Shown: positions 1 to 64,000 of the stretch, piece by piece | Numbering within the stretch: the first letter of the stretch is position 1 | How the letters are laid out: each line of letters opens with the position of its first letter | Virus record (IMG/VR): IMGVR_UViG_3300029983_000007 | Coordinates: 124,001-188,000 of that record | Reading direction: 5' to 3' (one strand) | Length of the DNA stretch: 64,000 nt | The notes under the pieces: generated by a model | What the model was told of the DNA's origin: nothing | What the model saw: only the letters and a program-made list of their open reading frames with translations | The model's database searches: none | Position numbers and translations under genes: made by a program

Positions 1-1775
1 ATTGTCATAACTTTATACCCTTGCGTATTAAGCCAATCAACTAAAATTTGCCATCCTTTATTACTATCTTTACAAGGATAATGCCAATGTTTAGAGTTCG
101 CAGTTGAGAATTGCCCAATACAAATATATTTTTCTTTAATTGGTCTAACGCCTTCAGGAATTTCAATCTTTGGTATTATTTCTTCATATTCTAATCCAAG
201 AATATCACTTGCTGTTTTTTGTAATGGTATGGTTTTATAATCAATCGGATTTTTATTACTATCAAATGGTGAATACCATCCAATTTTATATTTAGCATAT
301 AAATTTTCTGTGTTTGCTTTTCCTGGATCAACAAATGTTATTTCTGGGTATTGTTTTATAAACCAACTATTCCAAAATGTTGAGCACTGAATATTACAAT
401 TATGTTTTTTTCTAAATTCTTCTACATATGGAAACCATGCTAATGTATCTCCAATTGATTTACTTTCTATTGTTATTAAAACATTTCTATTTGTTAAATC
501 AAAATCATGTGTAATTAATTCGTTATTATGAAATATATTAATTTTATACTCCTTATAACATTCATTATTTGTACGACACCAATTATTGTTATTTAATGTT
601 TTTTTGTATATAATTTCTTTTGTATTTTTATCTATTATTTCAACATCAAACTCAGATTTTACATCTCCAAGAATTTCTACATTTGCACCGTTAATAAAAC
701 TAATATTATAATCATATTGTGGTTCTATTAATTTTTGAATTGTTTTATTAAGATTAAGTGTGTCATTATATTCTGTTGTTAATCTTGATTCAAATGTTAC
801 ATTATTATCTATTCTTTTAATATTAAAATTATCCAAAATTCTTTTAGAATCTTTATCAACATTCATTGTTAAATATTTAATATTTTTGCATGAATCATAA
901 GTATCTAAATATGTATTAAGATTATTTAAATAAATAGGCATATTATATGATGTTGCTTCTTTAACAGCTAACGGGTTCAACTCTAATATAGAAGAATGAA
1001 TTAACAAATCAGATGCTTGGTAAAATGTATCAACGTCACTTCTTTCTCCATGTATTATACAATTAATTGGTTTATTATTTAACAAAGGTTTCCAATAATC
1101 TTCAAAATTTTCTGCTTGATTACCAACAAAGTGAAATTGTATTTTATAGTCTTTTAATTTTTCAGCTATTTCAAATACATATCCTTGATTTTTTCCTTTT
1201 GTGAATAACCCAACATTTAAAACATGAAAATACTCAGAATCAAATTTTAATTCGTCAATAGCTAATCCTTTATTTGCTATTAATTTTTCAGATGGATATT
1301 CAATAATAGAAGATGGAATATTGAATTTGTTATATTGTAGTTGTGAATATTTTGATACAAATAAAAATTTATCTGGGAAATATTTTTTTTTGCTAATATC
1401 AAAAGTTGAAGTATGAGTAGTTTCTATTATTTTATATGGTCTGTCATTTCTATATAACCAATTTATATGCTCATTTCTCATTCCAAAAATAAATATTTCT
1501 GGTATTTCTTCCATATGAATAATATCAGGATTGATATTATTAATTATATCTTCAAACAAATCACGCTTTGTTTCATTTTCATTATCTCCAAGCGAAATGA
1601 ATTTATCTCCTAATAACTCAATAAGTCTATTCCTCTGCACAACAAAACTCCAAGAAATTTGTCTATATTCAATAAGATATACATCATTTGTTTTTATTAA
1701 ATATTCTACTCTTTTAAGAGCTACCATCGGAAGTCCTCCTGTAGATCCGTGAGGAATTATTATAAGTATTTTCAT
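1..1775 (-). CDS. GT4 glycosyltransferase fused to an autotransporter strand-loop-strand O-heptosyltransferase (TibC/Aah-like) domain; runs off the window
   Basis: Not in the ORF track; translated by hand from ATG 1775. MKILIIIPHGSTGGLP...HVLNVGLFTKGKNQ...FYQASDLLIHSSILELNPLAVKEA is GT4-like. It is followed by VLITIESKSIGDTLAWFPYVEEFRKKHNC, which resembles the TibC/Aah LGDxxxWFPYxExF motif. The frame is open to base 1. Confidence 0.8.
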   Translation of the reverse strand, partial: MKILIIIPHGSTGGLPMVALKRVEYLIKTNDVYLIEYRQISWSFVVQRNRLIELLGDKFISLGDNENETKRDLFEDIINNINPDIIHMEEIPEIFIFGMRNEHINWLYRNDRPYKIIETTHTSTFDISKKKYFPDKFLFVSKYSQLQYNKFNIPSSIIEYPSEKLIANKGLAIDELKFDSEYFHVLNVGLFTKGKNQGYVFEIAEKLKDYKIQFHFVGNQAENFEDYWKPLLNNKPINCIIHGERSDVDTFYQASDLLIHSSILELNPLAVKEATSYNMPIYLNNLNTYLDTYDSCKNIKYLTMNVDKDSKRILDNFNIKRIDNNVTFESRLTTEYNDTLNLNKTIQKLIEPQYDYNISFINGANVEILGDVKSEFDVEIIDKNTKEIIYKKTLNNNNWCRTNNECYKEYKINIFHNNELITHDFDLTNRNVLITIESKSIGDTLAWFPYVEEFRKKHNCNIQCSTFWNSWFIKQYPEITFVDPGKANTENLYAKYKIGWYSPFDSNKNPIDYKTIPLQKTASDILGLEYEEIIPKIEIPEGVRPIKEKYICIGQFSTANSKHWHYPCKDSNKGWQILVDWLNTQGYKVMT

Positions 1776-1834
1776 TGTACATTATTTATTTTTAATTTTT
1801 ATTCTAACTTTTATGATAAGTTTATAATTTTAAT

Positions 1835-1872
1835 AAAAAAAGCATCATTGACAAATCAATGATGCTTTTTTT
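1835..1872. terminator. Intrinsic terminator, bidirectional form
   Basis: A7-gcatcattga-caaa-tcaatgatgc-T7, downstream of nadE. Confidence 0.85.
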
Positions 1873-1886
1873 AAAAATTTAATATA

Positions 1887-3653
1887 TTAATCAATTGAAA
1901 CGTTATTAACAGGCTTGTATTTGTTAATTAATGTTTCTCTATTACTAAATCCTCTGCTTCTTGGACTCATGATAACAATAGGAGAACTTTGAGCAGCTTT
2001 ATAAACTGAAATTTTCATTTTACTAACAGCAAAATTTACTTGCTCATTCCATTGTTTGATATCATATTTATAAACTTCCTCCATTTTAGGGAAATAGTCA
2101 ATATTTAATGAATGATTTTTATAATCTAAAATCAAATCATCTCGTGTTTTTCTATCTCTAATTAAAGATGCACATATTCCACTTTGCACCCAATAATCAA
2201 TAGGATCTTCATTTGCATCAGGTAATTCTGCTGCAGGTTTAAATTTACCATTATATAAATCAAAAGGTACAATCTCATCTTTATACAATTCTGTGTTTAT
2301 ATAATCTGACAATTCATACAATTCAACTTTTGTCAAATCACCAATAATAGCATGAACACCAATTGATCCAATATCATGAAATGAAGCCCAGCCAAGAACT
2401 ATTTCAGTGTGATTTCCAGTTGATACAATACCACTTTTAAATCTGTGAGTATCTTCTAATCCTAACACAGTTCTTAGTACAGCATGAATTGATGCTTTAC
2501 CTGTATCACTTAATTCAGGTGAATCACTCATATGAATTTTATCAACTTCTAATATTTCATTGACTGTTGATTGAATAGGTTGCCAGTATGTATTTGTTCC
2601 TAATTTTTCGTCTAATTGAGTTACATAATCTTTTGATTTAGTATTCAATGAAGATGGATTAGATATAAATATTGTATGTTCTTTACCCATAGCACGATAA
2701 ACTAATGCTGCTACAATAGATGAATCAAGTCCTCCTGACACATGAACTTGAGCATTTTCAATTCCTGATAATTTGAAAAATTCTTTTTGTTCAAATAGAA
2801 TTGCATCAGTAATTTCTTTATATTTACTATCATCGCTACCTACTATTGGTTCACTTTTTTTTAGTCTGAATGTTTCAGTTGTTTCTTTAAATTTAGGTAG
2901 TTCTTTAACTAATCTACCATAACTATTATAGACAAGAGAACCTCCATCGTAAATTATAATATTTTTAACAATATCTCCACAACCAACAGAATTTAATGAT
3001 ACTACTGGAACCATATTATTTTTTGCAATTTTAGAAAATAAATTTTTTCTGATTTTTTGCTTACCATAATAAAAATATGATTGATTAGGTATAATTAAAA
3101 TTTCTGCCCCCATATTAACCATTTCTTGTGGTATGTCTCTATGATGGTTCATAAACCAAGAATCTTCACAAATTGGTATTCCTATGATAGTTTTACCTGC
3201 ATTTGGTAAGTAAACTTCAAAAACTTTAGTTTCAGTTCCTTCTGTGAAATATTTTCTATCTTCATGATGATCTGTATCTGCTAACAATTGTTTATCATAG
3301 GTACGAATTCCATCTTTATCAATTACCGCTACTGAATTTTTCAATATAGGAAATCCATTTCTGTTATTACCATGTGATGAAACGAATCCAACAATAATAA
3401 TACCATGTAATCCTATTTCTTTTCTGAATTTTTGAATTTCTTTCAATTTTGTGATTTGATCACGAATGAAATCTTCTCTATCCCAAAGAGAACCACAACA
3501 ATAACCACTAATAGCAGTTTCTGGGAAAACTGATATATCTACAAAATTTTTACTATCTAATTTTAAACAATCCATAATTTTTTGGGTATTTCCAATTAAA
3601 TCACCAGTGACTGTATTAATCTGATGTAACGAAATATTTGCATTTTCAATCAT
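1887..3653 (-). CDS. nadE: Glutamine-dependent NAD+ synthetase
   Basis: Nitrilase-fold glutaminase triad motifs (FPE, YDKQLL, ICED) plus synthetase motifs SGGLDS, STGNHTE, GDLTK and PAAEL. Confidence 0.92.
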   Translation of the reverse strand: MIENANISLHQINTVTGDLIGNTQKIMDCLKLDSKNFVDISVFPETAISGYCCGSLWDREDFIRDQITKLKEIQKFRKEIGLHGIIIVGFVSSHGNNRNGFPILKNSVAVIDKDGIRTYDKQLLADTDHHEDRKYFTEGTETKVFEVYLPNAGKTIIGIPICEDSWFMNHHRDIPQEMVNMGAEILIIPNQSYFYYGKQKIRKNLFSKIAKNNMVPVVSLNSVGCGDIVKNIIIYDGGSLVYNSYGRLVKELPKFKETTETFRLKKSEPIVGSDDSKYKEITDAILFEQKEFFKLSGIENAQVHVSGGLDSSIVAALVYRAMGKEHTIFISNPSSLNTKSKDYVTQLDEKLGTNTYWQPIQSTVNEILEVDKIHMSDSPELSDTGKASIHAVLRTVLGLEDTHRFKSGIVSTGNHTEIVLGWASFHDIGSIGVHAIIGDLTKVELYELSDYINTELYKDEIVPFDLYNGKFKPAAELPDANEDPIDYWVQSGICASLIRDRKTRDDLILDYKNHSLNIDYFPKMEEVYKYDIKQWNEQVNFAVSKMKISVYKAAQSSPIVIMSPRSRGFSNRETLINKYKPVNNVSID

Positions 3654-3680
3654 AATATGTGAATGTTTTTAATTTTACTA

Positions 3681-3712
3681 CAAAAATACATATAATAATT
3701 GACATAAACAAA
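3681..3712 (-). promoter_or_regulatory. Bacteroidota housekeeping-sigma (-33/-7) promoter
   Basis: Minus strand TTTG-N20-TATTTTTG, 28 nt upstream of nadE. Confidence 0.7.
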
Positions 3713-3794
3713 AAATTCATAATATAATTATGAATTTAATCGAGTAATTAAATATAGTTGTGAAATCTTTTATTATTTTTATTTAATGTGTTAT

Positions 3795-6428
3795 TTACAC
3801 TCTTATCAAACGAAGAGGACAACCAAAAGTTTTTAACACTGCAATAGTAGCATTCGTATTAGAATTATAATTTAAATCCATAGCACCACCATTTATAGAA
3901 GCAGTTTCAAAAATAGTCCAAATTAATGATCTGTTATTTAGTGCTTGATTATTAGATGCCCTATAGCCAGTGCCTAATGCACTAAAACCACTACTATTAT
4001 CAGCATTCGTATTTGGAGTTAACCAATAAGTTAGTCCTTCTTTCTTTAGTTTTCCACCTACAACACCAATTCCACCTAAATAAGTACTAAGAGTATTATA
4101 ATTAGCTATATCTGGAACTTTCCAACCCCAAGGAGTTGATGGATTAGCAGCATTATAGTAATCTATGTCCATTTGTAATAATTTAACAGCAAACCAATTA
4201 TATAATTTACCGTATACAGCTCCAATAGCAGCATCATTATTATAATAACACCACATAGCTGCTGCTTTAACTGCTGCATAAGTTTTCTGTTCTACTGTGC
4301 CTGTGGTTTGTGCATAAATAGCATCATACAATTCTTGGGAATTTGACCAACCAACTTCTTGGAGAGATATATTATCTATAGAACCTAAAAATCCACTGGT
4401 ACTATTTATACCTATACTAGTAGATGTAGAAGTAACGTATAGATATCCAGTATATATACCAATACTTGTCTTTAAACCAGTAGGACTACCAAATAAAAGT
4501 TGAACATTTCCACTAATTATATTCTTTATTTCGTATGAGTACTTATACCAAGTATTAATTTTAATTACCATGCCTTGATAGATATAAATTCCATTTGTTG
4601 CTGAATCAATATCTATAAATCCTGATGTATTCCAAGTAGCAATACCCCCATTTAATATCCAATTATTTAAGTTAGTATCAAATCCTCCATTAACAACTTT
4701 TTCAACACTTACATTAGGTTGAACATTATTAATCAAATTACCCCGTGGTGTACATGTCATCTCACAATTAGAAGATTGCCATTGTTGAGTACCAATCGTT
4801 ACATTAGGTATTTCAGGATATAAATTCTTAATAAAATTTGACTCTGCTAAAACTTGCGTAGATGTTAATGCTTGTGAACGTATAATATGAGCTGCTATAG
4901 AACCTTTAAATGGCGTTTGATTAGTAATAGCCGTCATCAAACAACTAAAATTAATAGAAGTTATAACTATTGGTAAAGTTTCAAATAATGTACCATTAAT
5001 ATAAATATCTAGTGTATTATCACCTTTAGCAACTATAGTAATTATTGTATTTTTACCTATTAGAAAATCAACCTTTTTTAATGTTGCTGTTACTTGGGAC
5101 AGTGTATTTCTTATCTTTAAAGTTCCTGATAAATTATCAAATCCAAACAAACTTCCACTACTACTATTGTCACTAGCATAAAAATTGGAAGTAGGTTCCC
5201 TTGATGTTGTAACATTAACTAAAGTAGTCATACTCCAAGCATCCGTAGCGGAAAAACTAATTATTGGATGAATTAAATAATTCTGAGATCCGCTAGGATT
5301 CTTAATATATGGATTTTCATTTGGAGCAATAGTTCCAAGATAAAATGGATATGAAGAACCCCCAACACTAGATAAATCTAAAGGATCACCTGATAATACT
5401 TCTTTAATTGATACATTATCGATACTTAAAGTAGTAGTTCCAACAGCCATTAACCATAATGTTATGCTTGTAGCTACAAAAACCTCTGAAAATATACCAT
5501 TAGTTTTTCTTTGCGTTCCTACTCCAGTACTCGAATTTAACAGAATAGCACCTAATACATAATTAGAAATTTCAAATACTAATTTATATTGTTTTCCAAC
5601 AGTTAATATAGTACTCTGAGTTATATTTATTCCTGATGCTACGTTTAAAAAATTAGCAGTTCCTCCACTAATAGTAATACCTGCTCCTTTACTCCAAACT
5701 GTATCAGTATCAAATCCACCGTTAACGACTTTTTCAACAGTATCTAAAACCTCTGTTCCTTGTGAAGTAATAGAGTAAAGTTTTTTAATATTATTTGATG
5801 TATTAGCAATACTCCCCCCAACACCAAGCCAACCCAGTTTAATAGAATCGTACATATTATTTAACTTACACATTTTAATGTAAGAAGTTGTATTAACTTC
5901 CAATAATTCCCTAACTGAAATATTTTTAAAACTTGCTGATAATCCTAAAGTTGTTGTACTTATAACAAACCCTATGTATAAAACAGTTGAAGTTGAAGTA
6001 AAAATCATTGACGTACTGGAACTTGAAAGTAAAGTGTTATTTACAATAAGATGACTTAATGAGGAGTTTAAAGAAATACGATAAACTGCACTTGTATCGC
6101 CATACAAAAAATCAAAAGATACCTTATACTTTTTTCCTACTTTAGTATTAAAGGCTTGATAGAAATAGCCATAATTATTTGAACCATTGGTAATTTTTAA
6201 ATAACTTGCATCTAAACTTAAAATTGAGGCGTTACCTGTAACCCACCCTTCTATACTACTTCCACCACCATTGGTTACTAACTCAGGTCCGAAATTAGTG
6301 TTATCCCCTAACACTCCACCATCCGCTACAACCCTATCTTTATAGGTATTAAATAGAGATAATGCAGAATTATAAAAATTCCACATTACTCTACCTGCCA
6401 TTGCTAGTTGTTCTCTAAATAAACTCAT
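3795..6428 (-). CDS. Putative receptor-binding/fibre protein: three CBM-like repeats, LamG-like region, C-terminal Fib_succ_major (CLec-fold) domain
   Basis: Three E[LK]V[TV]NGG...W...S.[DK]N.S..E modules; VTIGTQQW, YGKLYNWFAV, GWKVP, GFSALGTGYR, FGCPLRLIR. Confidence 0.65.
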   Translation of the reverse strand: MSLFREQLAMAGRVMWNFYNSALSLFNTYKDRVVADGGVLGDNTNFGPELVTNGGGSSIEGWVTGNASILSLDASYLKITNGSNNYGYFYQAFNTKVGKKYKVSFDFLYGDTSAVYRISLNSSLSHLIVNNTLLSSSSTSMIFTSTSTVLYIGFVISTTTLGLSASFKNISVRELLEVNTTSYIKMCKLNNMYDSIKLGWLGVGGSIANTSNNIKKLYSITSQGTEVLDTVEKVVNGGFDTDTVWSKGAGITISGGTANFLNVASGINITQSTILTVGKQYKLVFEISNYVLGAILLNSSTGVGTQRKTNGIFSEVFVATSITLWLMAVGTTTLSIDNVSIKEVLSGDPLDLSSVGGSSYPFYLGTIAPNENPYIKNPSGSQNYLIHPIISFSATDAWSMTTLVNVTTSREPTSNFYASDNSSSGSLFGFDNLSGTLKIRNTLSQVTATLKKVDFLIGKNTIITIVAKGDNTLDIYINGTLFETLPIVITSINFSCLMTAITNQTPFKGSIAAHIIRSQALTSTQVLAESNFIKNLYPEIPNVTIGTQQWQSSNCEMTCTPRGNLINNVQPNVSVEKVVNGGFDTNLNNWILNGGIATWNTSGFIDIDSATNGIYIYQGMVIKINTWYKYSYEIKNIISGNVQLLFGSPTGLKTSIGIYTGYLYVTSTSTSIGINSTSGFLGSIDNISLQEVGWSNSQELYDAIYAQTTGTVEQKTYAAVKAAAMWCYYNNDAAIGAVYGKLYNWFAVKLLQMDIDYYNAANPSTPWGWKVPDIANYNTLSTYLGGIGVVGGKLKKEGLTYWLTPNTNADNSSGFSALGTGYRASNNQALNNRSLIWTIFETASINGGAMDLNYNSNTNATIAVLKTFGCPLRLIRV

Positions 6429-6431
6429 AAA

Positions 6432-9400
6432 TTACATCCCCCACCATAAATAAATTTGTCCTGCACTACGTATCTCACATTGTAAATAATTAGTACTTAG
6501 TGGTACGTAGTCACTTTGTAATGCTCCATAAATCCAATTACTTGTATACCCACTAAATATAGAAGTTGCTAATGTTCCCCCTGTCATAATAACCTTAAAG
6601 GGTTTTTTGATAATTGGATTCATTATAGTAAGAGCTTGATTAGTTCCCATAGTAACAGAGAACTCCTCTCCTGTAGTCATATCTATATTGAATCCTGGTA
6701 GAGCTACTGTTGTTATCGGCTGATTATATAATCCAACTATATTTCCATTGGCATCTACTTTAAACAAAGTTACCCATGTACCACTTCCTTTGGTGGCATT
6801 AGCTACAGTACACTTTTCAAACAATACAGTACTCATTTGATTAGAGTGTCGTATGTCACCTATTGCATCACCTACAGCTGTAGTTATTGATTGGTATACA
6901 TAACGGAGAGCTAAGTCGCGATAATTTCCTAATGTATTATTATTTATCTCTATAATCCCAGTTGTATTTTTTTGAAATGACTGAGTAGAATCGGTCATAG
7001 ACAACTTCGAATATATAATAACATTACTAGAAGTATTTATATAAAAGGAGTTAATACCCGATGTAGGAGAAAAAAACATAGCGTTACCAGAACCATCAAA
7101 TGAAAACCACTTATTATATACACCAAACCCAAATCCATTGTAATTAATACTAAAAGGACTACCAACAGTGATTGAAGTTGCACTAATATAAGTAGCAATA
7201 ATACGCTCCTCTGAATTGATTATAATTTTTGCACCAATCATTGCAGCACTAAATGCCGTACCGACACCAGTAATATTTACCCCACTTGTTGAAACAGTTC
7301 CAGTATTAATCCAAGGTGTAGTATGATAAATTATACCACCATTTTGAGAGACATAAGGAGTTATATCTGAACTACCATCAGCTTTTAAAAATTGATTTGA
7401 TGTGCCTCCAGATTTTATAAATGAATTAGAAATTGTATTTCCACTGGCGTCCACCTTAAACAAGTTTACCCATGTACCATTACCTTTCTCCACATTAGCA
7501 ACAGTACACTTTTCAAACAATATAGTACTTGCTTGATTAGACTGTCGTATATCACCGATTGAATCACCTGTTGATGTGCCTATTGATTGATAGACATAAC
7601 GAAGAGCCAAGTCACGATAATTTCCAGAGGTTCCATTATCAATAGATAATACACCAGCCAACGACCTAGAAAAAGAAGTATCTAATTGATACCCATAAAA
7701 CAATCTACCCGTTGATATATAAGCCACTGAGTTACTAGTTATACTAAAACTATTTCCGTTATTATAGCTACTAATAGTAAAAGATCCATCAGCACTTAAC
7801 TTCAATATTCGATTGTACACCGAGAACATAATACCATTATAATTAACGCTAAAAGCTAAATTAACAGTAATAGAAGTTGCACTAACATAGTTTACAATAA
7901 TACGTTCCTCTGAATTAATTATAATTTTTGCTCCAACCATTCCAGAAGTAAAGGCTGTACCTACACCAGTAATATTTACCCCACTTGTTGAAACTGTTCC
8001 TATGTTAATCCAAGGAGTAGTGTGATAAATCACACCACCATTTTGAGAGACATAAGGAGTTATATCTGAACTACCATCAGCTTTTAAAAATTGATTTGAT
8101 GTGCCTCCAGTTTTTATAAATGAGCCAGAAGTTAAGTTATTATTTCCTAAATTTACATTAGATGTTGCTCCTGTATATGTAACATAATTATTTGTAATAT
8201 TTTGAGTTAATATAGTAATTAAATTATTTAAAAAAGTGTCTCCTGATATTCTATCAAATGTTTCTCCTGTTAATAAGTTATAATTTTGTGTCGAAACAGG
8301 CAAATCAATTGGATCAACAGTTTCAAATCTTGTTGTACCAGAATTCCAATATGCCAAATAATTATTTATAGGATTTTCTTCTCTAGTAGAAAGTGGTTGT
8401 TCAAATCCAACATCTCCAACTCTAGCAACTCCAAATTTATCAAAAACTAATCTTCCATTATTTACACCATCGTAATTAATTGCTTCAATTCCAGTATATT
8501 CATTATTAGACAATCCAACTGTAGCCCCACTTCTTAGAAGAATATAATCTTTTGTTGTATATATTTGTTCTGAGTGTGTTTCATATGTTGAGCCAGATTG
8601 GGTAATATTACCATCAATATGTAATGTTCCACCGTTATCAGTATACACAAAAGGATTTGAACCATTTGGTTGATATAGTTGATAGTGAGTATGTCCAGTA
8701 TTAGACTTAGAATTTAATTGAATTTGAACATTAAATGTTATACCTGTTAAATAACCAATATTTACTTTTTCTATATCAGTTACATATTTTTTATTTTCAG
8801 AATCATTTATATCAGCAGTAGTAGCATCTTCTCCATTGATTATTAATCCTTTATAATCATATGTTATTTTAGTCCTAGTTGAACCAGTTATTGAATTGTT
8901 TGATGATAAAAATCCAACATGTCCTGAATTATCATAATCTAAATTACTTAATGATGAGTGATTTGTTACTGGAGTAGATACGAATACAGACGAAAATGCA
9001 GATTCAATACTAGTAGATGCTGATGCATTTTTTTGTACTATGATTTTACCAATTAAAAAACAAATTGTACTAATAAAAATAGGAACGGTTGGAGGTTGAG
9101 ATGATTTTGCTTCAGATTCAGTAACACAATCAGATGAATTTAATAATATAATTATTTCATTGTCAACTGATGATAATTGTCTATACACCCAATTAACAAC
9201 ATAATGTGTATCAGCAACTTCATTTAAATTCGCTCCATTATCATAATATAAATTATTATATTGAGTCACTCCCGTAGTTGTCCAAGTACCACCTGAATGA
9301 TACCATAATGTACAATTATTTATTGAAGATGAAGAAAATGACAGTGAAGTTCTAACTACACCGTTCCATGCTTTACCACTATCAATATTTATAATTCTTT

Positions 9401-10928
9401 CATTTGATTCACTAATAGACAATCCTGATTCCCAAGCAAAACGCTGAGTTTTTAAAAATCTAAGGTGAGTTTTATCAGGTAATCCATTACCTAAACTATT
9501 CCAATCTAAAAAACTTAAAATATTATTATCTCTATATATTGTTGAGATTGCAGTTGTATTAGACCAATTTACAGTACCTTGGTTTTCAATCGTATATATA
9601 GGTAATCCATTATTATAATTTACGCATAATGTACTAGAAACTTGATTTGTAGGAGTTAATGTTGATCCTGATATTGTATAATTATTTATATTTCCTGTAA
9701 AATCAATCGTTGAATATAGCATACAAACACAACTTCCAACTGTTATTGTTCCGTTGTAGTTATCTGTTATTATTGGATGTGTTATTAATCCAGAATAAGG
9801 ATGAGATGGAACTATCCAATCTCCATCTCCATTGAAATAATTATAATTATCACCTGACAATTTAGGTACAAATCCATGTTTACTTGTAGATACGTTATTT
9901 ATAATATTATCAGATATTACAATATTAGTATCTGTGTCACCAGCAATTCTATTTATAGTTTCGCCAGATATTAAATTATTTAAAAAGGTGTCTCCTGATA
10001 TTCTATTATAAGTTTCTCCGCTGATAGATAAGTTTGTTTGGTATGATATTGGTAAATCAATTGGATTAATAGTTTCAAATCTTGTTGTACCAGAATTCCA
10101 AATTGATAAATATTTATCTGTAGGAGTTTCTTCTCTGGTTGATAATGGTTGCTCGTAGCCAACATCACCAACCCTAGCAACTCCAAATTTATCGAAAGCT
10201 AATCTACCGTTATTTAATCCATCATATCTAATAACTTCTAAACCAGCGTATTCAGAATTAGATAATCCAGATGTGGATTCACTTCTTAATAATATGTAGT
10301 CATTATTTGTATATATTTGTCCAAAATGTGCGTCATTAGTTATTCCAGATTGAATAATATTTCCATCAATATGAAATGTTCCTGTATTATCAGTATATAC
10401 GAATGGATTTGTATTGTTTGGCTGATATAATTTATTATGATTGTGTCCACTATTTGAATAAATAGTAGAATCTAGTGAGCCATCGGCCTTTAAAAATTGT
10501 GTTTCTGTTCCTCCAATTATTGATATATCTCCAGATAGATTAATATTTCCTTTCACATCTAATGTTAATCCGTCAAATGTTAATCCGCTATTAGCATATG
10601 CTCCATTTGTAGTGCCATCAGATTTTAATATTCTATTATTACTATAATTTGTTACTGTATTAAATCCTGTTCCTGAACTTCCTGATGTACCATCTATTCC
10701 TGATGTTCCTGACGATCCTGACGATCCTGATGTTCCTGATGTTCCTGACGATCCTGATGTTCCTGATGTACCATCTATTCCTGATGTACCATCTATTCCT
10801 GATGTACCATCTGTACCTGATGTTGATGTCTTGCCAGATTCTACAATAGAATCCACTGTATATTTTAATTCATTTAATTTTCTTCTTACGTTTCCGCCTT
10901 CTTCATAATCTAATATCCATTCGGTCAT
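6432..10928 (-). CDS. Long tail-fibre-like virion protein with G-S-T triplet repeat and two internal duplications
   Basis: SGT/SGS/DGT triplets; QFLKADGS three times; LYQPN..NPFVYTDN...PIDLP twice; TPYVSQNGG...GNYRDLALRYVYQS twice. Confidence 0.7.
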   Translation of the reverse strand: MTEWILDYEEGGNVRRKLNELKYTVDSIVESGKTSTSGTDGTSGIDGTSGIDGTSGTSGSSGTSGTSGSSGSSGTSGIDGTSGSSGTGFNTVTNYSNNRILKSDGTTNGAYANSGLTFDGLTLDVKGNINLSGDISIIGGTETQFLKADGSLDSTIYSNSGHNHNKLYQPNNTNPFVYTDNTGTFHIDGNIIQSGITNDAHFGQIYTNNDYILLRSESTSGLSNSEYAGLEVIRYDGLNNGRLAFDKFGVARVGDVGYEQPLSTREETPTDKYLSIWNSGTTRFETINPIDLPISYQTNLSISGETYNRISGDTFLNNLISGETINRIAGDTDTNIVISDNIINNVSTSKHGFVPKLSGDNYNYFNGDGDWIVPSHPYSGLITHPIITDNYNGTITVGSCVCMLYSTIDFTGNINNYTISGSTLTPTNQVSSTLCVNYNNGLPIYTIENQGTVNWSNTTAISTIYRDNNILSFLDWNSLGNGLPDKTHLRFLKTQRFAWESGLSISESNERIINIDSGKAWNGVVRTSLSFSSSSINNCTLWYHSGGTWTTTGVTQYNNLYYDNGANLNEVADTHYVVNWVYRQLSSVDNEIIILLNSSDCVTESEAKSSQPPTVPIFISTICFLIGKIIVQKNASASTSIESAFSSVFVSTPVTNHSSLSNLDYDNSGHVGFLSSNNSITGSTRTKITYDYKGLIINGEDATTADINDSENKKYVTDIEKVNIGYLTGITFNVQIQLNSKSNTGHTHYQLYQPNGSNPFVYTDNGGTLHIDGNITQSGSTYETHSEQIYTTKDYILLRSGATVGLSNNEYTGIEAINYDGVNNGRLVFDKFGVARVGDVGFEQPLSTREENPINNYLAYWNSGTTRFETVDPIDLPVSTQNYNLLTGETFDRISGDTFLNNLITILTQNITNNYVTYTGATSNVNLGNNNLTSGSFIKTGGTSNQFLKADGSSDITPYVSQNGGVIYHTTPWINIGTVSTSGVNITGVGTAFTSGMVGAKIIINSEERIIVNYVSATSITVNLAFSVNYNGIMFSVYNRILKLSADGSFTISSYNNGNSFSITSNSVAYISTGRLFYGYQLDTSFSRSLAGVLSIDNGTSGNYRDLALRYVYQSIGTSTGDSIGDIRQSNQASTILFEKCTVANVEKGNGTWVNLFKVDASGNTISNSFIKSGGTSNQFLKADGSSDITPYVSQNGGIIYHTTPWINTGTVSTSGVNITGVGTAFSAAMIGAKIIINSEERIIATYISATSITVGSPFSINYNGFGFGVYNKWFSFDGSGNAMFFSPTSGINSFYINTSSNVIIYSKLSMTDSTQSFQKNTTGIIEINNNTLGNYRDLALRYVYQSITTAVGDAIGDIRHSNQMSTVLFEKCTVANATKGSGTWVTLFKVDANGNIVGLYNQPITTVALPGFNIDMTTGEEFSVTMGTNQALTIMNPIIKKPFKVIMTGGTLATSIFSGYTSNWIYGALQSDYVPLSTNYLQCEIRSAGQIYLWWGM
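10665..10823 (-). repeat. 9-nt-period coding repeat (collagen-like Gly-X-Y with Ser/Thr)
   Basis: tcctgatgt / tcctgacga / accatctat units encoding GTSGTDGTSGIDGTSGSSG... Confidence 0.9.
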
Positions 10929-10984
10929 ATACTAAGTATTTTTTGTTTGCGTAATTTCATTTAATATATATAAAAAAATAAAAT

Positions 10985-12211
10985 TTAATTTTTATGTATA
11001 ATAGGATGGTCTAGCCATTTAGTTGAATCTATCCATACTTTATTATCTTGCCAATATCCTTCTGAATAAATACTAATATCATAAATAATAAACAGCATAA
11101 CATAATAAACTATTTCATTTCCTATGCTATTTTTTAACGATATTTTTATACAATAATATCCAGGATAAATAATTTCTGGATATACAATATTATTATAATC
11201 TATAAATTTAGATCCTACTATTAAAATATTTGACTTATATTTATTAATTTCCTTATCAGTGTAATCTATTACATAATCTATTAAAATATTTATAATATCT
11301 AAATTAGTTATAATGTTTTTATCAAAATCATTAAGATTTAGTGTGAATCCACTACCGATATAAATTCCATCTGTTATTCCAGTCGCTATAGAAAAATCCA
11401 TAGTATTTCCTGTTAAACTTGATGTTAATATGTTAGTATCGAATATAATATTAGGAGGAGAATCATTAACTATAATATTATAAATATAACTTGATTTAGT
11501 AATGCCTACTGATCCAGAAACTAAAATGTGAATATAATAAACTCCGTATTTATTTATGCCATTAATTTTTTTAGCAGAACCTTCTTCATATAAATTGAAT
11601 ATTATATTATCTAATGATATTTTTTCACCAAAGCATTCAGTTATTCCACTAATAAACAAATATTTTAAACTATCTAATGTCCATCCAGATATTCCATTGT
11701 GATATAAATGTAAATATGCATCGTGTGGTTCATTATTACCTCCTCCAATCCAAGTTGTGCCACTTATAGGATAATTATAATATATAATAGGAGATATTAC
11801 ATTTGATTTTGTTTTTGTTGTTGTTGTTGTAGTTATATTTTTTATTGTTGTAGTTGTAGTTGTAGTTGTCTCTAAACTTTTAACTATATTCATAATAATA
11901 TATTGTTCAATATCAGTATTATATGAAAATTTAACACAATAATATCCTATTTTAGTAATATTATCAAATATTTGTTCATCATTAACGATTAATGTAGTTA
12001 ATTGATATTTATTTATATCTCCATCTATATAATCTATTAAATTATTTATAATATCAACTCTATTGATCGTGTTATTATCAAAATTACCAATAATCAATGT
12101 AAATCCACTATTTATATCAATATTTGATACAATATCTGAGCTTGAACCAGAAAAATAATTAGTGTTACCAGTTAAGCTATATAATATATATGGATTGTAA
12201 ATAATATTCAT
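10985..12211 (-). CDS. Putative virion structural protein with poly-Thr linker and internal duplication
   Basis: SGFTL...FD.N.I...DIIN.LIDY...GYYC.K occurs twice; TTTTTTT tracts; lies in the structural operon. Confidence 0.55.
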   Translation of the reverse strand: MNIIYNPYILYSLTGNTNYFSGSSSDIVSNIDINSGFTLIIGNFDNNTINRVDIINNLIDYIDGDINKYQLTTLIVNDEQIFDNITKIGYYCVKFSYNTDIEQYIIMNIVKSLETTTTTTTTIKNITTTTTTKTKSNVISPIIYYNYPISGTTWIGGGNNEPHDAYLHLYHNGISGWTLDSLKYLFISGITECFGEKISLDNIIFNLYEEGSAKKINGINKYGVYYIHILVSGSVGITKSSYIYNIIVNDSPPNIIFDTNILTSSLTGNTMDFSIATGITDGIYIGSGFTLNLNDFDKNIITNLDIINILIDYVIDYTDKEINKYKSNILIVGSKFIDYNNIVYPEIIYPGYYCIKISLKNSIGNEIVYYVMLFIIYDISIYSEGYWQDNKVWIDSTKWLDHPIIHKN

Positions 12212-12228
12212 GTTATATCAATTTAATT

Positions 12229-13098
12229 TTAGCAATCCATAACAACTCCATTTTTATACGTACAATCAGAAGTCAAATATATGCAAAAATTATTCTTATA
12301 TGAATTATATGCAAAAATCATTCTACAATATGCTTGTTCGTAATCATATTTGGTTAAAAACTTAATAGTGTAGTAAGTTGTTAAAGTACCTAAATATATA
12401 TAATATTTTGAAGTATCTGAACTTAATGATATAATAGTAGTATATGGTATGTGATATTTCAAATTCGTATATCCAGTACCAATTGACGAAACTACCCCGC
12501 TAATGATAAATTCCGTTGAGCCTGTTTGTCCAGTAGAATAATAGCAATCTACTTGATTAGTTATAATATCATTATAATATAAATTTGATATAGTTACAGC
12601 ACTACTTGGCTGAGGAGTAGGTGGCAAATTAATATTTGCTTGTAGAACATCTATTGCAACATCATAATCTGATGGATTATTCAAATAAATTTTTCCTATT
12701 TTATTTAGAATAGAACCATTTAAGAGTAGTAATCTACCAATTGGATATGTTGTTCCTGAATCAGAATCATAATAATAATTTATATTATATGTGTTTTGTT
12801 CATAGTAATAATAAGGATCATATGAACTTTCATTCACATTACTATAATTACCATTATATATAACTTTTATTAATAAAAATGTAGATTCTTCGATATCACC
12901 ATAATTTAATAAAAAATCTTCAGTGTATGCAGGTAGTATCAATCTTGCATTATAACATGATTCATAAAAAATTTCAATATCACTAAGACTTAAAACAGAA
13001 GATGTTTGAGGTCCGTCTGATGTTCTAAAATCTCTATTACAATTTTTTATTTCTCTTTTTGTTTGAGTACTAAGTATATTTGTTGTTATTTTAGCCAC
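12229..13098 (-). CDS. Putative structural protein, paralog of 13109-13882
   Basis: Start reassigned to GTG 13098 (MAKITT..., compare MAIITP...). Shares TFL.IKV.Y, DPYY.YE..YNINY and NP.DYDV..DVL.A with its neighbour. Confidence 0.6.
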   Translation of the reverse strand: MAKITTNILSTQTKREIKNCNRDFRTSDGPQTSSVLSLSDIEIFYESCYNARLILPAYTEDFLLNYGDIEESTFLLIKVIYNGNYSNVNESSYDPYYYYEQNTYNINYYYDSDSGTTYPIGRLLLLNGSILNKIGKIYLNNPSDYDVAIDVLQANINLPPTPQPSSAVTISNLYYNDIITNQVDCYYSTGQTGSTEFIISGVVSSIGTGYTNLKYHIPYTTIISLSSDTSKYYIYLGTLTTYYTIKFLTKYDYEQAYCRMIFAYNSYKNNFCIYLTSDCTYKNGVVMDC

Positions 13099-13108
13099 TA
13101 TATTTATA

Positions 13109-13882
13109 TTATATTTTATCCCAGTTACCAGCACTGGCATCAATTAATCTTAAAACATCAAATTGATTAAGAAATTGATATGAACTTGAATAATCTATTG
13201 TTTGAGTACTTTCAGGTATAATAGTTATAACTCCATTTAATATATTTTTTATAGTTAATATATTACCAGTTCCTGTAGATGATGGTAAATATAATGAATA
13301 TGTAGAGCCAGAATCTGTTGTTCCTGAACATCTTATATATTCATCTGATGTTGTTCCAGTATAAGTACTTGATATATCTTTTATATCATAATGTATTTGA
13401 TAATCAGGTGATATATTTGTTTCATCATCAAATTCAGAATCTACTGTCGCATGTAATACATCCAATACCACATCATAATCCAGTGGATTTGTTACATATA
13501 TTTGTGGTATTCTTTCTTCTGATGAGCCTGTCATTATTAATAATCTATTTAATGGTCTTAAAATTGGATCATTTTCAAAGTGATAATTTATATTATATTT
13601 TATTTCCTCATATTTATAATATGGATCAGTCAAACTATCATAAGTTACTTTTATCATTAAAAAAGTAACAGCTTTACCAATAAATCCATATAGTAATTTA
13701 TTAGATTCTCCTGCTTTTAAAACTATTCTTGATCTGTATTGTGATTCATATGGAATAGCTAAATCTTCTAAACTTAATTTGCTAATGATGTTCGGACCTT
13801 CAACCGCAATAAATGAGCAATTCCAATTTTTTATTGTTTTCTCTGTTGTGTTAATAAGAGAATTAGGTGTTATTATGGCCAT
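13109..13882 (-). CDS. Putative structural protein
   Basis: First gene after the late-type promoter at 13898-13908; paralog of the downstream gene; fibre-like C-terminus (YSLYLPSSTGTGNILTIKN). Confidence 0.6.
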   Translation of the reverse strand: MAIITPNSLINTTEKTIKNWNCSFIAVEGPNIISKLSLEDLAIPYESQYRSRIVLKAGESNKLLYGFIGKAVTFLMIKVTYDSLTDPYYKYEEIKYNINYHFENDPILRPLNRLLIMTGSSEERIPQIYVTNPLDYDVVLDVLHATVDSEFDDETNISPDYQIHYDIKDISSTYTGTTSDEYIRCSGTTDSGSTYSLYLPSSTGTGNILTIKNILNGVITIIPESTQTIDYSSSYQFLNQFDVLRLIDASAGNWDKI

Positions 13883-13894
13883 AATTGTGTTTTC

Positions 13895-13933
13895 TTTTAT
13901 ATATAAAATTTAGCATCCTAAAATTTATATATA
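13895..13933. promoter_or_regulatory. Divergent pair of putative late promoters (TTTATATATA)
   Basis: Motif on the minus strand at 13898-13908 and the plus strand at 13924-13933, each just upstream of a structural gene. Confidence 0.6.
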
Positions 13934-13956
13934 ATGTAAATATAAAATAATTAAAC

Positions 13957-16449
13957 ATGAAATATATTTATACTCCTAAATTTGATGGTACATTTACAAT
14001 GAGTTGGATAAGTACTACTGATTCTCCTGCTTATGAATCACATAATGTACGTGATTCTGTGCAATTTTCTATTTATGAACCATTGAAAAGTATATCATCA
14101 ATTACAAACATAAAATCTACTATACTAGGAGAAACAACTGAACATTATTTCAAACCATATTTTTCTTATAGTAACATAAGAAGTGGAGTTAGTTACAGTG
14201 AATCTATTCCTATTACTGGAATTACTCAAGATTATTGTCCTTTAAATTATTTATATTTAAATCTATCTTATTATAGGATTGATGAAAATATAGATACTAT
14301 ACCTTCACTGACAATAAATTCTATTGTAATTGAGGGTACTTATGATATTGAACAAACTGATACTATTGTTGATATTCCAGATTCTGGATCAACATCAGGA
14401 GGTTATTTAATAATTAAGCCTAAAAATATTTATAAAGTATTTAAATTAACAGGTTACGAAATATATGGAGTGAATACTAATAATTTAGAAATTAAATATA
14501 GATTTACTCAGGATAATGGTAGAACATATACATCATGGGAAAATTTAACAACAGAAAATATATCAACAGTAAAAATAAATCCAATAAGATTTGCTCAAGT
14601 TGAATATTCTGTTCATAAAAAAATAAATGGAATAGTATCTAAAGTTTATGATATTATATTATTAGGAGATTTTCAAAATATTAATAAAAATTATCTTAAA
14701 CTTAACAGATATGGAGTCAGAGAAGATTGTTCTGTTTTATATCCATCACTAAATACTGGAACAACAATTGATTATACTGATAATTCAAATTCTGTGTGTT
14801 TAAGTGGTATTACAACATATCAAACTGGAGGGTCAATAGATTATAATAGAGATTGGATAACAAAAGGATTGAGCTGTTATTTATCAGGAAATGTAATACC
14901 AAGCCTAAGTTCTCAAGCAAATAGTCCAGGTTTAAATTCTACTCAGACAGCGGCAGAATCAGGTATATTTAATCCATATGCTGGATCAATAAAGATTGGT
15001 AATTGGTATGCTTATTTAGCAAGTACAGTTGGCAAAATATTTGGATGGACAGTTGATTATCATTTGACAGATCCAGACGGAAAAGGAATTGATAGTATTC
15101 TTCATGAGTATCAATTATATAACATAGTAGATACACAAAAAATTAAAATAATAGTACCTGAAAATACATTTCCAGATAATCAAGTTCAAGTTAATGAATA
15201 TATGTTAGATATGATGGACACATTTCAAGTTATTATATTAAAAGATGAGTTTCATAATGCGTTTGGAATTGAAAAAAGACCATCACAAAAAGATATCATA
15301 TTTTTTTGTCAGGCAAATCGTATGTATAGAGTAAAAAGTGCTCAAGTAAAAAGAGATGTTATGTATATGGGAATTTATTATAATGTTGTACTTGAAAAAT
15401 ACGAAAAACTTGCAAATGAAAAAAACGTATCAAACAAATCAAAAAATCTTATAGAATCATTGACAAATAATAATACAATTGATTCATTATTTGGAGTAGA
15501 AATAAGAGAACAAGAAGATAAAATTGTAAGTAAACAATTAAAGCCAATTACACATGAAGTTTATAGATTAAATGTAAATCCAAAATTAGATATAATAAAA
15601 AAGGATATCTACAATTCTTTAAAAGATATAAAAATCGCAGATAGCTATTATAATTTAACATCATTACAATCTGGGATCACAGCAGTATCATATACATATA
15701 AAGATTCTAATTTAAAAGTTACTGACAATAGATCATTTAATGTATGGTTTAATTTTAATAATAGTTATGATTTAAATAAATCTATTGATGAAAATACTTT
15801 TATTTCTTATAATATTAACAACAGTAGTTATTTTGAATTTTTGAATAACTATGATTCAATTAATAGCAAAGGCTATAAATTATCATATTCAAATAATCAA
15901 ATATTATTAAATATAAATGATATAGATTATAGTTTGACTGCAACTGGTTTAACTACAAATGTTTGGTATGGATTAACTGTAAATTTAGATAATAGACAAA
16001 GAACTATAAGTTTAGATTTATTCAAAAGAAGATATAATTATAAAATAACTATGTTTACACATGATTATAAGAGTGTAATTGTAGACAACACAAACATAAA
16101 TGAAATAACACTTTACAAATCAAAAGGATATAGACCAGTCAAAAACACAGAAATTGCGATTAAGTTACCTGATAAAAGTTTATATAAACTTGCATCAATA
16201 AAATATGTTGATGGATATAATGATGTAGTTGTTCCATTAAATACATTCAGTATTGATAAAATAATAACAATAAATTCATCAGATATTAAATTAACAAATA
16301 TTAGAATATATGATGATGTGATACCAGAAGATTCTAAATCTAATTTATTATTACAGAGAGTTGTACAAGATTCAAATAATTTGATATTAGCAGATAATGC
16401 TACTAAAAAATTGTTCACTAAAAATATTTATAACAATAGATGGGAATGA
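13957..16449 (+). CDS. Neck/head-closure protein (T4 gp14-like core) with N- and C-terminal extensions, LamG-like C-terminus
   Basis: Central IDSILHEY...FHNAFGIEKRPSQKDIIFFCQANRMYRV resembles the gp14 RPxEGDLIYF motif; LTTNVWYGLTV...NIRIYD is LamG-like. Confidence 0.6.
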   Translation: MKYIYTPKFDGTFTMSWISTTDSPAYESHNVRDSVQFSIYEPLKSISSITNIKSTILGETTEHYFKPYFSYSNIRSGVSYSESIPITGITQDYCPLNYLYLNLSYYRIDENIDTIPSLTINSIVIEGTYDIEQTDTIVDIPDSGSTSGGYLIIKPKNIYKVFKLTGYEIYGVNTNNLEIKYRFTQDNGRTYTSWENLTTENISTVKINPIRFAQVEYSVHKKINGIVSKVYDIILLGDFQNINKNYLKLNRYGVREDCSVLYPSLNTGTTIDYTDNSNSVCLSGITTYQTGGSIDYNRDWITKGLSCYLSGNVIPSLSSQANSPGLNSTQTAAESGIFNPYAGSIKIGNWYAYLASTVGKIFGWTVDYHLTDPDGKGIDSILHEYQLYNIVDTQKIKIIVPENTFPDNQVQVNEYMLDMMDTFQVIILKDEFHNAFGIEKRPSQKDIIFFCQANRMYRVKSAQVKRDVMYMGIYYNVVLEKYEKLANEKNVSNKSKNLIESLTNNNTIDSLFGVEIREQEDKIVSKQLKPITHEVYRLNVNPKLDIIKKDIYNSLKDIKIADSYYNLTSLQSGITAVSYTYKDSNLKVTDNRSFNVWFNFNNSYDLNKSIDENTFISYNINNSSYFEFLNNYDSINSKGYKLSYSNNQILLNINDIDYSLTATGLTTNVWYGLTVNLDNRQRTISLDLFKRRYNYKITMFTHDYKSVIVDNTNINEITLYKSKGYRPVKNTEIAIKLPDKSLYKLASIKYVDGYNDVVVPLNTFSIDKIITINSSDIKLTNIRIYDDVIPEDSKSNLLLQRVVQDSNNLILADNATKKLFTKNIYNNRWE

Positions 16450-17306
16450 AATATATTAAGAAATATGAAATAGTAGATTATAAAGAAACAGATTTTGATG
16501 ATATAGATGAATATGATGGTTTTTTATATGCATATTCAGATAAACCGTTAAATAAAAAAAATGTTAATAAAGCTATAATATTTCCATATAATAGAGCTGA
16601 CGCATCAGATACCGCCAGTGAATATATCTATCAAATCAAATTAAAGAATCCGATATATAAAAAAACAAGACTTATTGATATGATAGATGACGATGATATT
16701 TTCAATGGAGGAAATATTATCAAAGATGATCATTCTAAATATTCTGGCTATTTCTTAAAGAATTGTTTTAATGATTGGCAAATTTATATAGAAGATGTAA
16801 ATGATATAATAAGTTTTAAACTTGTTGGCGGATTTGTGATGTACGATAAAAATAAGACTAACAGATTAAAAATAAAATATTCTGATGAAACTGATAGTTG
16901 GCTATATTTATATATCTCAGGGTCATTAAGATTACCAAAATTAACACAAAAAATAATAGATGAGTTGAAGCAATTCAGACCTACTGAATCAATAAAAATT
17001 TATAAAGGAATAGAAGAAGTTCAAATTGTACATTCATCAAAAGTAGATTATCCTTATAAAAAAGGACAAAGAATAGAATCATTTTTTAATTATCCAACTT
17101 CTTGGACTACTAACATATTAACAGCTATTAGATTTATTGATGACGAACCATCAACACCTCCATTTGTTGCATCTATGATAGTATCACCAGATGATATATT
17201 AGTTGATGTACAGATGTTACCGAAGAAATACTACCATACTAATCAAAGAGAAATTATAATGCTACCAGGTACATACGAATACAAATTAGTATGGGAAGTA
17301 AAATAA
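16446..17306 (+). CDS. Putative ADP-ribosyltransferase-fold protein with MKYIKKYE leader
   Basis: IYKG...PTSWTT...NQREIIM spacing is typical of R-S-E ART folds; ATGA-coupled to the neck gene. Confidence 0.5.
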   Translation: MKYIKKYEIVDYKETDFDDIDEYDGFLYAYSDKPLNKKNVNKAIIFPYNRADASDTASEYIYQIKLKNPIYKKTRLIDMIDDDDIFNGGNIIKDDHSKYSGYFLKNCFNDWQIYIEDVNDIISFKLVGGFVMYDKNKTNRLKIKYSDETDSWLYLYISGSLRLPKLTQKIIDELKQFRPTESIKIYKGIEEVQIVHSSKVDYPYKKGQRIESFFNYPTSWTTNILTAIRFIDDEPSTPPFVASMIVSPDDILVDVQMLPKKYYHTNQREIIMLPGTYEYKLVWEVK

Positions 17307-17332
17307 AAAAGAACCTTAATTAAGGTTCTTTT
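17307..17332. terminator. Bidirectional terminator
   Basis: Perfect palindrome aaaagaaccttaa/ttaaggttctttt between convergent genes. Confidence 0.85.
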
Positions 17333-17335
17333 ATT

Positions 17336-17821
17336 TTAATTTTCAATCATCTTTTTGATGTCTTTTGATAGATAATATCTAATTTTTTTATCCTTAATTT
17401 TAAATTCATACGCTTCAAATGTTTTTATTTGTTGTTGTAAATTACAAATAAAATTATTCAAATCTGCTATTGATTCTGTATATACTGGATCTGAATCCCA
17501 ATAATCAGGAAATCTTTTCTTAAAACTTTCTAATTCATTTTCTACAATTCTGACAGACAAATAAACATTCTTATCAAATATGTTTGATTTTATACTTATC
17601 ATATCTTTCATATGAACAGTAAATCTATGTACTAGATTATCTGTTTCTATTGTTTTTAGAAGCCCTATTGCATAAGCATCATTCTCAGAAATGACTATTG
17701 GCTTATTTTCTTTTACAATTGCTTGTATTTCTTGCTCATTTTTATCTTTAAGAACAAATCGCTTGTAGTCTGACCATAAGCAACGTCTAAAAATATCATC
17801 AATTGTTAATGTAATAATCAT
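17336..17821 (-). CDS. Hypothetical protein
   Basis: 161-aa ORF with its own promoter motif and terminator. Confidence 0.75.
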   Translation of the reverse strand: MIITLTIDDIFRRCLWSDYKRFVLKDKNEQEIQAIVKENKPIVISENDAYAIGLLKTIETDNLVHRFTVHMKDMISIKSNIFDKNVYLSVRIVENELESFKKRFPDYWDSDPVYTESIADLNNFICNLQQQIKTFEAYEFKIKDKKIRYYLSKDIKKMIEN

Positions 17822-17853
17822 ATAATATTTATGTTTTTTTTTTGTATTAATAA

Positions 17854-17881
17854 ATTATATGACTATTAATTTTTTTTGTTT
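17854..17881 (-). promoter_or_regulatory. Putative middle promoter AAAC-N18-TATAAT
   Basis: One of nine copies with identical spacing in this window. Confidence 0.65.
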
Positions 17882-17966
17882 AATTTTTTTTAATATATAC
17901 AATTAAATATCAAAGAATTTAGTACCTTTACAACGTCTAATAAAAATATATTAAAGTATTCATATT

Positions 17967-18722
17967 ATGAAATTTATAAAACATTATAATGAAGGTTACA
18001 ACATGACAGAAAAAATAACTGATATTAGAGAGTTTTTTTCAAATTTAAAACTGATAACATATCACTTTGAAGATTATCACATTTTCAATAAATTCAAAAA
18101 TGATATTGAAAAAGAACTAAATACAACATGTGGTATGTCATTTTTTGGCTTTACAATTAATGGAAGATTTTTTGATCCAATTATAGATACAGTAACCGTT
18201 GAATTACACAAAATGTTTGATATAATTGTCAATAATGATTATCAAGGCATATATGATGGATGTAATGAAAGAAAATTCGGTGGCAATAGATTTGAATATT
18301 ATGAAAGAAACACAAAATATTATTTATATTTAGAAAATCACATATCAAAGGTAATTTCAAGTAATGTTAATGATGATAGATTTACACCTTATTATGATAT
18401 TAGATTCAGAACAAGAATTTTCACAAACAGTGACAAAATAGAGGAAGAAAAAGAAACAAAAATAATTAATGATATCATAGATAAATATAATCTTAAAGAA
18501 AAATACGAGATTTTAATAGATAGTAGTGGTAGTAGACGTGAAATAAGAATAATTAGAAAAAATAGAATAATATTGAATTCCAAACAGAAAAAAGAAATTG
18601 AAAAAGCTAAATTATTTGGATTACAGAAATATGAAGAATTAAAAGAAAGAATTCCAGCACAGATAGAATATAATATTCTTATGGACAATATAATTAAAAA
18701 TAAAAATAAATTTAATTTGTGA
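17967..18722 (+). CDS. Hypothetical protein, MKFIKHYNE...KFNL tag class
   Basis: Terminal motifs; follows the late-type motif at 17888-17899. Confidence 0.75.
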   Translation: MKFIKHYNEGYNMTEKITDIREFFSNLKLITYHFEDYHIFNKFKNDIEKELNTTCGMSFFGFTINGRFFDPIIDTVTVELHKMFDIIVNNDYQGIYDGCNERKFGGNRFEYYERNTKYYLYLENHISKVISSNVNDDRFTPYYDIRFRTRIFTNSDKIEEEKETKIINDIIDKYNLKEKYEILIDSSGSRREIRIIRKNRIILNSKQKKEIEKAKLFGLQKYEELKERIPAQIEYNILMDNIIKNKNKFNL

Positions 18723-19540
18723 AAAATTACAATCAATATATCAAAGAATCTAATATGACTAAACTCACTCAACCAAGTGATGAGGAAATTAAAGACGCTG
18801 AAAAAATATTAGCAGAAGGAAAAGATCCTGATTCAAATATGAAAGATGTTGGTTGTTTTTATATAGATGTATCGGGCAAATATTCAGTTTATTATACTTT
18901 TTGGAGATGGAATCCAAAATCTGCAAATTGCTATTATATATGTAATCTAAGTACTGACTTTGTGACAGCAGTTAAAAAAGCTGCTAAAGCTTCAGGTAGA
19001 ATTCCAGTTGTTATTGATAGATTCGGTACATATGCTGGACTATTTCAAGCAGAAAAAAATAAAATATTATCATTCGGTAAATATCGTGGTCAAACAATAG
19101 GAGAAATATTCGTAACTGATCCTCAATATATTGTATATTTATCAAAAGATTTTCATGGTAATGCAGAGATGGCAAAAGAAATTCAAGATTATAAAAATTT
19201 ATTTTTTGAAACTTTAACTAAGAAAAATCAAGAAGAAAGTACTAGCAAATATATAGGAGAAGTAGGAACTAAAATTACAATAAAAGCTACAGTTTATAAT
19301 TTTAATGTGAATCAGAGTGCATTTGGACCACAATACACTGCGAAATTAACTGATGATGATGGAAATAGATATATAGCTTATAATATTGGCAGAACTCTTA
19401 GAAAAAATGATGTTGTATATATGACAGCAAAAGTAAAAGAGCATAAAGAAATAGTAGGAATTAAATTTACTTCTATATACTATTGTAAGATAACTAATGT
19501 ATTCAACTTAGATGATGATATGGCAAAATTCAATTTATAA
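18719..19540 (+). CDS. Tag-class protein with FGKY/H (DUF3820/ExoX-C-like) motif and OB-fold-like C-terminus
   Basis: LSFGKYRGQTIGEIFVTDPQYIVYL; SKYIGEVG.KI...FG...AKVKEH; ends AKFNL. Confidence 0.6.
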   Translation: MKNYNQYIKESNMTKLTQPSDEEIKDAEKILAEGKDPDSNMKDVGCFYIDVSGKYSVYYTFWRWNPKSANCYYICNLSTDFVTAVKKAAKASGRIPVVIDRFGTYAGLFQAEKNKILSFGKYRGQTIGEIFVTDPQYIVYLSKDFHGNAEMAKEIQDYKNLFFETLTKKNQEESTSKYIGEVGTKITIKATVYNFNVNQSAFGPQYTAKLTDDDGNRYIAYNIGRTLRKNDVVYMTAKVKEHKEIVGIKFTSIYYCKITNVFNLDDDMAKFNL

Positions 19541-19542
19541 TT

Positions 19543-19965
19543 ATGTTAATGTACGAAAGTTTTTTAGATTTTTTTAATAAAAAATCAAGTCCTTCTATTA
19601 AATTAGCAATATCAATAGTTTCTTTATTTAATTCAATTGATAATAATTTAAAATGTTATTATATAAAAAATAATAATTTAATATCAATAAAAAATAACAA
19701 TGAAATATTATTAACTATAATGTTTTATAAAATAAAAGTGAATGATAGTTATTATTTTGATGCTATTAAATTTGAAGAGTTAAATTTAGAAAAATATAAA
19801 AATATTAAAGATTTTATGATAGATGTTCTTGATGTTGGTGATATTATAACATTTAAACATATTGATATAAAAGAAAATGATATTCCTAATATCATAGATA
19901 ATTTAACCAAAGAAAATTATGATGATTTCTTAATTCAAATGAGTGCAAACAAATTCAACATATAA
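19543..19965 (+). CDS. Hypothetical protein, ...ANKFNI tag class
   Basis: Starts MLMYESF, ends SANKFNI. Confidence 0.7.
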   Translation: MLMYESFLDFFNKKSSPSIKLAISIVSLFNSIDNNLKCYYIKNNNLISIKNNNEILLTIMFYKIKVNDSYYFDAIKFEELNLEKYKNIKDFMIDVLDVGDIITFKHIDIKENDIPNIIDNLTKENYDDFLIQMSANKFNI

Positions 19966-20219
19966 AAAAAGACTGTCAAATGACAGTCTTTTTCTTTTAA
20001 TCTACCAATTTTACCCTTTCTATCATCAAATCTTTTTTCAAGATCAATTAAATGATAACTCCATTTGTTAGGAAAATCTAATAATCTTAAGTTTAATTTT
20101 TGCACATCTTTGTGTACTTCAGTTAATTTAGCTTCAATCAATATTGATGGAGCTTCGTAACCATTACGGTTTACGATTTCGACTCTCCAAAGTCGAGTTT
20201 TAGATATTGTTTTCATCAT
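19935..20219 (-). CDS. Hypothetical protein (3' end uncertain; reads through the terminator)
   Basis: ORF preceded by AAAC-N18-TATATT at 20267-20294. Confidence 0.45.
   Translation of the reverse strand: MMKTISKTRLWRVEIVNRNGYEAPSILIEAKLTEVHKDVQKLNLRLLDFPNKWSYHLIDLEKRFDDRKGKIGRLKEKDCHLTVFFYMLNLFALI
19966..19993. terminator. Bidirectional terminator
   Basis: aaaaagactgtca-aa-tgacagtcttttt. Confidence 0.8.
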
Positions 20220-20292
20220 CGTTAATGATGGCGATTGGTGGAGAATGTAAATTAATTTTCATAAGTAATATATCTAATTTTTTAAATAAAGT

Positions 20293-20793
20293 TTATTTCT
20301 TTATTGACATTGCAATATCATAGTACCTACGAGGATTGTTACATTCTAATTCAATTGCTAATTTTAAAAATTCTGTTGCAACTCCAGTATTATTAGGATA
20401 ACCAGTTTGAGATTTTTTGTAATCTCTAATAAATTTTCTTAATTTATTATCATCATCAGAATAAATTTCTTTGAAATCTTTCTTTTCTTTGACACTAAAT
20501 GATGATCCATCAATGAAATATTTTAAATATTTCAAAAAGTGATTATGGCTAAAAACTTCATAATCTGTTTCACATCCATTATAATAAAACATTTTATACC
20601 TAGATTTTTTTGTACCAATATTGTAATCTTCATTAAAAAAAAATTCTAATCTATTACTAGGTATTCTATTTTTATTATACATGAGATAAAATAATTTTCT
20701 TGTCATATCTCCATTATTAACACCATTTGGTATTTTTGATTCATTCCATTCTATGCTATCATATAAAAATTGTTCTTGATCCGTTAATATCAT
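20293..20793 (-). CDS. Hypothetical protein
   Basis: 166-aa ORF preceded by AAAC-N18-TATAAA at 20807-20834. Confidence 0.75.
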   Translation of the reverse strand: MILTDQEQFLYDSIEWNESKIPNGVNNGDMTRKLFYLMYNKNRIPSNRLEFFFNEDYNIGTKKSRYKMFYYNGCETDYEVFSHNHFLKYLKYFIDGSSFSVKEKKDFKEIYSDDDNKLRKFIRDYKKSQTGYPNNTGVATEFLKLAIELECNNPRRYYDIAMSIKK

Positions 20794-20908
20794 ATTGTTT
20801 TTGTTTTTTATAGTTTAAAATATTTGAGTTGTTTATTTTATAATACCATACCAATAGATTGTAAATTTAGGACTACAATATATTTATATATAGAATAAAA
20901 ATATTAAT

Positions 20909-21984
20909 GTGATAATAGATAAATTGTATAATATTAGTATAGGTTCTAAAAATTTTAATCATTTCAAAAAATTAAATTATAATTGTAAAGTTGGTGAAAC
21001 AATAGAAGTGAATTCAATAGATTTGATGAGTAATTGTAAAGTAATTGTTAATGCGAAATGTGATATTTGTGGGACAGAAACATCATTGGAATATAGATCA
21101 TATTTAAAAAATGTTAGTAAATATCCTATATATTGCTGTAGTACATCATGTTCAAAAATAAAAGAAGATAAAACAAAAAAGGAAATATATGGTGAAGAAT
21201 TTCAGAAAATAAGAGTCCAAAACATGAAGAAAACAAATAAGAAGAGATATGGAAATGAATGCTCATCTCAGATATTTAGAAATGAAAAAAATCAAGAAAC
21301 TTTTATAACTGAATTAAAAGAATTATATAAAAATAATGACTTTGATTATTCAAAAGTAAATTATATTAATAATTATACTAAAGTAGAAATAATATGTAAA
21401 GATCACGGCTCATTTGAAATAATACCTAATGCGTTATTAATAGGACAAGGATGTAAAAAATGTAATAAAGAAAGAATAAAAAATCAAGAATAAAAATATA
21501 TTTAGATAAATCAAATATTACACACAACAATAAATATGATTATTCTAAAGTTGATTATAATATACAAACAGAAAAAGTAACAATTATTTGTCCAATTCAT
21601 GGAGAATTTAAACAAATGATAAATCAACATTCAACTGGTCGTGGTTGCAAAAAATGTGGATATATTAACGTTAGATTAAAAAAATTGGAAATTATAGAAT
21701 CTAATTTTAAAAAAGGTTATCAAATAACTCCATATTTTAATCCTAATGCTTGTAAATTATTTGATGAAATTAGTAAAAAAGAAAATATATACATTCAACA
21801 TGCAATGAATGGAGGCGAATATCGTATAAAAGAATTAGGATATTGGATTGATGGATATGATATGAAAAATAATGTTGTATATGAATATGATGAAAAGGAA
21901 CATTTCATTAAAGGAATATTAAAGGAGAAAGATGTAGATAGACAAAAAGAAATTGAAAATTTTTTAGGTTGTACATTCATATGA
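20909..21984 (+). pseudogene. Frameshifted homing-endonuclease-like gene (CxxC finger, DUF723-like repeats, PD-(D/E)xK-like C-terminus)
   Basis: ORF1 (CDICG, FDYSKVNY...IICKDHG) stops at 21493. The -1 frame is open from 21469 (KYDYSKVDY...ICPIHGEF...YWIDGYD...VYEYDEKEH). One extra A in the A6 run at 21478-21483 would join the two. Confidence 0.7.
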
Positions 21985-22020
21985 ATTAAAGATTAAACTA
22001 TAGTTTAATCTTTAATTCAT
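21981..22020. repeat. Perfect 40-bp palindrome across convergent stop codons
   Basis: atgaattaaagattaaacta/tagtttaatctttaattcat. Confidence 0.95.
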
Positions 22021-23554
22021 CATATTTATATTGTTGTTTTTTATATAGTTCATCTCTTCTTGATTCATATTGTTTCCATAATATCGTTTTATATTCAGGA
22101 TGAAATATATCTACTAAATCAAAAACTATTAATTTAGTTTTTAATTTGTGTAGACGAAGACCACGCCCAATTGACTGTAATACTACCTGTCCGCTACGAA
22201 AACTATCTAGAAATATTATATTGTTTATAGCTTTTATCGACACACCTGTACTTAGTGTTCCGTAGCTGGCTACTAATATTTTAGGATTACCTGTAGTATC
22301 TTCCATTATTTTTTTTATATATTCTCTCTTTTCAGTACTTACACTACCGTCAATGAAAAACACATCTTTACCAATACAATTATCCTTTAAATGATTAAAT
22401 ATCTCAGTTCCATATGTAATAGTATGAAATAGTAATAATGAATTAGATTTAAATTTATCTGTCAAATTTTTAACAAAAGTCTTTCTTTTAGCTGAATTAT
22501 GAATGTATTCACGTTCCAGATCATACGCACGGCGCCCATCACTTTTCTTAACATTATAAACTCCTTCAGCAAACTTATGATTATCATGATGTAACATAAT
22601 AACTTTTATTTTAAGTTCAGCTATCAATCCTTTATCCATAAGTTTTTTTGCATTAATAGTTATAAGTTTAGGACCTAATAAAGATTGTATAGTCAATATC
22701 TCAACAGATGAATCAGAAGGATATGTACCTGACATTCCTGCCCGTATTTTAGCAATACCAAAAGTTTTTGTTAATATAGATTGAATTGTTGCAGCCTTCG
22801 CTGTATGAGCCTCATCACAAAAAACAATTTCAAATTGTGAAAACCAATCTTTTGGATATTTTTCTAATGATTGATAAGTGCCAATATATACATTAGGTAA
22901 TTTTTCTCCTTCTCTATATTTTCTTGGTTTATCACTCATAACTTCATCTATACGAATATCTAATGGAGTTTTATTATCATTATTAAAACCGTAGTTATAG
23001 TCATTCAAATCATTATAAAATTGAGTAACTAAACTTATACTTGGTACAATTAATAAAACCTTAGCCTTAGGATTTACTTTTTTTAAGTAATAAAAAAGTA
23101 ATGTACCAAATACTAATGATTTACCACCTGCAGTAGCAATTTCAATTAATCCGTATTGATGTTTTAATAATTGAAATATTGCATCTACTTGATGTTCATA
23201 AGGCATAAATGGTTTACCATCAGGAGTTTTATGATCTTTATAAAAATCATCAATAAATTCTTGTAATTTTTCTTTTGATATGTCTTTATTGCGTGGAAAT
23301 TGGTATTGATTTTCTATTATAAATTTGTAACCATACTCTTTGCAGCATTTATAAATTTCACCCCATAAACCGAAGTTAATCACGCCATCTGAGAAATAGC
23401 TAATTCCGCCATCCCAAACGCCGAGCTTAAACCTTTTCATAAAACGGTAATTATTAACTTTTCTTGTTAAGTATAATTTAAGTTGATTATATTCACCTTT
23501 TGTTGATTCAGTTAGAATTAATTTTGAATTATCTTTGTTTAGTTTAAATTTCAT
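21998..23554 (-). CDS. uvsW: UvsW-like SF2 DNA helicase
   Basis: WDGxI N-terminus, ATAGGKS, DEAH, GMSGT, STGVSI, QSIGRGLR. Confidence 0.9.
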   Translation of the reverse strand: MKFKLNKDNSKLILTESTKGEYNQLKLYLTRKVNNYRFMKRFKLGVWDGGISYFSDGVINFGLWGEIYKCCKEYGYKFIIENQYQFPRNKDISKEKLQEFIDDFYKDHKTPDGKPFMPYEHQVDAIFQLLKHQYGLIEIATAGGKSLVFGTLLFYYLKKVNPKAKVLLIVPSISLVTQFYNDLNDYNYGFNNDNKTPLDIRIDEVMSDKPRKYREGEKLPNVYIGTYQSLEKYPKDWFSQFEIVFCDEAHTAKAATIQSILTKTFGIAKIRAGMSGTYPSDSSVEILTIQSLLGPKLITINAKKLMDKGLIAELKIKVIMLHHDNHKFAEGVYNVKKSDGRRAYDLEREYIHNSAKRKTFVKNLTDKFKSNSLLLFHTITYGTEIFNHLKDNCIGKDVFFIDGSVSTEKREYIKKIMEDTTGNPKILVASYGTLSTGVSIKAINNIIFLDSFRSGQVVLQSIGRGLRLHKLKTKLIVFDLVDIFHPEYKTILWKQYESRRDELYKKQQYKYDELKIKL

Positions 23555-23729
23555 TTAATGCCTTTAATTTTTCTTTTCTTATGATAGAATTTGCTTTATT
23601 GTAATAATCTTGATAATATTCTTTATTTGTTATGAAAAATTCACTTATATGATATTTATTAGTTTTGATTCCAAATTTATAAGCTAATTCATCAATATAA
23701 ATTTTATATGCCAACTCATCTAATATCAT
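23544..23729 (-). CDS. Small hypothetical protein, RxxKL tag class
   Basis: Ends IIRKEKLKALNEI. Confidence 0.65.
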   Translation of the reverse strand: MILDELAYKIYIDELAYKFGIKTNKYHISEFFITNKEYYQDYYNKANSIIRKEKLKALNEI

Positions 23730-23952
23730 TTATCAATTCTAATTTCTTTTTTCTAATTTGTATAATACAAACACTATTAATATGTTTATTAATAATATTA
23801 GTTAACAATTCAATAGATATTATATCATTTACATCATAAATATACTCAGAATCATCTAAATGAGTTATTATAACTCTAGGTTTCCAAGTTGCTTCAGCTA
23901 TCATTGATGCTGATTTAATTCCATATTTTTTTAATTCTTCGTCGCTTAACAT
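23716..23952 (-). CDS. Small hypothetical protein, RxxKL tag class
   Basis: Ends QIRKKKLELINDIR. Confidence 0.65.
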   Translation of the reverse strand: MLSDEELKKYGIKSASMIAEATWKPRVIITHLDDSEYIYDVNDIISIELLTNIINKHINSVCIIQIRKKKLELINDIR

Positions 23953-24410
23953 TATTTATATCCTCCTAAAATATTTGCAAGTTCAATTTTAGCTTTAACA
24001 GAATAGTTTATTGATTCTAAATTTTTAGATGTATCTCTTAAAAAATTAACATGTTCATCTAATTCATTTATAAAACATTGATAATCAGACAAATCAGCTT
24101 CAATCAATCTTAATTTTTCTGTACCAGAAGTTTTAACTTGGTATGATGTTGCATAGAATTCAAATTTATCTTTTGTTAGTACTTTCATTTTTTGAACAAG
24201 TTTATGTATTTTTACACTATAATTTTTTATTTCTTCTACTACCATTTGTCTTTGACTTATTGCTTCAGCTTGAATATCTGCGATATTCATCAAATTATCA
24301 TGTATTAATCTACCTGTCAATTTATTTACAATTGCAATCCATTGTTTACTAGATTCTAACATCTTTTTTTGTAATTTTTGACGTGAATCTAAATCTTCGT
24401 TTTCAGACAT
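23952..24410 (-). CDS. uvsY: UvsY-like recombination mediator
   Basis: About 152-aa helical protein (start moved to ATG 24410) with KFEFY...LIEADL...FLRDT.KNL..INYSVK; upstream of uvsW. Confidence 0.6.
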   Translation of the reverse strand: MSENEDLDSRQKLQKKMLESSKQWIAIVNKLTGRLIHDNLMNIADIQAEAISQRQMVVEEIKNYSVKIHKLVQKMKVLTKDKFEFYATSYQVKTSGTEKLRLIEADLSDYQCFINELDEHVNFLRDTSKNLESINYSVKAKIELANILGGYK

Positions 24411-24459
24411 AGTTATTACTTTATTTTTATTTTTATGTATTATAAATAACTGGTATAGT

Positions 24460-25194
24460 TTAAATTTTTGTGAAATTAAGATCAAAATAATAGTCAAAAT
24501 TATATTGGCTAGATGGTTTATTTTGATTATACAACAGAGTTATGTTATTAAAATTGTAAGGATCATAACCTTGTACACTAACATTGGTTAGATTTTCAGT
24601 TTTATACACATCAGGATTAAATTTTGGATTATATTGTAATATAATATTATTATAAATAGTTTGGTTTGTTATACTATAATAACTCACATAAAATTGTACA
24701 GAATCTAATCTATATCTACTGAATATATTACTATTTATATATTCATATATAGCATTATTTATATCATTTGAATAGATATCGTCTTGTCTTATAATTTTAA
24801 ATACTCTTTGTTCTTTTATTTTGAAAAATAAATAATCTTTTAATATTTGAGAGCCATTAATATTTATTTGCCATCTTGTATTATTATTCTTATCTGATTC
24901 TGTTTGACTATATGGTATAATTACTTGATTATTATCTTTTAAATCTGATAAATTTTCATTAAAATTAACTTCCCATCCATCAGGTATTGTATTGATGTCA
25001 TAGTATTGATATCCATTATTCCCATTGGTTGTATCATTTACAATTTGACTAAATTTTATAGCGTCATCATTAATTGAGATTTTATCTTCTGTATAAATTA
25101 TTTTACCACCAAAAAAAGTTCTTAATTCTGTTTGATTCATTGTACCTGGTATAGAGTTTACAGAAAATTTCTTTAATATCAAATTGCTTTTCAC
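24460..25194 (-). CDS. Hypothetical protein, probably structural
   Basis: 244-aa N/Y-rich ORF at the end of the structural operon. Confidence 0.65.
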   Translation of the reverse strand: MKSNLILKKFSVNSIPGTMNQTELRTFFGGKIIYTEDKISINDDAIKFSQIVNDTTNGNNGYQYYDINTIPDGWEVNFNENLSDLKDNNQVIIPYSQTESDKNNNTRWQININGSQILKDYLFFKIKEQRVFKIIRQDDIYSNDINNAIYEYINSNIFSRYRLDSVQFYVSYYSITNQTIYNNIILQYNPKFNPDVYKTENLTNVSVQGYDPYNFNNITLLYNQNKPSSQYNFDYYFDLNFTKI

Positions 25195-25210
25195 TATTTA
25201 TTGATTTTTT

Positions 25211-25558
25211 TTATAAGTTAAATTTGTTAGCAACGAATTCAGATTCATCTACATTGATAACTCCTCCAAATTTATAACCTTTTTCATCCATCCATTTATC
25301 ATTTATACCTCCATTATAATACTCATATCCCCATTTTTTAAGAGGTTCATATTCTGGATGATAAACAATATACATATAATTTCTTCTATAATCTTTTATT
25401 GTTAATACATTTTCCAATGCATAATTAACATAATTTTGAATTCTGTCTTTAGGACAATTGAGTTTTTTTAAAGAATTTTTGAATCTTTTATCAGTTGGTA
25501 CTAGCCAGTATGTTGTTTCATTGTATAATTCATCTTCAAAGAATTTTAAGTATTTCAT
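25211..25558 (-). CDS. Tag-class small protein, paralog 1 of 3
   Basis: MKYLKFFE...YWLVPTDKRF...ANKFNL. Confidence 0.75.
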   Translation of the reverse strand: MKYLKFFEDELYNETTYWLVPTDKRFKNSLKKLNCPKDRIQNYVNYALENVLTIKDYRRNYMYIVYHPEYEPLKKWGYEYYNGGINDKWMDEKGYKFGGVINVDESEFVANKFNL

Positions 25559-25560
25559 TA

Positions 25561-25890
25561 TTATATATTAAATTTGTTAGCAACTAATTCAGATTCATCT
25601 ATGTTTACTGTACCCATAAATTTAAATTTATTTTCGTTGTAATAATCATCAGTCATTTTATTTCTATATTCATTCCAACCCCATTTAAAATCTACATTAG
25701 AATTATAATTGGTTTCGTCATAGCCAATAAATACATATTTATGTTCTTTTAAACTGCTACTATCTAAAAAACCCCTTATTTTTCTATCAGTACAATTTAT
25801 TTGTTTTAATGATGTTACAAATCTATCATCAGTTGGAAGCAACCAATACATTTTTTTGCTATTTTTTTCAAATTGCTTAATATATTTCAT
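25561..25890 (-). CDS. Tag-class small protein, paralog 2 of 3
   Basis: MKYIKQFE...YWLLPTDDRF...ANKFNI. Confidence 0.75.
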   Translation of the reverse strand: MKYIKQFEKNSKKMYWLLPTDDRFVTSLKQINCTDRKIRGFLDSSSLKEHKYVFIGYDETNYNSNVDFKWGWNEYRNKMTDDYYNENKFKFMGTVNIDESELVANKFNI

Positions 25891-26231
25891 TATATGTTAA
25901 ATTTATTTGCTTCTAATTCATATTCATTCATATTTACTGTACCCATAAATTTATAATTATTAATTTCATAAAAATTATCAGTCAGATTATCTTCATATTC
26001 TGTCCAACCCCATTTATCATCTTCAACATTACCTCGATTTGGATTATATCCAATAAATATATATTTTGAATTAATACTCCTATTACTCAAAAAACCTTTA
26101 ATTCTATTTTCGCTACACTTTATTTGTCTCAAAGAGTCTTCAAATCTTTCATCAGTTGACATTAGCCAATGTCTACATGAATCATATAAATTAGAGTCAA
26201 AAACATCTTCAAATATTTTAATATACTTCAT
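25890..26231 (-). CDS. Tag-class small protein, paralog 3 of 3
   Basis: MKYIKIFE...HWLMSTDERF...ANKFNI. Confidence 0.75.
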   Translation of the reverse strand: MKYIKIFEDVFDSNLYDSCRHWLMSTDERFEDSLRQIKCSENRIKGFLSNRSINSKYIFIGYNPNRGNVEDDKWGWTEYEDNLTDNFYEINNYKFMGTVNMNEYELEANKFNI

Positions 26232-27868
26232 ATTTTAAATTTTAGGTTACCAGAGTCGTATATTCTGTATATTTTTCTATCAATCATAATTTGATGTTCA
26301 GTTTTATTTTTATCAAAACCTTGCTTGACTAATAAATCTTTTCTGAAGTTAAATCTATGATGTCTGATTCCGTCAATTATATAGTAATAATTTGGTTGTG
26401 TTTTTCCGTCATATTTAAATCCAAGAGTTTCATATAATTTACCTTGACTAAAACTTCTATCAGCGTATGTGGATATTTCATTTGGTTTATAATTTTTCAT
26501 GAAATATTTAAATAATCTTGATGCACCGCCAACAACGTTAGTATTTAATTTATTACAGAAACGTAATAGTTCATATTCACCTTTATTTGTTGATTTTTTA
26601 CCCATTGCTATACGTCTATTACCGAAAGTCATCAGACTAACTAATTCATCATTATAAAATAATCCAATTTTAACTTTTGATCCGACAAATCCTTGAATGT
26701 GATTGGTATCAAGAAATTCTCTAACCAACTTATTGTCAATTATTTCTTTAATTTCGCATTTTCTCGCATATAATTTAATAGTATTTTTACCTAATTTATT
26801 TAATATTATTGATTTAACGATTTCTTGTTTATATAACCAATCATCTTCCCATATATGAATTAATTGTATTCCTTGTTTTTCACACAACTCAGTTTTATTT
26901 AAATGATAATTATTTTCTTTGTGCAATTCATTATGCCAATATACTCCATTGAATTCAAACGCTATTTTTAAATCTGGTATATAAATATCTAATTCATATG
27001 GATTTAAAATAGTTCTATCATTGTATATTATATTAATCTTACAATTGTTTTTTATAAAAATGTGTAATTGAGTTTCATATCCACTATTTGAAAATGATCC
27101 AATTGGATTACATACAGTACAAATAACAGTCTTAGAAATTTTCCTATTATATAAAATATTAGCTACAATATTAAAATTGTGATTTTTTTTACAATCACAT
27201 TTAAATGTATAAATATTATCAATCAATGATATAATATTATTATTTTCATATAATTTTAATATTTTTTTAGTCCTATTTTTTTTTATTTTATCTTTTATTT
27301 CTAAAAATGAAAATGGATTATCAAACCCATGATTTTTTAAATTTGTTTCTTTTATTTTTTCTTTTATTTTTTCTGACTGCATTAGAATACCATTAAATCT
27401 GTCATTCATTGTGTTTTTGAATTTTAATTTAATTTCATTTGATTGCATAGGATTTAATACCTTATAATTATTGAAAGTGGTTTTTTCTTTTTTTAATTTA
27501 ATATCATTTAATTTAGAAACGTTATCAACTCCATATTTTTCTAAACAAGTTCTTTTTGATTTTACTGAATTATTATAATTTTCAACTCCATATTTTTCTA
27601 AGTTGGTTTTTTTAGATTTAAAATTGAAGCATTTTTTACAAGTGTAAATATCATATTTTGATATATTTTTATTATATTTTTGATAAGTTATGATTTTTTC
27701 ATTGTCACAAATGTCACATTTTACCAACAATTTAACCGCACTATTGATTGGTAATTGTGATATCAGTATTTCAATATTATCTCCACTTGATATGTTATTA
27801 TACCATTTTTTATAGTGAGATATTGTTTTATTACTAACTTTTATGTTTATTGTATTTTCTACTATCAT
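26228..27868 (-). CDS. Free-standing homing-endonuclease-like protein (KYGV repeats, PD-(D/E)xK core, Hef-like C-terminus)
   Basis: VKCDIC, LEKYGVEN repeats, ELDIYIPDLKIAFEFNGVYWH, LIHIWEDDW, YELLRFC, YADRS; paralog of 45687-47573. Confidence 0.75.
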   Translation of the reverse strand: MIVENTINIKVSNKTISHYKKWYNNISSGDNIEILISQLPINSAVKLLVKCDICDNEKIITYQKYNKNISKYDIYTCKKCFNFKSKKTNLEKYGVENYNNSVKSKRTCLEKYGVDNVSKLNDIKLKKEKTTFNNYKVLNPMQSNEIKLKFKNTMNDRFNGILMQSEKIKEKIKETNLKNHGFDNPFSFLEIKDKIKKNRTKKILKLYENNNIISLIDNIYTFKCDCKKNHNFNIVANILYNRKISKTVICTVCNPIGSFSNSGYETQLHIFIKNNCKINIIYNDRTILNPYELDIYIPDLKIAFEFNGVYWHNELHKENNYHLNKTELCEKQGIQLIHIWEDDWLYKQEIVKSIILNKLGKNTIKLYARKCEIKEIIDNKLVREFLDTNHIQGFVGSKVKIGLFYNDELVSLMTFGNRRIAMGKKSTNKGEYELLRFCNKLNTNVVGGASRLFKYFMKNYKPNEISTYADRSFSQGKLYETLGFKYDGKTQPNYYYIIDGIRHHRFNFRKDLLVKQGFDKNKTEHQIMIDRKIYRIYDSGNLKFKI

Positions 27869-27898
27869 TTTATAAATATTAATTTATGTTTGTTATTA

Positions 27899-27926
27899 AT
27901 TATAAAAATTTATTCATGTTTTGTTT
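27899..27926 (-). promoter_or_regulatory. Putative middle promoter AAAC-N18-TATAAT
   Basis: Exact spacing; 30 nt upstream of the endonuclease start. Confidence 0.55.
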
Positions 27927-30900
27927 TTATTCATATTTTGTTTTTATAGGATCTATTATATATTCAACATGAGAATAATTAGAAAATACATTATTATTCA
28001 TGTTTTGGTCAATATTAGTTATAACATAAAAATCTTTATCCCATGATGAATTGAATATAAATCTTGAACTAAATTCATATCCATATTCATCTACCATTGG
28101 ATAAATTGATAAATCTGTATCAATATTTTTTAATTTTAATGGAGAAGATATTGGATTAACTTTTGAATATATTAATTCTTCTATTCTTCCAAAGTTTTCG
28201 TATGTAGTATCAAATTTATAATTCGAATTCCATGATTTTATTGTATCACCAGATAAATAAAGAGATACATTATTAAAAATTGATATATTATTAAATATTG
28301 GTTCATATGAGCCGTTGTATCTATAAATTGAATTTGTTGATGATACACCATTTGATGTGTTCATTATAGTTTCATTATTATTCAAATACATAGTTCTTGC
28401 TAAAGGATCAGTTACATTATATTTTTGTTTTTTATTATTGTCATAATAAATTTGATATTTATCATAAATGTTTGCTGATGGTCCTTTTATTGCGTTTTTA
28501 ATATATGAATTTTTACTAGTTTCTAATAATTTAGGATCATTCAAAGTGAAAATAAAAGGTGGATAATTATGAATCCAATCTGATACATTTTTCATTGTAC
28601 CTCCGGTTATATTCATAGGAAAAGTATATCCAGATTGTCCATGTGAATTTACGTAATAATATGTTATACCAGAATCAAATTCTGATAGAGTATTCATATC
28701 ATCAAATGCATCAAATATATTTGATGCTACAATTAAAGATGGATCAAAATCAGTAACATTTGCAGGATAAGATAAACTATGTCCTTCCAATGTTTTAGAA
28801 TTATACAATCCAAATTTTTCTCCAAAAACAGCAACATTGTTTATATTTATGTACTCTTGTTGAATTGGAATTTTAACATTAATTATAATTAAAAAATTCT
28901 TAAATTTTTCATTTAAAATTACATGAATTGAATTTGATGAAATATCTATTACGTTATTATTAGATAATCCGTTTTCATATGTTGAATTATATACACCATC
29001 AGTATAATATTCATATACATCATTAAGAATTATTGAAAATTTATAATTATTGAAATTTTTACTATTATCTGCTACAATATTTGTTATTTTTCCATTAATA
29101 TCTCTTGATATATTTGATACATTTAATGCATTTATATTTAATCCTTTAAATAAGGTATTGGATGCACTATAATTATCACCTGATTGTAATGTTGAGTATT
29201 TTAATGTTTGCTTAACGTAATCTATATCATCAATAGTAAAATTTGATTTGTTTTTGAAAAAATAATCAAAATAATCAAAGTCAGAATTTAAATATAAATC
29301 TAAGTTGAATTTTTTACTAAAGCTTTCCATAAAATCAACTTCAATATTAGTAGTTTGATTTAGATATTTAACTGTATTGCCTGTATTACCTGAGAAAAAA
29401 TTACCTATTCTATAAAAATAATCTAAGTTCTTTTCAACTTCATTTGGCTTTAAACTAAATACATTGCAAGTAGAATTGAATGTATCACCAATATTAAATG
29501 AATTATTTAGTTTATAAGGATAATCACAATTAGAATTTGAGCCAGCAAATCCCCATTTTACTACTGATGGATTTTTTCTCCATATTTTAGTTAAATTATT
29601 AAATGATATTTCATAGAGTTCATCATCTGAAACATATTCAGATGAAACATTCATTACTTGATATTGTCCATCTTCTCCTCTTGGATGTGTCATATATGAT
29701 TTAGTTAATGAAGACGTATCAGTATAATCCACAGCATATAGTTTTTGTTCATCTGTTGAAGTATATGTATCTTTTTCATAATCGAAATCTGCAAAATGCG
29801 TATTGACTCTATTAAAATCAAAATCTTTAATATCACTAAATTTTACTCTATAAACAGGATAAACTATTGGTTTATTTCCATATGTATATATTTCCTTTTT
29901 TATATAATATGTACTATCTTTTCCGCCTTTCCAATATTCCAATCCTGTTGAATATGAATTTATCGCATAATCACTTTGTATAAAATAATTACCGTTTTTA
30001 TTTTTTAAAACATGATATATTCCATCTATTTGAATTAAGTATAAATCTGCATACATTGATTCTATAGAATTTCCTGAATAATATGGATCTATGTTGAAGT
30101 TTGATGTATAACCAGATATATGATTAGTCACACCAGAAGGATTATTAATAACATTACATTTATAATTATAACCATTTGTATAATTAATATTACAAGTTCT
30201 ATCATTAGAAACATTGAAAGTATAACCACTCATATCAATATTACTAACTATTCTATATGTATTAACACCTTTGTTATTTACTCTTATAACGTTATAAAAT
30301 TCATTATCATAATCAGAACCAGTAAGTTGAACCCAATATTTCTTATCTAAAAAGAATCCTTCAACAAAAGGAGATTCACGACTTTCTATAAATGTGTTAC
30401 CTGACATATGTCCAAATATATTATTTTTCAAAGTGAATCCACTTTTCAATTCAGGAGTGACATATGATGTTAAATTAGTTATTAGTTCTAATTTATCAGC
30501 ATAAAAACCATAATATCTATTTATAGAATAATTATTTATATTTATAGGATTAGCAGGTACGTCATCAAATAAAAATTTCAAATTTAATATATGTGGAAAT
30601 ATTAAATTATTATTTTCAAAAGATTTAATAATTTCATTTTCAAGTTTAAAATGTGGCTGCTCATATTTTAGTATAGATTGTAAGAAATTAGATTTATTTA
30701 CATAACTACCATTTTTATAATCAATACCATAAAATTTTGAATATTCATATTGTCTAAAATCTAAATCAAATGATCTTTCTGGAAATGATGTATTATTTTT
30801 AAAATTGTCATAAAAAAATAATCCTAAATTTGTATTATATCTCATATCTATTAAAGATACACATTTCCATTTATCTACTATTTGAGTATGAAAGTTATCT

Positions 30901-31361
30901 TTATTTAATTTACTTGCACCTAAATCATCATCTTCTGTTTCATAAGGTGCTGCGCCATCAACTCTTAATATAACAAATCCATCAGGTAAATTATCTTTTC
31001 TTATGAATAATGGAGCTAAATATTCAAAATTCTCATTATACCAATTATCTTCTACAGATTTTGCTCCACTCCAATAAATATCATCAAATTGTTTATTATA
31101 TTTATCAAATACATTAGTAACATCTGAATCATATTTTACATCAAATGCTAATTGTGATGATAAACCATCATAATAATTTACTATTTGATTTTCATATAAT
31201 TTATTTTTAGAAATAGGATAATGTTTATATTTTTGATTAGATAACTGAGTATTAGTATCAAATGACTCTAAATATAGTTTATAATCAGAACTAACAACTA
31301 ATTTTATATTAGTTGTTAGTGCTGGATTAGTTCTTAATAATTGAAAACTGTTATTTATCAT
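27927..31361 (-). CDS. Large putative virion structural protein
   Basis: 1144 aa, N/Y/F-rich, late operon, 11 [ST]GxT motifs; no family recognised. Confidence 0.6.
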   Translation of the reverse strand: MINNSFQLLRTNPALTTNIKLVVSSDYKLYLESFDTNTQLSNQKYKHYPISKNKLYENQIVNYYDGLSSQLAFDVKYDSDVTNVFDKYNKQFDDIYWSGAKSVEDNWYNENFEYLAPLFIRKDNLPDGFVILRVDGAAPYETEDDDLGASKLNKDNFHTQIVDKWKCVSLIDMRYNTNLGLFFYDNFKNNTSFPERSFDLDFRQYEYSKFYGIDYKNGSYVNKSNFLQSILKYEQPHFKLENEIIKSFENNNLIFPHILNLKFLFDDVPANPININNYSINRYYGFYADKLELITNLTSYVTPELKSGFTLKNNIFGHMSGNTFIESRESPFVEGFFLDKKYWVQLTGSDYDNEFYNVIRVNNKGVNTYRIVSNIDMSGYTFNVSNDRTCNINYTNGYNYKCNVINNPSGVTNHISGYTSNFNIDPYYSGNSIESMYADLYLIQIDGIYHVLKNKNGNYFIQSDYAINSYSTGLEYWKGGKDSTYYIKKEIYTYGNKPIVYPVYRVKFSDIKDFDFNRVNTHFADFDYEKDTYTSTDEQKLYAVDYTDTSSLTKSYMTHPRGEDGQYQVMNVSSEYVSDDELYEISFNNLTKIWRKNPSVVKWGFAGSNSNCDYPYKLNNSFNIGDTFNSTCNVFSLKPNEVEKNLDYFYRIGNFFSGNTGNTVKYLNQTTNIEVDFMESFSKKFNLDLYLNSDFDYFDYFFKNKSNFTIDDIDYVKQTLKYSTLQSGDNYSASNTLFKGLNINALNVSNISRDINGKITNIVADNSKNFNNYKFSIILNDVYEYYTDGVYNSTYENGLSNNNVIDISSNSIHVILNEKFKNFLIIINVKIPIQQEYININNVAVFGEKFGLYNSKTLEGHSLSYPANVTDFDPSLIVASNIFDAFDDMNTLSEFDSGITYYYVNSHGQSGYTFPMNITGGTMKNVSDWIHNYPPFIFTLNDPKLLETSKNSYIKNAIKGPSANIYDKYQIYYDNNKKQKYNVTDPLARTMYLNNNETIMNTSNGVSSTNSIYRYNGSYEPIFNNISIFNNVSLYLSGDTIKSWNSNYKFDTTYENFGRIEELIYSKVNPISSPLKLKNIDTDLSIYPMVDEYGYEFSSRFIFNSSWDKDFYVITNIDQNMNNNVFSNYSHVEYIIDPIKTKYE

Positions 31362-31391
31362 TTTTAATATATTTTTTATAATTTATTACAT

Positions 31392-34300
31392 TTAATTTAC
31401 ACTACTTCTTAATGACGAAGTTTTGTTTCTAAATACGTTAAATATAATTTCAAATTCAAATGGTCTGCTTAAACTTTCAGATTCAACAAATATTCTTAAT
31501 TTTCTTGTAACAGATGGTGATGTAGACAAATTGGTAGGAAATGTAACTGTTTCATTTGTACCTCCTGATAATTTGAAAAATATTTTAATTGGTAATATAA
31601 ATTTGTTATTAGAATTTATTAATTTTACTCCACTATTATCTGAATAAACAAAATCTTTAATATTATCAATATATGGATGAATTGTAACAGGAAAATCTGT
31701 TTCATAATCATTATCAGATGACCAAGTAATTCCAGTCCAATTGATATCATTAAATATATTTATCGGATCAGAATATGTACCTCCTGAATTTGGAACTGTT
31801 GTACCAGTCAATCCAACATTCCAGTTTTTGGAATATAAAACTTGACCTAATCCAGTAGAATTATATGTTTTACCTGAATTGTATATAGCATTTGTTCCTG
31901 ATGTATCAGAAATCCAAACAAATTGATTATCTACTTGTGTTCTAAGAAGATCATCAGAATCAATATAAGATGCTAATGAACCATTTGAATATTGATGATT
32001 ATAGAATCTATTATCTCCAGTAATATCAGGTACATATTTTCTATATGAAAGTAATCCTAATTGAGAAGCTTTAGATATATTATCAAATTCTAAATAATAT
32101 TCACTTGTAGAATAAATATTATTATAATATGTTCTTGTATTATTAGATATCTCAGCATAATTTTCACATATAACCTTTTGAGTTACAGATGCTCCGTTTC
32201 TTATAATAATACTATTAGAATTTTGATAAAGACTAATTGAAAGTTCACCTTTAGCATTTGAAACAATTTCTTCAAGAGCAGTAATTCTATCTGTTAATAA
32301 TTTCAAATAATCATTTAACATTATAATATTACCAGAACTATCTTTAACAGATGTTCCTACATTTACATCAGTGTGAGCAACATATAAATCATTCACATAA
32401 TATGATTGTTGTAAATGTGTTGTCAATCCTTTTGAATTGAAGTCACTTTCTATTTGTGAATATATTTGTTCGTTTTGTGCTGATTGTAGAATAGTAGAAT
32501 TTTCATTACCTACCTGAGCAAGATTAGTTGGAAAATCAATTGTCATAATATCTGACCAATCAGAAACAATAAGAGAGTCTGGAAATCCAACTTCTGATAC
32601 AGATTTAATTCTAATTTCAACTGTTTCATTTGGTTGTAGTGAAATGTCTAATTGATTTACTTTTGGAGAATTTGCGTCAGATACATTTTCAACATCCCAT
32701 GTCCATGCATCTAAAGCTCTATTGTATGTTCTTTTTCTTGCCTCTGTCATATATTGATTCCAATTAGAGAAATAACCAGTTTCAGTTACATTTTGAGTTG
32801 TTACACTTGGATTAAGATATGCTTTAGTTTGATCTGTAATATCACCAGTAGATGTAGAATTTGTATATATTGTTTCCGTTATATTCAAATTGAAGCCTTC
32901 TGTTGTAGGTTCAGAACCTCCAGTAGCTTTGTATCTATATTGAACAATGAACTGAACTACTTCTTGCTTTTGTTGTTCCCCTACTGTATTTATAATTACA
33001 GGTTCAGGAACACTCCAAAAACCTCTAACTCTAAATTTTGCTGTTACGCTTGAAATAGAACCAGTGTTTTCTGCATTGATTTGACTAACAATTGATGTGT
33101 ATGATTTAGTTAGTGATGATTGTTGACTTATTAACGTGCTTAGTTTATTTTGACTTGCTTGTTTATCTGAAGTAGATTTGTATTGTTTTGTACTAAGCTC
33201 TTTATTTTGTTCAACTATAGCATCGCTTAATTGTTCTAATTGTGATTTTATAGATACCTTTTGAGTATTTAAATTTTGAATTTTTGCAGAATCTGCTGTA
33301 TCAGTTAAATGTTTATTTATTTGTATAACTTTAAAATTACTAGATACCAAATTTGGTATATTTGGAGTGACACCAAATTTACTAGGAATATTTTTAGAAA
33401 TTAAATCTTTTAATATCGAACCATAATCAAATACAGTGTCACTATAAAATTTAGTCATTGAAACTGTACTATTAGTATCTAAGACTAAATTGTTACTATA
33501 AAAAGATGTACCATAAGACCATGTTGAAGATACAACATTTGCATCAGTATTAATAGGTTTAATAAATACAACATTATATTCGTCGTATCCAATAGATATT
33601 TTTATTGTTTTAGATGGTAATACAGGACTATATATCTTCAATCCTTGTGTTAGTATTGGTACTGGTTCAAGTCCCTCCACTCTCTCTAAAATAACTCTAT
33701 AATTACTTTTAGCTGTACTAACTTCTTTAATATACCATAATGTAGATGAATCTTTTTTATTTATTATCAATTCATCTCCAACTGATAATTGTCTGGTGTT
33801 ACCAGTATAATCATAATATGTTATTGAGCCTAATACATACCACATTTTATTATTAATTGTATCATTATCAATACCTACAACATCAAATATTCCATGATAT
33901 TGAAGTTTATCATAATCTAATTCAAATATTTGTTCATCATAAGGTTGATTTTTATGAAAAACTCCAGTGTTTTTAACATTAGTGTACCATGAAGTTAAAT
34001 CATCTATAAAAACATCATTTCTGTTTAAGAAATTAGTTTCAAAATCAGATTTTGAATTTGCTCCATCAGATGTCAAATTACCATATTGATCTTTTTGAAA
34101 ATTTATAATATATCTACGTGATAATACTTTTTTAACTTTCTGATCAATTTTATCAGTTAAATCAAGTTGTATTGCAAGCATAGGATCATAAAGTGATTCA
34201 AAAAATGAATTATTTATTGATGTGAATTTTTTGATACTATCTAAACTATCAATAGGACTAGGTTCACTATTCAAATCATCTACATATATCCTTCTCATTG

Positions 34301-34571
34301 TTGTACCATCAGATACATAAGCTGTACTATCTGCTAATCCTGCTAATTTTTGAATATTTCTATTTGCAATATCTAACTCATTTTTTAATTGTCCAACTGT
34401 TGGAAATTGATATGATGATGTTGTTCCATCTGTATTCATTAAGTTAACGTTAACAACAGAATTTCTACTTGTTACAACATCAGTTAATTTTGTCATAACT
34501 TCCATAGAATTCTTATTTAATACAGCCATTTGTTCAGCTAACGATACCATGCTGTTTTGTTGATTTATCAT
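31392..34571 (-). CDS. Large putative virion structural protein with central coiled coil
   Basis: 1059 aa; late-type motif at 34594-34603; Fn3-like VEIRIKSVSEVG...SDWS. Confidence 0.6.
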   Translation of the reverse strand: MINQQNSMVSLAEQMAVLNKNSMEVMTKLTDVVTSRNSVVNVNLMNTDGTTSSYQFPTVGQLKNELDIANRNIQKLAGLADSTAYVSDGTTMRRIYVDDLNSEPSPIDSLDSIKKFTSINNSFFESLYDPMLAIQLDLTDKIDQKVKKVLSRRYIINFQKDQYGNLTSDGANSKSDFETNFLNRNDVFIDDLTSWYTNVKNTGVFHKNQPYDEQIFELDYDKLQYHGIFDVVGIDNDTINNKMWYVLGSITYYDYTGNTRQLSVGDELIINKKDSSTLWYIKEVSTAKSNYRVILERVEGLEPVPILTQGLKIYSPVLPSKTIKISIGYDEYNVVFIKPINTDANVVSSTWSYGTSFYSNNLVLDTNSTVSMTKFYSDTVFDYGSILKDLISKNIPSKFGVTPNIPNLVSSNFKVIQINKHLTDTADSAKIQNLNTQKVSIKSQLEQLSDAIVEQNKELSTKQYKSTSDKQASQNKLSTLISQQSSLTKSYTSIVSQINAENTGSISSVTAKFRVRGFWSVPEPVIINTVGEQQKQEVVQFIVQYRYKATGGSEPTTEGFNLNITETIYTNSTSTGDITDQTKAYLNPSVTTQNVTETGYFSNWNQYMTEARKRTYNRALDAWTWDVENVSDANSPKVNQLDISLQPNETVEIRIKSVSEVGFPDSLIVSDWSDIMTIDFPTNLAQVGNENSTILQSAQNEQIYSQIESDFNSKGLTTHLQQSYYVNDLYVAHTDVNVGTSVKDSSGNIIMLNDYLKLLTDRITALEEIVSNAKGELSISLYQNSNSIIIRNGASVTQKVICENYAEISNNTRTYYNNIYSTSEYYLEFDNISKASQLGLLSYRKYVPDITGDNRFYNHQYSNGSLASYIDSDDLLRTQVDNQFVWISDTSGTNAIYNSGKTYNSTGLGQVLYSKNWNVGLTGTTVPNSGGTYSDPINIFNDINWTGITWSSDNDYETDFPVTIHPYIDNIKDFVYSDNSGVKLINSNNKFILPIKIFFKLSGGTNETVTFPTNLSTSPSVTRKLRIFVESESLSRPFEFEIIFNVFRNKTSSLRSSVN

Positions 34572-34662
34572 GTTTAATAATTTAATTTTTATCTATATAT
34601 AAAAAAATTCTATTTCATATGAAATAAAATAATGCAAGATCATGATATATATTACTATATAA

Positions 34663-35286
34663 TTATATATTATATTTTTCCGAATTTATAATAGCATCTT
34701 CAGCTCCTTTATAATATTTTTTCAATTCCTTTGGTACCCCGTATTTTACTAACATTATATCTTTATCTATTGAATCTTTAATGATATCTATAAACCCTTT
34801 ATCTTTAGATTCAAGAATTTTCATGAAATTTTTTATATGTTCAATGATAGGATATAATTTTAACATAAGATGATAATTACATTCTTTAGTTGCTCTTATC
34901 ATGTTTTTAGTATGCATTTCACTATCTCCTGAATTACCTGAAATATAATAATTGAATTTTCCAAATTTATTCTCTAAACAATTTCCACGATATCTAATAA
35001 TAATACTCATAGCATACATATTTCGCCATCTAACTTTAATATTAGTTAGAAGTCCTCTAATTTTAACATATCCGTTATCATCTCTTTCATGGTTGAAGAA
35101 CATAATGTTTCTTTCTAATTCCATGTCAGCAACCTTTAAATTATTTTTGTATAGTTTTTCTAAATCTTTTTTGGTAGGAGTTAATAACTTAGCCATATCA
35201 TCTGATATGTATAATATATTATTACTAATATAAAATGGTTGTTGATCAATAATATTATCATTCTCAAAATATCTTAGGTATTTCAT
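34663..35286 (-). CDS. Tag-class protein
   Basis: MKYLRYFE...SEKYNI. Confidence 0.75.
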   Translation of the reverse strand: MKYLRYFENDNIIDQQPFYISNNILYISDDMAKLLTPTKKDLEKLYKNNLKVADMELERNIMFFNHERDDNGYVKIRGLLTNIKVRWRNMYAMSIIIRYRGNCLENKFGKFNYYISGNSGDSEMHTKNMIRATKECNYHLMLKLYPIIEHIKNFMKILESKDKGFIDIIKDSIDKDIMLVKYGVPKELKKYYKGAEDAIINSEKYNI

Positions 35287-35633
35287 ATGTTAAATTTTTT
35301 AGATTTTGATATTTCTGGATGTTCTTTATTTAGCCATTTTTTATATTCAATTAGATTACTATATGGTAATTTAGTATCATAACAACGAAGTTCAGTTATA
35401 GAATCTGGTAATATAGGTAACTCAGATAAATTATAATTATGTGAACATTTTAAATGTTTTAATGTTGATGGTAATTTAGGTAATTTAGTTAAATTGTTAT
35501 TATTGCAATATAATGTTATTAAAGTGCTTGGCAATTTAGGTAATTCTGTTAACCCTTGTCCTGAATAATCTAATGTGGTTATCTTTCCATTTATACCTTG
35601 TTCTATCTTTTCAAAATATTTTAAGTATTTCAT
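35283..35633 (-). CDS. Tag-class leucine-rich-repeat protein
   Basis: MKYLKYFE; LTELPKLPSTL..L.C..N repeats; ends KKFNI. Confidence 0.75.
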   Translation of the reverse strand: MKYLKYFEKIEQGINGKITTLDYSGQGLTELPKLPSTLITLYCNNNNLTKLPKLPSTLKHLKCSHNYNLSELPILPDSITELRCYDTKLPYSNLIEYKKWLNKEHPEISKSKKFNI

Positions 35634-35950
35634 ATGTTAAATTTATTTGTGTTAGTTTTTAAAACAAAATCTTTTGATTCAGTATTATTCAATTTTCTTA
35701 TTATAAATATCGGTCTAACTTCATCAAGCACTTTATCATTATAAAATAACAATTTATATGTTACAATATAATGATCTTCATGTTCGTCATCTTTGTAATC
35801 ATTTACCTGAATTATTATAGCATGGTCATCATCAATTCCATTAGTAGCATAACTAAAATAATAATCTTTTATTAAAGGTAAATCTACTAAAACATAATCA
35901 CCTATTTCATATTCTTCTTCATTATATTCAAATTTTTTCAAGTATTTCAT
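35630..35950 (-). CDS. Tag-class small protein (SH3/KOW-like)
   Basis: MKYLKKFE...YEIGDYVLV...TNKFNI. Confidence 0.7.
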   Translation of the reverse strand: MKYLKKFEYNEEEYEIGDYVLVDLPLIKDYYFSYATNGIDDDHAIIIQVNDYKDDEHEDHYIVTYKLLFYNDKVLDEVRPIFIIRKLNNTESKDFVLKTNTNKFNI

Positions 35951-36276
35951 ATATTAAATTTATTTGAGTGTTTTTCTATTTCTACTTCTTCTAATTCTTT
36001 CTTTGATAGTTTAATATCACCATTATATTTATAATATTTATATGTATTATCATTTAATGATGCGTCCCAATATACATTATCATTTTTTATTTCCATTACA
36101 ATATATAATACACTATCAAAAATATCAGAATCAGAAAAAAAATAAATAATACTATCTATTGTTTTATCAGGACATCCAATTTTTTTCAAAGATTTTTTAA
36201 TAATAATAGGATCATAAATAACTGACCAATATTCACCATAATCATTATTGGACTCAAATTTCTTTAAGTATTTCAT
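35947..36276 (-). CDS. Tag-class small protein, distantly similar to the 25211-26231 trio
   Basis: MKYLKKFE...YW...SLKKIGCP...SNKFNI. Confidence 0.7.
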   Translation of the reverse strand: MKYLKKFESNNDYGEYWSVIYDPIIIKKSLKKIGCPDKTIDSIIYFFSDSDIFDSVLYIVMEIKNDNVYWDASLNDNTYKYYKYNGDIKLSKKELEEVEIEKHSNKFNI

Positions 36277-36971
36277 TTTACAATTAGTATAAATTTTATA
36301 GGATCACCTTCATCATCAACACTACATTCAACTTTATTTCTCCACATTTTTTTAGATGTCCAATTATCCAACGTTCTGAATAGACGATTCATATTTATAT
36401 CATCATCTGTGAATTGATCTCTTGTTATATAAATAATCACTTTATTGTCAGATATTTCTACTTTTGTTTTCTTCTTACCTTTATAAAAATTTTCACAATC
36501 TTGTTTTATCTTTGATAGTATAGGTAATTTTTTAGAGTCAGTGTTTTGTATAATCTTATTGACAAATTGCATTGATTTATATTTAGATATTGAACCAAAG
36601 AAGTCTTTTGTAAACATAAATTCTCCAACAACATAACTTCTTTGAGTATCTAAATCTAAGAAGCCATATCTCAATATAGAATTTTCTTTTATACCAAAAA
36701 AGAATGCTAATTTATTATCTTTTATTTGTAGTAGTATATCATATGCCGATGCTAATGAATGTTTATATTTAAAAATATCAACATAATCTTCTATTCCTGT
36801 TATAGTTTCAGTAGAGAAAAATACGTGATATTTGTATAATTTTCTATATGTATCATTTGAAATGAAATGATAGTCATGATTTGATACTATCTGAAGATAA
36901 GTTAAGAATGAGTGCTTACCAGATAATGTATATGTTTCATTTAGTGAATATTTTTGAAATTTTGTTATCAT
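36273..36971 (-). CDS. Hypothetical protein with MITKF...LNE leader and no KFNI tail
   Basis: 232-aa ORF within the coupled array. Confidence 0.7.
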   Translation of the reverse strand: MITKFQKYSLNETYTLSGKHSFLTYLQIVSNHDYHFISNDTYRKLYKYHVFFSTETITGIEDYVDIFKYKHSLASAYDILLQIKDNKLAFFFGIKENSILRYGFLDLDTQRSYVVGEFMFTKDFFGSISKYKSMQFVNKIIQNTDSKKLPILSKIKQDCENFYKGKKKTKVEISDNKVIIYITRDQFTDDDINMNRLFRTLDNWTSKKMWRNKVECSVDDEGDPIKFILIVK

Positions 36972-36973
36972 TA

Positions 36974-37291
36974 TTATATGTTAAATTTTTGTGCTGCTAA
37001 AAATGCTAATAATTCTTCTTTGCTTTCTGCCCAATACATAATTTTTGATATCGAATAATAACCATTATATGAACTATCATCAAATTTTATATATTTGGAT
37101 GTATATGATTCAACATGAGGCATATATACTCTGCCTATTATAATATCGTCACCAGATCTTTTATAATTAAAATAATGATTATCTAATATAACATAGTCTT
37201 TATCTTCTGGGTAGTCATTTTTATCAAGATTCGCATTATTACTAACACTTCTTTCGTGTACTTCTTCAAATAATTTAAAATCTGTTATCAT
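36974..37291 (-). CDS. Tag-class small protein
   Basis: Start moved to ATG 37291 (ATGA overlap): MITDFKLFEE...AQKFNI. Confidence 0.7.
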   Translation of the reverse strand: MITDFKLFEEVHERSVSNNANLDKNDYPEDKDYVILDNHYFNYKRSGDDIIIGRVYMPHVESYTSKYIKFDDSSYNGYYSISKIMYWAESKEELLAFLAAQKFNI

Positions 37292-37611
37292 ATATTGTAT
37301 TTGTTTGCAATAAAAGATGCCGCTAATAAATCTAAATCTAAGCAATCATCAAGATTATCTGAACTATATATAGCATGTTCTCTTACTTCTGAATATGAAA
37401 ACTCATATTTCTGTTTGTCTATTCTTGTTACTCTGTTATAATCATATTCACTTGGATCATTATAATACTTATATAACCGTGTCATATGAACAAAGTGTTC
37501 ATCAATACTATTAACTTCCAATATTATAATACAAGTTTTCATTTTCCATAATACATATTTCTTTATGTTTAGTATATCTTCGTTGTTTTCAAATTTTTTA
37601 ATATATTTCAT
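37288..37611 (-). CDS. Tag-class small protein
   Basis: MKYIKKFE...ANKYNI. Confidence 0.75.
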   Translation of the reverse strand: MKYIKKFENNEDILNIKKYVLWKMKTCIIILEVNSIDEHFVHMTRLYKYYNDPSEYDYNRVTRIDKQKYEFSYSEVREHAIYSSDNLDDCLDLDLLAASFIANKYNI

Positions 37612-37976
37612 AGATTAAACTTTTTTGAATTTTTTATAGTCATAATTTGATTATATTCAGTTGGATATGTCTCTTTCAAATAATCATAAATTTCTGTCAT
37701 TTGCTCAATTGTTAAATTATTAATAAATCCTACCTGATATGTATCTGTTATTGTAAAATCTTCAATTTCTGCAAATAAATCATTACCAGAAAAATCATTT
37801 TTTATATGAACGTTTTTAATAATATTATTTTTGCTATAATATATTTTTTTATCTATTATGTCAACGCTACCACCTATTAAATCAACTAAATTAAATATTT
37901 CTATAGTTAATAATAGTCTTGTTCTACCGTTAGTGAATTCTTCGTTTAATTTATAATTATCGAATTTTGTTATCAT
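37608..37976 (-). CDS. Tag-class small protein
   Basis: Start ATG 37976: MITKFDNYKLNEE...SKKFNL. Confidence 0.7.
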   Translation of the reverse strand: MITKFDNYKLNEEFTNGRTRLLLTIEIFNLVDLIGGSVDIIDKKIYYSKNNIIKNVHIKNDFSGNDLFAEIEDFTITDTYQVGFINNLTIEQMTEIYDYLKETYPTEYNQIMTIKNSKKFNL

Positions 37977-38319
37977 AGTTGAATTTTTCAAATGTTTTTA
38001 TATGTTTATTCTCTCCCATTAAAGTATTAGGTACATTCTGTGTATCAGTTTGATTAAAAACGTTATTTTTAGTCTGAACTTTGAACTTATCATAAAGTGT
38101 TTTAGCTATTTTATTAATGTCTAAATCATTCATTGTTGCTTGATTGATATAATTACTTATTTCACTTCTTATTTCATCAGACTGATTGAATATTTCATCA
38201 TTGAATGTTTGAACTTCACTTTTCTTAATTTCCTTATCTTGGGAAATCAATCTCTTAATTTCTTCTTGAACCAAATCAAAATATTTTTTTACTAAATCTT
38301 CATTTCTTGTATCAATCAT
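37957..38319 (-). CDS. Acidic helical protein with a KHIKTFE motif near its C-terminus (possible head core/scaffold-type)
   Basis: First gene after the late-type motif at 38338-38347; ends GENKHIKTFEKFNYDNKIR. Confidence 0.6.
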   Translation of the reverse strand: MIDTRNEDLVKKYFDLVQEEIKRLISQDKEIKKSEVQTFNDEIFNQSDEIRSEISNYINQATMNDLDINKIAKTLYDKFKVQTKNNVFNQTDTQNVPNTLMGENKHIKTFEKFNYDNKIR

Positions 38320-38383
38320 AATAGACTGTTTTTTCTTTATATATAAATAAAAAAAAACTTAAAACTTTTTTAATAATAGAATT

Positions 38384-39517
38384 ATGATGAAATTTTTAAT
38401 TATAATATCATTAGTAATATTGATACCATGTATATTATTTATACTATATGTGTTATTTACTGAAATATATTCAAAATATATTAGCAGGAGAAATTTTATA
38501 ATTCTTAAAAAAAATATTACATCATTAAATAAAAATGTTAAAGAATTAAAAAATATAATTGTAGATTTGCCTTGTGCGTTATTGAGTAGTTATAATGAAT
38601 CAGTGAGTAATAAAATAACAGATGATATTGTAACAATCGAATATTATAGAAAATTACAATGTGTTTATGATTCATTGATTGAATATAAGAAAATTATTAA
38701 TAGTATTAACAATTCAATATTATTAATATCTAATAGCAAATCTGACATTCTTAATTATATACAATATAATTATCCTTATTGTGAAAATTATATTAAAGAA
38801 GAATTGAATAAATTTTTAACTGAAATTAATATTGATAATAGTAAGGATTATACTAAAAGTAGAATGCATAGGTTGATTAATGAGCAGAAAATATTAGACA
38901 ATAAATTGAATATGTTTTTAAATAAAATAGTAAAGATTAATAACATAATAACAGATTATAAAAATATAAATATTAAAATATCAGAACTGAATAACTTAAA
39001 TTTATTGTGGCTTAAAAATAAAAAAAAATTAGAATCTATTAAAGTTGGAAATAGATATAATTCTCTTATTAAGCCTGATTTTAACTATTATGTTGATAAT
39101 ATGAAAAACAATTTGGAGTTAAGCTTGAAATATTTAAATGATGAAGATTTAAATAATTCATTGTTATGTTATGGTTATTGTTCTACTAGCGTTTCATTAT
39201 TAACAAAAACATATGATTCTATGTCAAAATTGCTGTTGGATTATAATAATAGTAATAAGTATATTAAATTAAACAGCAAATGTATAATTAATATACGAAC
39301 AAAAATTGATGATATTATATTTAAGTTAGGTGTTAAAAATTCTAATAGAATACTTTATGACGAATATAAAAATGATATATTAATTTATAAAAACCTTCTA
39401 AATTTTGATAAAATTTCTGCATCAGAAAAACATAAAGATATTGTTAAGAATCTTGAAAAATTATTAATCAATATAGAAATTGAAATTGCACTATATTATA
39501 AAAACAAAAAAATGTAG
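38384..39517 (+). CDS. Membrane-anchored coiled-coil hypothetical protein
   Basis: N-terminal hydrophobic helix followed by heptad-rich sequence. Confidence 0.65.
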   Translation: MMKFLIIISLVILIPCILFILYVLFTEIYSKYISRRNFIILKKNITSLNKNVKELKNIIVDLPCALLSSYNESVSNKITDDIVTIEYYRKLQCVYDSLIEYKKIINSINNSILLISNSKSDILNYIQYNYPYCENYIKEELNKFLTEINIDNSKDYTKSRMHRLINEQKILDNKLNMFLNKIVKINNIITDYKNINIKISELNNLNLLWLKNKKKLESIKVGNRYNSLIKPDFNYYVDNMKNNLELSLKYLNDEDLNNSLLCYGYCSTSVSLLTKTYDSMSKLLLDYNNSNKYIKLNSKCIINIRTKIDDIIFKLGVKNSNRILYDEYKNDILIYKNLLNFDKISASEKHKDIVKNLEKLLINIEIEIALYYKNKKM

Positions 39518-39534
39518 ATTTCTCTACATTTTTT
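39506..39534. terminator. Bidirectional terminator
   Basis: aaaaaatgtaga-tttc-tctacatttttt. Confidence 0.75.
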
Positions 39535-39535
39535 A

Positions 39536-40303
39536 TTATTTATAATCTTTAGGTGTTACTATTTTAATGTTTTTGTTATAATATATAATATATAAATTAT
39601 TATAGAAAGTGTGTGTTATTAATTCATTATAGTAATATTCTTTTATTTTATCTATATCTCCTCTGATATTAGCAGTACCATTTAGAAATTGTTTTATTTC
39701 TATTTTACCTAAATCTTGCCATGCACCAACTTTATTTTCTACTTCTTTACATTTTTCATTGAAAATTAAATTATAAAATGTTTCAAATTGTCCAGAATCT
39801 TTACCAAAGCTTATTTTTATGAATTTTTTATCAAAATTATAAACATCTACATTAGTGTAACTTCTAGTGTGTATATATGATTTGAAATCCTTATCATTGA
39901 GATTATATCTTTCTTTGAATTTGAACCATTCAATAACCTCAATTATGTTATCATTTTCAAGTTGAGGTAATTTAGCTCTATCATCAAATTTTAATGAAAA
40001 TATACTTTTAATTAATTCAAAAATTTTATCATCAGGCTTAATTTTAGAAAAATGTGAACTTATTACGTTATCTGCCTCTGAATAATTTTTTATTTTATAT
40101 GAATCAGAATAAAAACTCTGAGGAACATCTACTCTTAATGTATTATATTTTTGTATTAGTTTCTCAATTTTATTTTTGTGAAACCTATCTTGATTTTGTA
40201 CATAACCAAATCCTTGATCATATAATGCACTAAATATTGTATCTAAATCCTTTTCTGAATTTATTTGAGGAACTTTGAATTCTTCTTCTTTATTATTTTC
40301 CAT
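39536..40303 (-). CDS. Hypothetical protein
   Basis: 255-aa ORF; late-type motif upstream. Confidence 0.7.
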   Translation of the reverse strand: MENNKEEEFKVPQINSEKDLDTIFSALYDQGFGYVQNQDRFHKNKIEKLIQKYNTLRVDVPQSFYSDSYKIKNYSEADNVISSHFSKIKPDDKIFELIKSIFSLKFDDRAKLPQLENDNIIEVIEWFKFKERYNLNDKDFKSYIHTRSYTNVDVYNFDKKFIKISFGKDSGQFETFYNLIFNEKCKEVENKVGAWQDLGKIEIKQFLNGTANIRGDIDKIKEYYYNELITHTFYNNLYIIYYNKNIKIVTPKDYK

Positions 40304-40355
40304 AAAAATTGATTCTCATTTTTTTATATATATTAATAAATGATATTCAAATTTT

Positions 40356-40748
40356 ATGTTAGATAAATATTTAGATTTTATAAATGAAAATTTCAATATA
40401 ACTGAAGGTTATGTTAATCATCCATCTGTTGTGTATTGGAGTGAAAATGCTGATAGCTTGTTAAACGATAATTGGTTTGATATTTCTGTTAATAGATATA
40501 GTCCTCCTGTATATATCATTAAATTTAGAGTAGGAGATAATGATAAGGATCAATATAATTATTATAATGTGGTGATTGAAAAAGGAACAACAGATACTTA
40601 TTATATGGAAAATCCTGAACCTTTTATTGAAAAATTTAAAACAGAATTTTTAAAACATCCATTAGATTATATTGACAACATGAAATATGATCCTAAAGCA
40701 TTAGGTGATTTGGGTCATATTAGAAATTCATCTAAATTCAATCTATAA
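40356..40748 (+). CDS. Tag-class small protein
   Basis: MLDKYLDFINE...SSKFNL. Confidence 0.7.
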   Translation: MLDKYLDFINENFNITEGYVNHPSVVYWSENADSLLNDNWFDISVNRYSPPVYIIKFRVGDNDKDQYNYYNVVIEKGTTDTYYMENPEPFIEKFKTEFLKHPLDYIDNMKYDPKALGDLGHIRNSSKFNL

Positions 40749-40749
40749 T

Positions 40750-40980
40750 ATGAAAATAGAAAGATTTAATGAAGATCATGAATTTGATGTTAAACTAAAT
40801 GAATTAAACAATAAACTTTATAGTATAATTTTCAATGAATTAGAACTTGAGAGTGTTCAATATACTGATGATGTGCAAATATCATATGATAGTGTACGTA
40901 ATGCATGTGATAAAATTATATCATATTTTGGAGGTGAGTTCTTATTATCTGCACTTGATACTAAAAAATTTAATTTATAA
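40750..40980 (+). CDS. Tag-class small protein
   Basis: Start moved to ATG 40750: MKIERFNE...TKKFNL. Confidence 0.7.
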   Translation: MKIERFNEDHEFDVKLNELNNKLYSIIFNELELESVQYTDDVQISYDSVRNACDKIISYFGGEFLLSALDTKKFNL

Positions 40981-41008
40981 AAAAAGTTCAGATTTCTCTG
41001 AACTTTTT
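40979..41008. terminator. Bidirectional terminator
   Basis: aaaaagttcaga-tttc-tctgaacttttt. Confidence 0.8.
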
Positions 41009-41009
41009 C

Positions 41010-41837
41010 TTATATAGCTAACTCCAACGGAGATTTTATTTTTTCTATTCCTTCAATTCCAATTATTTCAAAATCATTTATAGTATAATCATAGAAATTT
41101 TTATTCTCTTTTAATATTAATTGTGGTTGAATTTCTAATGGTGTTCTTTCTAATAATTCTTCTAAAGCATCAAAATGTCTATCATATACATGAAGATTTT
41201 GTGTTAAATGACAAAATTTACCAACATTATATCCTAGATGTCCAGCAATCATCATTTGAAATGCCGTATACTGACATTTGTTTATTGCGCCAGCAGTTAA
41301 ATAATCATTGGATCTTTGTGTTAATGTCATATCTAAATAATATTCATTGTTTATTTTTCTAACTGACCATAATGTTTCATATGCACAAGGAAATAAACCT
41401 GGATTTTTAAATTCATCATATTGATACATATTAATAATATGACGACGACCAAATGGATCATTTTTTAATCCTTCTAATAATTTATTCATTAAGTCATATT
41501 TTTTAATAGTATGTCCATACCTATTTCCAATTGTTAAATCTCCAATATTCCACTCGTCCCACCATTTTATTCCAATATCATGGGCTACATCTAATGAGCT
41601 TGTTTGATTTTGATATATCCAAAATATTTCTTTTATTCCAGTTTTTATTGCTGTGTTTCTCAATGTTGGAATTGGAAATTCGCCTTTTGAAATATCATAT
41701 TCCTCAAATACTTGAGTTATAAATTTTGTATAAGCCTCTGTACCATCTTTATATCTTGGTCTTGGATTCTCATCAAAACAACCTTCAGTTTTGATTTTAT
41801 TTAAATTTTCTATGTAATATTTATCTGCTTTATTCAT
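41010..41837 (-). CDS. thyA: Thymidylate synthase
   Basis: PFGRRHI, LFPCAY, QRSNDY, NLHVYDRH, C-terminal LAI. Confidence 0.93.
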   Translation of the reverse strand: MNKADKYYIENLNKIKTEGCFDENPRPRYKDGTEAYTKFITQVFEEYDISKGEFPIPTLRNTAIKTGIKEIFWIYQNQTSSLDVAHDIGIKWWDEWNIGDLTIGNRYGHTIKKYDLMNKLLEGLKNDPFGRRHIINMYQYDEFKNPGLFPCAYETLWSVRKINNEYYLDMTLTQRSNDYLTAGAINKCQYTAFQMMIAGHLGYNVGKFCHLTQNLHVYDRHFDALEELLERTPLEIQPQLILKENKNFYDYTINDFEIIGIEGIEKIKSPLELAI

Positions 41838-41853
41838 TTTGTTATTTGCGTTT

Positions 41854-42690
41854 TTAAAAATTCATATATAATGACTCATAAATCATTGAGTCATTGCTAT
41901 TTCCTGTTACTCTTCTGAATGATGAATTACCAGATTTCAAATATTCATGATTAGTATAATTTATAGGTATTTCTATTGTGAAATCATTGCCATCTTTAAT
42001 TTTGCCATCATATGATAATATATATGTAAATTCGTTATTATTTATCCAATTGAAGAAACCATTAGTATCAAAATTACCAAAATACATACCTTTTGTTGCA
42101 TTGTAAGGTGGATCTAAATAGAAAAAATCATCTTTATTGGTATTTTTATATTCATCAAATGAACAATGTTTAAATGTGACATTATTATTGTTTAATAAAT
42201 CTGATGCGCCTAATACAATATCATAAAAAGATTTAGGATTTATGCCTGGCCTTGTAAAGTGACAACTGCTATTAAATTTTCCACTATTGTTATACCTTGG
42301 CATACCATTTGTAGTGGTTCTCATTATGAACATAAAATCTATTGGATTATGTTCTATATTATATCTACTTCTTATTAATTCAAAAAAATCCTTCCTGTGT
42401 TGAATATCTGAATAATTAAACTCAGTCCATAATTCAGTATATCCTTTCATTAACTCTACTGGTTTTTCTTTTATGAAATTCCATAGATTAATTAAATCTT
42501 CATTTAAGTCTGAACATTGAAATTTGTAAAATTTAGATTTATCATCTCTATTTAACAGCTCAATTAAAACAGATGATGAATCACAGAATGGTTCATAATA
42601 TGTTTCAAATGATTTATTAGGTATTTTATTGCAAATGTTTTCAGATTGTGATCTTTTAGATCCACTCCATTTTATTATTTGTTTATTCAT
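41854..42690 (-). CDS. Dam/D12-family DNA adenine methyltransferase (atypical motif I)
   Basis: IKWSGSK, YYEPFCDSSSV, SDLNEDLI, RYNNSGKFN, YLDPPY. Confidence 0.85.
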   Translation of the reverse strand: MNKQIIKWSGSKRSQSENICNKIPNKSFETYYEPFCDSSSVLIELLNRDDKSKFYKFQCSDLNEDLINLWNFIKEKPVELMKGYTELWTEFNYSDIQHRKDFFELIRSRYNIEHNPIDFMFIMRTTTNGMPRYNNSGKFNSSCHFTRPGINPKSFYDIVLGASDLLNNNNVTFKHCSFDEYKNTNKDDFFYLDPPYNATKGMYFGNFDTNGFFNWINNNEFTYILSYDGKIKDGNDFTIEIPINYTNHEYLKSGNSSFRRVTGNSNDSMIYESLYMNF

Positions 42691-43033
42691 TGTTGTCTTC
42701 TAGTAATCTCAATTTTAATTCTCTTAATAATCTATTCCAATATGGCTTAATTTCATCATAGTGTATATCTTTTATTACTGTGTTAATTTCCTTTATTGTA
42801 TTATAAGATTCAATAGGTAATGTGTAACCAGCTATTGGATAAATAATTTCAATATTACTATCACCTATTTGTATAGGTAAATATAGTTCACGTATAATAT
42901 AATTTTCTTTTAATTCTTCATCTGAAGATATATTTGTATTTATAATGTAATTTTGTATTATTTCTTCTGACTGATATCTTGTTAATCCTGATACATTTAT
43001 TTTGTATACCATTATTAATAGTTCCTTTTTCAT
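42683..43033 (-). CDS. Hypothetical protein, RxxKL tag class
   Basis: Ends LLRELKLRLLEDNNE. Confidence 0.65.
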   Translation of the reverse strand: MKKELLIMVYKINVSGLTRYQSEEIIQNYIINTNISSDEELKENYIIRELYLPIQIGDSNIEIIYPIAGYTLPIESYNTIKEINTVIKDIHYDEIKPYWNRLLRELKLRLLEDNNE

Positions 43034-43034
43034 A

Positions 43035-43214
43035 TTATAATTTATTTAATTTTTCTAATTTATCTTTTCTTGTGACTGTATCTACAATTAGAACGGTGCC
43101 TTCTGCACATTTTATTTTATCAATTATACATTTACAATTTTTTAATTCTATATTTATTTCATCTAAATCTTTTTGCTTACTATAATATCCTCCTATTAAA
43201 ATTGCTTTCATCAT
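43035..43214 (-). CDS. 59-aa hypothetical protein, RxxKL tag class (not in ORF track)
   Basis: MMKAILIGGYY...VTRKDKLEKLNKL; AAAC-N18-TATAAT at 43236-43263 upstream. Confidence 0.65.
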   Translation of the reverse strand: MMKAILIGGYYSKQKDLDEINIELKNCKCIIDKIKCAEGTVLIVDTVTRKDKLEKLNKL

Positions 43215-43267
43215 AATTCATCTATTTTTTTTTAAATTATAGTCATTAAATATATTATAGTTTAATT

Positions 43268-43297
43268 AAAAATATACAAAAATATACAAAAATATAC
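43268..43297 (+). repeat. Three tandem 10-bp direct repeats (aaaaatatac)
   Basis: Read directly; lies between divergent promoters. Confidence 0.9.
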
Positions 43298-43321
43298 AAC
43301 TAAATATTTATATATAGTGGT

Positions 43322-43450
43322 ATGAAAGCAAAAGAAATATTAGATAAATATAAAATAAGTAGAAATACTTTATGTAATTGGGTTAAAAAAGGATTGATTG
43401 AAGTAGATAAAACTCCATCTGGTAGATATATTTACATAGATGGAAAATAA
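43322..43450 (+). CDS. 42-aa MerR-like winged HTH resembling the IS607 TnpA DNA-binding domain (not in ORF track)
   Basis: MKAKEILDKYKISRNTLCNWVKKGLIEVDKTPSGRYIYIDGK. Confidence 0.7.
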   Translation: MKAKEILDKYKISRNTLCNWVKKGLIEVDKTPSGRYIYIDGK

Positions 43451-43464
43451 CGACGACGATAAAT

Positions 43465-44394
43465 ATGAAATTCACAACTGAAGATTTTGTTATAAAATCA
43501 AAAGATGCTCATGGAGATAAATATGATTATAGTTTAGTAAATTATATAAATAAAAGAAGTAAAGTTAATATAATTTGTCCAATTCATGGAGAATTTGAAC
43601 AAATTGCATATTATCATTATTATTTTAAACAAGGCTGTCAAAAATGTAAAGTAAATAAGCAATTGACAACTGAAGAATTTATAGAAAGAGCAAAATTAAT
43701 ACATGAAGATAAATATGATTATAGTTTAGTAAACTATATAAATGCATATACTAAAGTTGATATTATTTGTAAAAAACATGGAATTTTTTCAATTCGTCCT
43801 GCTGATCATATTAATAATAAGAAAATTAATTGTAGTATGTGTAGTTTAGGATATAAAAAAAATAATAAAATTACAACTGAAGAATTTATTAAACATGCTA
43901 ATGATGTTCATCATTATAAATATAATTATTCAAAAACAAATTATAAAAATTCAAAATGTAAAATAACAATAATTTGTGAAAAGCATGGTGAATTTGAACA
44001 AAATGCTTCAAGTCATATATCAGGTAAAGGTTGTCCTAATTGTAATACAAGTTTAGGCGAAAATAAAATAGAGAATTATTTAAAAAATAATAATATTGCT
44101 ATTGAAAAACAAAAAAAATTTGAATTATGTAAAAATATTAATTATTTGCCTTTTGATTTTTATTTAACTGATTTTAATATTTGTATTGAGTACGACGGTA
44201 TTCAGCATTTTGAAGTAATTGAATATTTTGGAGGTGAAAATAGTTTAAAAGAAAATAAAATAAGAGATAATATAAAAAATGAATATTGTAAAAATAACAA
44301 TATTCATTTAATTAGAATCTCTTATAAAGAAAAAATAGAAGAAAAATTAAATCACGAATTAGCTAATTTTTTAAATAATTCAGATCTTTTTTGA
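43465..44394 (+). CDS. Homing-endonuclease-like protein (three DUF723-like repeats plus Vsr/DUF559-like nuclease)
   Basis: TTEEFI..A...H..KYDYS.V.Y...IIC..HG.F three times; SLGE, LPFDFY, IEYDGIQH, D..KN.YC...I.LIRI. Confidence 0.75.
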   Translation: MKFTTEDFVIKSKDAHGDKYDYSLVNYINKRSKVNIICPIHGEFEQIAYYHYYFKQGCQKCKVNKQLTTEEFIERAKLIHEDKYDYSLVNYINAYTKVDIICKKHGIFSIRPADHINNKKINCSMCSLGYKKNNKITTEEFIKHANDVHHYKYNYSKTNYKNSKCKITIICEKHGEFEQNASSHISGKGCPNCNTSLGENKIENYLKNNNIAIEKQKKFELCKNINYLPFDFYLTDFNICIEYDGIQHFEVIEYFGGENSLKENKIRDNIKNEYCKNNNIHLIRISYKEKIEEKLNHELANFLNNSDLF

Positions 44395-45572
44395 TTTGTT
44401 ATACCAATTTCGTAATTATCTCTTATATGTTCAAATAAATTTTCTCCATGCTCTTTTATTTTTTCTGGATTATCAACGTAATATTGCATAATCTCTTTCC
44501 AACGTAATGGACTATCTTTATCTTCATCAACTAAGAATCCTTTTTGTTTTCCATCAATTTTACCTTCAATGTCATCAATTGTGTAAGGACCGTAATTACT
44601 ACATATAATTGGACAATGATGAGCTCCAGCTTCTACTACTTTCAATTGACTTTTTACCATATTAAAAGAATTGTGACCCTTTAATGGAGTTATAACTACA
44701 TCTGCATCATTGTACATTGTACCGTATAATAATATTGGTTTAGTGAAACGTCTTTGGTAAAACTCATCTTTAAATTCATCATTGACTCCATAGTTATCTC
44801 TTCCATTGTCATCTCCTTGTCTGAGCCATGTGTTATATTTACCATTTAAAATATATCTATAATTATTTGTAAATATTGATTCAAAAAATGTCCATGGACT
44901 TCTATTTATATTATCCTTTATTATTCCATTAGGAGTAGACATACGCAAATCAAATCCACACATAAACATTTGAGAATTTTTTATGAATGATTTGTCTAAT
45001 TTTTCAAAAGATGTTTTTAATAATCTTAAATCTACAAGGTGTGTTATTCCACCTCCCCATAAAAATCTAACTTTATCTGAAGGCTTTTTATTTGAACACC
45101 ATTGTTGCTCTTTTAAGTTGACAGAATTTGGAGCTATTAATATATTGCTATTAAACTCTCTAATTTTATCTGCTAAAATTTCAGTTGTGGTTGTTATTGC
45201 ATCAGCATCACGAAGTTGCTGTTCTATAATAGATTGAGAATTATTTTGCTTCCATAGCCTATAATTAGGGTGGTCATTAGATAAAATCCAATAGTCATCT
45301 ACATCATATACTTTTTTTATATTGTGCTTTTTAATGATAGCATCAAACACATCTTTAGCTCTTGGTTCAGGAAAAGGAATTGGTTTATTGAATACTATAA
45401 TCTTATATTGACTTAGAAAATTCTCATCAAATAATGGTAGTGTACTATCCATAAATAATCTAATATCTACTTGGATATCAGGATCATTGAAGCATGAGTA
45501 TGGTGATAACAATCTCCACATACCAACACCATCGCAATCTGAGTTAAGAACTAAAACTTTAAATTTGTTCAT
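44352..45572 (-). CDS. GT-B (GT4-like) glycosyltransferase
   Basis: DGVGMWRL, YDVDDYW, ADAITTTT, WGGG.TH..DL, FN.VKSQLKVVEAG...PIICS. Confidence 0.8.
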   Translation of the reverse strand: MNKFKVLVLNSDCDGVGMWRLLSPYSCFNDPDIQVDIRLFMDSTLPLFDENFLSQYKIIVFNKPIPFPEPRAKDVFDAIIKKHNIKKVYDVDDYWILSNDHPNYRLWKQNNSQSIIEQQLRDADAITTTTEILADKIREFNSNILIAPNSVNLKEQQWCSNKKPSDKVRFLWGGGITHLVDLRLLKTSFEKLDKSFIKNSQMFMCGFDLRMSTPNGIIKDNINRSPWTFFESIFTNNYRYILNGKYNTWLRQGDDNGRDNYGVNDEFKDEFYQRRFTKPILLYGTMYNDADVVITPLKGHNSFNMVKSQLKVVEAGAHHCPIICSNYGPYTIDDIEGKIDGKQKGFLVDEDKDSPLRWKEIMQYYVDNPEKIKEHGENLFEHIRDNYEIGITNQKRSELFKKLANS

Positions 45573-45678
45573 TTAATTAATATTATTATTTTTTGTGTAA
45601 TATTATAATAAAAAGTTGGATATTGATGATTTGTGATATTAAACTTTTTATATATGTTATTATAAAATAAAAAAAATG

Positions 45679-47585
45679 AAAAGTTTATGTTAATAACAAA
45701 AGAAATTGAAATTTTCAATAAAATTATACCTATATCTGAATTGTCTTTACATAGTCATAAAAAAATTGTGGTTAAATGTGATAATTGTGATACTATTAAA
45801 GAGATTACATATCAATCTTATAATAATTCAACTAATAATAATTCAACTGATTATTATTGTCATAATAAGGAATGCATTAATAAAAAAAGAATAATATCAA
45901 CAAGAGAAAAATATGGTGTTGATAATGTTTCTCAATTAAAAATGATAAAAGATAAAAAAATACAAACATGTTTAGATAATTTTGGTGTTAAATTTCCAAC
46001 TCAATCAGATAAAGTAAAATCGAAAAGTAAAAATACAAATTTAGAGAAATATGGAGTAGAATGGCAAACTCAATCTAATAATTTTAAAGAAAAAAGTAAA
46101 ATTACAAATTTAGAAAGATATGGAACTGAAAGCGCAATGCAATCTGATATAATTAAAAATAAGGTTAAAAATACTTGTTTAATTAAATATGATGTAGATT
46201 CATATATGAAAACATATGATTTTAAAAATAAATCTATAATCACAAATTTGAAAAATTTTGGAGTAAAATATCCATCTCAAAATAATCAGATTCAAGATAA
46301 AATAAAAAAAACTAATATTATAAGATATGGTGTAGAAAGACCAACTCAAAATGAAAAAATAAAAATAAAAATAAAAAATTCATATCAGTATAATTTTGGT
46401 GTAAATAATATTAAAAATGTAAAAAATTTGAAAGATAAATTACAAAAAACTAATTTATACAGATATAATACTGATTTTTATTCTCAGTCTGAACAATATA
46501 AAAAAATAGTTAAAAATAGAAAAATTATTTTATTATCCAAAAAATACAACTTAAAAATTGAAGATATAGTAGATGATAATATTGTATTGGTTTGTGATAA
46601 ATGTGATAATAAATTTGTCGCTACATATCAACAATTATACAATAGATTTCTTTATAATACTCCTTTGTGTACTATTTGTAATCCGATTGAATCTTTGTCT
46701 TATGTTGAAACAGAATTTCAAGAATTTATTTCAAAAAATTATAATGGAAAAATATTTTTAAACAATAGAAAAATAATTAAGCCTAATGAATTAGATGTTT
46801 ATTTACCTGAATTAAATTTAGCGTTTGAATTTAATGGATTATATTGGCATTCCGAACGTTATAAAGATGATAATTATCATTTAATAAAAACTGAAATGTG
46901 TGAAAAATTAGATATACAATTGTTGCATATTTGGGAAGATGATTGGAATTTCAAAAAAGATATAGTAAAATCAATAATATTAAATAAATTAGGTAAAAAT
47001 AGTAATAAAATATATGCCAGAAAATGTAAAATAAAAGAAATAAGTGATACTAAATTACTTAGACATTTTCTTGATACTAATCATATTCAAGGTTATATAA
47101 ATTCAAAAATTAATATAGGTTTATTTTATAATGATGAATTATTTAGCCTGATGACTTTTGGTAGCAAACGAAAGATTATGAATTCTTTGTCCAATGATGA
47201 TGAATTTGAAATCTATAGATTTTGTAATAAATTGAATACTAATATTATAGGTGGAGCTAGTAAATTGTTTTCTTTTTTTATTAAAAATTATAATTTTTCA
47301 AAAATCATAAGCTATTCTGATAGATCATATTTTAATGGTAATAATTATTTAAAATTAGGATTTAAATTTTATAGTAATACGTCTCCAAATTATTATTATA
47401 CAATAAAAGGTAAAAGAGAATATAGATTTAAATTTAGAAAAGATATATTAATTAAGGAAGGTTATGATTCTAATAAGACTGAACAACAAATTATGTTAGA
47501 TAGAAATATTTTTAGAATATATAATTCTGGTAATTTGAAATTTATATATGAAAAAAGAAAAAGTTTATGTTAATAACAAAAGAAA
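45679..47585 (+). mobile_element. Endonuclease gene bracketed by 27-bp direct repeats
   Basis: aaaagtttatgttaataacaaaagaaa at 45679-45705 and 47559-47585. Confidence 0.55.
45687..47573 (+). CDS. Free-standing homing-endonuclease-like protein (KYGV repeats, PD-(D/E)xK core, Hef-like C-terminus)
   Basis: About 9 [KR][YF]GV-type repeats; ELDVYLPELNLAFEFNGLYWH; LLHIWEDDW; YSDRS. Confidence 0.75.
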   Translation: MLITKEIEIFNKIIPISELSLHSHKKIVVKCDNCDTIKEITYQSYNNSTNNNSTDYYCHNKECINKKRIISTREKYGVDNVSQLKMIKDKKIQTCLDNFGVKFPTQSDKVKSKSKNTNLEKYGVEWQTQSNNFKEKSKITNLERYGTESAMQSDIIKNKVKNTCLIKYDVDSYMKTYDFKNKSIITNLKNFGVKYPSQNNQIQDKIKKTNIIRYGVERPTQNEKIKIKIKNSYQYNFGVNNIKNVKNLKDKLQKTNLYRYNTDFYSQSEQYKKIVKNRKIILLSKKYNLKIEDIVDDNIVLVCDKCDNKFVATYQQLYNRFLYNTPLCTICNPIESLSYVETEFQEFISKNYNGKIFLNNRKIIKPNELDVYLPELNLAFEFNGLYWHSERYKDDNYHLIKTEMCEKLDIQLLHIWEDDWNFKKDIVKSIILNKLGKNSNKIYARKCKIKEISDTKLLRHFLDTNHIQGYINSKINIGLFYNDELFSLMTFGSKRKIMNSLSNDDEFEIYRFCNKLNTNIIGGASKLFSFFIKNYNFSKIISYSDRSYFNGNNYLKLGFKFYSNTSPNYYYTIKGKREYRFKFRKDILIKEGYDSNKTEQQIMLDRNIFRIYNSGNLKFIYEKRKSLC

Positions 47586-47614
47586 CAAAAATATAATATA
47601 AATATATTAACATG

Positions 47615-47646
47615 TTTGGTAGTTAATAAAAATGGTATTATCTTTG
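47615..47646 (+). promoter_or_regulatory. Bacteroidota housekeeping-sigma (-33/-7) promoter
   Basis: TTTG-N20-TATCTTTG. Confidence 0.75.
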
Positions 47647-47729
47647 TCTTAAGTTTTAAATGTAGTATAATATTTTAAACTTTGTAGCATAGTATATAAA
47701 AATTATATTTATAAAAAACAGTAGAAAAT

Positions 47730-48446
47730 ATGAAAACTTACAAAACTATCTTTTTATTTGCTTCACTTATTGTTATAATGATACTTAGTTATTTAAATTT
47801 TAATTTGGAACATAATGAAATAACATCTAATTATGATGTTACAAATTACAATTCTGATATTAAAACTTATACTTTTTCATCAGGTGAAAATAAAACTTAT
47901 CACTCAAATGACAACTATTCAGATAATACAGATTTCATGACTAATGATTTTGGTATAGAATCAACTAATGAATCTTATCGTAATTCAATTGAAAATATTT
48001 CAACAAATCATTCTTTAAATAGTAATTATTCTGATTATAAAGAGTCATCATATTCTCACAATTCAAATAATATGAATTCTAATAATATTTCAATTCCTAT
48101 TATTAGTTCACATAGTTCACATAGTTCACCAAAAAATGTTGGCTCTGAATATTCTGAAAATTTAACATCAGTGAGTACAACAACAAGTCCAGAAATAGAT
48201 GCTGTAAATTATGCTAATGGTCCTTCAAAATGTGAACCTGTGAAATGTGGTCATAATGTGTGGATTGATGGATATTGGGAATATCATCATCATCATCATA
48301 AAACATGGATTTGTGGATATTGGAAATGGATAGATGAAGATTGTAATCCATCAGTTCCAGTTGGAGATGGTACTTTAATATTAATATCATTATTGATAAT
48401 TTATGCTCCTATAAAAATTATAAAATTTAAAAAAACAAGCAATTAA
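47730..48446 (+). CDS. Exported S/N-rich protein with WxxGxW repeats, His5 and a PID-CTERM-like sorting tail
   Basis: N-terminal hydrophobic segment; WIDGYWEYHHHHHKTWICGYWKW; VPVGDG-TM-KKT tail. Confidence 0.6.
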   Translation: MKTYKTIFLFASLIVIMILSYLNFNLEHNEITSNYDVTNYNSDIKTYTFSSGENKTYHSNDNYSDNTDFMTNDFGIESTNESYRNSIENISTNHSLNSNYSDYKESSYSHNSNNMNSNNISIPIISSHSSHSSPKNVGSEYSENLTSVSTTTSPEIDAVNYANGPSKCEPVKCGHNVWIDGYWEYHHHHHKTWICGYWKWIDEDCNPSVPVGDGTLILISLLIIYAPIKIIKFKKTSN

Positions 48447-48449
48447 AAA

Positions 48450-49676
48450 ATGAAAAAACTTTTATTATTAATATTTTTGATGACATCATTTTCAATTTTT
48501 TCAGAAAATGATAGTAACAAATTGTCGATTTCTGCTGATTGTGGATTGAATGTGTTTGATGGCGATGTTAATCAGACATATAAAGATATATTTCCAACAT
48601 CACTTTCTAATATTACTTATGGCGTTGAATTAGATTACTCTTTGACTCGTATTGGAGGAATATCTATTGATTATTTTTATGTGCCTTTTATTTCTAATGT
48701 TGGTGATTATTTGTCAATTAGAACTAAATTTGATAATATTAATTTAAATGGATATATTAATTTCACAAATCTTATATATCCTGATAAAAATTATAAGTTA
48801 TTGGTGATAGGATATGCTGGTGTTGGATTTTCAAAGTATAATTTTGATACAAAATTTATACCATTAGATAAAAATAATCATTTGAATCAAGCAACAATTT
48901 ATGGTACTCTTCAAAATCAATCAACGCCAATTAAATATGGATTAGCTGCAACTTTTCCTATCTCATTCTCTATTGAATATCCAATAACAAGTAATTTTAA
49001 CCTTGGTTGTAAAGTTCGTTATGTATATACAAATAAAGATAATCTTGAAGGACTTTTATATCAATATGCAGTTGTTGATAATAATGTTGTTTCTCCTATT
49101 CCTACTGTATATAAAGGTGTTTCTGATGATGGTATTGGTATGTGTACTTTATTTTTAAGATATAATTTCAAATCAAAGAAATCTAAATTCATTGAGATTA
49201 AAAAAGATATAGAAAGTAAATTTGAAGATAAAAATTGTTGTGGTAATACATACATAACAAATAATTATATAAATTCTAATATTTATAATGGCTGTAAAAA
49301 TTGTAATGATAGTTTAACATATGTTAAAAATAATGGAATAAATGATAATTTTGTAAATAGAATTCCAAGTGTTTACTTTGATTTCAATAAATACAATTTA
49401 GATAATGAATCATTAAAAACTATTAGTCACATAGCAGAAATCATGCACAAATATCCTAATTATAGTGTTGAAATTAGAGGTTATTGTGATTATATGGGTA
49501 ATGTACCATACAATGAAACATTGAGCTTAAACAGAGTAAATATGGTTAAAAATGTATTAATTAATAAATATAATATTTCAGAATATCATATTATTGCAAA
49601 TGGATTAGGTAAGATTGATATACCAAAGATGAAGTATAGAATTAATAGACGTTGTGATTTCTTCTTATTTAGATAA
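48450..49676 (+). CDS. OmpA-family outer-membrane protein
   Basis: Signal peptide, beta-barrel-like N-domain, SVYFDFNKY...GYCD..G...YN..LS..R...NRRCDF. Confidence 0.88.
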   Translation: MKKLLLLIFLMTSFSIFSENDSNKLSISADCGLNVFDGDVNQTYKDIFPTSLSNITYGVELDYSLTRIGGISIDYFYVPFISNVGDYLSIRTKFDNINLNGYINFTNLIYPDKNYKLLVIGYAGVGFSKYNFDTKFIPLDKNNHLNQATIYGTLQNQSTPIKYGLAATFPISFSIEYPITSNFNLGCKVRYVYTNKDNLEGLLYQYAVVDNNVVSPIPTVYKGVSDDGIGMCTLFLRYNFKSKKSKFIEIKKDIESKFEDKNCCGNTYITNNYINSNIYNGCKNCNDSLTYVKNNGINDNFVNRIPSVYFDFNKYNLDNESLKTISHIAEIMHKYPNYSVEIRGYCDYMGNVPYNETLSLNRVNMVKNVLINKYNISEYHIIANGLGKIDIPKMKYRINRRCDFFLFR

Positions 49677-49683
49677 AAAATTA

Positions 49684-49717
49684 AAAAATTTCATCATTAA
49701 AAATGATGAAATTTTTT
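49684..49717. terminator. Terminator
   Basis: aaaaatttcatcatt-aaa-aatgatgaaattttt. Confidence 0.7.
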
Positions 49718-49763
49718 AATTCAATTTTTTTTATTATCTTTGTATTATATAAAAAAATTAAAT

Positions 49764-50204
49764 ATGGAAATTAAAGAAAATAGATTATTAAAATTGAAAA
49801 TGATAACTGCTATTAATTTAATTCGTAGCGAGTTAAAACTAAGAAATTTAGATTTCACTAATAATGTTGGATTATTTGAGATAACAATTAAAGGAAATAG
49901 TTTTTTTGCTGAAATTGATGGAGGTGAAGAAATACAATGTTGGATTAGAATATCTAAAGATAATTATTTTGATTTGTGTGAAAATGGTATAAATATTTCA
50001 GATTTTATAAAAAACCTGACTATCATAATTTCTAATTTTGAGAAATTTTATAAATTAAAAGAAAATATTGATAATGAACTGTATAAGTTAAGATATAATT
50101 TTGAAAAGTGTGTTGGTGAATCTGGTATTAATAATGTAGTTGTTAACGATGATTTTTTTGATGATATGATATTTGAGAATTTAATAACTTGTTATGAAAT
50201 TTGA
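49764..50204 (+). CDS. Hypothetical protein
   Basis: Start ATG 49764; -7 box TATCTTTG at 49735-49742. Confidence 0.65.
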   Translation: MEIKENRLLKLKMITAINLIRSELKLRNLDFTNNVGLFEITIKGNSFFAEIDGGEEIQCWIRISKDNYFDLCENGINISDFIKNLTIIISNFEKFYKLKENIDNELYKLRYNFEKCVGESGINNVVVNDDFFDDMIFENLITCYEI

Positions 50205-50697
50205 AATTATGATAAATAATAATTGGTTATTTGGTATAATGATATCTGATTTCATAATTTATAATCTGACTATATTGATATTATATGGTTTTTTGACATC
50301 CATATCAGTAAGTTATTATTCATTGCCTGAAAAATTTAGAAATGTAATATTCTTACTATTTTGTTGGAGTTATGCAATGCCTGCTATGATTATGTCAAAT
50401 ACTCCTTTGATGTTTTTTTCTGGATTTTTTATATGTGGGGTAGGAATTTTTAGTGATTTTAGAATTTCAAAATATGATTCTAATATGCATCAAGTGTCAG
50501 CAGCTTTGGCTATAACATTCAGTCAATTATCTATTCTTTTAGAATTTAATCAATGGCAAGTAAATATAGTATTCTTAATACTTGGCGGTATATTATTTGC
50601 TTTAACGACAAAATTTAAACAATGGATGACAATATTAGAAATAATATCATTTTTGTGTATAGCATATGTCTTATTTCAATCCAGAATTAATACCTAA
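50194..50697 (+). CDS. Multi-pass membrane protein
   Basis: About 6 hydrophobic helices; SISVSYY, H..SA motifs. Confidence 0.7.
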   Translation: MKFEIMINNNWLFGIMISDFIIYNLTILILYGFLTSISVSYYSLPEKFRNVIFLLFCWSYAMPAMIMSNTPLMFFSGFFICGVGIFSDFRISKYDSNMHQVSAALAITFSQLSILLEFNQWQVNIVFLILGGILFALTTKFKQWMTILEIISFLCIAYVLFQSRINT

Positions 50698-50712
50698 TAA
50701 ATATCAATAATT

Positions 50713-50994
50713 ATGAAAGGAATATCAAGAAATTTTTATATGACATTAGTTGTCATTCAGATTGCATTTGTGTTCTTATGGTATGCAAATTTCAATTTGC
50801 TTTATATTCTATCTTGGATAGGAAAAGGAAGTGATTATAATCCTTTGAAGTTGTTTTTACCATTGATTGTTTATGGAGTAATTAGAATATTATATTGGTT
50901 TGCTGATCCTCTATCTGAATTATTTTCTATTATACTTAGATGGGTAGTTATTATTGGAGTTTTTTATCTTTTTTTCTGGCTTTTTCTTAAATAA
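50713..50994 (+). CDS. Small membrane protein
   Basis: Three hydrophobic segments. Confidence 0.65.
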   Translation: MKGISRNFYMTLVVIQIAFVFLWYANFNLLYILSWIGKGSDYNPLKLFLPLIVYGVIRILYWFADPLSELFSIILRWVVIIGVFYLFFWLFLK

Positions 50995-50999
50995 TTAAA

Positions 51000-51335
51000 A
51001 TGAAGATATTGGATAAATTTTCACATTTTATAAAAAAAACGTATTATTATTTTAAGTGGGGTAGTGTACTTTATCCTATTTCTAATAAATTAGATTTTTT
51101 ATTGGTGTATTTGGAAAAATTTGAAATTGTTTCTATAGAAATATCAAATTATGAGTGTGTAATTGTATTTGGAGATTATTCGAAATTAATTTTTTGGAAT
51201 GCAAATAGATGGTATGGATGGATGAATTCAGGACAAATGTATTTTAGTAATGGAAAATCAATTAAATGGTCAAGTAAATCACCATCTTGTGAGGTTTTAT
51301 ATAAATATAGAAAATTGATAAATAATAATAAATAA
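51000..51335 (+). CDS. Paralog 1 of 3 (no RxxKL tail)
   Basis: FWNANRWYGWMNSG...KSPS. Confidence 0.7.
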   Translation: MKILDKFSHFIKKTYYYFKWGSVLYPISNKLDFLLVYLEKFEIVSIEISNYECVIVFGDYSKLIFWNANRWYGWMNSGQMYFSNGKSIKWSSKSPSCEVLYKYRKLINNNK

Positions 51336-51772
51336 TGATAAAATTTAAAAAAATTTTTAAAAAAATTTTTAAAAAAATAGTAAGACCATTTGAATTGTTT
51401 TATTATAATATTAGTTGGGGTATGAGATTAAATAGACTGGATAAGAATTTAGATATTTTGTTAATATATTTAAAATCTGTCAAAATTGAGTTGATTCAAT
51501 TAAATGAATATAATTGTATAATAAAATTTACTGATAATTCAGAACTAACTTTTTGGACTGCAAATAGGTGGTATGGATTTATGAATTCAGGACAAATGAA
51601 TTTTAGTAATGGTAAATCAATTTCATGGTCAAGTAAATCTCCATCTTATGAAGTGCTACATGAATATAAGAAATTAATTAAAAAACACGAAAAATCAACA
51701 AAGGTAGATTTTTATGAATATTTGCCTATAAAATTACTCAGAAAAGAAAAATTAAAAAAAATTAAATTATGA
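51335..51772 (+). CDS. Paralog 2 of 3, RxxKL tag class
   Basis: FWTANRWYGFMNSG; ends LPIKLLRKEKLKKIKL. Confidence 0.7.
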   Translation: MIKFKKIFKKIFKKIVRPFELFYYNISWGMRLNRLDKNLDILLIYLKSVKIELIQLNEYNCIIKFTDNSELTFWTANRWYGFMNSGQMNFSNGKSISWSSKSPSYEVLHEYKKLIKKHEKSTKVDFYEYLPIKLLRKEKLKKIKL

Positions 51773-52191
51773 ATAAATTACTAAAAAGTATATATTATCG
51801 TATTTTATGGTTCAAATTGAGATCTCATAAATGTTATGATGCTCTTGATATTTTGACTATATATTTAAAAAATGTAGAAATATCCAAAATTACACTTGAT
51901 AGATCTAATTATAAAATATTTTTTTTAGATGGATCAAGATTAAAATTTAGTAATTGTGATAGATGGCCTGGCTGGATGTCCAATGGAGATATGACATTTC
52001 ATAATGGTAAAATTATGTCATGGTATGATAAATCACCATCATATGAAACATTATTTAAATTTAAAAATTTTATATTGAATTATGAAAAAAAAGAAGCAAA
52101 AAGGATACTATATGAGGAAAAAATAAAATTTGATGATTGTTTACCTATAAAATTACTCAGAAAAGAAAAATTAAAAAAAATTACAAAATAA
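51769..52191 (+). CDS. Paralog 3 of 3, RxxKL tag class
   Basis: DRWPGWMSNG; ends LPIKLLRKEKLKKITK. Confidence 0.7.
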   Translation: MNKLLKSIYYRILWFKLRSHKCYDALDILTIYLKNVEISKITLDRSNYKIFFLDGSRLKFSNCDRWPGWMSNGDMTFHNGKIMSWYDKSPSYETLFKFKNFILNYEKKEAKRILYEEKIKFDDCLPIKLLRKEKLKKITK

Positions 52192-52709
52192 TGGGATTAG
52201 CTATATCATATTTTAGTAGAATTAAATTAAAAGATAATGCAGATATTGAAGATGATGAATATTATATTGAAAATGATAAATATTTCATGTATCAATTAGG
52301 TTCATTAAAGAATGGTCAAAGTTGTGAAAAAACATTTGAATCTGTACAAGGACATTTTAGTGCTGGTTCATATTCTGGTTATGGTGTTTGGAGAAAAAAT
52401 TTAATAGAAATGCTAGGTTATGTTTGTATTCAGGATGTTTGTAATGATTTTGATACTAATATTAGATTGATTAAATTAAAAGAAATTGAAACTGGTAATA
52501 AAATAAGAATTAAACCATTTTATGAGATTATTTGTTTCAGTGATTGTGACGGAGCTATAGGTCCTGAGGTATCAAAAAAATTATATGAAGATTTTGTAGA
52601 GTTTGATAATATTGCAAGTATGCAAGGTGATTATTTTTATGAATTATATTCTAATTTTAAAACTGCATTTGAAGTAGCATCAGATAATGGAGCTGTTTTT
52701 TTTTATTAA
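52191..52709 (+). CDS. Hypothetical phage protein
   Basis: Start ATG 52191 (TAATG overlap); FSAGSYSGYG.WR, FSDCDGAIGP; internal IRLIKLKEI. Confidence 0.7.
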   Translation: MGLAISYFSRIKLKDNADIEDDEYYIENDKYFMYQLGSLKNGQSCEKTFESVQGHFSAGSYSGYGVWRKNLIEMLGYVCIQDVCNDFDTNIRLIKLKEIETGNKIRIKPFYEIICFSDCDGAIGPEVSKKLYEDFVEFDNIASMQGDYFYELYSNFKTAFEVASDNGAVFFY

Positions 52710-52754
52710 AAATAAACAAAACACAAAAAACTTATTACAAATAACAAAAAACGT

Positions 52755-52919
52755 ATGGCACATATTTTAGGATTTATTATTTTAATAGTGATAACAATTT
52801 TAGTTGGTAATGATGCAGAGAAAAGAGGAATGAGTGGATTTGGATGGGGTGCTGGAGTGTTCTTTTTGATGATAATCTTTCTACCTTTGTATTTTATAGT
52901 TAGAAAACCACTGTTATAA
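52755..52919 (+). CDS. 54-aa two-helix membrane protein (PLDc_N-like; not in ORF track)
   Basis: MAHILGFIILIVITILVGNDAEKRGMSGFGWGAGVFFLMIIFLPLYFIVRKPLL. Confidence 0.7.
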   Translation: MAHILGFIILIVITILVGNDAEKRGMSGFGWGAGVFFLMIIFLPLYFIVRKPLL

Positions 52920-52950
52920 AAAAAAGAGAGATTTTAAATCTCTCTTTTTT
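52920..52950. terminator. Bidirectional terminator
   Basis: aaaaaagagagattt-t-aaatctctctttttt. Confidence 0.75.
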
Positions 52951-53272
52951 GTTTTTTTATTAAATGAAGTTCATCTAACCATTGTATAAATTTTAATCTA
53001 TCTTCAGGTATACCTCTAAAAAATTTGCCACCAATGTTGATATATGATTTATTTTCTTTGCTATATCTTAAAATTTCAAAATAACCAATATCTTCGTCTT
53101 CGTCATATTCTAATGTAATTTTAATTGTTGAAAATTTTTTACCTGGATAAACAAATTTGTGTTCATCCCACAATGAGTTCCAAGCTTTTCCAACCTGTGA
53201 ATATGTCATCTTATATTGTTTAATTTCTTTGTCTGTGTATTGCTCAGATTCAAATGTTTTTAAGTGCTTCAT
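52934..53272 (-). CDS. Small protein with MKHLKTFE leader (no KFNI tail)
   Basis: Late-type motif at 53278-53287 immediately upstream. Confidence 0.7.
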   Translation of the reverse strand: MKHLKTFESEQYTDKEIKQYKMTYSQVGKAWNSLWDEHKFVYPGKKFSTIKITLEYDEDEDIGYFEILRYSKENKSYINIGGKFFRGIPEDRLKFIQWLDELHLIKKQKREI

Positions 53273-53289
53273 GTTATTATATATTAAAA

Positions 53290-55194
53290 TTATTTTATTT
53301 TTTTCTTTAATGAATCAAGTTCTTGTAACCACATATCAGTTTCAGTAGTAGATAATATTTTATCTATCTCAATTTTTATTTTTTCGTAAGTGTCTTTTAA
53401 CTCAGATAATTTTTCTGTTGATAAACTAATTAATGATATATTAATTAAATAATCATAACTATCTTTATACATTTCAATTTTGTTATTTTCAATCTGTGAT
53501 ATTATTTTTTCTTTTGTTTTATTTTCAAAAATTATATCTTTTTTTAATACACAATTGATAAATTTCATTTTATTTATAATATACTTTTTCTGCTCTTCAA
53601 ATTTGTATAATATATTTTTCTTTCTCAAATTATAAAAATTTGTTCTTATTTTAACAAAATCATCAATTATATCATATTGATCTTTATAAAAATATATTTT
53701 ACCTTCTTCATTGAACAAATTCATATTATTAATACTTATATAAGAATCAAGATTGAATTTTTTAATTATCATTTCATCTGTTAATTCACTCAATATATCT
53801 TCTGATATAGTAATTACAATGTTTATGCTATCATCTGTACAATAATTATCATAATCTTTGATGTATTTTTCATCTATGAGTTTATCTAAATATTCAAAGT
53901 ATTTATCATTCCACATCATTATTGGTAATTCTAAAATGCTTAGTTTATTTTTGCCTAATTTCTTAAATATTCCTCTTGATATATATCTTTTATTATTTAA
54001 ATCAGGAATAATTTCACCTTTGAATCCATTATACCAAGGTATTAACTCTATGTTTTTCTTACTCTTTTTCAAATAATTTTGAATATATGTTATTACATCA
54101 GTAGGATTGAATGATGGTATGTTAGTTGACCAACCAGTACCTATACCTTCAGCATTATTTATTAATATCATAGGTATTATTGGTATATAATTTTTTGGCT
54201 CTATTTTGTATCCATCATCAATAAGATATTCTAATAAATCATCATCTTCTGATTTGAATATATATTTAGTTATTTCGTTTAATTTGGTGAATATATATCT
54301 AGGAGCAGATGCGTCTTTTCCTCCTTTTAATCTGGATCCAAATTGTCCTACTGGTTCCAACAGATTTAAGTTGTTTGATCCTATGAAATTTTGAGACATT
54401 GAAATTATTGCTTGTTCTAAAGATGTTGATCCATTATGATATGCTGATAAACTTATAATATCACCACATAATTGGCTTACTTTAATTTCATTTTTAAAAT
54501 TCTTTTTTAGTAAAGTGTAAAGTATTTTTCTTTGAGATGGTTTTAATCCATCTATCATTGATGGTATTGATCTTATATTATCCGCCATACTAAACTCTAT
54601 GAATTCATTATTGAAAAACGAGTCATATGTTTGTTTTGTTTTAAATTTATCAAAATCTACATTAGACTTATAATTTAATAACCATTCTTTCCTATCCTCT
54701 ACTCTTTTTTTGTTGAATGCCAAATCTATCATATCTCTTTCTTTGATTATATCAGATGAGTTGAATTTTATTAAATGCTTATTTAAATCTTTAAAAAATA
54801 ATTTAATCTCAAATGGCTCCAAAGTACCAAGACCTTTTAACCATTTTAAGTGCCATTCAGAATATTCTGTTTTGCTTTTCCATTTTTGATAATCATATGT
54901 ATTATAAAAATATTGTGTTTTACCCTTTTTTGTAGCTTTTACTACTGGGGTAATAAATTGATATAAAAACTCAAGTTGTAATAATTCGGGCCAGTATTTA
55001 TCAAAAAAATTTAGTAGAAGCCCAGATATGTGAGAACCGTCACAATTATGAACCAATATATTATCTATTTTATTTTTAGATATAAAAAACGAATTATCAT
55101 CTTCTACTTTAATGTCATACATTATAGTATCTTTGCTTTCTTTTTTTATTTCATCAATATTTAATATTTCATAATCATTTAGATTTATTTTCAT
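53290..55194 (-). CDS. Type IIA topoisomerase C-half carrying a 50-aa C-intein at its N-terminus
   Basis: MYDIKVEDDNSFF...ILVHN/CDGSHISGLL; KGLGT, RSIPSMIDGLKPSQRK, catalytic ASAPRYIFT, GIGTGWST. Confidence 0.92.
   Translation of the reverse strand: MKINLNDYEILNIDEIKKESKDTIMYDIKVEDDNSFFISKNKIDNILVHNCDGSHISGLLLNFFDKYWPELLQLEFLYQFITPVVKATKKGKTQYFYNTYDYQKWKSKTEYSEWHLKWLKGLGTLEPFEIKLFFKDLNKHLIKFNSSDIIKERDMIDLAFNKKRVEDRKEWLLNYKSNVDFDKFKTKQTYDSFFNNEFIEFSMADNIRSIPSMIDGLKPSQRKILYTLLKKNFKNEIKVSQLCGDIISLSAYHNGSTSLEQAIISMSQNFIGSNNLNLLEPVGQFGSRLKGGKDASAPRYIFTKLNEITKYIFKSEDDDLLEYLIDDGYKIEPKNYIPIIPMILINNAEGIGTGWSTNIPSFNPTDVITYIQNYLKKSKKNIELIPWYNGFKGEIIPDLNNKRYISRGIFKKLGKNKLSILELPIMMWNDKYFEYLDKLIDEKYIKDYDNYCTDDSINIVITISEDILSELTDEMIIKKFNLDSYISINNMNLFNEEGKIYFYKDQYDIIDDFVKIRTNFYNLRKKNILYKFEEQKKYIINKMKFINCVLKKDIIFENKTKEKIISQIENNKIEMYKDSYDYLINISLISLSTEKLSELKDTYEKIKIEIDKILSTTETDMWLQELDSLKKKIK
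55045..55194 (-). other. Split intein, C-fragment (IntC)
   Basis: Block F YDIKV, block G VHN, followed by +1 Cys. Confidence 0.9.
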
Positions 55195-55345
55195 CTTTAT
55201 TCATATCTTTTTTTATTAAGTGCTCAATATATTTTGATTTGTTTATATTATTATCTTCACAAATTTCATCTAATATATTATCTAATTCAATATTTATAGA
55301 TACTGATAATGTTTTCTTTTTGTCTGTTATTGTTGGTCTTCCCAT
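55175..55345 (-). CDS. 56-aa ribbon-helix-helix protein with GRP hook (not in ORF track)
   Basis: MGRPTITDKKKTLSVSINIELDNILDEICEDNNINKSKYIEHLIKKDM...; overlaps the topo C-half start. Confidence 0.75.
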   Translation of the reverse strand: MGRPTITDKKKTLSVSINIELDNILDEICEDNNINKSKYIEHLIKKDMNKDENKSK

Positions 55346-55359
55346 TGTGTTTTTGTTTT

Positions 55360-55425
55360 TATATATAAAATATTAACTAATTTGTTTGAAAATAGATAAA
55401 AATGAAACTTTTTTATTTATATATA
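55360..55425. promoter_or_regulatory. Divergent promoter region of the RHH cassette
   Basis: Minus strand AAAC-N18-TATATA at 55360-55387; plus strand TTTATATATA at 55416-55425. Confidence 0.6.
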
Positions 55426-55444
55426 CTATAAAAATGCTAAGAAT

Positions 55445-55606
55445 ATGAAAAAACCAATCACAAAAAGAAAAGTTTCTATCTCAATAAATAGTGAAGTATA
55501 TAATTATATTGAAGATAGATTTGAAAATAAATCTAAATATATTGAATATTTAATATATCAAGATATATTAAAATGTGGCAAATTAAAAAAAGATATAATA
55601 TTATGA
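55445..55606 (+). CDS. 53-aa ribbon-helix-helix protein (not in ORF track)
   Basis: MKKPITKRKVSISINSEVYNYIEDRFENKSKYIEYLIYQDIL...; ATGA-coupled to the endonuclease. Confidence 0.75.
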   Translation: MKKPITKRKVSISINSEVYNYIEDRFENKSKYIEYLIYQDILKCGKLKKDIIL

Positions 55607-56430
55607 TATTAGATACTGAAATATTATTTAATGTGAGTAATAAAAATAAAGCACATTTGATATGCAAAGGTTATGATGTGACTCACAAAGATGTTATAAT
55701 TAAAGTTGAAGATTTGCCTACATATAGTCATTATAAAATAAAAGTAAAATGCGATATATGTGGAACTGAAAAATATTTAGGAAATCATAAATATATGAAA
55801 AACACAAGACTTAATACTAAAGATTATTGTTGTTGTCAAAAATGTGGAGTTAATAAATTACTTGATACATTTAAAGAAAATTACGGGTGTATAAGTAGTC
55901 AACATCCTAATATCAAATTAAAGCAAGAGAAAACAAATATCGAAAGATATGGTAGTAAATCTTGTCAATCAAATAAAGAAATTAAACAAAAATCATATGA
56001 TACTATGATAAAAAAATATGGTGTAAAATATTCATTACAGAATAATGAAATAAAAAAAAAGTTTATGTTAAAAATAGATGATACTGTTAAAAAAACTAAT
56101 ATTACAAAAGTTCAAAGAGGAGTAATGGTAGATTATGATAATTTTAGTTCATTTAAAGATTATAGAAAATTAGTTGATATAGAAACAAGAAGAAACAAAA
56201 AACTATTATATGAAGAATGGAATGGACTTGATTTTTATGATAATGAATATATTGGTGAAAATTTAAATTTAAATTATAGAGATAAATTATATCCATCTAT
56301 AGATCATAAAATATCAATATTGAATGGATTTTTAGATGATATTGATCCTTATAGTATTGGTAATATTACGAATTTGTGTATAACAACAAGAACAAATAAC
56401 TCAAAGAAGAATTCTAAAAATGTGTTCTAA
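55603..56430 (+). CDS. HNH-like homing endonuclease lying antisense between the split-intein halves
   Basis: Start ATG 55603; VKCDICG, YG repeats, PSIDHKIS...NLCITTRTNNSKK. Confidence 0.75.
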   Translation: MILDTEILFNVSNKNKAHLICKGYDVTHKDVIIKVEDLPTYSHYKIKVKCDICGTEKYLGNHKYMKNTRLNTKDYCCCQKCGVNKLLDTFKENYGCISSQHPNIKLKQEKTNIERYGSKSCQSNKEIKQKSYDTMIKKYGVKYSLQNNEIKKKFMLKIDDTVKKTNITKVQRGVMVDYDNFSSFKDYRKLVDIETRRNKKLLYEEWNGLDFYDNEYIGENLNLNYRDKLYPSIDHKISILNGFLDDIDPYSIGNITNLCITTRTNNSKKNSKNVF

Positions 56431-56442
56431 ATATTATTAAAT

Positions 56443-56476
56443 AAAAGAAAGAGATAAATAATTATCTCTTTCTTTT
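56443..56476. terminator. Bidirectional terminator between the endonuclease and the topo N-half
   Basis: aaaagaaagagataa-ataa-ttatctctttctttt. Confidence 0.75.
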
Positions 56477-58264
56477 TAATATTTTATCAGTAATTAATAT
56501 TTCTTTGACTTTTACTAATATAATTTCATTGTTTCTTAATATTGGAATCTCATGATTTTCACTAAATGTATATTCATATCCATTGATATTTAATTTTATT
56601 ATATTAGTCTTGTGAGTTTCAATTATATTGAGTATTTTTTTCCATTCATTGTTGTGTGTTAAAACTTCATCGTCATAATTAATATCTTTTATTGCTACAT
56701 ATCCTCTTTTAGTTAGAACTAACGTATTTTCTTCTATACAATCAGCATCTGTCATCATTATAACTTTACCGTATCTTAATGTTCTTGTTGATGTGTATTG
56801 TTTACCAAATTCTAATCCTAATATTTTTATAATTGAAGTAATTTCATCGTTTTCTCTCATTTTTTGTATAGAAACATCCCTTACATTCAATGGTTTACCC
56901 TTAAGAGGGTATATTCCATAATAGTCATTTCCAACAACTGATAATCCTGCACGAGCTGTTGATTTTGCTGAATCTCCTTCAGTTAGTATTAATCCACATT
57001 TCATGCTATGTGGTTGCTTACCTGCCATATTAGCATCATCAAGCTTCGCTATTTTAACTTTAATTTTCTGATTATTCTGAGTTGATTTCTTAGCATCTTG
57101 TAATTCTTTGAATGATGCAAAATTTACTATGTCATTTTTTATTTGAGATGACATAAGTTTTTTGATAAATGAATCTGAAACAGTTACATCTTTGATGATT
57201 TCAGTTATCATTCTTGTAGTTAGATTTTCTTTTGTTTGTGTTTCAAATGATGGATTAGGAATTTTACAACTAAGAAATAAAAATAAATGATTTTTGATCA
57301 TTGATTGTTTAACGCTTGTTGATTTTATTTTATCATCAAGTGATTTGGTGATTTGATTAGTTATGTAATTAACATGAGTACCTCCAATATGAGTAGATAT
57401 TCCATTTACCATTGATACTTGTTGAAACATATCATTAGGTGTGCGTGCTATACCGACTTCCCAGTTCTCATTTATTTTTTCGTAGAAGAACTCTTCATCA
57501 TCATTGATAAACATCTTCATGTAATCTTTAAATGACTTGATAGGTATTAATACATCATTATAGTAGACTTTAACTCCAGTGCTATAAGCTGCAATGTCAA
57601 TAGCTCGTTTTAAAAATATTGATTGAATTTCATCTGTTATTTCAGTTAGATTAAATTTTTCAAAATCTGGATAATATGTAATTTTTGTGTAATTTTTGTC
57701 TGATGTAGTTATTTTTGGCTTAGTTTTATCAGACATATTATTGGTGAATGTTTGAATGTATTTATGCTTACCATCTGCAGTTTCAATTGTAAATTTCTTT
57801 GAGAATATGTTAGTTGTTTTTATTCCAATTCCATGTGTACCACCAACCATCCTTTTATCATCGTCCGTGAAATTCTCCCCCGTGAGCAAATTTCCGAAAA
57901 TCAACTCACACACATAAATTTTATGTTCTTTGTGCATAACAATAGGTACTCCTGGTCCGTCGTTTTCAATTGTTATGTGGTCTTTATCTACGTTTATCTT
58001 GATGTATTTGACTTGACCATCTGTTCTGATGTAATGATCTGATGCATTGGTTAATGCTTCATCGAATAGTTTAATAAATCCTGCATTATAATTTACTTCT
58101 TTATATACAAATTTGTTGTCTTTAATTTCATTAATATCTTCAAATACATACATTTTGGTTGGTTCAGTATATATATTTCCAATATACATTCCTGGTTTTT
58201 TTAATACGTGTTCAATTGGTGTTAATTTCTTATATCTATCCTCTATTGTTTTTTTATTCATCAA
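56462..58264 (-). CDS. Type IIA topoisomerase N-half (GHKL ATPase plus part of TOPRIM) ending in a 92-aa N-intein
   Basis: HVLKKPGMYIG, DEALTNA.D, NDGPGVP, GGTHGIG.K, LTEGDSAK, PLKGKPLNV, IMMTDAD/CIEENT. Confidence 0.92.
   Translation of the reverse strand: MMNKKTIEDRYKKLTPIEHVLKKPGMYIGNIYTEPTKMYVFEDINEIKDNKFVYKEVNYNAGFIKLFDEALTNASDHYIRTDGQVKYIKINVDKDHITIENDGPGVPIVMHKEHKIYVCELIFGNLLTGENFTDDDKRMVGGTHGIGIKTTNIFSKKFTIETADGKHKYIQTFTNNMSDKTKPKITTSDKNYTKITYYPDFEKFNLTEITDEIQSIFLKRAIDIAAYSTGVKVYYNDVLIPIKSFKDYMKMFINDDEEFFYEKINENWEVGIARTPNDMFQQVSMVNGISTHIGGTHVNYITNQITKSLDDKIKSTSVKQSMIKNHLFLFLSCKIPNPSFETQTKENLTTRMITEIIKDVTVSDSFIKKLMSSQIKNDIVNFASFKELQDAKKSTQNNQKIKVKIAKLDDANMAGKQPHSMKCGLILTEGDSAKSTARAGLSVVGNDYYGIYPLKGKPLNVRDVSIQKMRENDEITSIIKILGLEFGKQYTSTRTLRYGKVIMMTDADCIEENTLVLTKRGYVAIKDINYDDEVLTHNNEWKKILNIIETHKTNIIKLNINGYEYTFSENHEIPILRNNEIILVKVKEILITDKILKRKR
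56465..56740 (-). other. Split intein, N-fragment (IntN)
   Basis: Block A CIEENTLV, GYVAIKDI..DDEVLTH, block B FSENH, then stop. Confidence 0.9.
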
Positions 58265-58286
58265 ATTTTAATTAATTTTTACATTG

Positions 58287-58314
58287 TATATATCTTAAAA
58301 ATTATGTAAAGTTT
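58287..58314 (-). promoter_or_regulatory. Putative middle promoter AAAC-N18-TATATA
   Basis: Upstream of the topo N-half. Confidence 0.65.
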
Positions 58315-58372
58315 TGATTTATAATATAAAGAGTGAAAATATGATGATTTACAATGATATATATGTTAAAAA

Positions 58373-58687
58373 TTAAATATTATTTAATTTTTCTATCTTC
58401 AATTTTCTACATATTTTTTGATGGTATGATTCTATAAATTTTTCAAAATCTTCAAAATTTAGAAATTCTTGTTTAAGTTCAACATGAGGATAAGGTGCTG
58501 TACTATATATGTTTTTATGAAAACATATTACTTCATTAGAGTATTCATCCATATATGAATTTATGTTTATATAGCCACCATTTTCTCTTATGATATAATA
58601 ATTTGAACATCTAAGTTTATAGCCAATTGATGTTATAAGTTTTAATACACGGTCATCAATGTAATCTTTGCTTAAATGATCATTCAT
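58373..58687 (-). CDS. Small protein, RxxKL tag class, paralog of the next gene
   Basis: KLI.SIGYK, ENGGYININ, EFLNF; ends RKLKIEKLNNI. Confidence 0.7.
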   Translation of the reverse strand: MNDHLSKDYIDDRVLKLITSIGYKLRCSNYYIIRENGGYININSYMDEYSNEVICFHKNIYSTAPYPHVELKQEFLNFEDFEKFIESYHQKICRKLKIEKLNNI

Positions 58688-58983
58688 AATAAGTTTTTTA
58701 ATTTTAGTTTTCTGAATATTCTTTTATGATATTCTTTTATGAATGTTTCAAAATTTTTAAAATTTAAAAATTCTTTTGAATAAACTTTGATTTCATTTGC
58801 TATTTGGTAATATTTACTGAATGATATAATTTTATCACCATCATTTAGTACATAAAAATTTATATTTATATATCCATTTTCTTCAAATAACGTAAATTTA
58901 TCAAATCTATTTTTATAACCTATAGACTCAATTAATTTGATGCATTTTTTGTCGTAATATTCTCTATATCTAAAATCAATCAT
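58684..58983 (-). CDS. Small protein, RxxKL tag class
   Basis: Ends RKLKLKNLL; AAAC-N18-TATATA at 59014-59041. Confidence 0.7.
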   Translation of the reverse strand: MIDFRYREYYDKKCIKLIESIGYKNRFDKFTLFEENGYININFYVLNDGDKIISFSKYYQIANEIKVYSKEFLNFKNFETFIKEYHKRIFRKLKLKNLL

Positions 58984-59233
58984 GTGATGTTATTATGCTT
59001 ATAATTAAAAATTTATATATTATTATTTTGATGACATGTTTTTGATATTTGTTAAATAAATGACTAAAATATATAATAAATATGTTTTTATTTTTTTTAT
59101 TGAAATAGTTTATTTACTTTTGTGAAGTAATTGAATTATAATAATATTTATAATAATATTATTAATTAGTTTTTAATTTAAATTATTATGTATATCTTTG
59201 TATTGTAATATAAAAACTTAATAATGAATTTTT

Positions 59234-59431
59234 ATGAATGAACTAAAAATTGCAAAAATATTAAAACACACTATGATATTAGAATATGTGTGTGAAAAAA
59301 ATAAAACTAAAATAACTTCAATAATTGAAAATCCTGAAATAAGTGATGGACAATATTATGAGGACTGGCATTATAAGTATATTAAAATAAAATGTGAATC
59401 TTGTGGTGAATTACATAAATTTGAAATTTAA
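59234..59431 (+). CDS. Small zinc-ribbon-like protein
   Basis: YVCEK...IKCESCGELH; -7 boxes at 59115-59122 and 59193-59200. Confidence 0.6.
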   Translation: MNELKIAKILKHTMILEYVCEKNKTKITSIIENPEISDGQYYEDWHYKYIKIKCESCGELHKFEI

Positions 59432-59458
59432 TTATTTAATTATTTAATTGTATAAAAA

Positions 59459-59947
59459 ATGAACTTAAAAGAAAAAATTGAAATTAGGAAAGCTTATTTT
59501 AAAGCTAAGAAACAAAAATTCCGTCGTGATACACAAAGGTTGGCTATCAAATTTTTTAAGTTTTTTTCTATTAGCAATAATAGAATTGATCAAGTCAACA
59601 ACAGTGAAAATGAAGTAATAAGTTTTTGTAGACGACTTATTAGAAATCAAGAAACTGTTTTGTCAATGACTCCAACAACACACAAAAGGATAATTGAAAA
59701 CAAGAAAACTGGTACCTATATTATAATTAGGAATATGCAAGTTCTGGTTTATCATAAAGGAACTGCATTTCCTCCAACTTTAATTTCCGATAAAAAATAT
59801 CAATATCTTTTAGAAATATTTGATGATAAAAAAGAAACAATTGAACAAGATAAAGAAAATGATATTCAAAATGAAGTAAAGCATTCATTTAAAAAAATCT
59901 ATGATTCTTTGGTTGAACTTGATAATATTGAAAACTCTATAAAATAA
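59459..59947 (+). CDS. Hypothetical protein
   Basis: 162-aa ORF in operon. Confidence 0.7.
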   Translation: MNLKEKIEIRKAYFKAKKQKFRRDTQRLAIKFFKFFSISNNRIDQVNNSENEVISFCRRLIRNQETVLSMTPTTHKRIIENKKTGTYIIIRNMQVLVYHKGTAFPPTLISDKKYQYLLEIFDDKKETIEQDKENDIQNEVKHSFKKIYDSLVELDNIENSIK

Positions 59948-59952
59948 TAAAA

Positions 59953-60255
59953 ATGAAAAAGATTAATAAAAATAAGTTCAAGACTTTATATTATACTGGA
60001 TTGGGTATGTATTCTGCTGTAGCATTTTGTGTTATTATTGTTGTTGTATCTGTTATTACATTTGCTTATAACAAAATTGAAGATAAGCATAAAGCTGAAA
60101 TTGATGCTGCTTCTTATAAAACAGAAATTCCATTAGTTAAGAAGATTATTTATGATACTATTCCAGTGTATGATACAATAAGACCTGTACCTCACTACAG
60201 AACAAAGACTTTTTCTCCTATTATTACAAATAAAGAATTGAAAGATAGCTTATAA
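59953..60255 (+). CDS. Single-pass membrane protein
   Basis: One TM helix; YDTI repeats. Confidence 0.65.
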   Translation: MKKINKNKFKTLYYTGLGMYSAVAFCVIIVVVSVITFAYNKIEDKHKAEIDAASYKTEIPLVKKIIYDTIPVYDTIRPVPHYRTKTFSPIITNKELKDSL

Positions 60256-60273
60256 TTTTTAAATCTAAATTAC

Positions 60274-60474
60274 ATGAAAAAGATAACATTTAATAGAGTG
60301 ATTATAACGTTAGTTTGCATTACTTATTTAATTACTGCTATATTATTTATTTTAGCATTTCCTTTATCAGGTAAAGACAATCAAGTGTATCTAGATTATA
60401 CTGTAATATTTGGTATGATTGTACCTGTAATTTTAGCAGCAATTTTTTTAATTTGTACAATTTGGACAGATTAA
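60274..60474 (+). CDS. Small two-helix membrane protein
   Basis: Two hydrophobic segments. Confidence 0.65.
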   Translation: MKKITFNRVIITLVCITYLITAILFILAFPLSGKDNQVYLDYTVIFGMIVPVILAAIFLICTIWTD

Positions 60475-60502
60475 TAATGTAACATTATTTGATAATTTTA
60501 TT

Positions 60503-60531
60503 AAAAAAGTCAGGCTTAGACCTGACTTTTT
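60503..60531. terminator. Bidirectional terminator
   Basis: aaaaaagtcagg-cttaga-cctgactttttt; a degenerate inverted copy follows at about 60536-60563. Confidence 0.8.
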
Positions 60532-60547
60532 TAATTTTTTGTCAGGA

Positions 60548-60757
60548 CTAAGCTTGACTTTTTATTATGTTATCTAACTTTTTCTTTCTTTCAATTCGTA
60601 AATCATACTTATCAAAATCTTTTGTGTATTTATCAATATTACACCAATTGTCGTTTTCGTATATGTATAATGAATAATTGTTTTTATTATAATATAAATC
60701 TCCTTCAATTGGATTATCGGAAAGTTCTGATATTTTATCGTAATTGAATATAGGCAT
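60548..60757 (-). CDS. Small protein, RxxKL tag class
   Basis: NPIEGDLYYN...YIY...W; ends ERKKKLDNIIKSQA. Confidence 0.65.
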   Translation of the reverse strand: MPIFNYDKISELSDNPIEGDLYYNKNNYSLYIYENDNWCNIDKYTKDFDKYDLRIERKKKLDNIIKSQA

Positions 60758-61043
60758 TTTCTATCTCTTTTAACTTTATTAGTTTTGATATTCTATCAAA
60801 TCTATTTATGTTTATTTTTAAATCCTCATGAGTATACATAGTTCTTATGTAAACATCAACAATTGGATATTCACAATTGACTCTATAATTCAATATTTTT
60901 GAACTGTTAATATATTCATTTGTTAAATATTTTGAAATGTCATACATTAATTGAGCATCTTTAAATTTTGGATTTAACACTAAATTGTTAACTAAATTAT
61001 TTAGATTTTCTGTTATCTCATCGTACATTTTTTTATCTTCCAT
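60735..61043 (-). CDS. Small protein, RxxKL tag class
   Basis: DRISKLIKLKEIE near the C-terminus. Confidence 0.65.
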   Translation of the reverse strand: MEDKKMYDEITENLNNLVNNLVLNPKFKDAQLMYDISKYLTNEYINSSKILNYRVNCEYPIVDVYIRTMYTHEDLKININRFDRISKLIKLKEIENAYIQLR

Positions 61044-61569
61044 TTAATGATATTAATTTTAATCTTCTTTTTTCTGTTTTAATTCTTTCTGGTAGATTTA
61101 TTATAGTTTTTTCATAATCAACTCCTTCTTTTCTTCTATTAAATTTTCCAGTTATCATATCTATACCTGATTTTTTATTTATTAATTCATTATAGAAAAA
61201 AATTTCATTGTTTTTGAAATTTTCTATTTTGCTACAACCTTTGATTGGATTTGATATATTGTCAAATACTAATTTACCATCTATGTAAAATTTGTATATA
61301 GTTGTGTTGTTTATGTAACAATCATGTGCAACATTATATCTAGTGTGAGCTGGACCATAAAGATTGTGTAGCTTACCATGTTTTAAATGGTACTCATAAC
61401 CATCAAATAATATATGAGTAATATCCTTCAAATTGAACTCTATGTACTCATATAAGTCATAAAATGACTTAAAATCTTTTTTATATAATCTACCTGTGAC
61501 GGCATCTATAGATAAAAAAGATTCAAAGTCAATCTTACATTCAACATCTAAAAATTTATACATTATCAT
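61033..61569 (-). CDS. Hypothetical protein with LHxxxGPA motif, RxxKL tag class
   Basis: HGKLHNLYGPA; ends KRRLKLISLNGR. Confidence 0.65.
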   Translation of the reverse strand: MIMYKFLDVECKIDFESFLSIDAVTGRLYKKDFKSFYDLYEYIEFNLKDITHILFDGYEYHLKHGKLHNLYGPAHTRYNVAHDCYINNTTIYKFYIDGKLVFDNISNPIKGCSKIENFKNNEIFFYNELINKKSGIDMITGKFNRRKEGVDYEKTIINLPERIKTEKRRLKLISLNGR

Positions 61570-61816
61570 GTGATAACAATTTATTTAATTTTTGTTTTCT
61601 GATTTCTTTTTCAGTGTAGAAATAATCAGGAAAATTCCAACGAACATTTGAACGTCCTTTTTCTTTAGAGAAAACTTCAAATCCTGCATCATCTGACATC
61701 ATAACATGATATTCTACTATTTTAGATATCTCATAATAATGATCTTTGTATATACATGAATCTGATGTTGTTAATGATTTTTTACAAAGATACTTTTTAT
61801 TGAGCAGGTATTTCAT
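61556..61816 (-). CDS. Small beta-rich family member, RxxKL tag class
   Basis: YLCKK...Y.I...YFYTEKEIRKQKLNKL. Confidence 0.7.
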   Translation of the reverse strand: MKYLLNKKYLCKKSLTTSDSCIYKDHYYEISKIVEYHVMMSDDAGFEVFSKEKGRSNVRWNFPDYFYTEKEIRKQKLNKLLSHDNV

Positions 61817-62063
61817 AATTTAATTTATTTAATTTATCTTTTCTTTCATCTTTTATTGTTCCAAAGTATTCATAAAAATAATCATAATGCATATTATTCT
61901 CTAATGAGAATACTATATTACCAATATCATTAGTCATTATTACTTCACCATGATGCTGATATATAACTCTGTATTTTTTGCCTTTTTCAAAATAGGTTCT
62001 ATTATTCATTATAGATATTATTGGTTTTTTACAATAATATAAATCATCAATCTTTGGATTCAT
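61797..62063 (-). CDS. Small beta-rich family member, RxxKL tag class
   Basis: YYCKK...FEKGKKY...YFGTIKDERKDKLNKL. Confidence 0.7.
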   Translation of the reverse strand: MNPKIDDLYYCKKPIISIMNNRTYFEKGKKYRVIYQHHGEVIMTNDIGNIVFSLENNMHYDYFYEYFGTIKDERKDKLNKLNYEIPAQ

Positions 62064-62346
62064 TATCTAAATCACTTTTTAAATAATTAGCTAATCTTTG
62101 AATTTTATATGCATCATCAGGATTAAAAATAAATTCATCAAATGCTCCATATTTGCACCTATATCCAAATATATATTTAACTCCGTGTTTTAATCTACTC
62201 CAAAATGAACCTCTATTTAAAAGTACATGAGCATAGCACATTGGATAACTTTTACCAGTTTCATTTGTATCTTCATCATATAAGAACACAATTTGATGAT
62301 CTGTTGAATGACAACTACAAATTAATATATCTTCTTTCTTTTTCAT
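62047..62346 (-). CDS. Hypothetical protein (CxCxxxxH)
   Basis: LICSCHSTDHQ; FWSRLK..VKYIFGY. Confidence 0.7.
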   Translation of the reverse strand: MKKKEDILICSCHSTDHQIVFLYDEDTNETGKSYPMCYAHVLLNRGSFWSRLKHGVKYIFGYRCKYGAFDEFIFNPDDAYKIQRLANYLKSDLDNESKD

Positions 62347-62513
62347 AATTTAATATTTTTTTTTAATAATTCTTCTAACTCGTTTATAGTATTTTCACAT
62401 AATATAGTTTGTTCTCTTACTCTAAATCCTCTTGTCCACGAGTATTTTTTGTCTGTTAAATGTAATTGTTCTTTTCTTAATTCAATTAATCTATTTTCAA
62501 TCAATTCTTCCAT
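62343..62513 (-). CDS. 56-aa hypothetical protein (not in ORF track)
   Basis: MEELIENRLIELRKEQL...; fills the gap and is ATGA-coupled to the next gene. Confidence 0.55.
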   Translation of the reverse strand: MEELIENRLIELRKEQLHLTDKKYSWTRGFRVREQTILCENTINELEELLKKNIKL

Positions 62514-62811
62514 TATTTAATTTTTCTAATTTTCTTTTTCTATATCCTTGATGATCACTAAAATATTCAGAAAATAGATTGTTTTTTCTATCTGTTTCAA
62601 GCCAAAATGCATACTTATCATCATCAGTATAATTTATTGATATTATAACTTCATCTGATTTGCTATCATTGTACATAGTTTTAGTAGCAGATTTTGTGTG
62701 ATTAACAGTGTATATGTTATTTTCTTTGAATATTAATTTTTCATCAGATTTTCTATATACATCTTTTGTACAATAAACTTTATCTCCTGCGTTTAGTATT
62801 TTTACTGACAT
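62497..62811 (-). CDS. Small beta-rich family member, RxxKL tag class
   Basis: GDKVYC...EYF...YRKRKLEKL. Confidence 0.7.
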   Translation of the reverse strand: MSVKILNAGDKVYCTKDVYRKSDEKLIFKENNIYTVNHTKSATKTMYNDSKSDEVIISINYTDDDKYAFWLETDRKNNLFSEYFSDHQGYRKRKLEKLNNGRID

Positions 62812-63077
62812 TCTATAAATAATTTTTCTAATTTCATTTTTCTATATTCTTTTATGCTCATAAAATATTCATAATAATTCCATCCATATGCATTTTTTAG
62901 ATTAAGAGTATAAAAAAACCCATTACTTTCAATTGAAACTAAACTTTCTATACCTTTCTGCTTATACACAAAATGAACAATGTATACATTGTTCATTTTC
63001 ATGACTAATGTATTATCAAAATCATAAAAATCATTTATGCAATAAACTTTATCTCCTTGCTTTGGTATTAACTTCAT
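62802..63077 (-). CDS. Small beta-rich family member, RxxKL tag class
   Basis: GDKVYC...EYF...YRKMKLEKL. Confidence 0.7.
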   Translation of the reverse strand: MKLIPKQGDKVYCINDFYDFDNTLVMKMNNVYIVHFVYKQKGIESLVSIESNGFFYTLNLKNAYGWNYYEYFMSIKEYRKMKLEKLFIECQ

Positions 63078-63400
63078 TGTTTCAATATATTTAATAATTT
63101 TCTTTTTCTTTTTTTACTAATCCATTTATTTCTATTAAAATCAAATACATTTTTTATAATATTGTCACTTGGATTATTTGTGACAGTTTTGCATTCTTTT
63201 AAATCAATCCAACAATGTGATATTCCATCTTCTGAAACATAACCATAAAAACCAGGTAGATAACAACGAGTATCATGATCTGGTATATCATATTCAGTAA
63301 TCAATTTAAATTCTTGAACCTTACCAATAGGTTCAACTGTTGAATTGAATGTAAAGTGAATAATATTACAATCTTTTATCCATTCTTCTATTTCTGTCAT
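63074..63400 (-). CDS. Small protein, RxxKL tag class
   Basis: Ends KKRKRKLLNILKQ. Confidence 0.7.
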   Translation of the reverse strand: MTEIEEWIKDCNIIHFTFNSTVEPIGKVQEFKLITEYDIPDHDTRCYLPGFYGYVSEDGISHCWIDLKECKTVTNNPSDNIIKNVFDFNRNKWISKKRKRKLLNILKQ

Positions 63401-63432
63401 ACTATATAAAGTTAATTAAAAATAATGAGATT

Positions 63433-63609
63433 TTACTCATTATTATCATTTTTTTTGTTATCTTTGTTTATTAAGTATGTAATATATTCTGATTTTGATA
63501 AATTATTTTCAATTAAATAAGTTTCTAATTTTTCATTTAACTCTTTGTCAATAGTAATACTCATCGTTGTTTTTTTATTTTCCTTTTTTGGTCTACCTAC
63601 GTCTGACAT
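63433..63609 (-). CDS. 58-aa ribbon-helix-helix protein with GRP hook (not in ORF track)
   Basis: MSDVGRPKKENKKTTMSITIDKELNEKLETYLIENNLSKSEYITYLINKD...; homolog of 55175-55345. Confidence 0.75.
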   Translation of the reverse strand: MSDVGRPKKENKKTTMSITIDKELNEKLETYLIENNLSKSEYITYLINKDNKKNDNNE

Positions 63610-63622
63610 ATTGTTTTTTATT

Positions 63623-63667
63623 TTTATAGTAAAATAGAAAAAAATGGTTTATTTTTATTTATATATA
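63623..63667. promoter_or_regulatory. Divergent promoter region of the second RHH cassette
   Basis: Minus strand AAAC-N18-TATAAA at 63623-63650; plus strand TTTATATATA at 63658-63667. Confidence 0.6.
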
Positions 63668-63688
63668 ACAATAAAATAACAATTTAAT

Positions 63689-63853
63689 ATGAAGAAAATT
63701 AAAACTAAAGTAGCAATATCAATCGCAATAGATAAAGGAATGAATGAATATCTATCAGAAAACTTTGAAAATAAGTCAAAATATATTGAGCATTTGATAT
63801 ATAAAGATTTAGTTGAAAATAATATAATAGAAGAAAATAAATATAAAATGTAA
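63689..63853 (+). CDS. 54-aa ribbon-helix-helix protein (not in ORF track)
   Basis: MKKIKTKVAISIAIDKGMNEYLSENFENKSKYIEHLIYKDL...; homolog of 55445-55606. Confidence 0.75.
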   Translation: MKKIKTKVAISIAIDKGMNEYLSENFENKSKYIEHLIYKDLVENNIIEENKYKM

Positions 63854-64000
63854 TGGGTAAAAAATCAAAAAATGATGTTTTTATTAAAAAGGCAATAGAG
63901 GTACATGGTAATAAATATGACTATAGTTTAGTAGAATATAAACATAATCAAACAAATGTTGAAATTGTGTGTAATGATTGCGGATATAAGTTTCTAAGGA
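63853..64000 (+). CDS. DUF723-like repeat endonuclease, 5' part (runs off the window)
   Basis: TAATG-coupled start; FIKKAIEVHGNKYDYSLVEY...VEIVCNDCG. Confidence 0.65.
   Translation, partial: MGKKSKNDVFIKKAIEVHGNKYDYSLVEYKHNQTNVEIVCNDCGYKFLR

What the first reader, a model, noticed from the sequence alone, without database searches (positions are those of the whole stretch)
55175..64000. Recurring cassette: divergent RHH gene pair plus interchangeable endonuclease
Seen: the same architecture occurs twice (55175-56430 and 63433-64000), and the RHH genes are missed by the ORF track. Leftward is an RHH-A with a GRP hook behind AAAC-N18-TATAWA. Rightward is an RHH-B (FENKSKYIE.LIY.D) behind TTTTATTTATATATA, translationally coupled (ATGA or TAATG) to an endonuclease-type gene. 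The cargo differs: HNH-like in one, DUF723-repeat in the other. Inference: a self-regulating mobile element family whose two-repressor switch times nuclease expression, and whose outward promoter offsets polar effects on the invaded operon.
Basis: partly seen in the sequence, partly recalled or inferred. Interest (0 to 1): 0.72.

Follow-up and report, generated by a model that had tools for sequence, protein, structure and literature searches.

The report
Two-repressor control module on phage homing endonucleases
A huge AT-rich phage from peat carries a small portable unit, two back-to-back repressor-type genes with promoter-like sequences between them, attached to interchangeable DNA-cutting "selfish" genes; one copy sits inside an essential topoisomerase gene that is split by a split intein.

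Summary
The window is part of a 330-kb, 24% GC huge-phage record. It holds five divergent ribbon-helix-helix (RHH) pairs, each with RHH-B overlapping the start of a homing-endonuclease gene, plus two single RHH-nuclease units. Thirty of 36 related loci in other viral contigs show the same pair.

The ~0.42-kb RHH-A/spacer/RHH-B block is a separable module. DNA similarity between phages stops exactly at the RHH-B stop codon. RHH-B proteins 93-98% identical precede unrelated nucleases.

The whole three-gene unit is present or absent between relatives. The Topo II site and the helicase-side site are empty in close relatives.

Cassette 1 lies in the gap of a Topo II gene fractured by a split intein (IntN 92 aa, IntC 50 aa). 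RHH-A overlaps the start of the downstream half by 20 nt.

Repression, promoter use and nuclease cleavage are inferred, not shown. I found no earlier description. It is a new variant of known kinds: free-standing homing endonucleases, fractured genes, and Arc/Mnt-type control.

The parts
53290..55044 (-). Topo II C-extein (rest of TOPRIM plus the breakage-reunion domain)
   Evidence: Pfam TOPRIM_C 2e-31 and DNA_topoisoIV 4e-105. Aligns from residue 49-52 onward to uninterrupted Topo II of LR756501 and L055.
55045..55194 (-). C-terminal split-intein half (IntC, 50 aa, ends ...ILVHN followed by Cys+1)
   Evidence: These 50 residues are absent from uninterrupted homologues. Block F/G-like motifs are present. 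TIGR01443 intein_Cterm matches residues 26-51 at 12.5 bits, below its 15.6 cut-off.
55175..55345 (-). RHH-A1 (56 aa, N-terminal GRP/AT-hook-like arm); its last 20 nt overlap the IntC-TopoC start
   Evidence: Pfam RepB-RCR_reg 25.8 bits, above the 21-bit cut-off. PHROG repressor / Arc-like / CopG-like families. dN/dS 0.08-0.24. Overlap measured.
55346..55444 (.). 99-bp divergent control region. A-side AAAC-N18-TATATA at 55360-55387 (minus strand). B-side conserved motif at 55387-55434, including TTTTATTTATATATA at 55411-55425 and TACTAT at 55424-55429.
   Evidence: Motifs are conserved across cassettes. The external-only weight matrix hits here at 25.2 bits.
55445..55606 (+). RHH-B1 (53 aa)
   Evidence: Family HMM E 1e-22. 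B clade supported 96/93 in the tree. dN/dS 0.28-0.35.
55603..56430 (+). Homing-endonuclease gene N1: treble-clef Zn finger, DUF7487 repeats, HNH-like C-terminus. Its start overlaps the RHH-B1 stop (ATGA).
   Evidence: Pfam DUF7487. PHROG 12131 and 3339 'homing endonuclease'. Invariant D234-H235...N257...N266 among orthologues. HNH clusters appear among ESM Atlas neighbours, a lead only.
56443..56476 (.). Perfect 15-bp-stem palindrome followed by T-runs. Likely bidirectional terminator between the convergent nuclease and TopoN-IntN genes.
   Evidence: 1 found against 0.0 expected in shuffles.
56465..56740 (-). N-terminal split-intein half (IntN, 92 aa, starts Cys1-Ile-Glu-Glu-Asn-Thr)
   Evidence: Pfam Hint_2 E 2e-4, below its cut-off. 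The residues are absent from uninterrupted homologues. The insertion point lies inside the TOPRIM motif MTDxD|xDGSHI.
56741..58261 (-). Topo II N-extein (ATPase, transducer, first part of TOPRIM)
   Evidence: Pfam HATPase_c, DNA_gyraseB, Toprim. 53-77% identical to relatives.
63433..63609 (-). RHH-A2 (58 aa, GRPKK arm)
   Evidence: Family HMM E 2e-16. The left edge of the indel against L058 lies within about 15 nt of its stop codon.
63610..63688 (.). 79-bp divergent control region. A-side motif at 63623-63650. B-side motif at 63629-63676.
   Evidence: (30.0 bits).
63689..63853 (+). RHH-B2 (54 aa)
   Evidence: Family HMM E 3e-21.
63853..64000 (+). 5' end of homing-endonuclease gene N2 (432 aa; runs 1151 nt past the window end). 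Five DUF723/DUF4379 repeats plus a Vsr-like catalytic domain.
   Evidence: Pfam DUF723 and DUF4379. PHROG 559, 9084 and 7140. The AF2 model (pLDDT 76.5) matches the I-Bth0305I catalytic domain 3r3p (prob 1.00, TM 0.57-0.61) and Vsr.

Best explanation
The thing is a three-gene insertion unit of huge AT-rich phages: [RHH-A leftward][80-140 bp control region][RHH-B rightward, overlapping a free-standing homing-endonuclease gene].

Shown:
- The two RHH genes are ancient paralogues that co-diverge as a linked pair.
- With the spacer they form a ~0.42-kb module that recombines with at least seven nuclease classes, exactly at the RHH-B stop / nuclease start.
- The whole unit is present or absent at otherwise collinear sites in relatives.
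- It sits in or beside DNA-metabolism genes.

Inferred mechanism:
- The spacer carries two back-to-back promoters.
- The rightward promoter makes one mRNA for RHH-B and the nuclease. The nuclease is translated only by coupling to RHH-B.
- RHH-B dimers then bind the spacer and shut the promoter. Each infection therefore gives a short, low pulse of a potentially toxic nuclease, enough to cut cassette-free co-infecting genomes and drive homing.
- The leftward promoter makes RHH-A plus the gene downstream of the insertion. This restores expression of what the insertion cut off from its own promoter.
- In cassette 1 that downstream gene is IntC-TopoII-C. The two Topo II halves are then rejoined by protein trans-splicing.
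For: RHH fold:
- Pfam, PHROG and a PDB profile search match NikR, CopG and SvtR RHH domains.
- Both genes are under purifying selection.

Recurrence:
- 5 pairs plus 2 single units in the genome.
- 30 of 36 foreign loci carry the pair.
- The A and B trees mirror each other.

Module boundaries:
- Similarity of c1 to L018, L019, L021 and L025 covers only RHH-A, spacer and RHH-B, and ends at the RHH-B stop.
- 45 of 54 RHH-B pairs that are at least 60% identical carry different cargo classes.

Cargo is nuclease-type:
- Pfam, PHROG and PADLOC 'HEase' hits, and a fold match to I-Bth0305I.

Indel status:
- Topo II is uninterrupted in LR756501 and in L055/L056 (75% aa identity), but fractured at the same codon in L043, L049 and L057.
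- Cassette 2 is missing from the 50-nt helicase/next-gene gap in L058-L066. Those phages carry another cassette 5' of the helicase, where this genome is empty.

Control region:
- The motif is specific to cassettes, not a general phage promoter.
- Significant 11-bp tandem repeats abut the -35-like element in c3, L030 and L034.

Read-out:
- RHH-A stop to next-gene gap is 30 nt or less in 15 of 29 loci.
- L057 keeps the A-side motif but not the RHH-A ORF.

Precedent:
- An RHH 'Arc' represses the promoter of the TnpA/TnpB genes in IS605 elements (bioRxiv 10.64898/2026.09.24.754181).
- Family members also precede the methylase and the putative nuclease of R-M-like pairs in L033 and L036.
Against: - No binding, transcription or cleavage data exist. 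No RNA run was listed.
- The host and its RNA polymerase are unknown. A generic sigma-70 scan is uninformative at 24% GC.
- Tandem repeats are significant in only 3 of 25 spacers.
- Spacer-protein covariation cannot be told apart from linkage.
- About 10 of about 17 nuclease-like genes in this genome lack an RHH (several are decayed), and L057 keeps the nuclease without RHH-B. The module is therefore dispensable.
- In cassette 2 the downstream gene keeps its own upstream sequence, so read-out is not always needed.
- The foreign loci were found with an RHH-B motif, which is an ascertainment bias, and many may be related lineages.
Confidence: 0.6

Rival explanations
1. Bistable two-repressor switch of the P22 immI type. 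RHH-A and RHH-B cross-repress each other's promoters through shared operators, so the cassette flips between a 'nuclease on' and a 'nuclease off' state at a set time in infection.
For: The architecture matches mnt <- -> arc-ant: divergent RHH genes, back-to-back promoter-like elements 20-35 bp apart, and the second RHH co-transcribed with the effector. A and B co-diverge as a pair.
Against: Nothing distinguishes cross-regulation from two independent autoregulated promoters. Single RHH-B-nuclease units (s6, s8) and pairs separated by inserted genes (L018, L019) exist. In L033 and L036 the two RHH genes are convergent and far apart.
Confidence: 0.2
2. Toxin-antitoxin-like pair. RHH-B is an antitoxin that binds and neutralises the nuclease protein.
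For: The gene order and 4-nt overlap are those of type II TA operons. There is a weak NCBIfam hit to an RHH-type MazE antitoxin model (E 0.001, far below cut-off).
Against: RHH-B has only about 8-10 residues beyond the RHH fold. The tail ...GLLKKEIIL is conserved in front of three unrelated nuclease families, and RHH-B proteins 93-98% identical precede unrelated cargo. The complex prediction gave no answer, which is not evidence either way. There are no PADLOC hits.
Confidence: 0.08
3. The RHH pair is a resident phage regulatory locus, and endonuclease genes merely home to the site just downstream of RHH-B. The pair is then a landing pad, not part of the mobile unit.
For: The cargo junction is always exactly at the RHH-B stop. 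Nuclease relatives occur beside the same helicase gene without a detected pair: L067 has none, and L069 has only a divergent RHH-like ORF.
Against: Empty sites lack the RHH genes as well as the nuclease. The pair occurs at five unrelated places in one genome.
Confidence: 0.1

Closest known systems
[quoted passage not shown] 2009, PMC2677866)
   Same: A conserved DNA-metabolism enzyme gene is broken at an intein. Each half carries one intein part. An endonuclease gene lies in the gap. The Vsr-like endonuclease family is present in the same phage. A coding overlap occurs at the start of the downstream half.
   Different: The host protein is Topo II, a word that does not occur in that paper. The nuclease is antisense to the host gene. 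The element that overlaps the downstream half is a co-oriented RHH gene with its own promoter-like motif, not the nuclease 3' end. That paper's control elements were 5' hairpins with T4-late-type promoters, not repressor genes.
Phage P22 immI region (mnt / arc-ant); recalled from my own knowledge
   Same: Two RHH repressor genes are transcribed divergently from a short control region. The second is co-transcribed with an effector gene.
   Different: The effector here is a homing endonuclease, not an antirepressor. The unit is multi-copy and mobile. Homology to Arc is only weak (phrog_582, E 3e-4). Operators are not defined.
RHH 'Arc' repressor of IS605-family transposons (bioRxiv 10.64898/2026.09.24.754181)
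   Same: A compact mobile element carries an RHH protein that represses the promoter driving its own nuclease/transposase genes.
   Different: That element is a transposon of cellular genomes with TnpA/TnpB. It has one RHH, not a divergent pair. It has no read-out function and no interchangeable protein-only nucleases.
Free-standing phage homing endonucleases with layered expression control (T4 seg/mob genes, Aeh1 mobE)
   Same: GIY-YIG, HNH and Vsr-like genes are inserted between or within conserved genes, and their expression is kept low.
   Different: Known controls are promoters, terminators and RNA hairpins (as cited in PMC2677866). No dedicated trans-acting repressor genes were described.
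Controller (C) proteins of restriction-modification systems; recalled from my own knowledge
   Same: A small DNA-binding regulator sits upstream of, and often overlaps, a nuclease gene and autoregulates the operon. Members of this RHH family also precede R-M-like genes in L033, L036 and L043.
   Different: C proteins are helix-turn-helix proteins, not RHH.

Membership tests
Ribbon-helix-helix (MetJ/Arc/CopG) DNA-binding superfamily | Sequence-profile match to the ~45-aa strand-helix-helix domain | tested here: met
   A1 scores 25.8 bits to PF10723, above the 21-bit cut-off. The family profile matches the NikR RHH domain at E 1.7e-5, SvtR at 0.007 and CopG at 0.06. PHROG Arc-like and CopG-like families hit. 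B members join only through the family HMM and tblastn.
Ribbon-helix-helix (MetJ/Arc/CopG) DNA-binding superfamily | Obligate dimer whose paired strands read the major groove of repeated operator subsites | not testable with these tools
11-bp tandem repeats are significant in only 3 spacers.
Free-standing homing endonuclease gene | Encodes a nuclease of a recognised homing-endonuclease family | tested here: met
   GIY-YIG and NUMOD by Pfam. PHROG and PADLOC 'homing endonuclease' hits. The N2 model matches the I-Bth0305I and Vsr folds. The HNH assignment of N1 rests on motif and PHROG only, because its AF2 model was poor.
Free-standing homing endonuclease gene | Presence/absence polymorphism at collinear sites in relatives, in or next to conserved genes | tested here: met
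   The Topo II site is empty in L055/L056 and LR756501. The helicase 3' site is empty in L058-L066. The reciprocal helicase 5' site is empty here.
Free-standing homing endonuclease gene | Cleaves the cassette-free allele and is copied in by repair | not testable with these tools
   This needs an enzyme assay or co-infection crosses.
Fractured gene (split intein + endonuclease) | Host gene broken at an intein; halves carry IntN (Cys1, block B) and IntC (block F, HN + Cys+1); exteins are collinear with uninterrupted homologues | tested here: met
   One search shows MTDAD|C...(92 aa) and (50 aa)...VHN|CDGSHI here, against MTDSDNDGSHI in L055. The Pfam Hint_2 and TIGR01443 hits are both below their cut-offs.
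Fractured gene (split intein + endonuclease) | Endonuclease co-oriented with the host gene, with its 3' end overlapping the downstream half | tested here: not met
   The nuclease is on the opposite strand. RHH-A supplies the 20-nt overlap.
Fractured gene (split intein + endonuclease) | Protein trans-splicing restores the enzyme | not testable with these tools
   Inferred from intact catalytic residues (Cys1, HN, Cys+1) and from conservation of both halves in four phages.
P22 immI-type two-RHH switch | Divergent RHH genes, the second in an operon with the effector | tested here: met
P22 immI-type two-RHH switch | Cross-repression through overlapping operators | not testable with these tools
   No binding or expression data.
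Type II toxin-antitoxin | Antitoxin has a toxin-binding extension matched to its toxin | tested here: not met
   The tail is at most about 10 aa. Near-identical RHH-B proteins pair with unrelated nucleases.
Type II toxin-antitoxin | Direct antitoxin-toxin complex | tested here: inconclusive
   The prediction scored 0.04, and the tool states this is no evidence either way.

The most novel reading that the evidence does not exclude
The RHH pair is a general-purpose 'insertion adaptor' that selfish nucleases trade among themselves. One arm doses the nuclease. The other arm re-promotes whatever gene the insertion has decapitated. This would let endonuclease genes land inside essential genes and operons, including inside inteins, and so would explain how contiguous inteins become split inteins and genes become fractured without a lethal intermediate.
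Probability: 0.3. Interest if true: 0.8.

Novelty: new variant of a known kind. Interest (0 to 1): 0.68.

Why it matters
- Homing endonucleases must be expressed, but only a little, and their insertions must not silence neighbouring genes. A dedicated, exchangeable two-repressor module would be a new answer to both problems and a new layer in the biology of selfish DNA in phages.
- It offers a concrete route for the long-puzzling step by which an intein-containing essential gene is broken into two genes without loss of function.
- Practically, it yields a new natural split intein (92 + 50 aa, Cys1/Cys+1) in a type II topoisomerase. It also yields a family of tiny repressor/promoter pairs from AT-rich phages and several uncharacterised nuclease families with defined empty target sites.

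Tried and rejected
- Complex prediction of 2 x RHH-B with nuclease N1 scored 0.04. The tool says this is no evidence either way.
- The AF2 model of N1 from a 4-sequence alignment had pLDDT 53 and was unusable, so no fold search was run.
- PDB sequence and profile searches with N1 and N2 gave only spurious hits.
- No RNA run was listed for the cassette.
- Laying contigs of four peat DNA runs gave low, fragmentary coverage. The loose ends came mostly from paralogous cassettes. One odd joint (56460 to 55072, depth 2) cannot be interpreted.
- The generic sigma-70 scan found fewer sites than in shuffles and is uninformative at 24% GC.
- A search for tandem operator repeats was significant in only 3 of 25 spacers.
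- tblastn of RHH-B and RHH-A against 50,697 GenBank phage records gave no hit for B and only two marginal hits for A.
- A scan of 185,579 prokaryote species genomes gave one hit, on a 5.7-kb MAG contig.
- Rejected readings: chance ORFs, an anti-phage defence system and a giant eukaryotic virus (the nearest relatives are the LR7565xx huge phages).

Full report
**What the window is.** The window is bases 124001-188000 of a 330,208-bp linear IMG/VR virus record with 24% GC. Its family-B DNA polymerase and type II topoisomerase are closest to the 460-735 kb 'uncultured phage' records LR756500-LR756504, at 52-56% identity to the closest (LR756501), and then to jumbo phages. It is therefore a huge phage of a bacterial host, not a eukaryotic giant virus. 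Near-identical DNA stands in many peat metagenome runs.

- RHH-A1 (55175-55345, minus) and RHH-B1 (55445-55606, plus) are separated by 99 bp. RHH-A2 (63433-63609, minus) and RHH-B2 (63689-63853, plus) are separated by 79 bp.
- The RHH-B stops overlap the nuclease starts, as ATGA at 55603 and TAATG at 63853. Homologues of nuclease 1 begin at exactly that methionine.
- A1 passes Pfam's own threshold for an RHH family.
- A profile of the 12 family members matches the RHH domains of NikR (E 1.7e-5), SvtR and CopG.
- PHROG gives 'transcriptional repressor', Arc-like and CopG-like families.
- Both genes evolve under purifying selection, with dN/dS 0.03-0.35 against homologues in other contigs.

**How often it recurs.**
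- In this genome there are five divergent pairs. In genome coordinates they are c1 179175-180430, c2 187433-189151, c3 930-2676, c4 70628-71934 and c5 211365-212834 (inverted).
- There are also two units with RHH-B only, and one RHH domain inside a 263-aa protein.
- A motif scan of viral contigs returned 36 loci from other records, at 22-38% GC. Thirty of them carry a divergent second RHH 30-360 bp upstream.
- In a tree, 37 B proteins form one well-supported clade, and the A proteins form two groups whose sub-clades mirror those of their B partners. The pair is thus an old duplication inherited as a unit.
- No homologue of RHH-B was found in 50,697 GenBank phage records. Only one was found in 185,579 prokaryote species genomes.

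**The cargo.**
- Nuclease 1 has a treble-clef zinc finger, DUF7487 repeats and a C-terminus with invariant D-H...N...N. PHROG calls its families homing endonucleases.
- Nuclease 2 (432 aa, mostly beyond the window end) has five DUF723/DUF4379 repeats. Its C-terminal domain, in an AlphaFold model of pLDDT 76.5, matches the catalytic domain of homing endonuclease I-Bth0305I (prob 1.00, TM 0.57-0.61) and Vsr.
- Elsewhere the cargo is HNH-NUMOD, DUF7487 with a PD-(D/E)XK-like end, GIY-YIG, GIY-NUMOD, a WTKEKC-repeat family (phrog_20046), an endonuclease-VII-like protein, or decayed remnants of these. In three loci it is a DNA methyltransferase of an R-M-like pair.

**The RHH pair is a separable module.**
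- DNA similarity of cassette 1 to L018, L019, L021 and L025 (73-82%) covers only RHH-A, the spacer and RHH-B. It ends at the RHH-B stop codon.
- L018 and L019 have RHH-B proteins differing by one residue but unrelated nucleases. L028 and L029 are 93% identical with different cargo.
- Of 54 RHH-B pairs at least 60% identical, 45 carry different cargo classes.

**The whole unit is an insertion/deletion polymorphism.**
- Cassette 1 lies between TopoN-IntN (56462-58261, minus) and IntC-TopoC (53290-55194, minus).
- Uninterrupted Topo II genes exist in LR756501 (1082 aa) and in L055/L056 (1098 aa, about 75% identical). There the sequence runs MTDSD-N-DGSHI. Here it reads MTDAD | Cys...(92 aa) stop and Met...(50 aa)...VHN | Cys-DGSHI.
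- L043, L049 and L057 are fractured at the same codon. L043 and L057 keep the orthologous HNH-like nuclease. L049 has a CapR/DUF723-type nuclease instead. L043 has also acquired an EcoRI-like R-M pair in the gap.
- L057 has lost both RHH genes. It keeps the last codons of RHH-B before the nuclease, and the AAAC-N18-TATATA motif 85 nt before IntC-TopoC.
- Cassette 2 is absent from L058-L066 (helicase 88% identical). There the helicase stop is followed within 50 nt by the orthologue of window 63074-63400.
- The edges of the extra 1.7 kb here lie at the helicase stop and within about 15 nt of the RHH-A2 stop. No target duplication is seen.
- Those phages carry a different RHH-pair cassette on the 5' side of the helicase, where this genome has 86 nt.

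**The control region.**
- On the B side, a conserved block runs roughly AAAATRG-N-TGACTT-N16-TA(C/G)(T/A)AT, with an invariant ATATATA, and ends 22-31 nt before the ATG in 23 of 26 anchored spacers.
- A weight matrix built only from foreign loci ranks this genome's five pairs and two single units within its eight best hits in 660 kb of two-strand sequence. The other of the eight, and a further strong hit, lie beside two other endonuclease genes, one of them decayed.
- It is therefore a cassette-specific signal, not the phage's general promoter.
- On the A side, AAAC-N16-18-TATAWA lies about 15-20 nt before the ATG in most loci.
- Between the two -35-like elements are A-rich AAAAT(A/G) repeats. 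Tandem 11-bp repeats are significant only in c3, L030 and L034 (p <= 0.007).
- That these are promoters and operators is inference.

**Read-out to the left.** RHH-A1 overlaps the IntC-TopoC start by 20 nt. Across 29 scored loci, the RHH-A stop overlaps or lies within 30 nt of the next co-directional gene in 15, and within 100 nt in 22. Cassette c5, not in that count, also overlaps its downstream gene. The downstream genes are unrelated to one another: peptidases, PolB, GNAT, aldolase, a methylase.

**Mechanism proposed (inferred).**
- Each infection starts without RHH protein.
- The rightward promoter fires and gives RHH-B plus a little nuclease by translational coupling.
- RHH-B then closes the promoter, giving a short pulse of nuclease.
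- The leftward promoter, tuned by RHH-A, re-expresses the gene cut off by the insertion.
- In cassette 1 the Topo II halves are rejoined by trans-splicing.
- A palindromic terminator at 56443-56476 separates the convergent nuclease and TopoN genes.

**Rivals.**
- An antitoxin role for RHH-B is unlikely. Its tail is about 8-10 residues and stays the same in front of unrelated nucleases. The complex prediction was uninformative.
- A P22-type cross-repressing switch is possible but not distinguishable.
- A 'landing pad' reading is contradicted by empty sites that lack the RHH genes too.

**Comparison with the literature.** Dassa et al. 2009 described fractured genes with co-oriented endonucleases, 5' hairpins and late-promoter elements. 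They did not describe repressor genes or Topo II. No paper in the searched library combines ribbon-helix-helix, homing endonuclease and free-standing. The nearest functional precedent is the RHH 'Arc' repressor of IS605 transposons.

**Limits.**
- There are no expression, binding or cleavage data.
- The host is unknown.
- The foreign loci were ascertained through RHH-B and may be phylogenetically clustered.
- About 10 of about 17 nuclease-like genes in this genome have no RHH, and several of those are decayed.

Noticed in passing
whole genome; in the window e.g. 17967-18722(+), 25211-26231(-), 34663-37976(-), 40356-40980(+): 102 of 604 ORFs of at least 60 aa end in the C-terminal tetrapeptide K[F/Y]N[L/I], against 0.12 expected from shuffles. 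Many begin MKH[I/L]K.[F/Y]E. This is either a very large paralogous family or a shared C-terminal sorting or processing signal.
   Followed up: partly
window 58373-58983 and 60548-63400 (minus strand); also genome 190969-192951: Runs of small paralogous genes whose products end in an R.KKLEKL-like motif. Many are linked by 4-nt overlaps.
   Followed up: no
genome 111471-112952(-) and 23642-25003(+), outside the window: The family-B DNA polymerase is split into two genes 87 kb apart, without an intein. The N half ends next to an RHH-B + DUF7487 nuclease unit. The C half lies beside two endonuclease genes.
   Followed up: partly
window 43322-43450(+) and 43465-44394(+): A Vsr-like/DUF723 endonuclease gene is preceded by a 42-aa ORF that looks like a helix-turn-helix protein, not an RHH. 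This would be a different small regulator in the same position.
   Followed up: no
window 21026-21984(+), 26837-27868(-), 45681-46211(+); genome 22003-22971, 32349-33278, 58884-60167: Further endonuclease-like genes without an RHH. Several are broken into short ORFs (decayed copies). At genome 59984-60167 there is a decayed cassette spacer next to a truncated GIY-YIG gene.
   Followed up: partly
genome 211365-212356(-), cassette c5: The DUF7487 nuclease of cassette c5 is in two reading frames (187-aa ORF plus a C-terminal piece), while both RHH genes are intact.
   Followed up: no
L043:1871-3665: In a relative, the gap of the fractured Topo II gene also holds an EcoRI-like restriction endonuclease gene and a D12 adenine methylase gene. 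The methylase lies directly downstream of RHH-A.
   Followed up: partly
L036:3992-5733 and L033:3989-5912: Members of the same RHH family flank R-M-like pairs in convergent orientation: RHH-B then methylase, and RHH-A then a 178-192 aa ORF. In L036 the pair lies between ribonucleotide-reductase genes.
   Followed up: partly
window 55072 / 56460: In one peat run a contig joins 56460 back to 55072 with four extra letters (depth 2). This could be a rearranged relative or an artefact, and was not interpretable.
   Followed up: no
genome 70152-70627(-), next to cassette c4: The GNAT acetyltransferase gene downstream of RHH-A4 has no ATG before residue ~60 of the fold, so it may be 5'-truncated. In L040 an intact GNAT gene overlaps RHH-A by 4 nt at what looks like the same site, with a different nuclease.
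   Followed up: partly

Follow-up and report, generated by a model that had tools for sequence, protein, structure and literature searches.

The topoisomerase II gene of a huge phage from peat (source contig of 330 kb, 23 % G+C) occurs as two separate halves, which carry the parts of a split intein and enclose a homing-endonuclease cassette. The account favoured here, with a probability of about 0.6, is that of a fractured gene whose C-half is transcribed from a promoter on the cassette, whose products are joined by trans-splicing, and whose expression is modulated by a pair of ribbon–helix–helix (RHH) proteins; the C-half would depend on the cassette in a local and contingent way, with no irreversible lock. 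The phage host is probably a member of the Bacteroidota. Coordinates refer to the window, which is the whole stretch of 64,000 nt that was analysed.

A topoisomerase II gene in two halves with a split intein

Both halves lie on the minus strand (N-half 56462–58261, C-half 53290–55194) and are collinear with the unbroken 1096-aa gene of a related locus, L011, with order and orientation kept. The insert between them comprises 1,267 nt and holds a divergent RHH gene pair and a homing-endonuclease gene on the opposite strand, in the order RHH-A (outward), a 99-bp divergent control region, RHH-B (inward) and the endonuclease gene. The features of the locus are as follows.

52920–52950, no strand: second palindromic hairpin, 14-bp stem, from the terminator scan
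53290–55044, minus: topoisomerase II C-extein including the stop codon; CDGSHI.., the remaining Toprim, TOPRIM_C and the DNA-cleavage/A-subunit domain
55045–55194, minus: intein C-part, 50 aa, ending ..VHN, then the +1 Cys of the C-extein
55175–55345, minus: RHH-A, the outward ribbon–helix–helix gene, its final 20 nt overlapping the C-half start
55346–55444, no strand: divergent control region, 99 bp, with two TATATATA-type sites and a 9-nt direct repeat
55445–55606, plus: RHH-B, the inward ribbon–helix–helix gene, first gene of the endonuclease operon
55603–56430, plus: free-standing homing-endonuclease gene, 275 aa from an ATG overlapping the RHH-B stop (ATGA)
56443–56476, no strand: perfect palindromic hairpin, terminator-like in both directions, between the convergent N-half (minus) and endonuclease (plus) genes
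56465–56740, minus: intein N-part, 92 aa, Cys1 first, block B S-x-x-H; stop codon at 56462–56464
56741–58261, minus: topoisomerase II N-extein, aa 1–507, with ATPase, transducer and the start of Toprim to ..MTDAD
58287–58314, minus: weak TATATA-type site, the 'N-half promoter' of an earlier note on this DNA, 22–25 nt before the N-half start

The N-extein matches the Pfam families HATPase_c, DNA_gyraseB and Toprim and displays 77 % identity to the unbroken L011 gene, whilst the C-extein matches TOPRIM_C (2e-31) and DNA_topoisoIV (4e-105); the halves were analysed separately rather than as a joined product. With regard to the assembly, positions 54079–57107 are spanned by identical contigs from independent peat DNA runs, contig joints with short sides of 21–26 nt having been left out of this check, and the assembly across the insert is real. 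A lower depth over 54100–57000 might reflect a co-occurring relative of approximately 10 % divergence with another insert or none, the contigs of which break far from the intein borders.

The intein interrupts the metal-binding motif of Toprim, with ..TDAD on one side and CDGSHI.. on the other. Since the first half ends, and the second begins, with a split-intein part (..MTDAD|C.. and ..VHN|CDGSHI..), this is what Dassa et al. (2009) termed a 'fractured gene'. The features described in the earlier note are present, but this key fact, the split intein at the ends of the halves, went unnamed there. The N-part is recognized by Pfam Hint_2 (E=2e-4) and, at 18.9 bits and under the cut-off of that model, by TIGR01445; among solved structures, the gp41-1 split intein (6qaz, E=0.016) is the closest to it. 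The C-part reaches 15.7 bits with TIGR01443, for which the cut-off is 15.6, and its start point is common to 11 related loci; a search of solved structures with the C-part alone returned spurious low-complexity matches and nothing else. The residues of a class 1 intein are present (C1, block B S-E-N-H, terminal ..VHN and C+1), and the charges of the two parts are complementary, with +5 over the 25 C-terminal aa of the N-part and −4 for the C-part. When modelled as a complex, the two parts obtain a score of 0.89, compared to 0.00 for the best control, with at least 95 % of contacts agreeing across three runs and a partner pLDDT of at least 83. In calibration, 51 of 78 solved complexes reached the mark for this score, as did 2 of 108 mismatched pairs; as similar complexes have already been solved, the pass signifies likeness to these, and not binding. 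Because the halves carry a split intein, their products are most likely joined by protein trans-splicing.

Two other fates of the gene products can be considered. Conceivably, the halves associate via their intein parts yet stay unligated, by analogy with Aeh1 NrdA and T4 gp39/gp60: split phage enzymes can function in this state, according to two reports (PMC3045599; bioRxiv 10.1101/2022.08.31.505936), and Asn replaces the block F His in this lineage by our own motif reading. All four splice-junction residues (Cys1, block B His, terminal HN and +1 Cys) are nevertheless kept in every split relative, at 44–76 % identity, and this outcome is rated as very unlikely. Still harder to credit is that insertion destroyed the gene and that it is now decaying, for which the interruption itself is the sole support; both halves remain open over their full length and possess every domain, they are kept in at least 11 split loci at 48–78 % identity, and the identical arrangement is found in several samples.

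The divergent RHH pair and the homing endonuclease

RHH-A matches Pfam RepB-RCR_reg at 25.8 bits (cut-off 21), and its model displays an extended N-terminus followed by two helices. The best fold matches are CopA, Arc, CopG and ParD (TM 0.76/0.87, with weak E-values). RHH-A is thus a member of the RHH sequence family with a modelled β-α-α fold, its function as a repressor being a prediction; it resembles CopG, Arc and antitoxin-type RHH repressors in size, in possessing a basic N-terminal strand plus two helices, and in its position at a divergent promoter. A comparison with annotated phages returned zero matches for this protein. RHH-B is its paralogue (49 % over 41 aa) and belongs to the 'in' subfamily by alignment A2; it has no match in Pfam, and its RHH assignment comes via this paralogy only.

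As the earlier note had it, RHH-A overlaps the C-half start by 20 nt, which the coordinates bear out. RHH-A orthologues lie immediately upstream of the C-half in L021, L022 and L027, where the overlaps are 17 nt (L021, L022) and 11 nt (L027). More broadly, an outward RHH gene abuts or overlaps the C-half in the window and in L013, L021, L022, L027 and L028. All that was seen in the 99-bp region between the RHH genes is the 9-nt direct repeat and the two promoter-like sites. One of these sites, on the minus strand (55367–55360), is located 14 nt before RHH-A, and the other, on the plus strand (55418–55425), 19 nt before RHH-B; the endonuclease-side site is almost invariant across cassette copies. 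It is plausible that the C-half is under RHH control, as the earlier note proposed.

The longest ORF of the endonuclease gene begins at 55573. Its product matches the PHROG homing-endonuclease families phrog_12131 (5e-15) and phrog_3339 as well as Pfam DUF7487, and its family is marked by a zinc ribbon plus DUF7487 repeats. Orthologues of 275–276 aa are present in L014 (69 % identity) and L027 (64 %). The C-terminal domain has no match in Pfam or NCBIfam, and the model falls to a pLDDT of <50 from residue 158 on, such that the nuclease domain is not resolved in it. A 'DH..N..N' pattern in this protein may be HNH-like, by our own reading.

The same type of cassette occurs in at least five other places of the 330-kb contig, also between ordinary genes. 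Furthermore, the nuclease that accompanies this RHH pair varies, and both paralogues and orthologues with swapped nuclease domains are found. By sequence comparison, the cassette is mobile, being present in multiple copies and with varying nucleases beside its RHH pair.

Promoter class and expression of the C-half

In 215 upstream intergenic regions of the contig, TATATATA was seen 73 times (6.0 expected), with a position peak 10–29 nt upstream of start codons. This motif or a second one (TAnnTTTG) precedes approximately 40 % of unit-head genes, compared to 3 % in tight arrays. The pattern is that of a single conserved −10-like element, placed at a set distance ahead of unit-head genes and lacking a conserved −35. 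Judged by sequence and position, the class fits a phage late-type promoter and resembles T4 TATAAATA; as the core is palindromic, direction is inferred from the flanking sequence alone. Pfam returned almost nothing for the large genes with this class, other than a collagen-like repeat in a 1498-aa protein, and a generic sigma-70 scan was uninformative in DNA of 23 % G+C (62 sites, 59.5 expected). Across the contig, Shine–Dalgarno sequences are not used and leaders are A-rich.

A weight matrix built from the TATATATA motif gives approximately 40 sites of ≥16 in the contig. The control-region site before RHH-A scores 17.2, placing it among the best matches of the contig, and the one before RHH-B scores 21.1. 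The former is the only strong minus-strand site between the halves, in agreement with the earlier proposal that the C-half is preceded by a single promoter-like motif. That proposal defined the motif as AAAC-N18-TATATA and located it at 55360–55387 and 58287–58314; both are present on the minus strand, but the composite does not exceed chance, with 4 occurrences in the window (1.85 expected) and 4 reached in 10 of 100 shuffles. AAAC accompanies 4 of 65 promoter-proximal TATATA sites at this spacing, and it is therefore not defining for the class. The related suggestion that matched promoters time both halves together is weak: the N-half site matches 7 of 8 core bases and scores 6.7, where the RHH-A site scores 17.2, although 7 of the 10 loci compared do have an ATATATA core some 21–34 nt ahead of their topoisomerase start.

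The hairpin at 56443–56476 was correctly described beforehand and consists of a perfect stem of 15 bp closed by a 4-nt loop, with the N-half stop codon inside the stem. Folding of the minus strand yields −19.5 kcal/mol, compared to −7.5 ± 2.5 for shuffles (z = −4.85), and that of the plus strand −18.1 kcal/mol (z = −5.06). A terminator scan identified 3 sites in 6 kb where 0.4 were expected; it lists this hairpin on the plus strand only, where the T-tail is better. Compared with the usual form of an intrinsic terminator, a stable G+C-rich stem followed immediately by a U-run on the transcribed strand, the stem is stable but contains only 3 G–C pairs. The hairpin after the N-half is not conserved in the relatives L013 and L014. 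Because of these three properties, some read-through from the N-half is possible. The second hairpin, at 52920–52950, is likely to mark the end of a unit formed by RHH-A, the C-half and a 112-aa ORF.

The split form is found at the same insertion site in 11 related loci. Elsewhere, the site contains contiguous inteins of approximately 410–455 aa (L033–L037, L040) or a contiguous mini-intein (L031), or is empty within an unbroken, intein-less topoisomerase gene (L009–L012, L016). Of the 11 distinct related split loci, seven carry a TATATA-type site a short way upstream of the C-directed unit, whether an RHH gene is present or not (L013, L014, L021/L022, L023, L025 and L027). The RHH pair is missing from L014, L023 and L025, and in L030 the intein is split as well, the halves being separated by no more than 66 nt, in which there is no gene and no TATATA-type site. 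The claim that the insert supplies the C-half promoter gains from its site being the only strong coding-strand match here and from the similar sites of these seven loci, and such a role is probable. By the same comparison, the claim that the cassette is essential and cannot simply be lost is not supported, given L030, the three loci lacking the RHH pair and the five that have no intein at all.

In the favoured account, the N-half would be transcribed from upstream, with its transcript and the converging endonuclease transcript both ending at the shared hairpin. The outward TATATATA-type promoter of the cassette would transcribe RHH-A, the C-half and the 112-aa ORF as one unit, and the C-half would be translated from a start codon within the final part of RHH-A, in A-rich surroundings that lack a Shine–Dalgarno sequence. 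The two proteins would then associate via their intein parts, and trans-splicing would yield a topoisomerase of approximately 1,091 aa. Intein-less alleles would be cut by the endonuclease and the whole unit copied in, whilst the RHH pair, in binding the shared control region, may limit endonuclease expression and thereby modulate the C-half.

Alternatively, the C-half could be expressed chiefly from one long transcript, begun upstream of the N-half and continuing through the hairpin and then antisense to the endonuclease gene, with the outward site serving RHH-A only or contributing little. Co-transcription works in a relative, as the halves of the same split intein in L030 are 66 nt apart with the TATATA-type site missing between them; the lack of the hairpin in L013 and L014, and of a minus-strand terminator rating for that of the window, point the same way. 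Such a transcript would, however, have to pass a strong perfect stem of 15 bp ending in a T-run and would collide with the convergent endonuclease operon, and it leaves aside both the top-ranking promoter-class site 14 nt before RHH-A and the similar sites in 7 of 11 related split loci; this route is rather unlikely to be the main one. Less likely again, and indeed improbable, is that the cassette has become indispensable, with AAAC-N18-TATATA promoters of matched type timing the halves together and the RHH proteins in control of the C-half. In its favour are the RHH-A site, as the sole strong one of its class ahead of the C-half, the conserved RHH-A/C-half overlap (20, 17 and 11 nt) and the similar divergence from L027 of cassette (57–72 % identity) and exteins (58–65 %), which indicates long co-residence. 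Set against these are the composite, no commoner than chance and with AAAC outside the class, the disparity in score between the N-half and RHH-A sites, and the relatives with other inserts, without the RHH pair, without an insert or without an intein.

Known split genes and a putative mobile adapter

The 'fractured genes' of marine metagenomes comprise gp41-1, gp41-8, NrdJ-1, IMPDH-1 and NrdA-2 (Dassa et al. 2009, PMC2677866). In the model published for them, the invading endonuclease element furnishes the upstream part with its stop and termination signals and the downstream part with those for start and transcription (PMC2677866), and the idea that an insert supplies the C-half promoter is therefore not new. 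The present locus shares with them a break at the usual position of the endonuclease domain, complementary intein charges and an insert gene that overlaps the start of the downstream part. It differs in its host gene, as topoisomerase II is not among theirs (PMC2677866), and in orientation, the endonuclease here being on the plus strand and the topoisomerase on the minus, whereas theirs are all on the same strand. Moreover, the overlapping gene is RHH-A rather than the 3′ end of the endonuclease gene, the insert harbours a divergent RHH pair, the endonuclease is of the zinc ribbon and DUF7487-repeat family, and the same type of cassette also occurs between ordinary genes of the contig. What is seen here is consequently a known phenomenon, the fractured gene, in a new layout that unites topoisomerase II, an opposite-strand endonuclease and an RHH pair.

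A similar interruption is provided by T4 mobA/gene 60, where a free-standing homing-endonuclease cassette also splits topoisomerase II in the Toprim metal-binding motif, and where the endonuclease is swapped for other families or sometimes lost in relatives (bioRxiv 10.1101/2022.08.31.505936). The T4 genes are intein-less, with short added tails, a 50-nt translational bypass and unligated parts; here, by contrast, there is a split intein, and no bypass is seen. In Aeromonas phage Aeh1, nrdA is likewise an essential gene split by a free-standing endonuclease gene, mobE; all three genes there have regulatory regions of their own, and the endonuclease is kept in check (PMC3045599, PMC2677866). 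The Aeh1 locus differs in having neither intein nor RHH genes, and in being co-transcribed from one strand. Cyanobacterial DnaE also uses a naturally split class 1 intein to join the halves of an essential replication enzyme, although its halves are far apart in the genome and have no associated endonuclease (PMC2677866).

Somewhat tentatively, the divergent RHH pair and endonuclease may represent an undescribed mobile homing cassette with a built-in adapter, although this is more doubtful than the favoured account of the locus itself. The outward arm would consist of a promoter and a small RHH gene, the 3′ end of which provides any following sequence with a start context, allowing the cassette to land inside an intein or beside genes and yet leave what follows unsilenced. 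Through the two RHH subfamilies, endonuclease expression would be tied to that of the rescued half of the host gene, and this group of phages would have used the route repeatedly, including in three-piece topoisomerase genes with two split inteins. If true, this would explain how inteins split yet stay functional, the proposed answer for expression of the downstream half being an outward promoter with a coupled small gene. Within the literature searched, no case was found in which two RHH subfamilies are paired with homing-endonuclease genes, making this a seemingly unreported partnership.

Fractured genes are hereby extended to the topoisomerase II of huge phages. At one Toprim motif, the stages of empty site, full intein, mini-intein, split intein with cassette and split intein without cassette can be set side by side, so that the path by which an intein becomes split, a matter of long discussion, can be compared directly in natural relatives. 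Candidate tools for protein ligation are offered by two new natural split-intein pairs, one at the ..DAD|CDG.. site and the other at ..EGD|SA...

A split intein in topoisomerase II

The topoisomerase II gene of the window is encoded in two parts on the same strand, separated by an insert of 1,267 nt (55195-56461) that comprises four elements: an outward and an inward ribbon-helix-helix (RHH) gene, the control region and an endonuclease gene.

Features of the split topoisomerase locus
56462-58261 (-): N-half, 599 aa; ATPase, transducer and Toprim up to ..MTDAD, then a 92-aa intein N-part beginning with Cys
Within the insert (+): endonuclease gene, 275 aa, matching PHROG homing endonuclease families; start ATG and RHH-B stop share the sequence ATGA
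55445-55606 (+): RHH-B, inward RHH gene, a paralogue of RHH-A
Within the insert: divergent control region, 99 bp
55175-55345 (-): RHH-A, outward RHH gene; RepB-RCR_reg above cut-off, fold matching CopA, Arc, CopG and ParD
53290-55194 (-): C-half, 634 aa; a 50-aa intein C-part ending ..VHN, then CDGSHI.., the remaining Toprim, TOPRIM_C and the cleavage domain

By its sequence, this locus carries a split intein. The N-part matches the family Hint_2 and, below cut-off, TIGR01445; amongst solved structures, the gp41-1 split intein comes closest to it (6qaz, E = 0.016). Net charge is complementary between the parts (+5 over the N-part's final 25 aa, -4 for the C-part), which is the same pattern as in gp41-1 (Dassa et al., PMC2677866). 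Prediction of the complex between the two parts yielded a score of 0.89 compared to 0.00 for the best control, with contact agreement between runs of at least 95 % and partner pLDDT of at least 83; upon calibration, the mark was reached by 51 of 78 solved complexes and by 2 of 108 mismatched pairs. As similar complexes are already solved, this score shows likeness rather than binding. Identical contigs from separate samples cover 54079-57107, and the arrangement is therefore no assembly artefact; no fewer than 12 metagenome runs from peat contain the stretch.

Natural relatives and published systems

Scans of viral and metagenome contigs returned related topoisomerase loci that form a natural series at exactly the intein site of the window.

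Related topoisomerase loci, by state of the intein site
Unbroken topoisomerase without intein (..SDMD|TDGSHI..): L009-L012, L016
Contiguous intein of ~410-455 aa: L033-L037, L040
Contiguous mini-intein of ~145 aa: L031
Split intein, same break point, RHH pair and orthologous endonuclease: L027
Split intein, RHH pair and other endonucleases: L013 (= L026), L022
Split intein, endonuclease(s) without RHH pair: L014, L023, L025
Split intein, outward RHH directly before the C-half, where the contig stops: L021, L028
Split intein, insert without recognised gene: L024, L029
Split intein, halves only 66 nt apart: L030

Between the window and L027, identity is similar for the cassette proteins (57-72 %) and the exteins (58-65 %), indicating that the cassette has long been resident with the topoisomerase gene. 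In other lineages it has been swapped or lost, which contradicts the reading of the earlier note that the element has become essential and cannot simply be lost. A second split intein is seen in the same gene at the Toprim motif ..LTEGD|SA.. in three loci (L022:2-2397, L025:1151-1792 and L029:27-2620), where the topoisomerase is therefore encoded in three pieces; this site is uninterrupted in the window.

The arrangement corresponds to the 'fractured gene' of Dassa et al. 2009 (PMC2677866), in whose model the invader supplies upstream stop and termination signals, as well as downstream start and transcription signals. The idea that the insert feeds the C-half is thus already within a published model. 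Overlaps of 6-69 bp between the insert gene and the downstream part are described there (PMC2677866); in the window the overlap with the C-half start is 20 nt, as the earlier note had correctly stated, but the overlapping position is taken by an RHH gene. The published loci have three genes on one strand, lack RHH genes and do not include topoisomerase amongst their host genes (PMC2677866), whereas in the window the endonuclease is inverted and other parts of the contig carry the cassette in free-standing form as well. With regard to topoisomerase II, the T4 mobA/gene 60 cassette is known to target the Toprim motif of the phage enzyme, and the same paper mentions a single homing intein, carried by a relative from a metagenome (bioRxiv 10.1101/2022.08.31.505936). 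A literature text search for RHH proteins together with free-standing homing endonucleases found no paper combining both, which is weak evidence of absence.

Upstream motifs and expression of the two halves

The 330,208-bp IMG/VR virus contig (46 % complete by CheckV estimate, G+C ~23 %), of which the window spans bases 124001-188000, displays two enriched upstream words. The foremost, TATATATA, has a TATATA core and was observed 73 times against 6.0 expected in 215 upstream regions, peaking 10-29 nt before start codons, with T-rich sequence before it, A-rich sequence after it and no conserved -35-like element. The other, TATCTTTG (26 observed, 2.2 expected), matches the Bacteroides -7 promoter consensus TAnnTTTG (PMC4747536). 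By weight matrix, TATATATA precedes 52 genes of the contig and TAnnTTTG (mostly TATCTTTG) 61, with only 2 having both; the two classes are thus nearly exclusive, and the region upstream of 1887-3653 in the window is one example. One or the other stands before 40-41 % of unit-head genes, compared to 3 % of tight-array genes, and TATATATA thus behaves like a promoter class. Shine-Dalgarno-like words are depleted upstream of start codons and leaders are A-rich, which, along with TATCTTTG, agrees with a Bacteroidota-type host; the two motif classes and absent Shine-Dalgarno use fit such a host, alongside a distinct promoter class specific to the phage. The top annotated-phage matches of the topoisomerase halves are two 735,411-bp 'uncultured phage' records (52 % identity); 735 kb is the largest genome of Al-Shayeb et al. 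2020, who predict that phages >634 kb infect Bacteroidetes (PMC7162821).

The site upstream of RHH-A (55367-55360, -) scores 17.2, where only ~40 sites on both strands of the 330 kb reach 16 or more, and is the sole strong minus-strand site between the halves, bearing out the promoter-like site proposed before the C-half. Its mirror (55418-55425), 19 nt before RHH-B, scores 21.1. The suggestion that the N-half promoter matches that of the C-half is weak: the N-half site scores only 6.7 by the same matrix, yet of the 10 loci compared, 7 have an ATATATA core ~21-34 nt ahead of the topoisomerase start. The composite AAAC-N18-TATATA is present before both halves, as claimed, but its 4 occurrences in the window, against 1.85 expected, are reached by 10 of 100 shuffles, and it is the TATATA core that matters. 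A third promoter-proximal composite (59014-59041, -) lies 30 nt before ORF 58684-58983, which with ORF 58373-58687 precedes the N-half on the same strand.

The hairpin reported at 56443-56476 does exist; its 15-bp stem is perfect and its loop measures 4 nt (-19.5 kcal/mol, z = -4.85). It contains the N-half stop codon and sits where the N-half (-) and endonuclease (+) genes converge, in the 31 nt that separate them. Folding is nearly equal on the opposite strand. A terminator scan rated the hairpin on the + strand only; no hairpin of this kind is found at L013 or L014. The main rival explanation, that the C-half is made by read-through from the N-half, draws on the hairpin's weak minus-strand tail and on L030, with its minimal separation of the halves. 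Comparison supports the insert as the source: a TATATA-type site shortly precedes the C-directed unit in 7 of 11 distinct split loci (window, L013, L014, L021/L022, L023, L025 and L027). In L023 and L025 it lies 18-20 nt before the C-half ATG, within a 63-68-nt divergent gap common to the C-half and the endonuclease gene, and in six loci the outward RHH gene adjoins or overlaps the C-half start. That the insert feeds the C-half is accordingly a reasonable reading of the sequences.

Under this proposal, which goes beyond the split intein, cassette composition, motif class and hairpin that the sequence itself shows, transcription of the N-half and, from the opposite direction, of RHH-B and the endonuclease would stop at the common hairpin, whilst the outward TATATATA site would initiate a transcript of RHH-A, the C-half and a 112-aa ORF, terminating near 52920-52950. 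C-half translation would begin at the conserved ATG, in the A-rich context typical of the contig, and the two products would associate and trans-splice. The endonuclease would target intein-less alleles, with the RHH pair acting on the 99-bp control region. The latter position, where genes converge beyond the end of the C-half unit, holds a second hairpin, again a perfect palindrome, with a 14-bp stem. The control region holds an exact 9-nt direct repeat, ATAAAAATG (55396-55404 and 55428-55436, spacing 32 nt), a candidate operator half-site that could also arise by chance in A+T-rich DNA.

Other copies of the cassette

The same design of outward RHH, control region, inward RHH and nuclease gene occurs at no fewer than five further places in the contig, with nucleases of three different types and RHH proteins that split into separate 'out' and 'in' subfamilies. 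In intergenic copies the outward RHH runs directly into the next gene (a 32-nt gap in one, a 4-nt overlap in another). One copy between ordinary genes begins at 63433, with outward (63433-63609, -) and inward (63689-63853, +) RHH genes; from 63853 onwards and past the window end it encodes a 432-aa nuclease of another type. The nuclease family is modular, with a common N-terminal zinc-ribbon and DUF7487 part and varying C-terminal domains. Three free-standing endonuclease paralogues in the window (26228-27868, -; 45687-47573, +; 21026-21493, +; PHROG homing endonuclease, E ~1e-127) share this N-terminus and carry other C-terminal nuclease domains. Outside the window, a 70-aa ORF (70152-70364 of the entire contig) downstream of another RHH-pair/HNH cassette resembles, by eye, the C-terminal piece of an acetyltransferase, and may be what is left of a gene truncated by the adjoining cassette.

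Follow-up and report, generated by a model that had tools for sequence, protein, structure and literature searches.

A predicted split intein at the TOPRIM DxDxDG motif of a fractured type IIA topoisomerase gene in a huge phage

The type IIA topoisomerase gene of the huge phage analysed here consists of two separate open reading frames (ORFs), both on the minus strand of the 64-kb stretch of DNA under study (hereafter, the window), as established from the ORF listing and by direct reading. The comparative evidence is best read as a working class-1 split intein placed directly after the second Asp of the metal-binding DxDxDG motif of the TOPRIM domain, an assignment that we regard as highly probable, and the two halves of the enzyme would then be joined by trans-splicing. 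That a split intein fractures topoisomerase II inside the DxD motif had been proposed from the sequence of the window, and this original prediction is upheld by the colinearity of the exteins, the invariance of the splicing residues, purifying selection, and the existence of contiguous mini-inteins. The fractured-gene architecture itself is known; the type IIA topoisomerase as the host gene and the DxD site appear to be new. The insertion site is not known to have been described in split form, and our search found no published report of a split intein in this topoisomerase II gene or at the DxD/C site. The type IIA topoisomerase appears to be a further phage replication gene able to persist as "genes in pieces".

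Anatomy of the gene and type of the enzyme

The N-half ORF (56462..58264, minus strand; 600 aa counted from the TTG at 58264) reads through ...KVIMMTDAD into a 92-aa extension (C-IEENT...KRKR) that is followed by TAA. It comprises the N-extein (56741..58264, minus strand; 508 codons when read from this TTG), with the GHKL ATPase, the transducer, and TOPRIM up to ...MTDAD; the IntN (56465..56740, minus strand), with Cys1, block A, the S-E-N-H of block B, and a basic tail, KILKRKR; and the TAA stop codon (56462-56464, minus strand). The C-half ORF (53290..55194, minus strand; 634 aa) opens with a 50-aa segment, MKINLND...ILVHN, that leads directly into CDGSHISGLL. This IntC (55045..55194, minus strand) contains block F (MYDIKVEDDNSFF) and block G (ILVHN) and has a net charge of -4, and the C-extein (53290..55044, minus strand; 584 aa and the stop codon) supplies the +1 Cys, the DG of DxDxDG, TOPRIM_C, the winged helix bearing the catalytic Tyr (PRYI), the tower, and the coiled coil.

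Every element of this anatomy that had been predicted was reproduced to the base, with the exception of the length of the product, given as 508+584 = 1092 aa. The ATG at 58261 is the probable start of the N-half, judging from the gene callers, which yield 599 aa, and from the homologues, which begin with M-x-K-K-[ST]-I-E; with this start, the spliced product would be 1091 aa long.

Pfam searches detected GHKL, DNA_gyraseB, and Toprim in the N-half, along with a weak match to Hint_2 (E 2e-4) that covers exactly residues 509-551, and TOPRIM_C and DNA_topoisoIV in the C-half, so that all type IIA domains are present (GHKL, transducer, TOPRIM with E...DxD, TOPRIM_C, and the winged helix with the catalytic Tyr). 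The topoisomerase catalytic motifs are all intact, including NASDH, GTHGIG, EGDSA, and DAD in the N-extein. The best PDB matches are the yeast and human Top2; in the alignment with yeast Top2 (4gfh), the N-extein covers residues 8-528 and the C-extein continues from 530. The N- and C-exteins score 388 and 416 bits against 4gfh, compared with 176 and 147 bits against T4 and 119 and 155 against ASFV. Each extein is therefore far closer to yeast and human Top2 than to the T4, ASFV, or gyrase proteins, in accord with the proposed eukaryote-like architecture, and the enzyme is predicted to be a single-chain type IIA topoisomerase, which in the window requires splicing.

The intein, its alleles, and selection

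Cys1 directly follows ...MTDAD and is invariant in 43 alleles and 11 contiguous relatives; within IntN, C1, D24, H29, and H63 are all invariant. In the block B motif, TxxH, His63 is invariant and the Thr position is occupied by Ser in the window (SENH) and by Gly in most alleles, so that of this motif the His half alone remains; we count the loss of the Thr against the intein reading. At the other end, ...ILVHN precedes CDG, and the 21 clusters that carry IntC all retain its start position, block F, the HN, and the +1 Cys; the penultimate His is kept in all split alleles and varies in some contiguous ones. Similarity to solved inteins is weak for both halves: for IntN, gp41-1 (6qaz) is the best match, in register (E 0.016), and for IntC, the E value is 0.67. 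Evidence for the HINT fold comes from an AlphaFold2 model (pLDDT 96.7) of a contiguous homologue, P0039:126-262, rather than of the joined halves from the window; the homologue is 53% identical to the window IntN. All top Foldseek matches of this model in the PDB are inteins or HINT domains (TM 0.7-0.86), the best being the split inteins AceL NrdHF (TM 0.86), gp41-1 (0.79/0.84), NrdJ-1, and Npu DnaE. The end of IntN falls in the variable loop of the contiguous inteins, the canonical place both for a split and for insertion of an endonuclease, and the break is marked by the TAA after IntN, a conserved ATG at the start of IntC, and separate ORFs.

Uninterrupted alleles, sought in related phages, were found in close relatives at lengths of 1082-1100 aa: L007 and L008 (1098 aa; 77% and 69% identical, respectively), L009 (1100 aa), and LR756501 (1082 aa). 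The window N-extein corresponds to residues 1-510 of L007 and the C-extein to residues 512-1092, that is, the exteins abut without gap or overlap, which implies that none of the host protein was lost or doubled. The IntN region is matched by 43 clusters (at 90% identity), nearly all of them N-halves of 590-607 aa, with an intein portion of 91-98 aa; P0039, also among the 43, is a contiguous allele. Contiguous mini-inteins of 134-152 aa occupy the same DxD/C...N/CDG site in other phages, both in single-chain topoisomerases II (P0066, 1232 aa; P0039; P0103) and in T4-type large subunits (P0072, P0086, P0089, P0110, P0115, P0116). These elements, which come from metagenomes, share with the window intein the insertion point, the Cys1/Cys+1 chemistry, and the conserved blocks, with 25-53% identity to the window IntN, but each is a single polypeptide that has a short linker where the window intein is broken and contains no endonuclease; we found no paper that describes them.

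The invariant residues bear on the possibility that the two chains assemble non-covalently, without splicing, and that the intein halves do no more than provide a handle for dimerisation. The split NrdA of Aeh1 functions without covalent joining. The T4 topoisomerase II, whose break lies about 38 residues upstream of this DxD motif, also functions as separate chains, and a fragmented RNR is reported to be assembled via interaction domains derived from a mobile element (Friedrich et al. 2010, PMC3045599). Docking, however, would not need Cys1, the block B His, the terminal Asn, and the +1 Cys, all of which are kept in every allele seen; moreover, the +1 position is N, V, A, or T in uninterrupted alleles and Cys in all intein-bearing ones, and an unspliced HINT domain of 142 aa would be lodged in the loop that binds the metal in the active site of TOPRIM. 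We therefore consider assembly without splicing improbable.

The dN/dS values are all below 1, at 0.20-0.64 in the intein halves and 0.10-0.27 in the exteins, and indicate that both intein halves and both exteins are under purifying selection. Such values, at synonymous sites near saturation among the alleles, are not those of a decaying pseudogene in which a contiguous intein was wrecked by an endonuclease insertion and its halves fell out of use. The genome abounds in homing endonucleases, so that disruptive insertions must occur, but the N-half ORF is intact in about 40 clusters and the C-half in 21, the catalytic motifs are preserved, and no second topoisomerase II gene was seen within the window; decay is accordingly very improbable.

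In several relatives, the gene is broken twice, which is the most interesting result of this analysis, although it was obtained outside the window. In L023 and L025, topoisomerase II is encoded in three pieces (596, 215, and 634 aa, and 590, 225, and 635 aa, respectively), and the middle piece of such relatives (206-225 aa) consists of an IntC(a), a 77-aa TOPRIM segment, and an IntN(b). Two different split inteins are thus present, and site b is the DxD/C site of the window. With two split inteins in one gene, the enzyme would need two ordered, non-cross-reacting trans-splicing reactions. We know of no natural gene with such a requirement, and a literature search found no natural example of a gene doubly split by inteins. 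The window intein, at site b, may tentatively be considered to belong to a pair of inteins that are orthogonal in nature, although we put the chance of this at below even.

The gap between the halves

The two ORFs are separated by 1267 nt (55195..56461), in agreement with the predicted distance of about 1.3 kb, and the antisense endonuclease gene, the terminator, and the two ribbon-helix-helix (RHH) genes expected between them were all found. The terminator scan identified one site, compared with 0.0 expected in shuffles: a hairpin with a T run after its 15-bp stem (56443..56476), which lies between the convergent N-half and endonuclease genes and overlaps the final IntN codons.

The putative free-standing homing endonuclease (55603..56430, plus strand; 275 aa) is antisense to the topoisomerase. 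Its longest ORF form starts at 55573; the start at 55603, as in the homologues, is the most likely one. The protein matches phrog_12131 and phrog_3339, both annotated as "homing endonuclease", and displays a zinc ribbon (CxxC...CxxxC), repeats of the DUF7487 type, and, towards its C-terminus, an HNH-like motif, D-H...N...N, of which D234-H235, N257, and N266 are invariant across 19 homologues; a strand-strand-helix arrangement is predicted for residues 231-269. The HNH label originally attached to this gene is supported only by the conserved motif and not by profile or fold comparison: a Pfam search for HNH was empty even at E 10, a PDB sequence search yielded no match, and the model of the whole protein gave no significant match in Foldseek.

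The two RHH genes are paralogues (49% identical, E 8e-9). The plus-strand RHH-like gene (55445..55606; 53 aa), recognised by comparison with its paralogue, has a stop codon that overlaps the endonuclease start (ATGA). The minus-strand gene (55175..55345; 56 aa; CopG/Arc-like) matches RepB-RCR_reg (1e-5), RHH_1, and phrog_876, a family of transcriptional repressors, and shares 20 nt with the beginning of the C-half ORF. The A+T-rich divergent intergenic region of 99 bp between them (55346..55444) is presumed to be a promoter/operator.

The contents of this gap also speak to the idea that joining of the halves takes place in the RNA, by an endonuclease-bearing intron or by ribosomal bypassing, or that the arrangement is an assembly artefact. 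Group I introns that carry endonuclease ORFs are indeed numerous in related huge phages (PMC12880540), and in T4 gene 60, a 50-nt translational bypass takes place three codons downstream of the same site. Yet three genes lie within the gap, two of them on the opposite strand, its flanks are conserved as protein with intein motifs that an intron would not need, and a permissive Rfam scan of positions 52500-59000 found no intron or ribozyme. As for an artefact, at least 14 independent contigs, which come from several samples of JGI and ENA and from different assemblers, show the identical arrangement of the locus. This group of explanations is the least probable of those considered and can hardly be sustained.

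The sequence and its comparison with relatives show that the N-half is translated with the 92-aa IntN tail and the C-half with the 50-aa IntC head. Under the split-intein reading, the basic IntN and acidic IntC would pair and fold as one HINT domain, and trans-splicing, catalysed by Cys1, the block B His, the terminal His-Asn, and the +1 Cys, would release the intein and yield an enzyme of 1091 or 1092 aa with the junction D-A-D-C-D-G. The gap would be the mobile part, in which the HNH-like endonuclease presumably cleaves alleles that lack the intein and drives insertion of the cassette. The hairpin would terminate both convergent transcripts, and the divergent RHH paralogues, one coupled to the endonuclease and the other to the C-half, likely supply and control the promoters that the separated C-half needs. 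Given this coupling, topoisomerase assembly could be a regulated step and not mere repair of a break.

The cargo at the site varies. L004 carries the same endonuclease family, L005 a different, DUF723/phrog_559 endonuclease, and L025 none, with a gap of 63 nt, and the intein halves are intact in all three. The alleles form a nearly complete series (empty, contiguous mini-intein, split with endonuclease, split without it, and doubly split) in closely comparable sequences, which makes them good material for testing the model of Dassa et al. for the origin of split inteins.

Comparison with known fractured genes

Fractured genes in which split inteins surround a free-standing endonuclease were, as the original prediction stated, already established by Dassa et al. 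2009 (PMC2677866), who described gp41-1, gp41-8, NrdJ-1, IMPDH-1, and others. Like the window locus, these comprise the halves of an essential phage replication gene in one locus, each with an intein half, a split at the endonuclease-insertion loop, a free-standing endonuclease gene between the halves, and an allelic series with and without the endonuclease. Their host genes are gp41, IMPDH, DnaE, NrdA, NrdJ, ligase, and terminase; "topoisomerase" is nowhere mentioned in that article. The endonucleases are GIY-YIG or Vsr-like, in contrast to the HNH-like (DUF7487), antisense endonuclease of the window, and the two RHH regulator genes are a further difference. The gp41-1 intein, although the best IntN match among solved structures, has low sequence identity to that of the window. 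The acidic IntC had been singled out as a special feature; the count holds (11 D/E, 7 K+R), but the pattern is not new, given that gp41-1 and gp41-8 also combine a positive IntN with a negative IntC (PMC2677866), and the pattern is so far uninformative on orthogonality. For protein engineering, the interest lies in a compact 92+50-aa Cys1/Cys+1 predicted split intein with dozens of natural variants and, in the relatives with a second co-resident split intein, in non-cross-reaction that may already be naturally selected.

A metagenomic T4-like Topo2L ORF1 has been reported as "split by a homing intein", with a VSR flanked by Hint/HintC (bioRxiv 10.1101/2022.08.31.505936). This case, MGS5, resembles the window in that a phage topoisomerase II large-subunit gene is broken by intein halves around an endonuclease, but is a single sequence covered in a single sentence, neither treated at the family level nor mapped to the DxD motif; its intein lies upstream of the mobA site and thus probably at another position.

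A parallel in the host enzyme is T4 gp39/gp60 with mobA, where the same enzyme family was struck by a mobile endonuclease element in the same TOPRIM metal-binding region; gp60 reads ...AIMTDADHDG before its 50-nt coding gap, three codons past the intein position in the window. A non-covalent split of the T4 type, with short non-catalytic extensions, was considered for the window and rejected, as both extensions in the window are intein halves in which every splicing residue is present, and T4 gp60 has none. The T4 enzyme, which has no intein, is a three-subunit enzyme of non-covalently associated pieces in which a ribosome hop mends a second lesion, whereas the window enzyme is of the single-chain type and would be rejoined by the proposed splicing. 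The DNA that encodes the TOPRIM DxDxDG motif emerges as a repeated landing site of mobile elements, and the resulting break was accommodated in T4 by non-covalent assembly and a ribosome hop and, it appears, in these huge phages by protein splicing.

The split locus and its gap genes

The ORF listing and a direct reading of the DNA agree exactly with the original prediction of a topoisomerase II gene broken in two, and that observation is confirmed. The N-half (56462-58264, minus strand; 600 aa) carries GHKL ATPase, DNA_gyraseB and Toprim domains in Pfam; its extein runs up to ...KVIMMTDAD, and the following 92 residues, the N-terminal intein part (IntN), begin with Cys, include S-E-N-H and close with a basic tail before TAA. 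A weak Hint_2 match starts exactly at that first Cys. The first 50 residues of the C-half (53290-55194, minus strand; 634 aa), the C-terminal intein part (IntC), end in ...ILVHN, and CDGSHISGLL comes next, leading into the TOPRIM_C and DNA_topoisoIV domains. Because gene callers give the N-half 599 aa and homologues agree, its start is most likely ATG 58261, not 58264; the two halves as predicted would therefore splice to 1091 aa rather than 1092 aa.

The gap of 1267 nt holds three genes. A ribbon-helix-helix (RHH) gene (55175-55345, minus; 56 aa) overlaps the C-half start by 20 nt, and its paralog (55445-55606, plus; 53 aa; proteins 49% identical, E 8e-9) overlaps, as ATGA, the start of an endonuclease gene (55603-56430, plus; 275 aa; 55603 is most likely the start) that is convergent with the N-half. 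Between the latter two lies a terminator hairpin with a 15-bp stem (56443-56476). Operator-shaped repeats sought in the 99-bp RHH intergenic region gave only A+T-rich matches, indistinguishable from chance. The predicted antisense HNH gene is present as a plus-strand endonuclease ORF with an HNH-like motif, and this motif is what the putative HNH label comes from: Pfam returned no HNH at E 10 (C-terminal 90 aa, three homologues of the ORF), a PDB sequence search gave zinc-ribbon noise only, and Foldseek with the full AF2 model (pLDDT 88, pTM 0.50) yielded no significant match.

A DUF723-type homing endonuclease gene, cut off by the window end, begins within the terminal ATGA of a third RHH paralog (63689-63853, plus; region 63689-64000). 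Two-gene RHH-endonuclease modules thus recur (window 55445-56430 and 63689-64000; related loci L005:6315-7825 and L004:13461-13795), with one small RHH family paired with no fewer than three endonuclease families that are unrelated to one another, which suggests that this family is a portable regulator for free-standing homing endonucleases.

At least 14 contigs, drawn from several JGI and ENA samples, show the order N-half, endonuclease, RHH, RHH, C-half, and an assembly artefact is accordingly excluded. Rfam, scanned permissively over 52500-59000, detected neither a group I or II intron nor any other ribozyme, which speaks against rejoining of the halves at the RNA level.

Extein fit and intein upkeep

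The exteins were compared as separate pieces or via natural uninterrupted homologues. Uninterrupted alleles, raised as a check in the original prediction, occur as single-chain relatives in contigs L007 and L008 (1098 aa), L009 (1100 aa) and LR756501 (1082 aa). When the halves are aligned separately to the L007 protein, the N-extein covers residues 1-510 and the C-extein 512-1092; the exteins abut precisely, and the sole difference is the +1 residue, Cys in the window versus N, V, A or T in the empty alleles. The N-extein stops at residue 528 of yeast Top2 (4gfh) and 543 of human TOP2A, and the C-extein restarts at 530 and 545, respectively; the insertion therefore separates the second acidic residue of the DxDxD(G) metal site from the third. 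All topoisomerase catalytic motifs are intact in the window exteins. With yeast 4gfh, the L007 enzyme (L007:5983-9279) reaches 863 bits (E 2e-258), and with human TOP2A/B ~820 bits; its scores are 288 bits against the enzyme from ASFV (African swine fever virus), 228 and 155 against T4 and ~200 against topo IV. The expectation of a eukaryote-like enzyme is thereby borne out: judged by such similarity scores, the topoisomerase II of L007 and of the window (53290-58264) resembles cellular eukaryotic Top2 far more closely than it does the T4, ASFV or bacterial enzymes.

The intein parts, too, look maintained. Among 5.8 billion proteins, the IntN region retrieved 43 clusters (45-100% identical), nearly all of them N-halves of 590-607 aa with a 91-98-aa intein part, and IntC retrieved 21 clusters of 631-646 aa in which the start, block F and the ...HN|CDG junction are all conserved. 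Cys1, Asp24, His29 and the block-B His63 are invariant in split and contiguous alleles (intein alignment A2, anchored on the contiguous alleles). In pairwise comparisons of four loci, dN/dS lies at 0.20-0.64 in the intein parts and at 0.10-0.27 in the exteins; synonymous sites approach saturation. Furthermore, the intein halves persist in L004, L005 and L025 while the gap cargo differs: L004 has the endonuclease family of the window and two unrelated ORFs, without RHH genes; L005 has the RHH pair and a different endonuclease (DUF723/CapR/phrog_559); and the 63-nt gap of L025 is devoid of an endonuclease. The best solved relative of the window IntN is gp41-1, a match that is weak but in register.

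The main rival is that the halves assemble non-covalently, as T4 gp39 and gp60 do. Two points count against it: all the residues that serve catalysis alone are conserved, and the HINT domain, if left unspliced, would occupy the metal-binding loop. The evidence is best read as a class-1 split intein that would trans-splice the halves into one eukaryote-like topoisomerase II, an interpretation supported by anatomy, colinearity, conservation, the allele series and the fold of a homologue. IntN and IntC would associate, and the splicing chemistry would join the halves into a single enzyme with a Cys scar at a tolerant position; the gap endonuclease would drive homing, and the RHH pair may have a regulatory role.

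Contiguous and three-piece relatives

An exhaustive HMMER search with a natural contiguous allele (protein P0039, residues 126-262; 53% identical to the window IntN) retrieved mini-inteins, 134-152 aa long, that occupy the same DxD|C...N|CDG junction. Their hosts are a full single-chain topoisomerase II (P0066, 1232 aa) and the T4-type large subunits P0072, P0086, P0089, P0110, P0115 and P0116. In a joint alignment, the split IntN sequences end within the variable linker loop of the mini-inteins, which is where inteins are canonically split and endonucleases inserted. AlphaFold models the P0039 allele with confidence (pLDDT 96.7), and the best PDB neighbours of this model are the AceL NrdHF split intein, gp41-1, NrdJ-1, Npu DnaE and other HINT domains. 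A tblastn search with the contiguous allele found nothing in deposited phage genomes, and no genome of the INPHARED set carries the intein. Two candidate carriers obtained with IntN plus its flank were rejected, the extension being false in both: the GyrB gene of Listeria phage LPJP1 is uninterrupted, and MT835926 has a methyltransferase intein.

A second insertion site, EGD|SA (site a), lies in the other TOPRIM motif and is split in L010 and L011. In these contigs (L010:5989-11140), the gene is broken at this site only, with a long IntN of ~170 aa and, in the gap, a 379-aa ORF (phrog_22677); the gene has a DUF7487 endonuclease just upstream instead of within it. P0039 is split at site a and contiguous at DxD|C (site b). 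Both sites are split in L022-L024 and L025, where topoisomerase II is encoded by three genes (L023:27-5050, likewise L022 and L024; L025:2780-7356). The first piece (590-596 aa) ends in the site-a IntN after ...EGD; the middle piece (215-225 aa) consists of the site-a IntC, a 77-aa TOPRIM extein and the site-b IntN, an architecture found in six 50%-identity clusters (P0068, P0074, P0081, P0087, P0090 and P0094); and the last piece (634-635 aa) begins with the site-b IntC. The inteins of the two sites are only distantly related (27% over 69 aa). A non-exhaustive literature search turned up no natural protein reported to need two trans-splicing events, and the three-piece enzyme may be the first such case. 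Of the leads, these relatives and the RHH-endonuclease modules most deserve follow-up.

Source genome and known systems

The window is part of the 330-kb record UViG_3300029983_000007, has a G+C content of ~23% and derives from what we take to be a huge phage. Contigs of up to 711 kb encode proteins identical to the C-half and to the N-half read from ATG 58261; the closest deposited DNA is LR756501/3/4, from uncultured huge phages of 735 kb and 636 kb. Other window products include a UvsW-like helicase, collagen-like and Fib_succ_major proteins, NAD synthase and several further homing endonucleases. Large DUF7487 homing-endonuclease-like proteins are encoded at 26228-27868 (minus; 546 aa) and 45687-47573 (plus; 628 aa), and a glycosyltransferase gene is overlapped at its end by that of a 309-aa phrog_559/681 endonuclease (43465-44394, plus); homing endonucleases appear to have colonised the genome heavily. 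Tandem paralogous small ORFs flank the topoisomerase locus at 51335-52191 (145 and 140 aa, ending ...LPIKLLRKEKLKKI) and 58373-58983 (104 and 99 aa, ending ...RKLK[IL]...). In L002 (LR756504, the 636-kb phage), a Vsr/DUF723-like endonuclease ORF (162-860) lies just upstream of a class I ribonucleotide reductase large-subunit ORF (1428-2960) that looks like the C-terminal part only; this gene, too, may be broken up.

CroV has a Top2 intein; the papers searched gave no positions for published GyrB/Top2 insertion points (InBase, CroV Top2). The literature searched contained no description of a split intein in topoisomerase II at DxD|C, for which a registry name may exist, and a metagenomic T4-like Topo2L ORF broken by Hint/VSR/HintC is mentioned in one sentence (bioRxiv 10.1101/2022.08.31.505936). 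The arrangement is that of the 'fractured genes' of Dassa et al. 2009, whose hosts are gp41, IMPDH, DnaE, NrdA, NrdJ, ligase and terminase and whose endonucleases are GIY-YIG or Vsr-like (PMC2677866). The predicted charge pattern, the reverse of DnaE, is correct; since the same study records IntN-positive/IntC-negative pairs for gp41-1 and gp41-8 (PMC2677866), it is not new and gives no evidence of orthogonality. In T4 gp60, the stretch ...AIMTDADHDG is followed by the interrupting 50-nt bypass gap, and the T4 mobA split lies ~38 residues upstream of the DxD motif. The bypass gap, the mobA split and the split intein all strike there; one short stretch of topoisomerase II coding sequence is thus hit by mobile elements again and again, and the break is repaired in three different ways.
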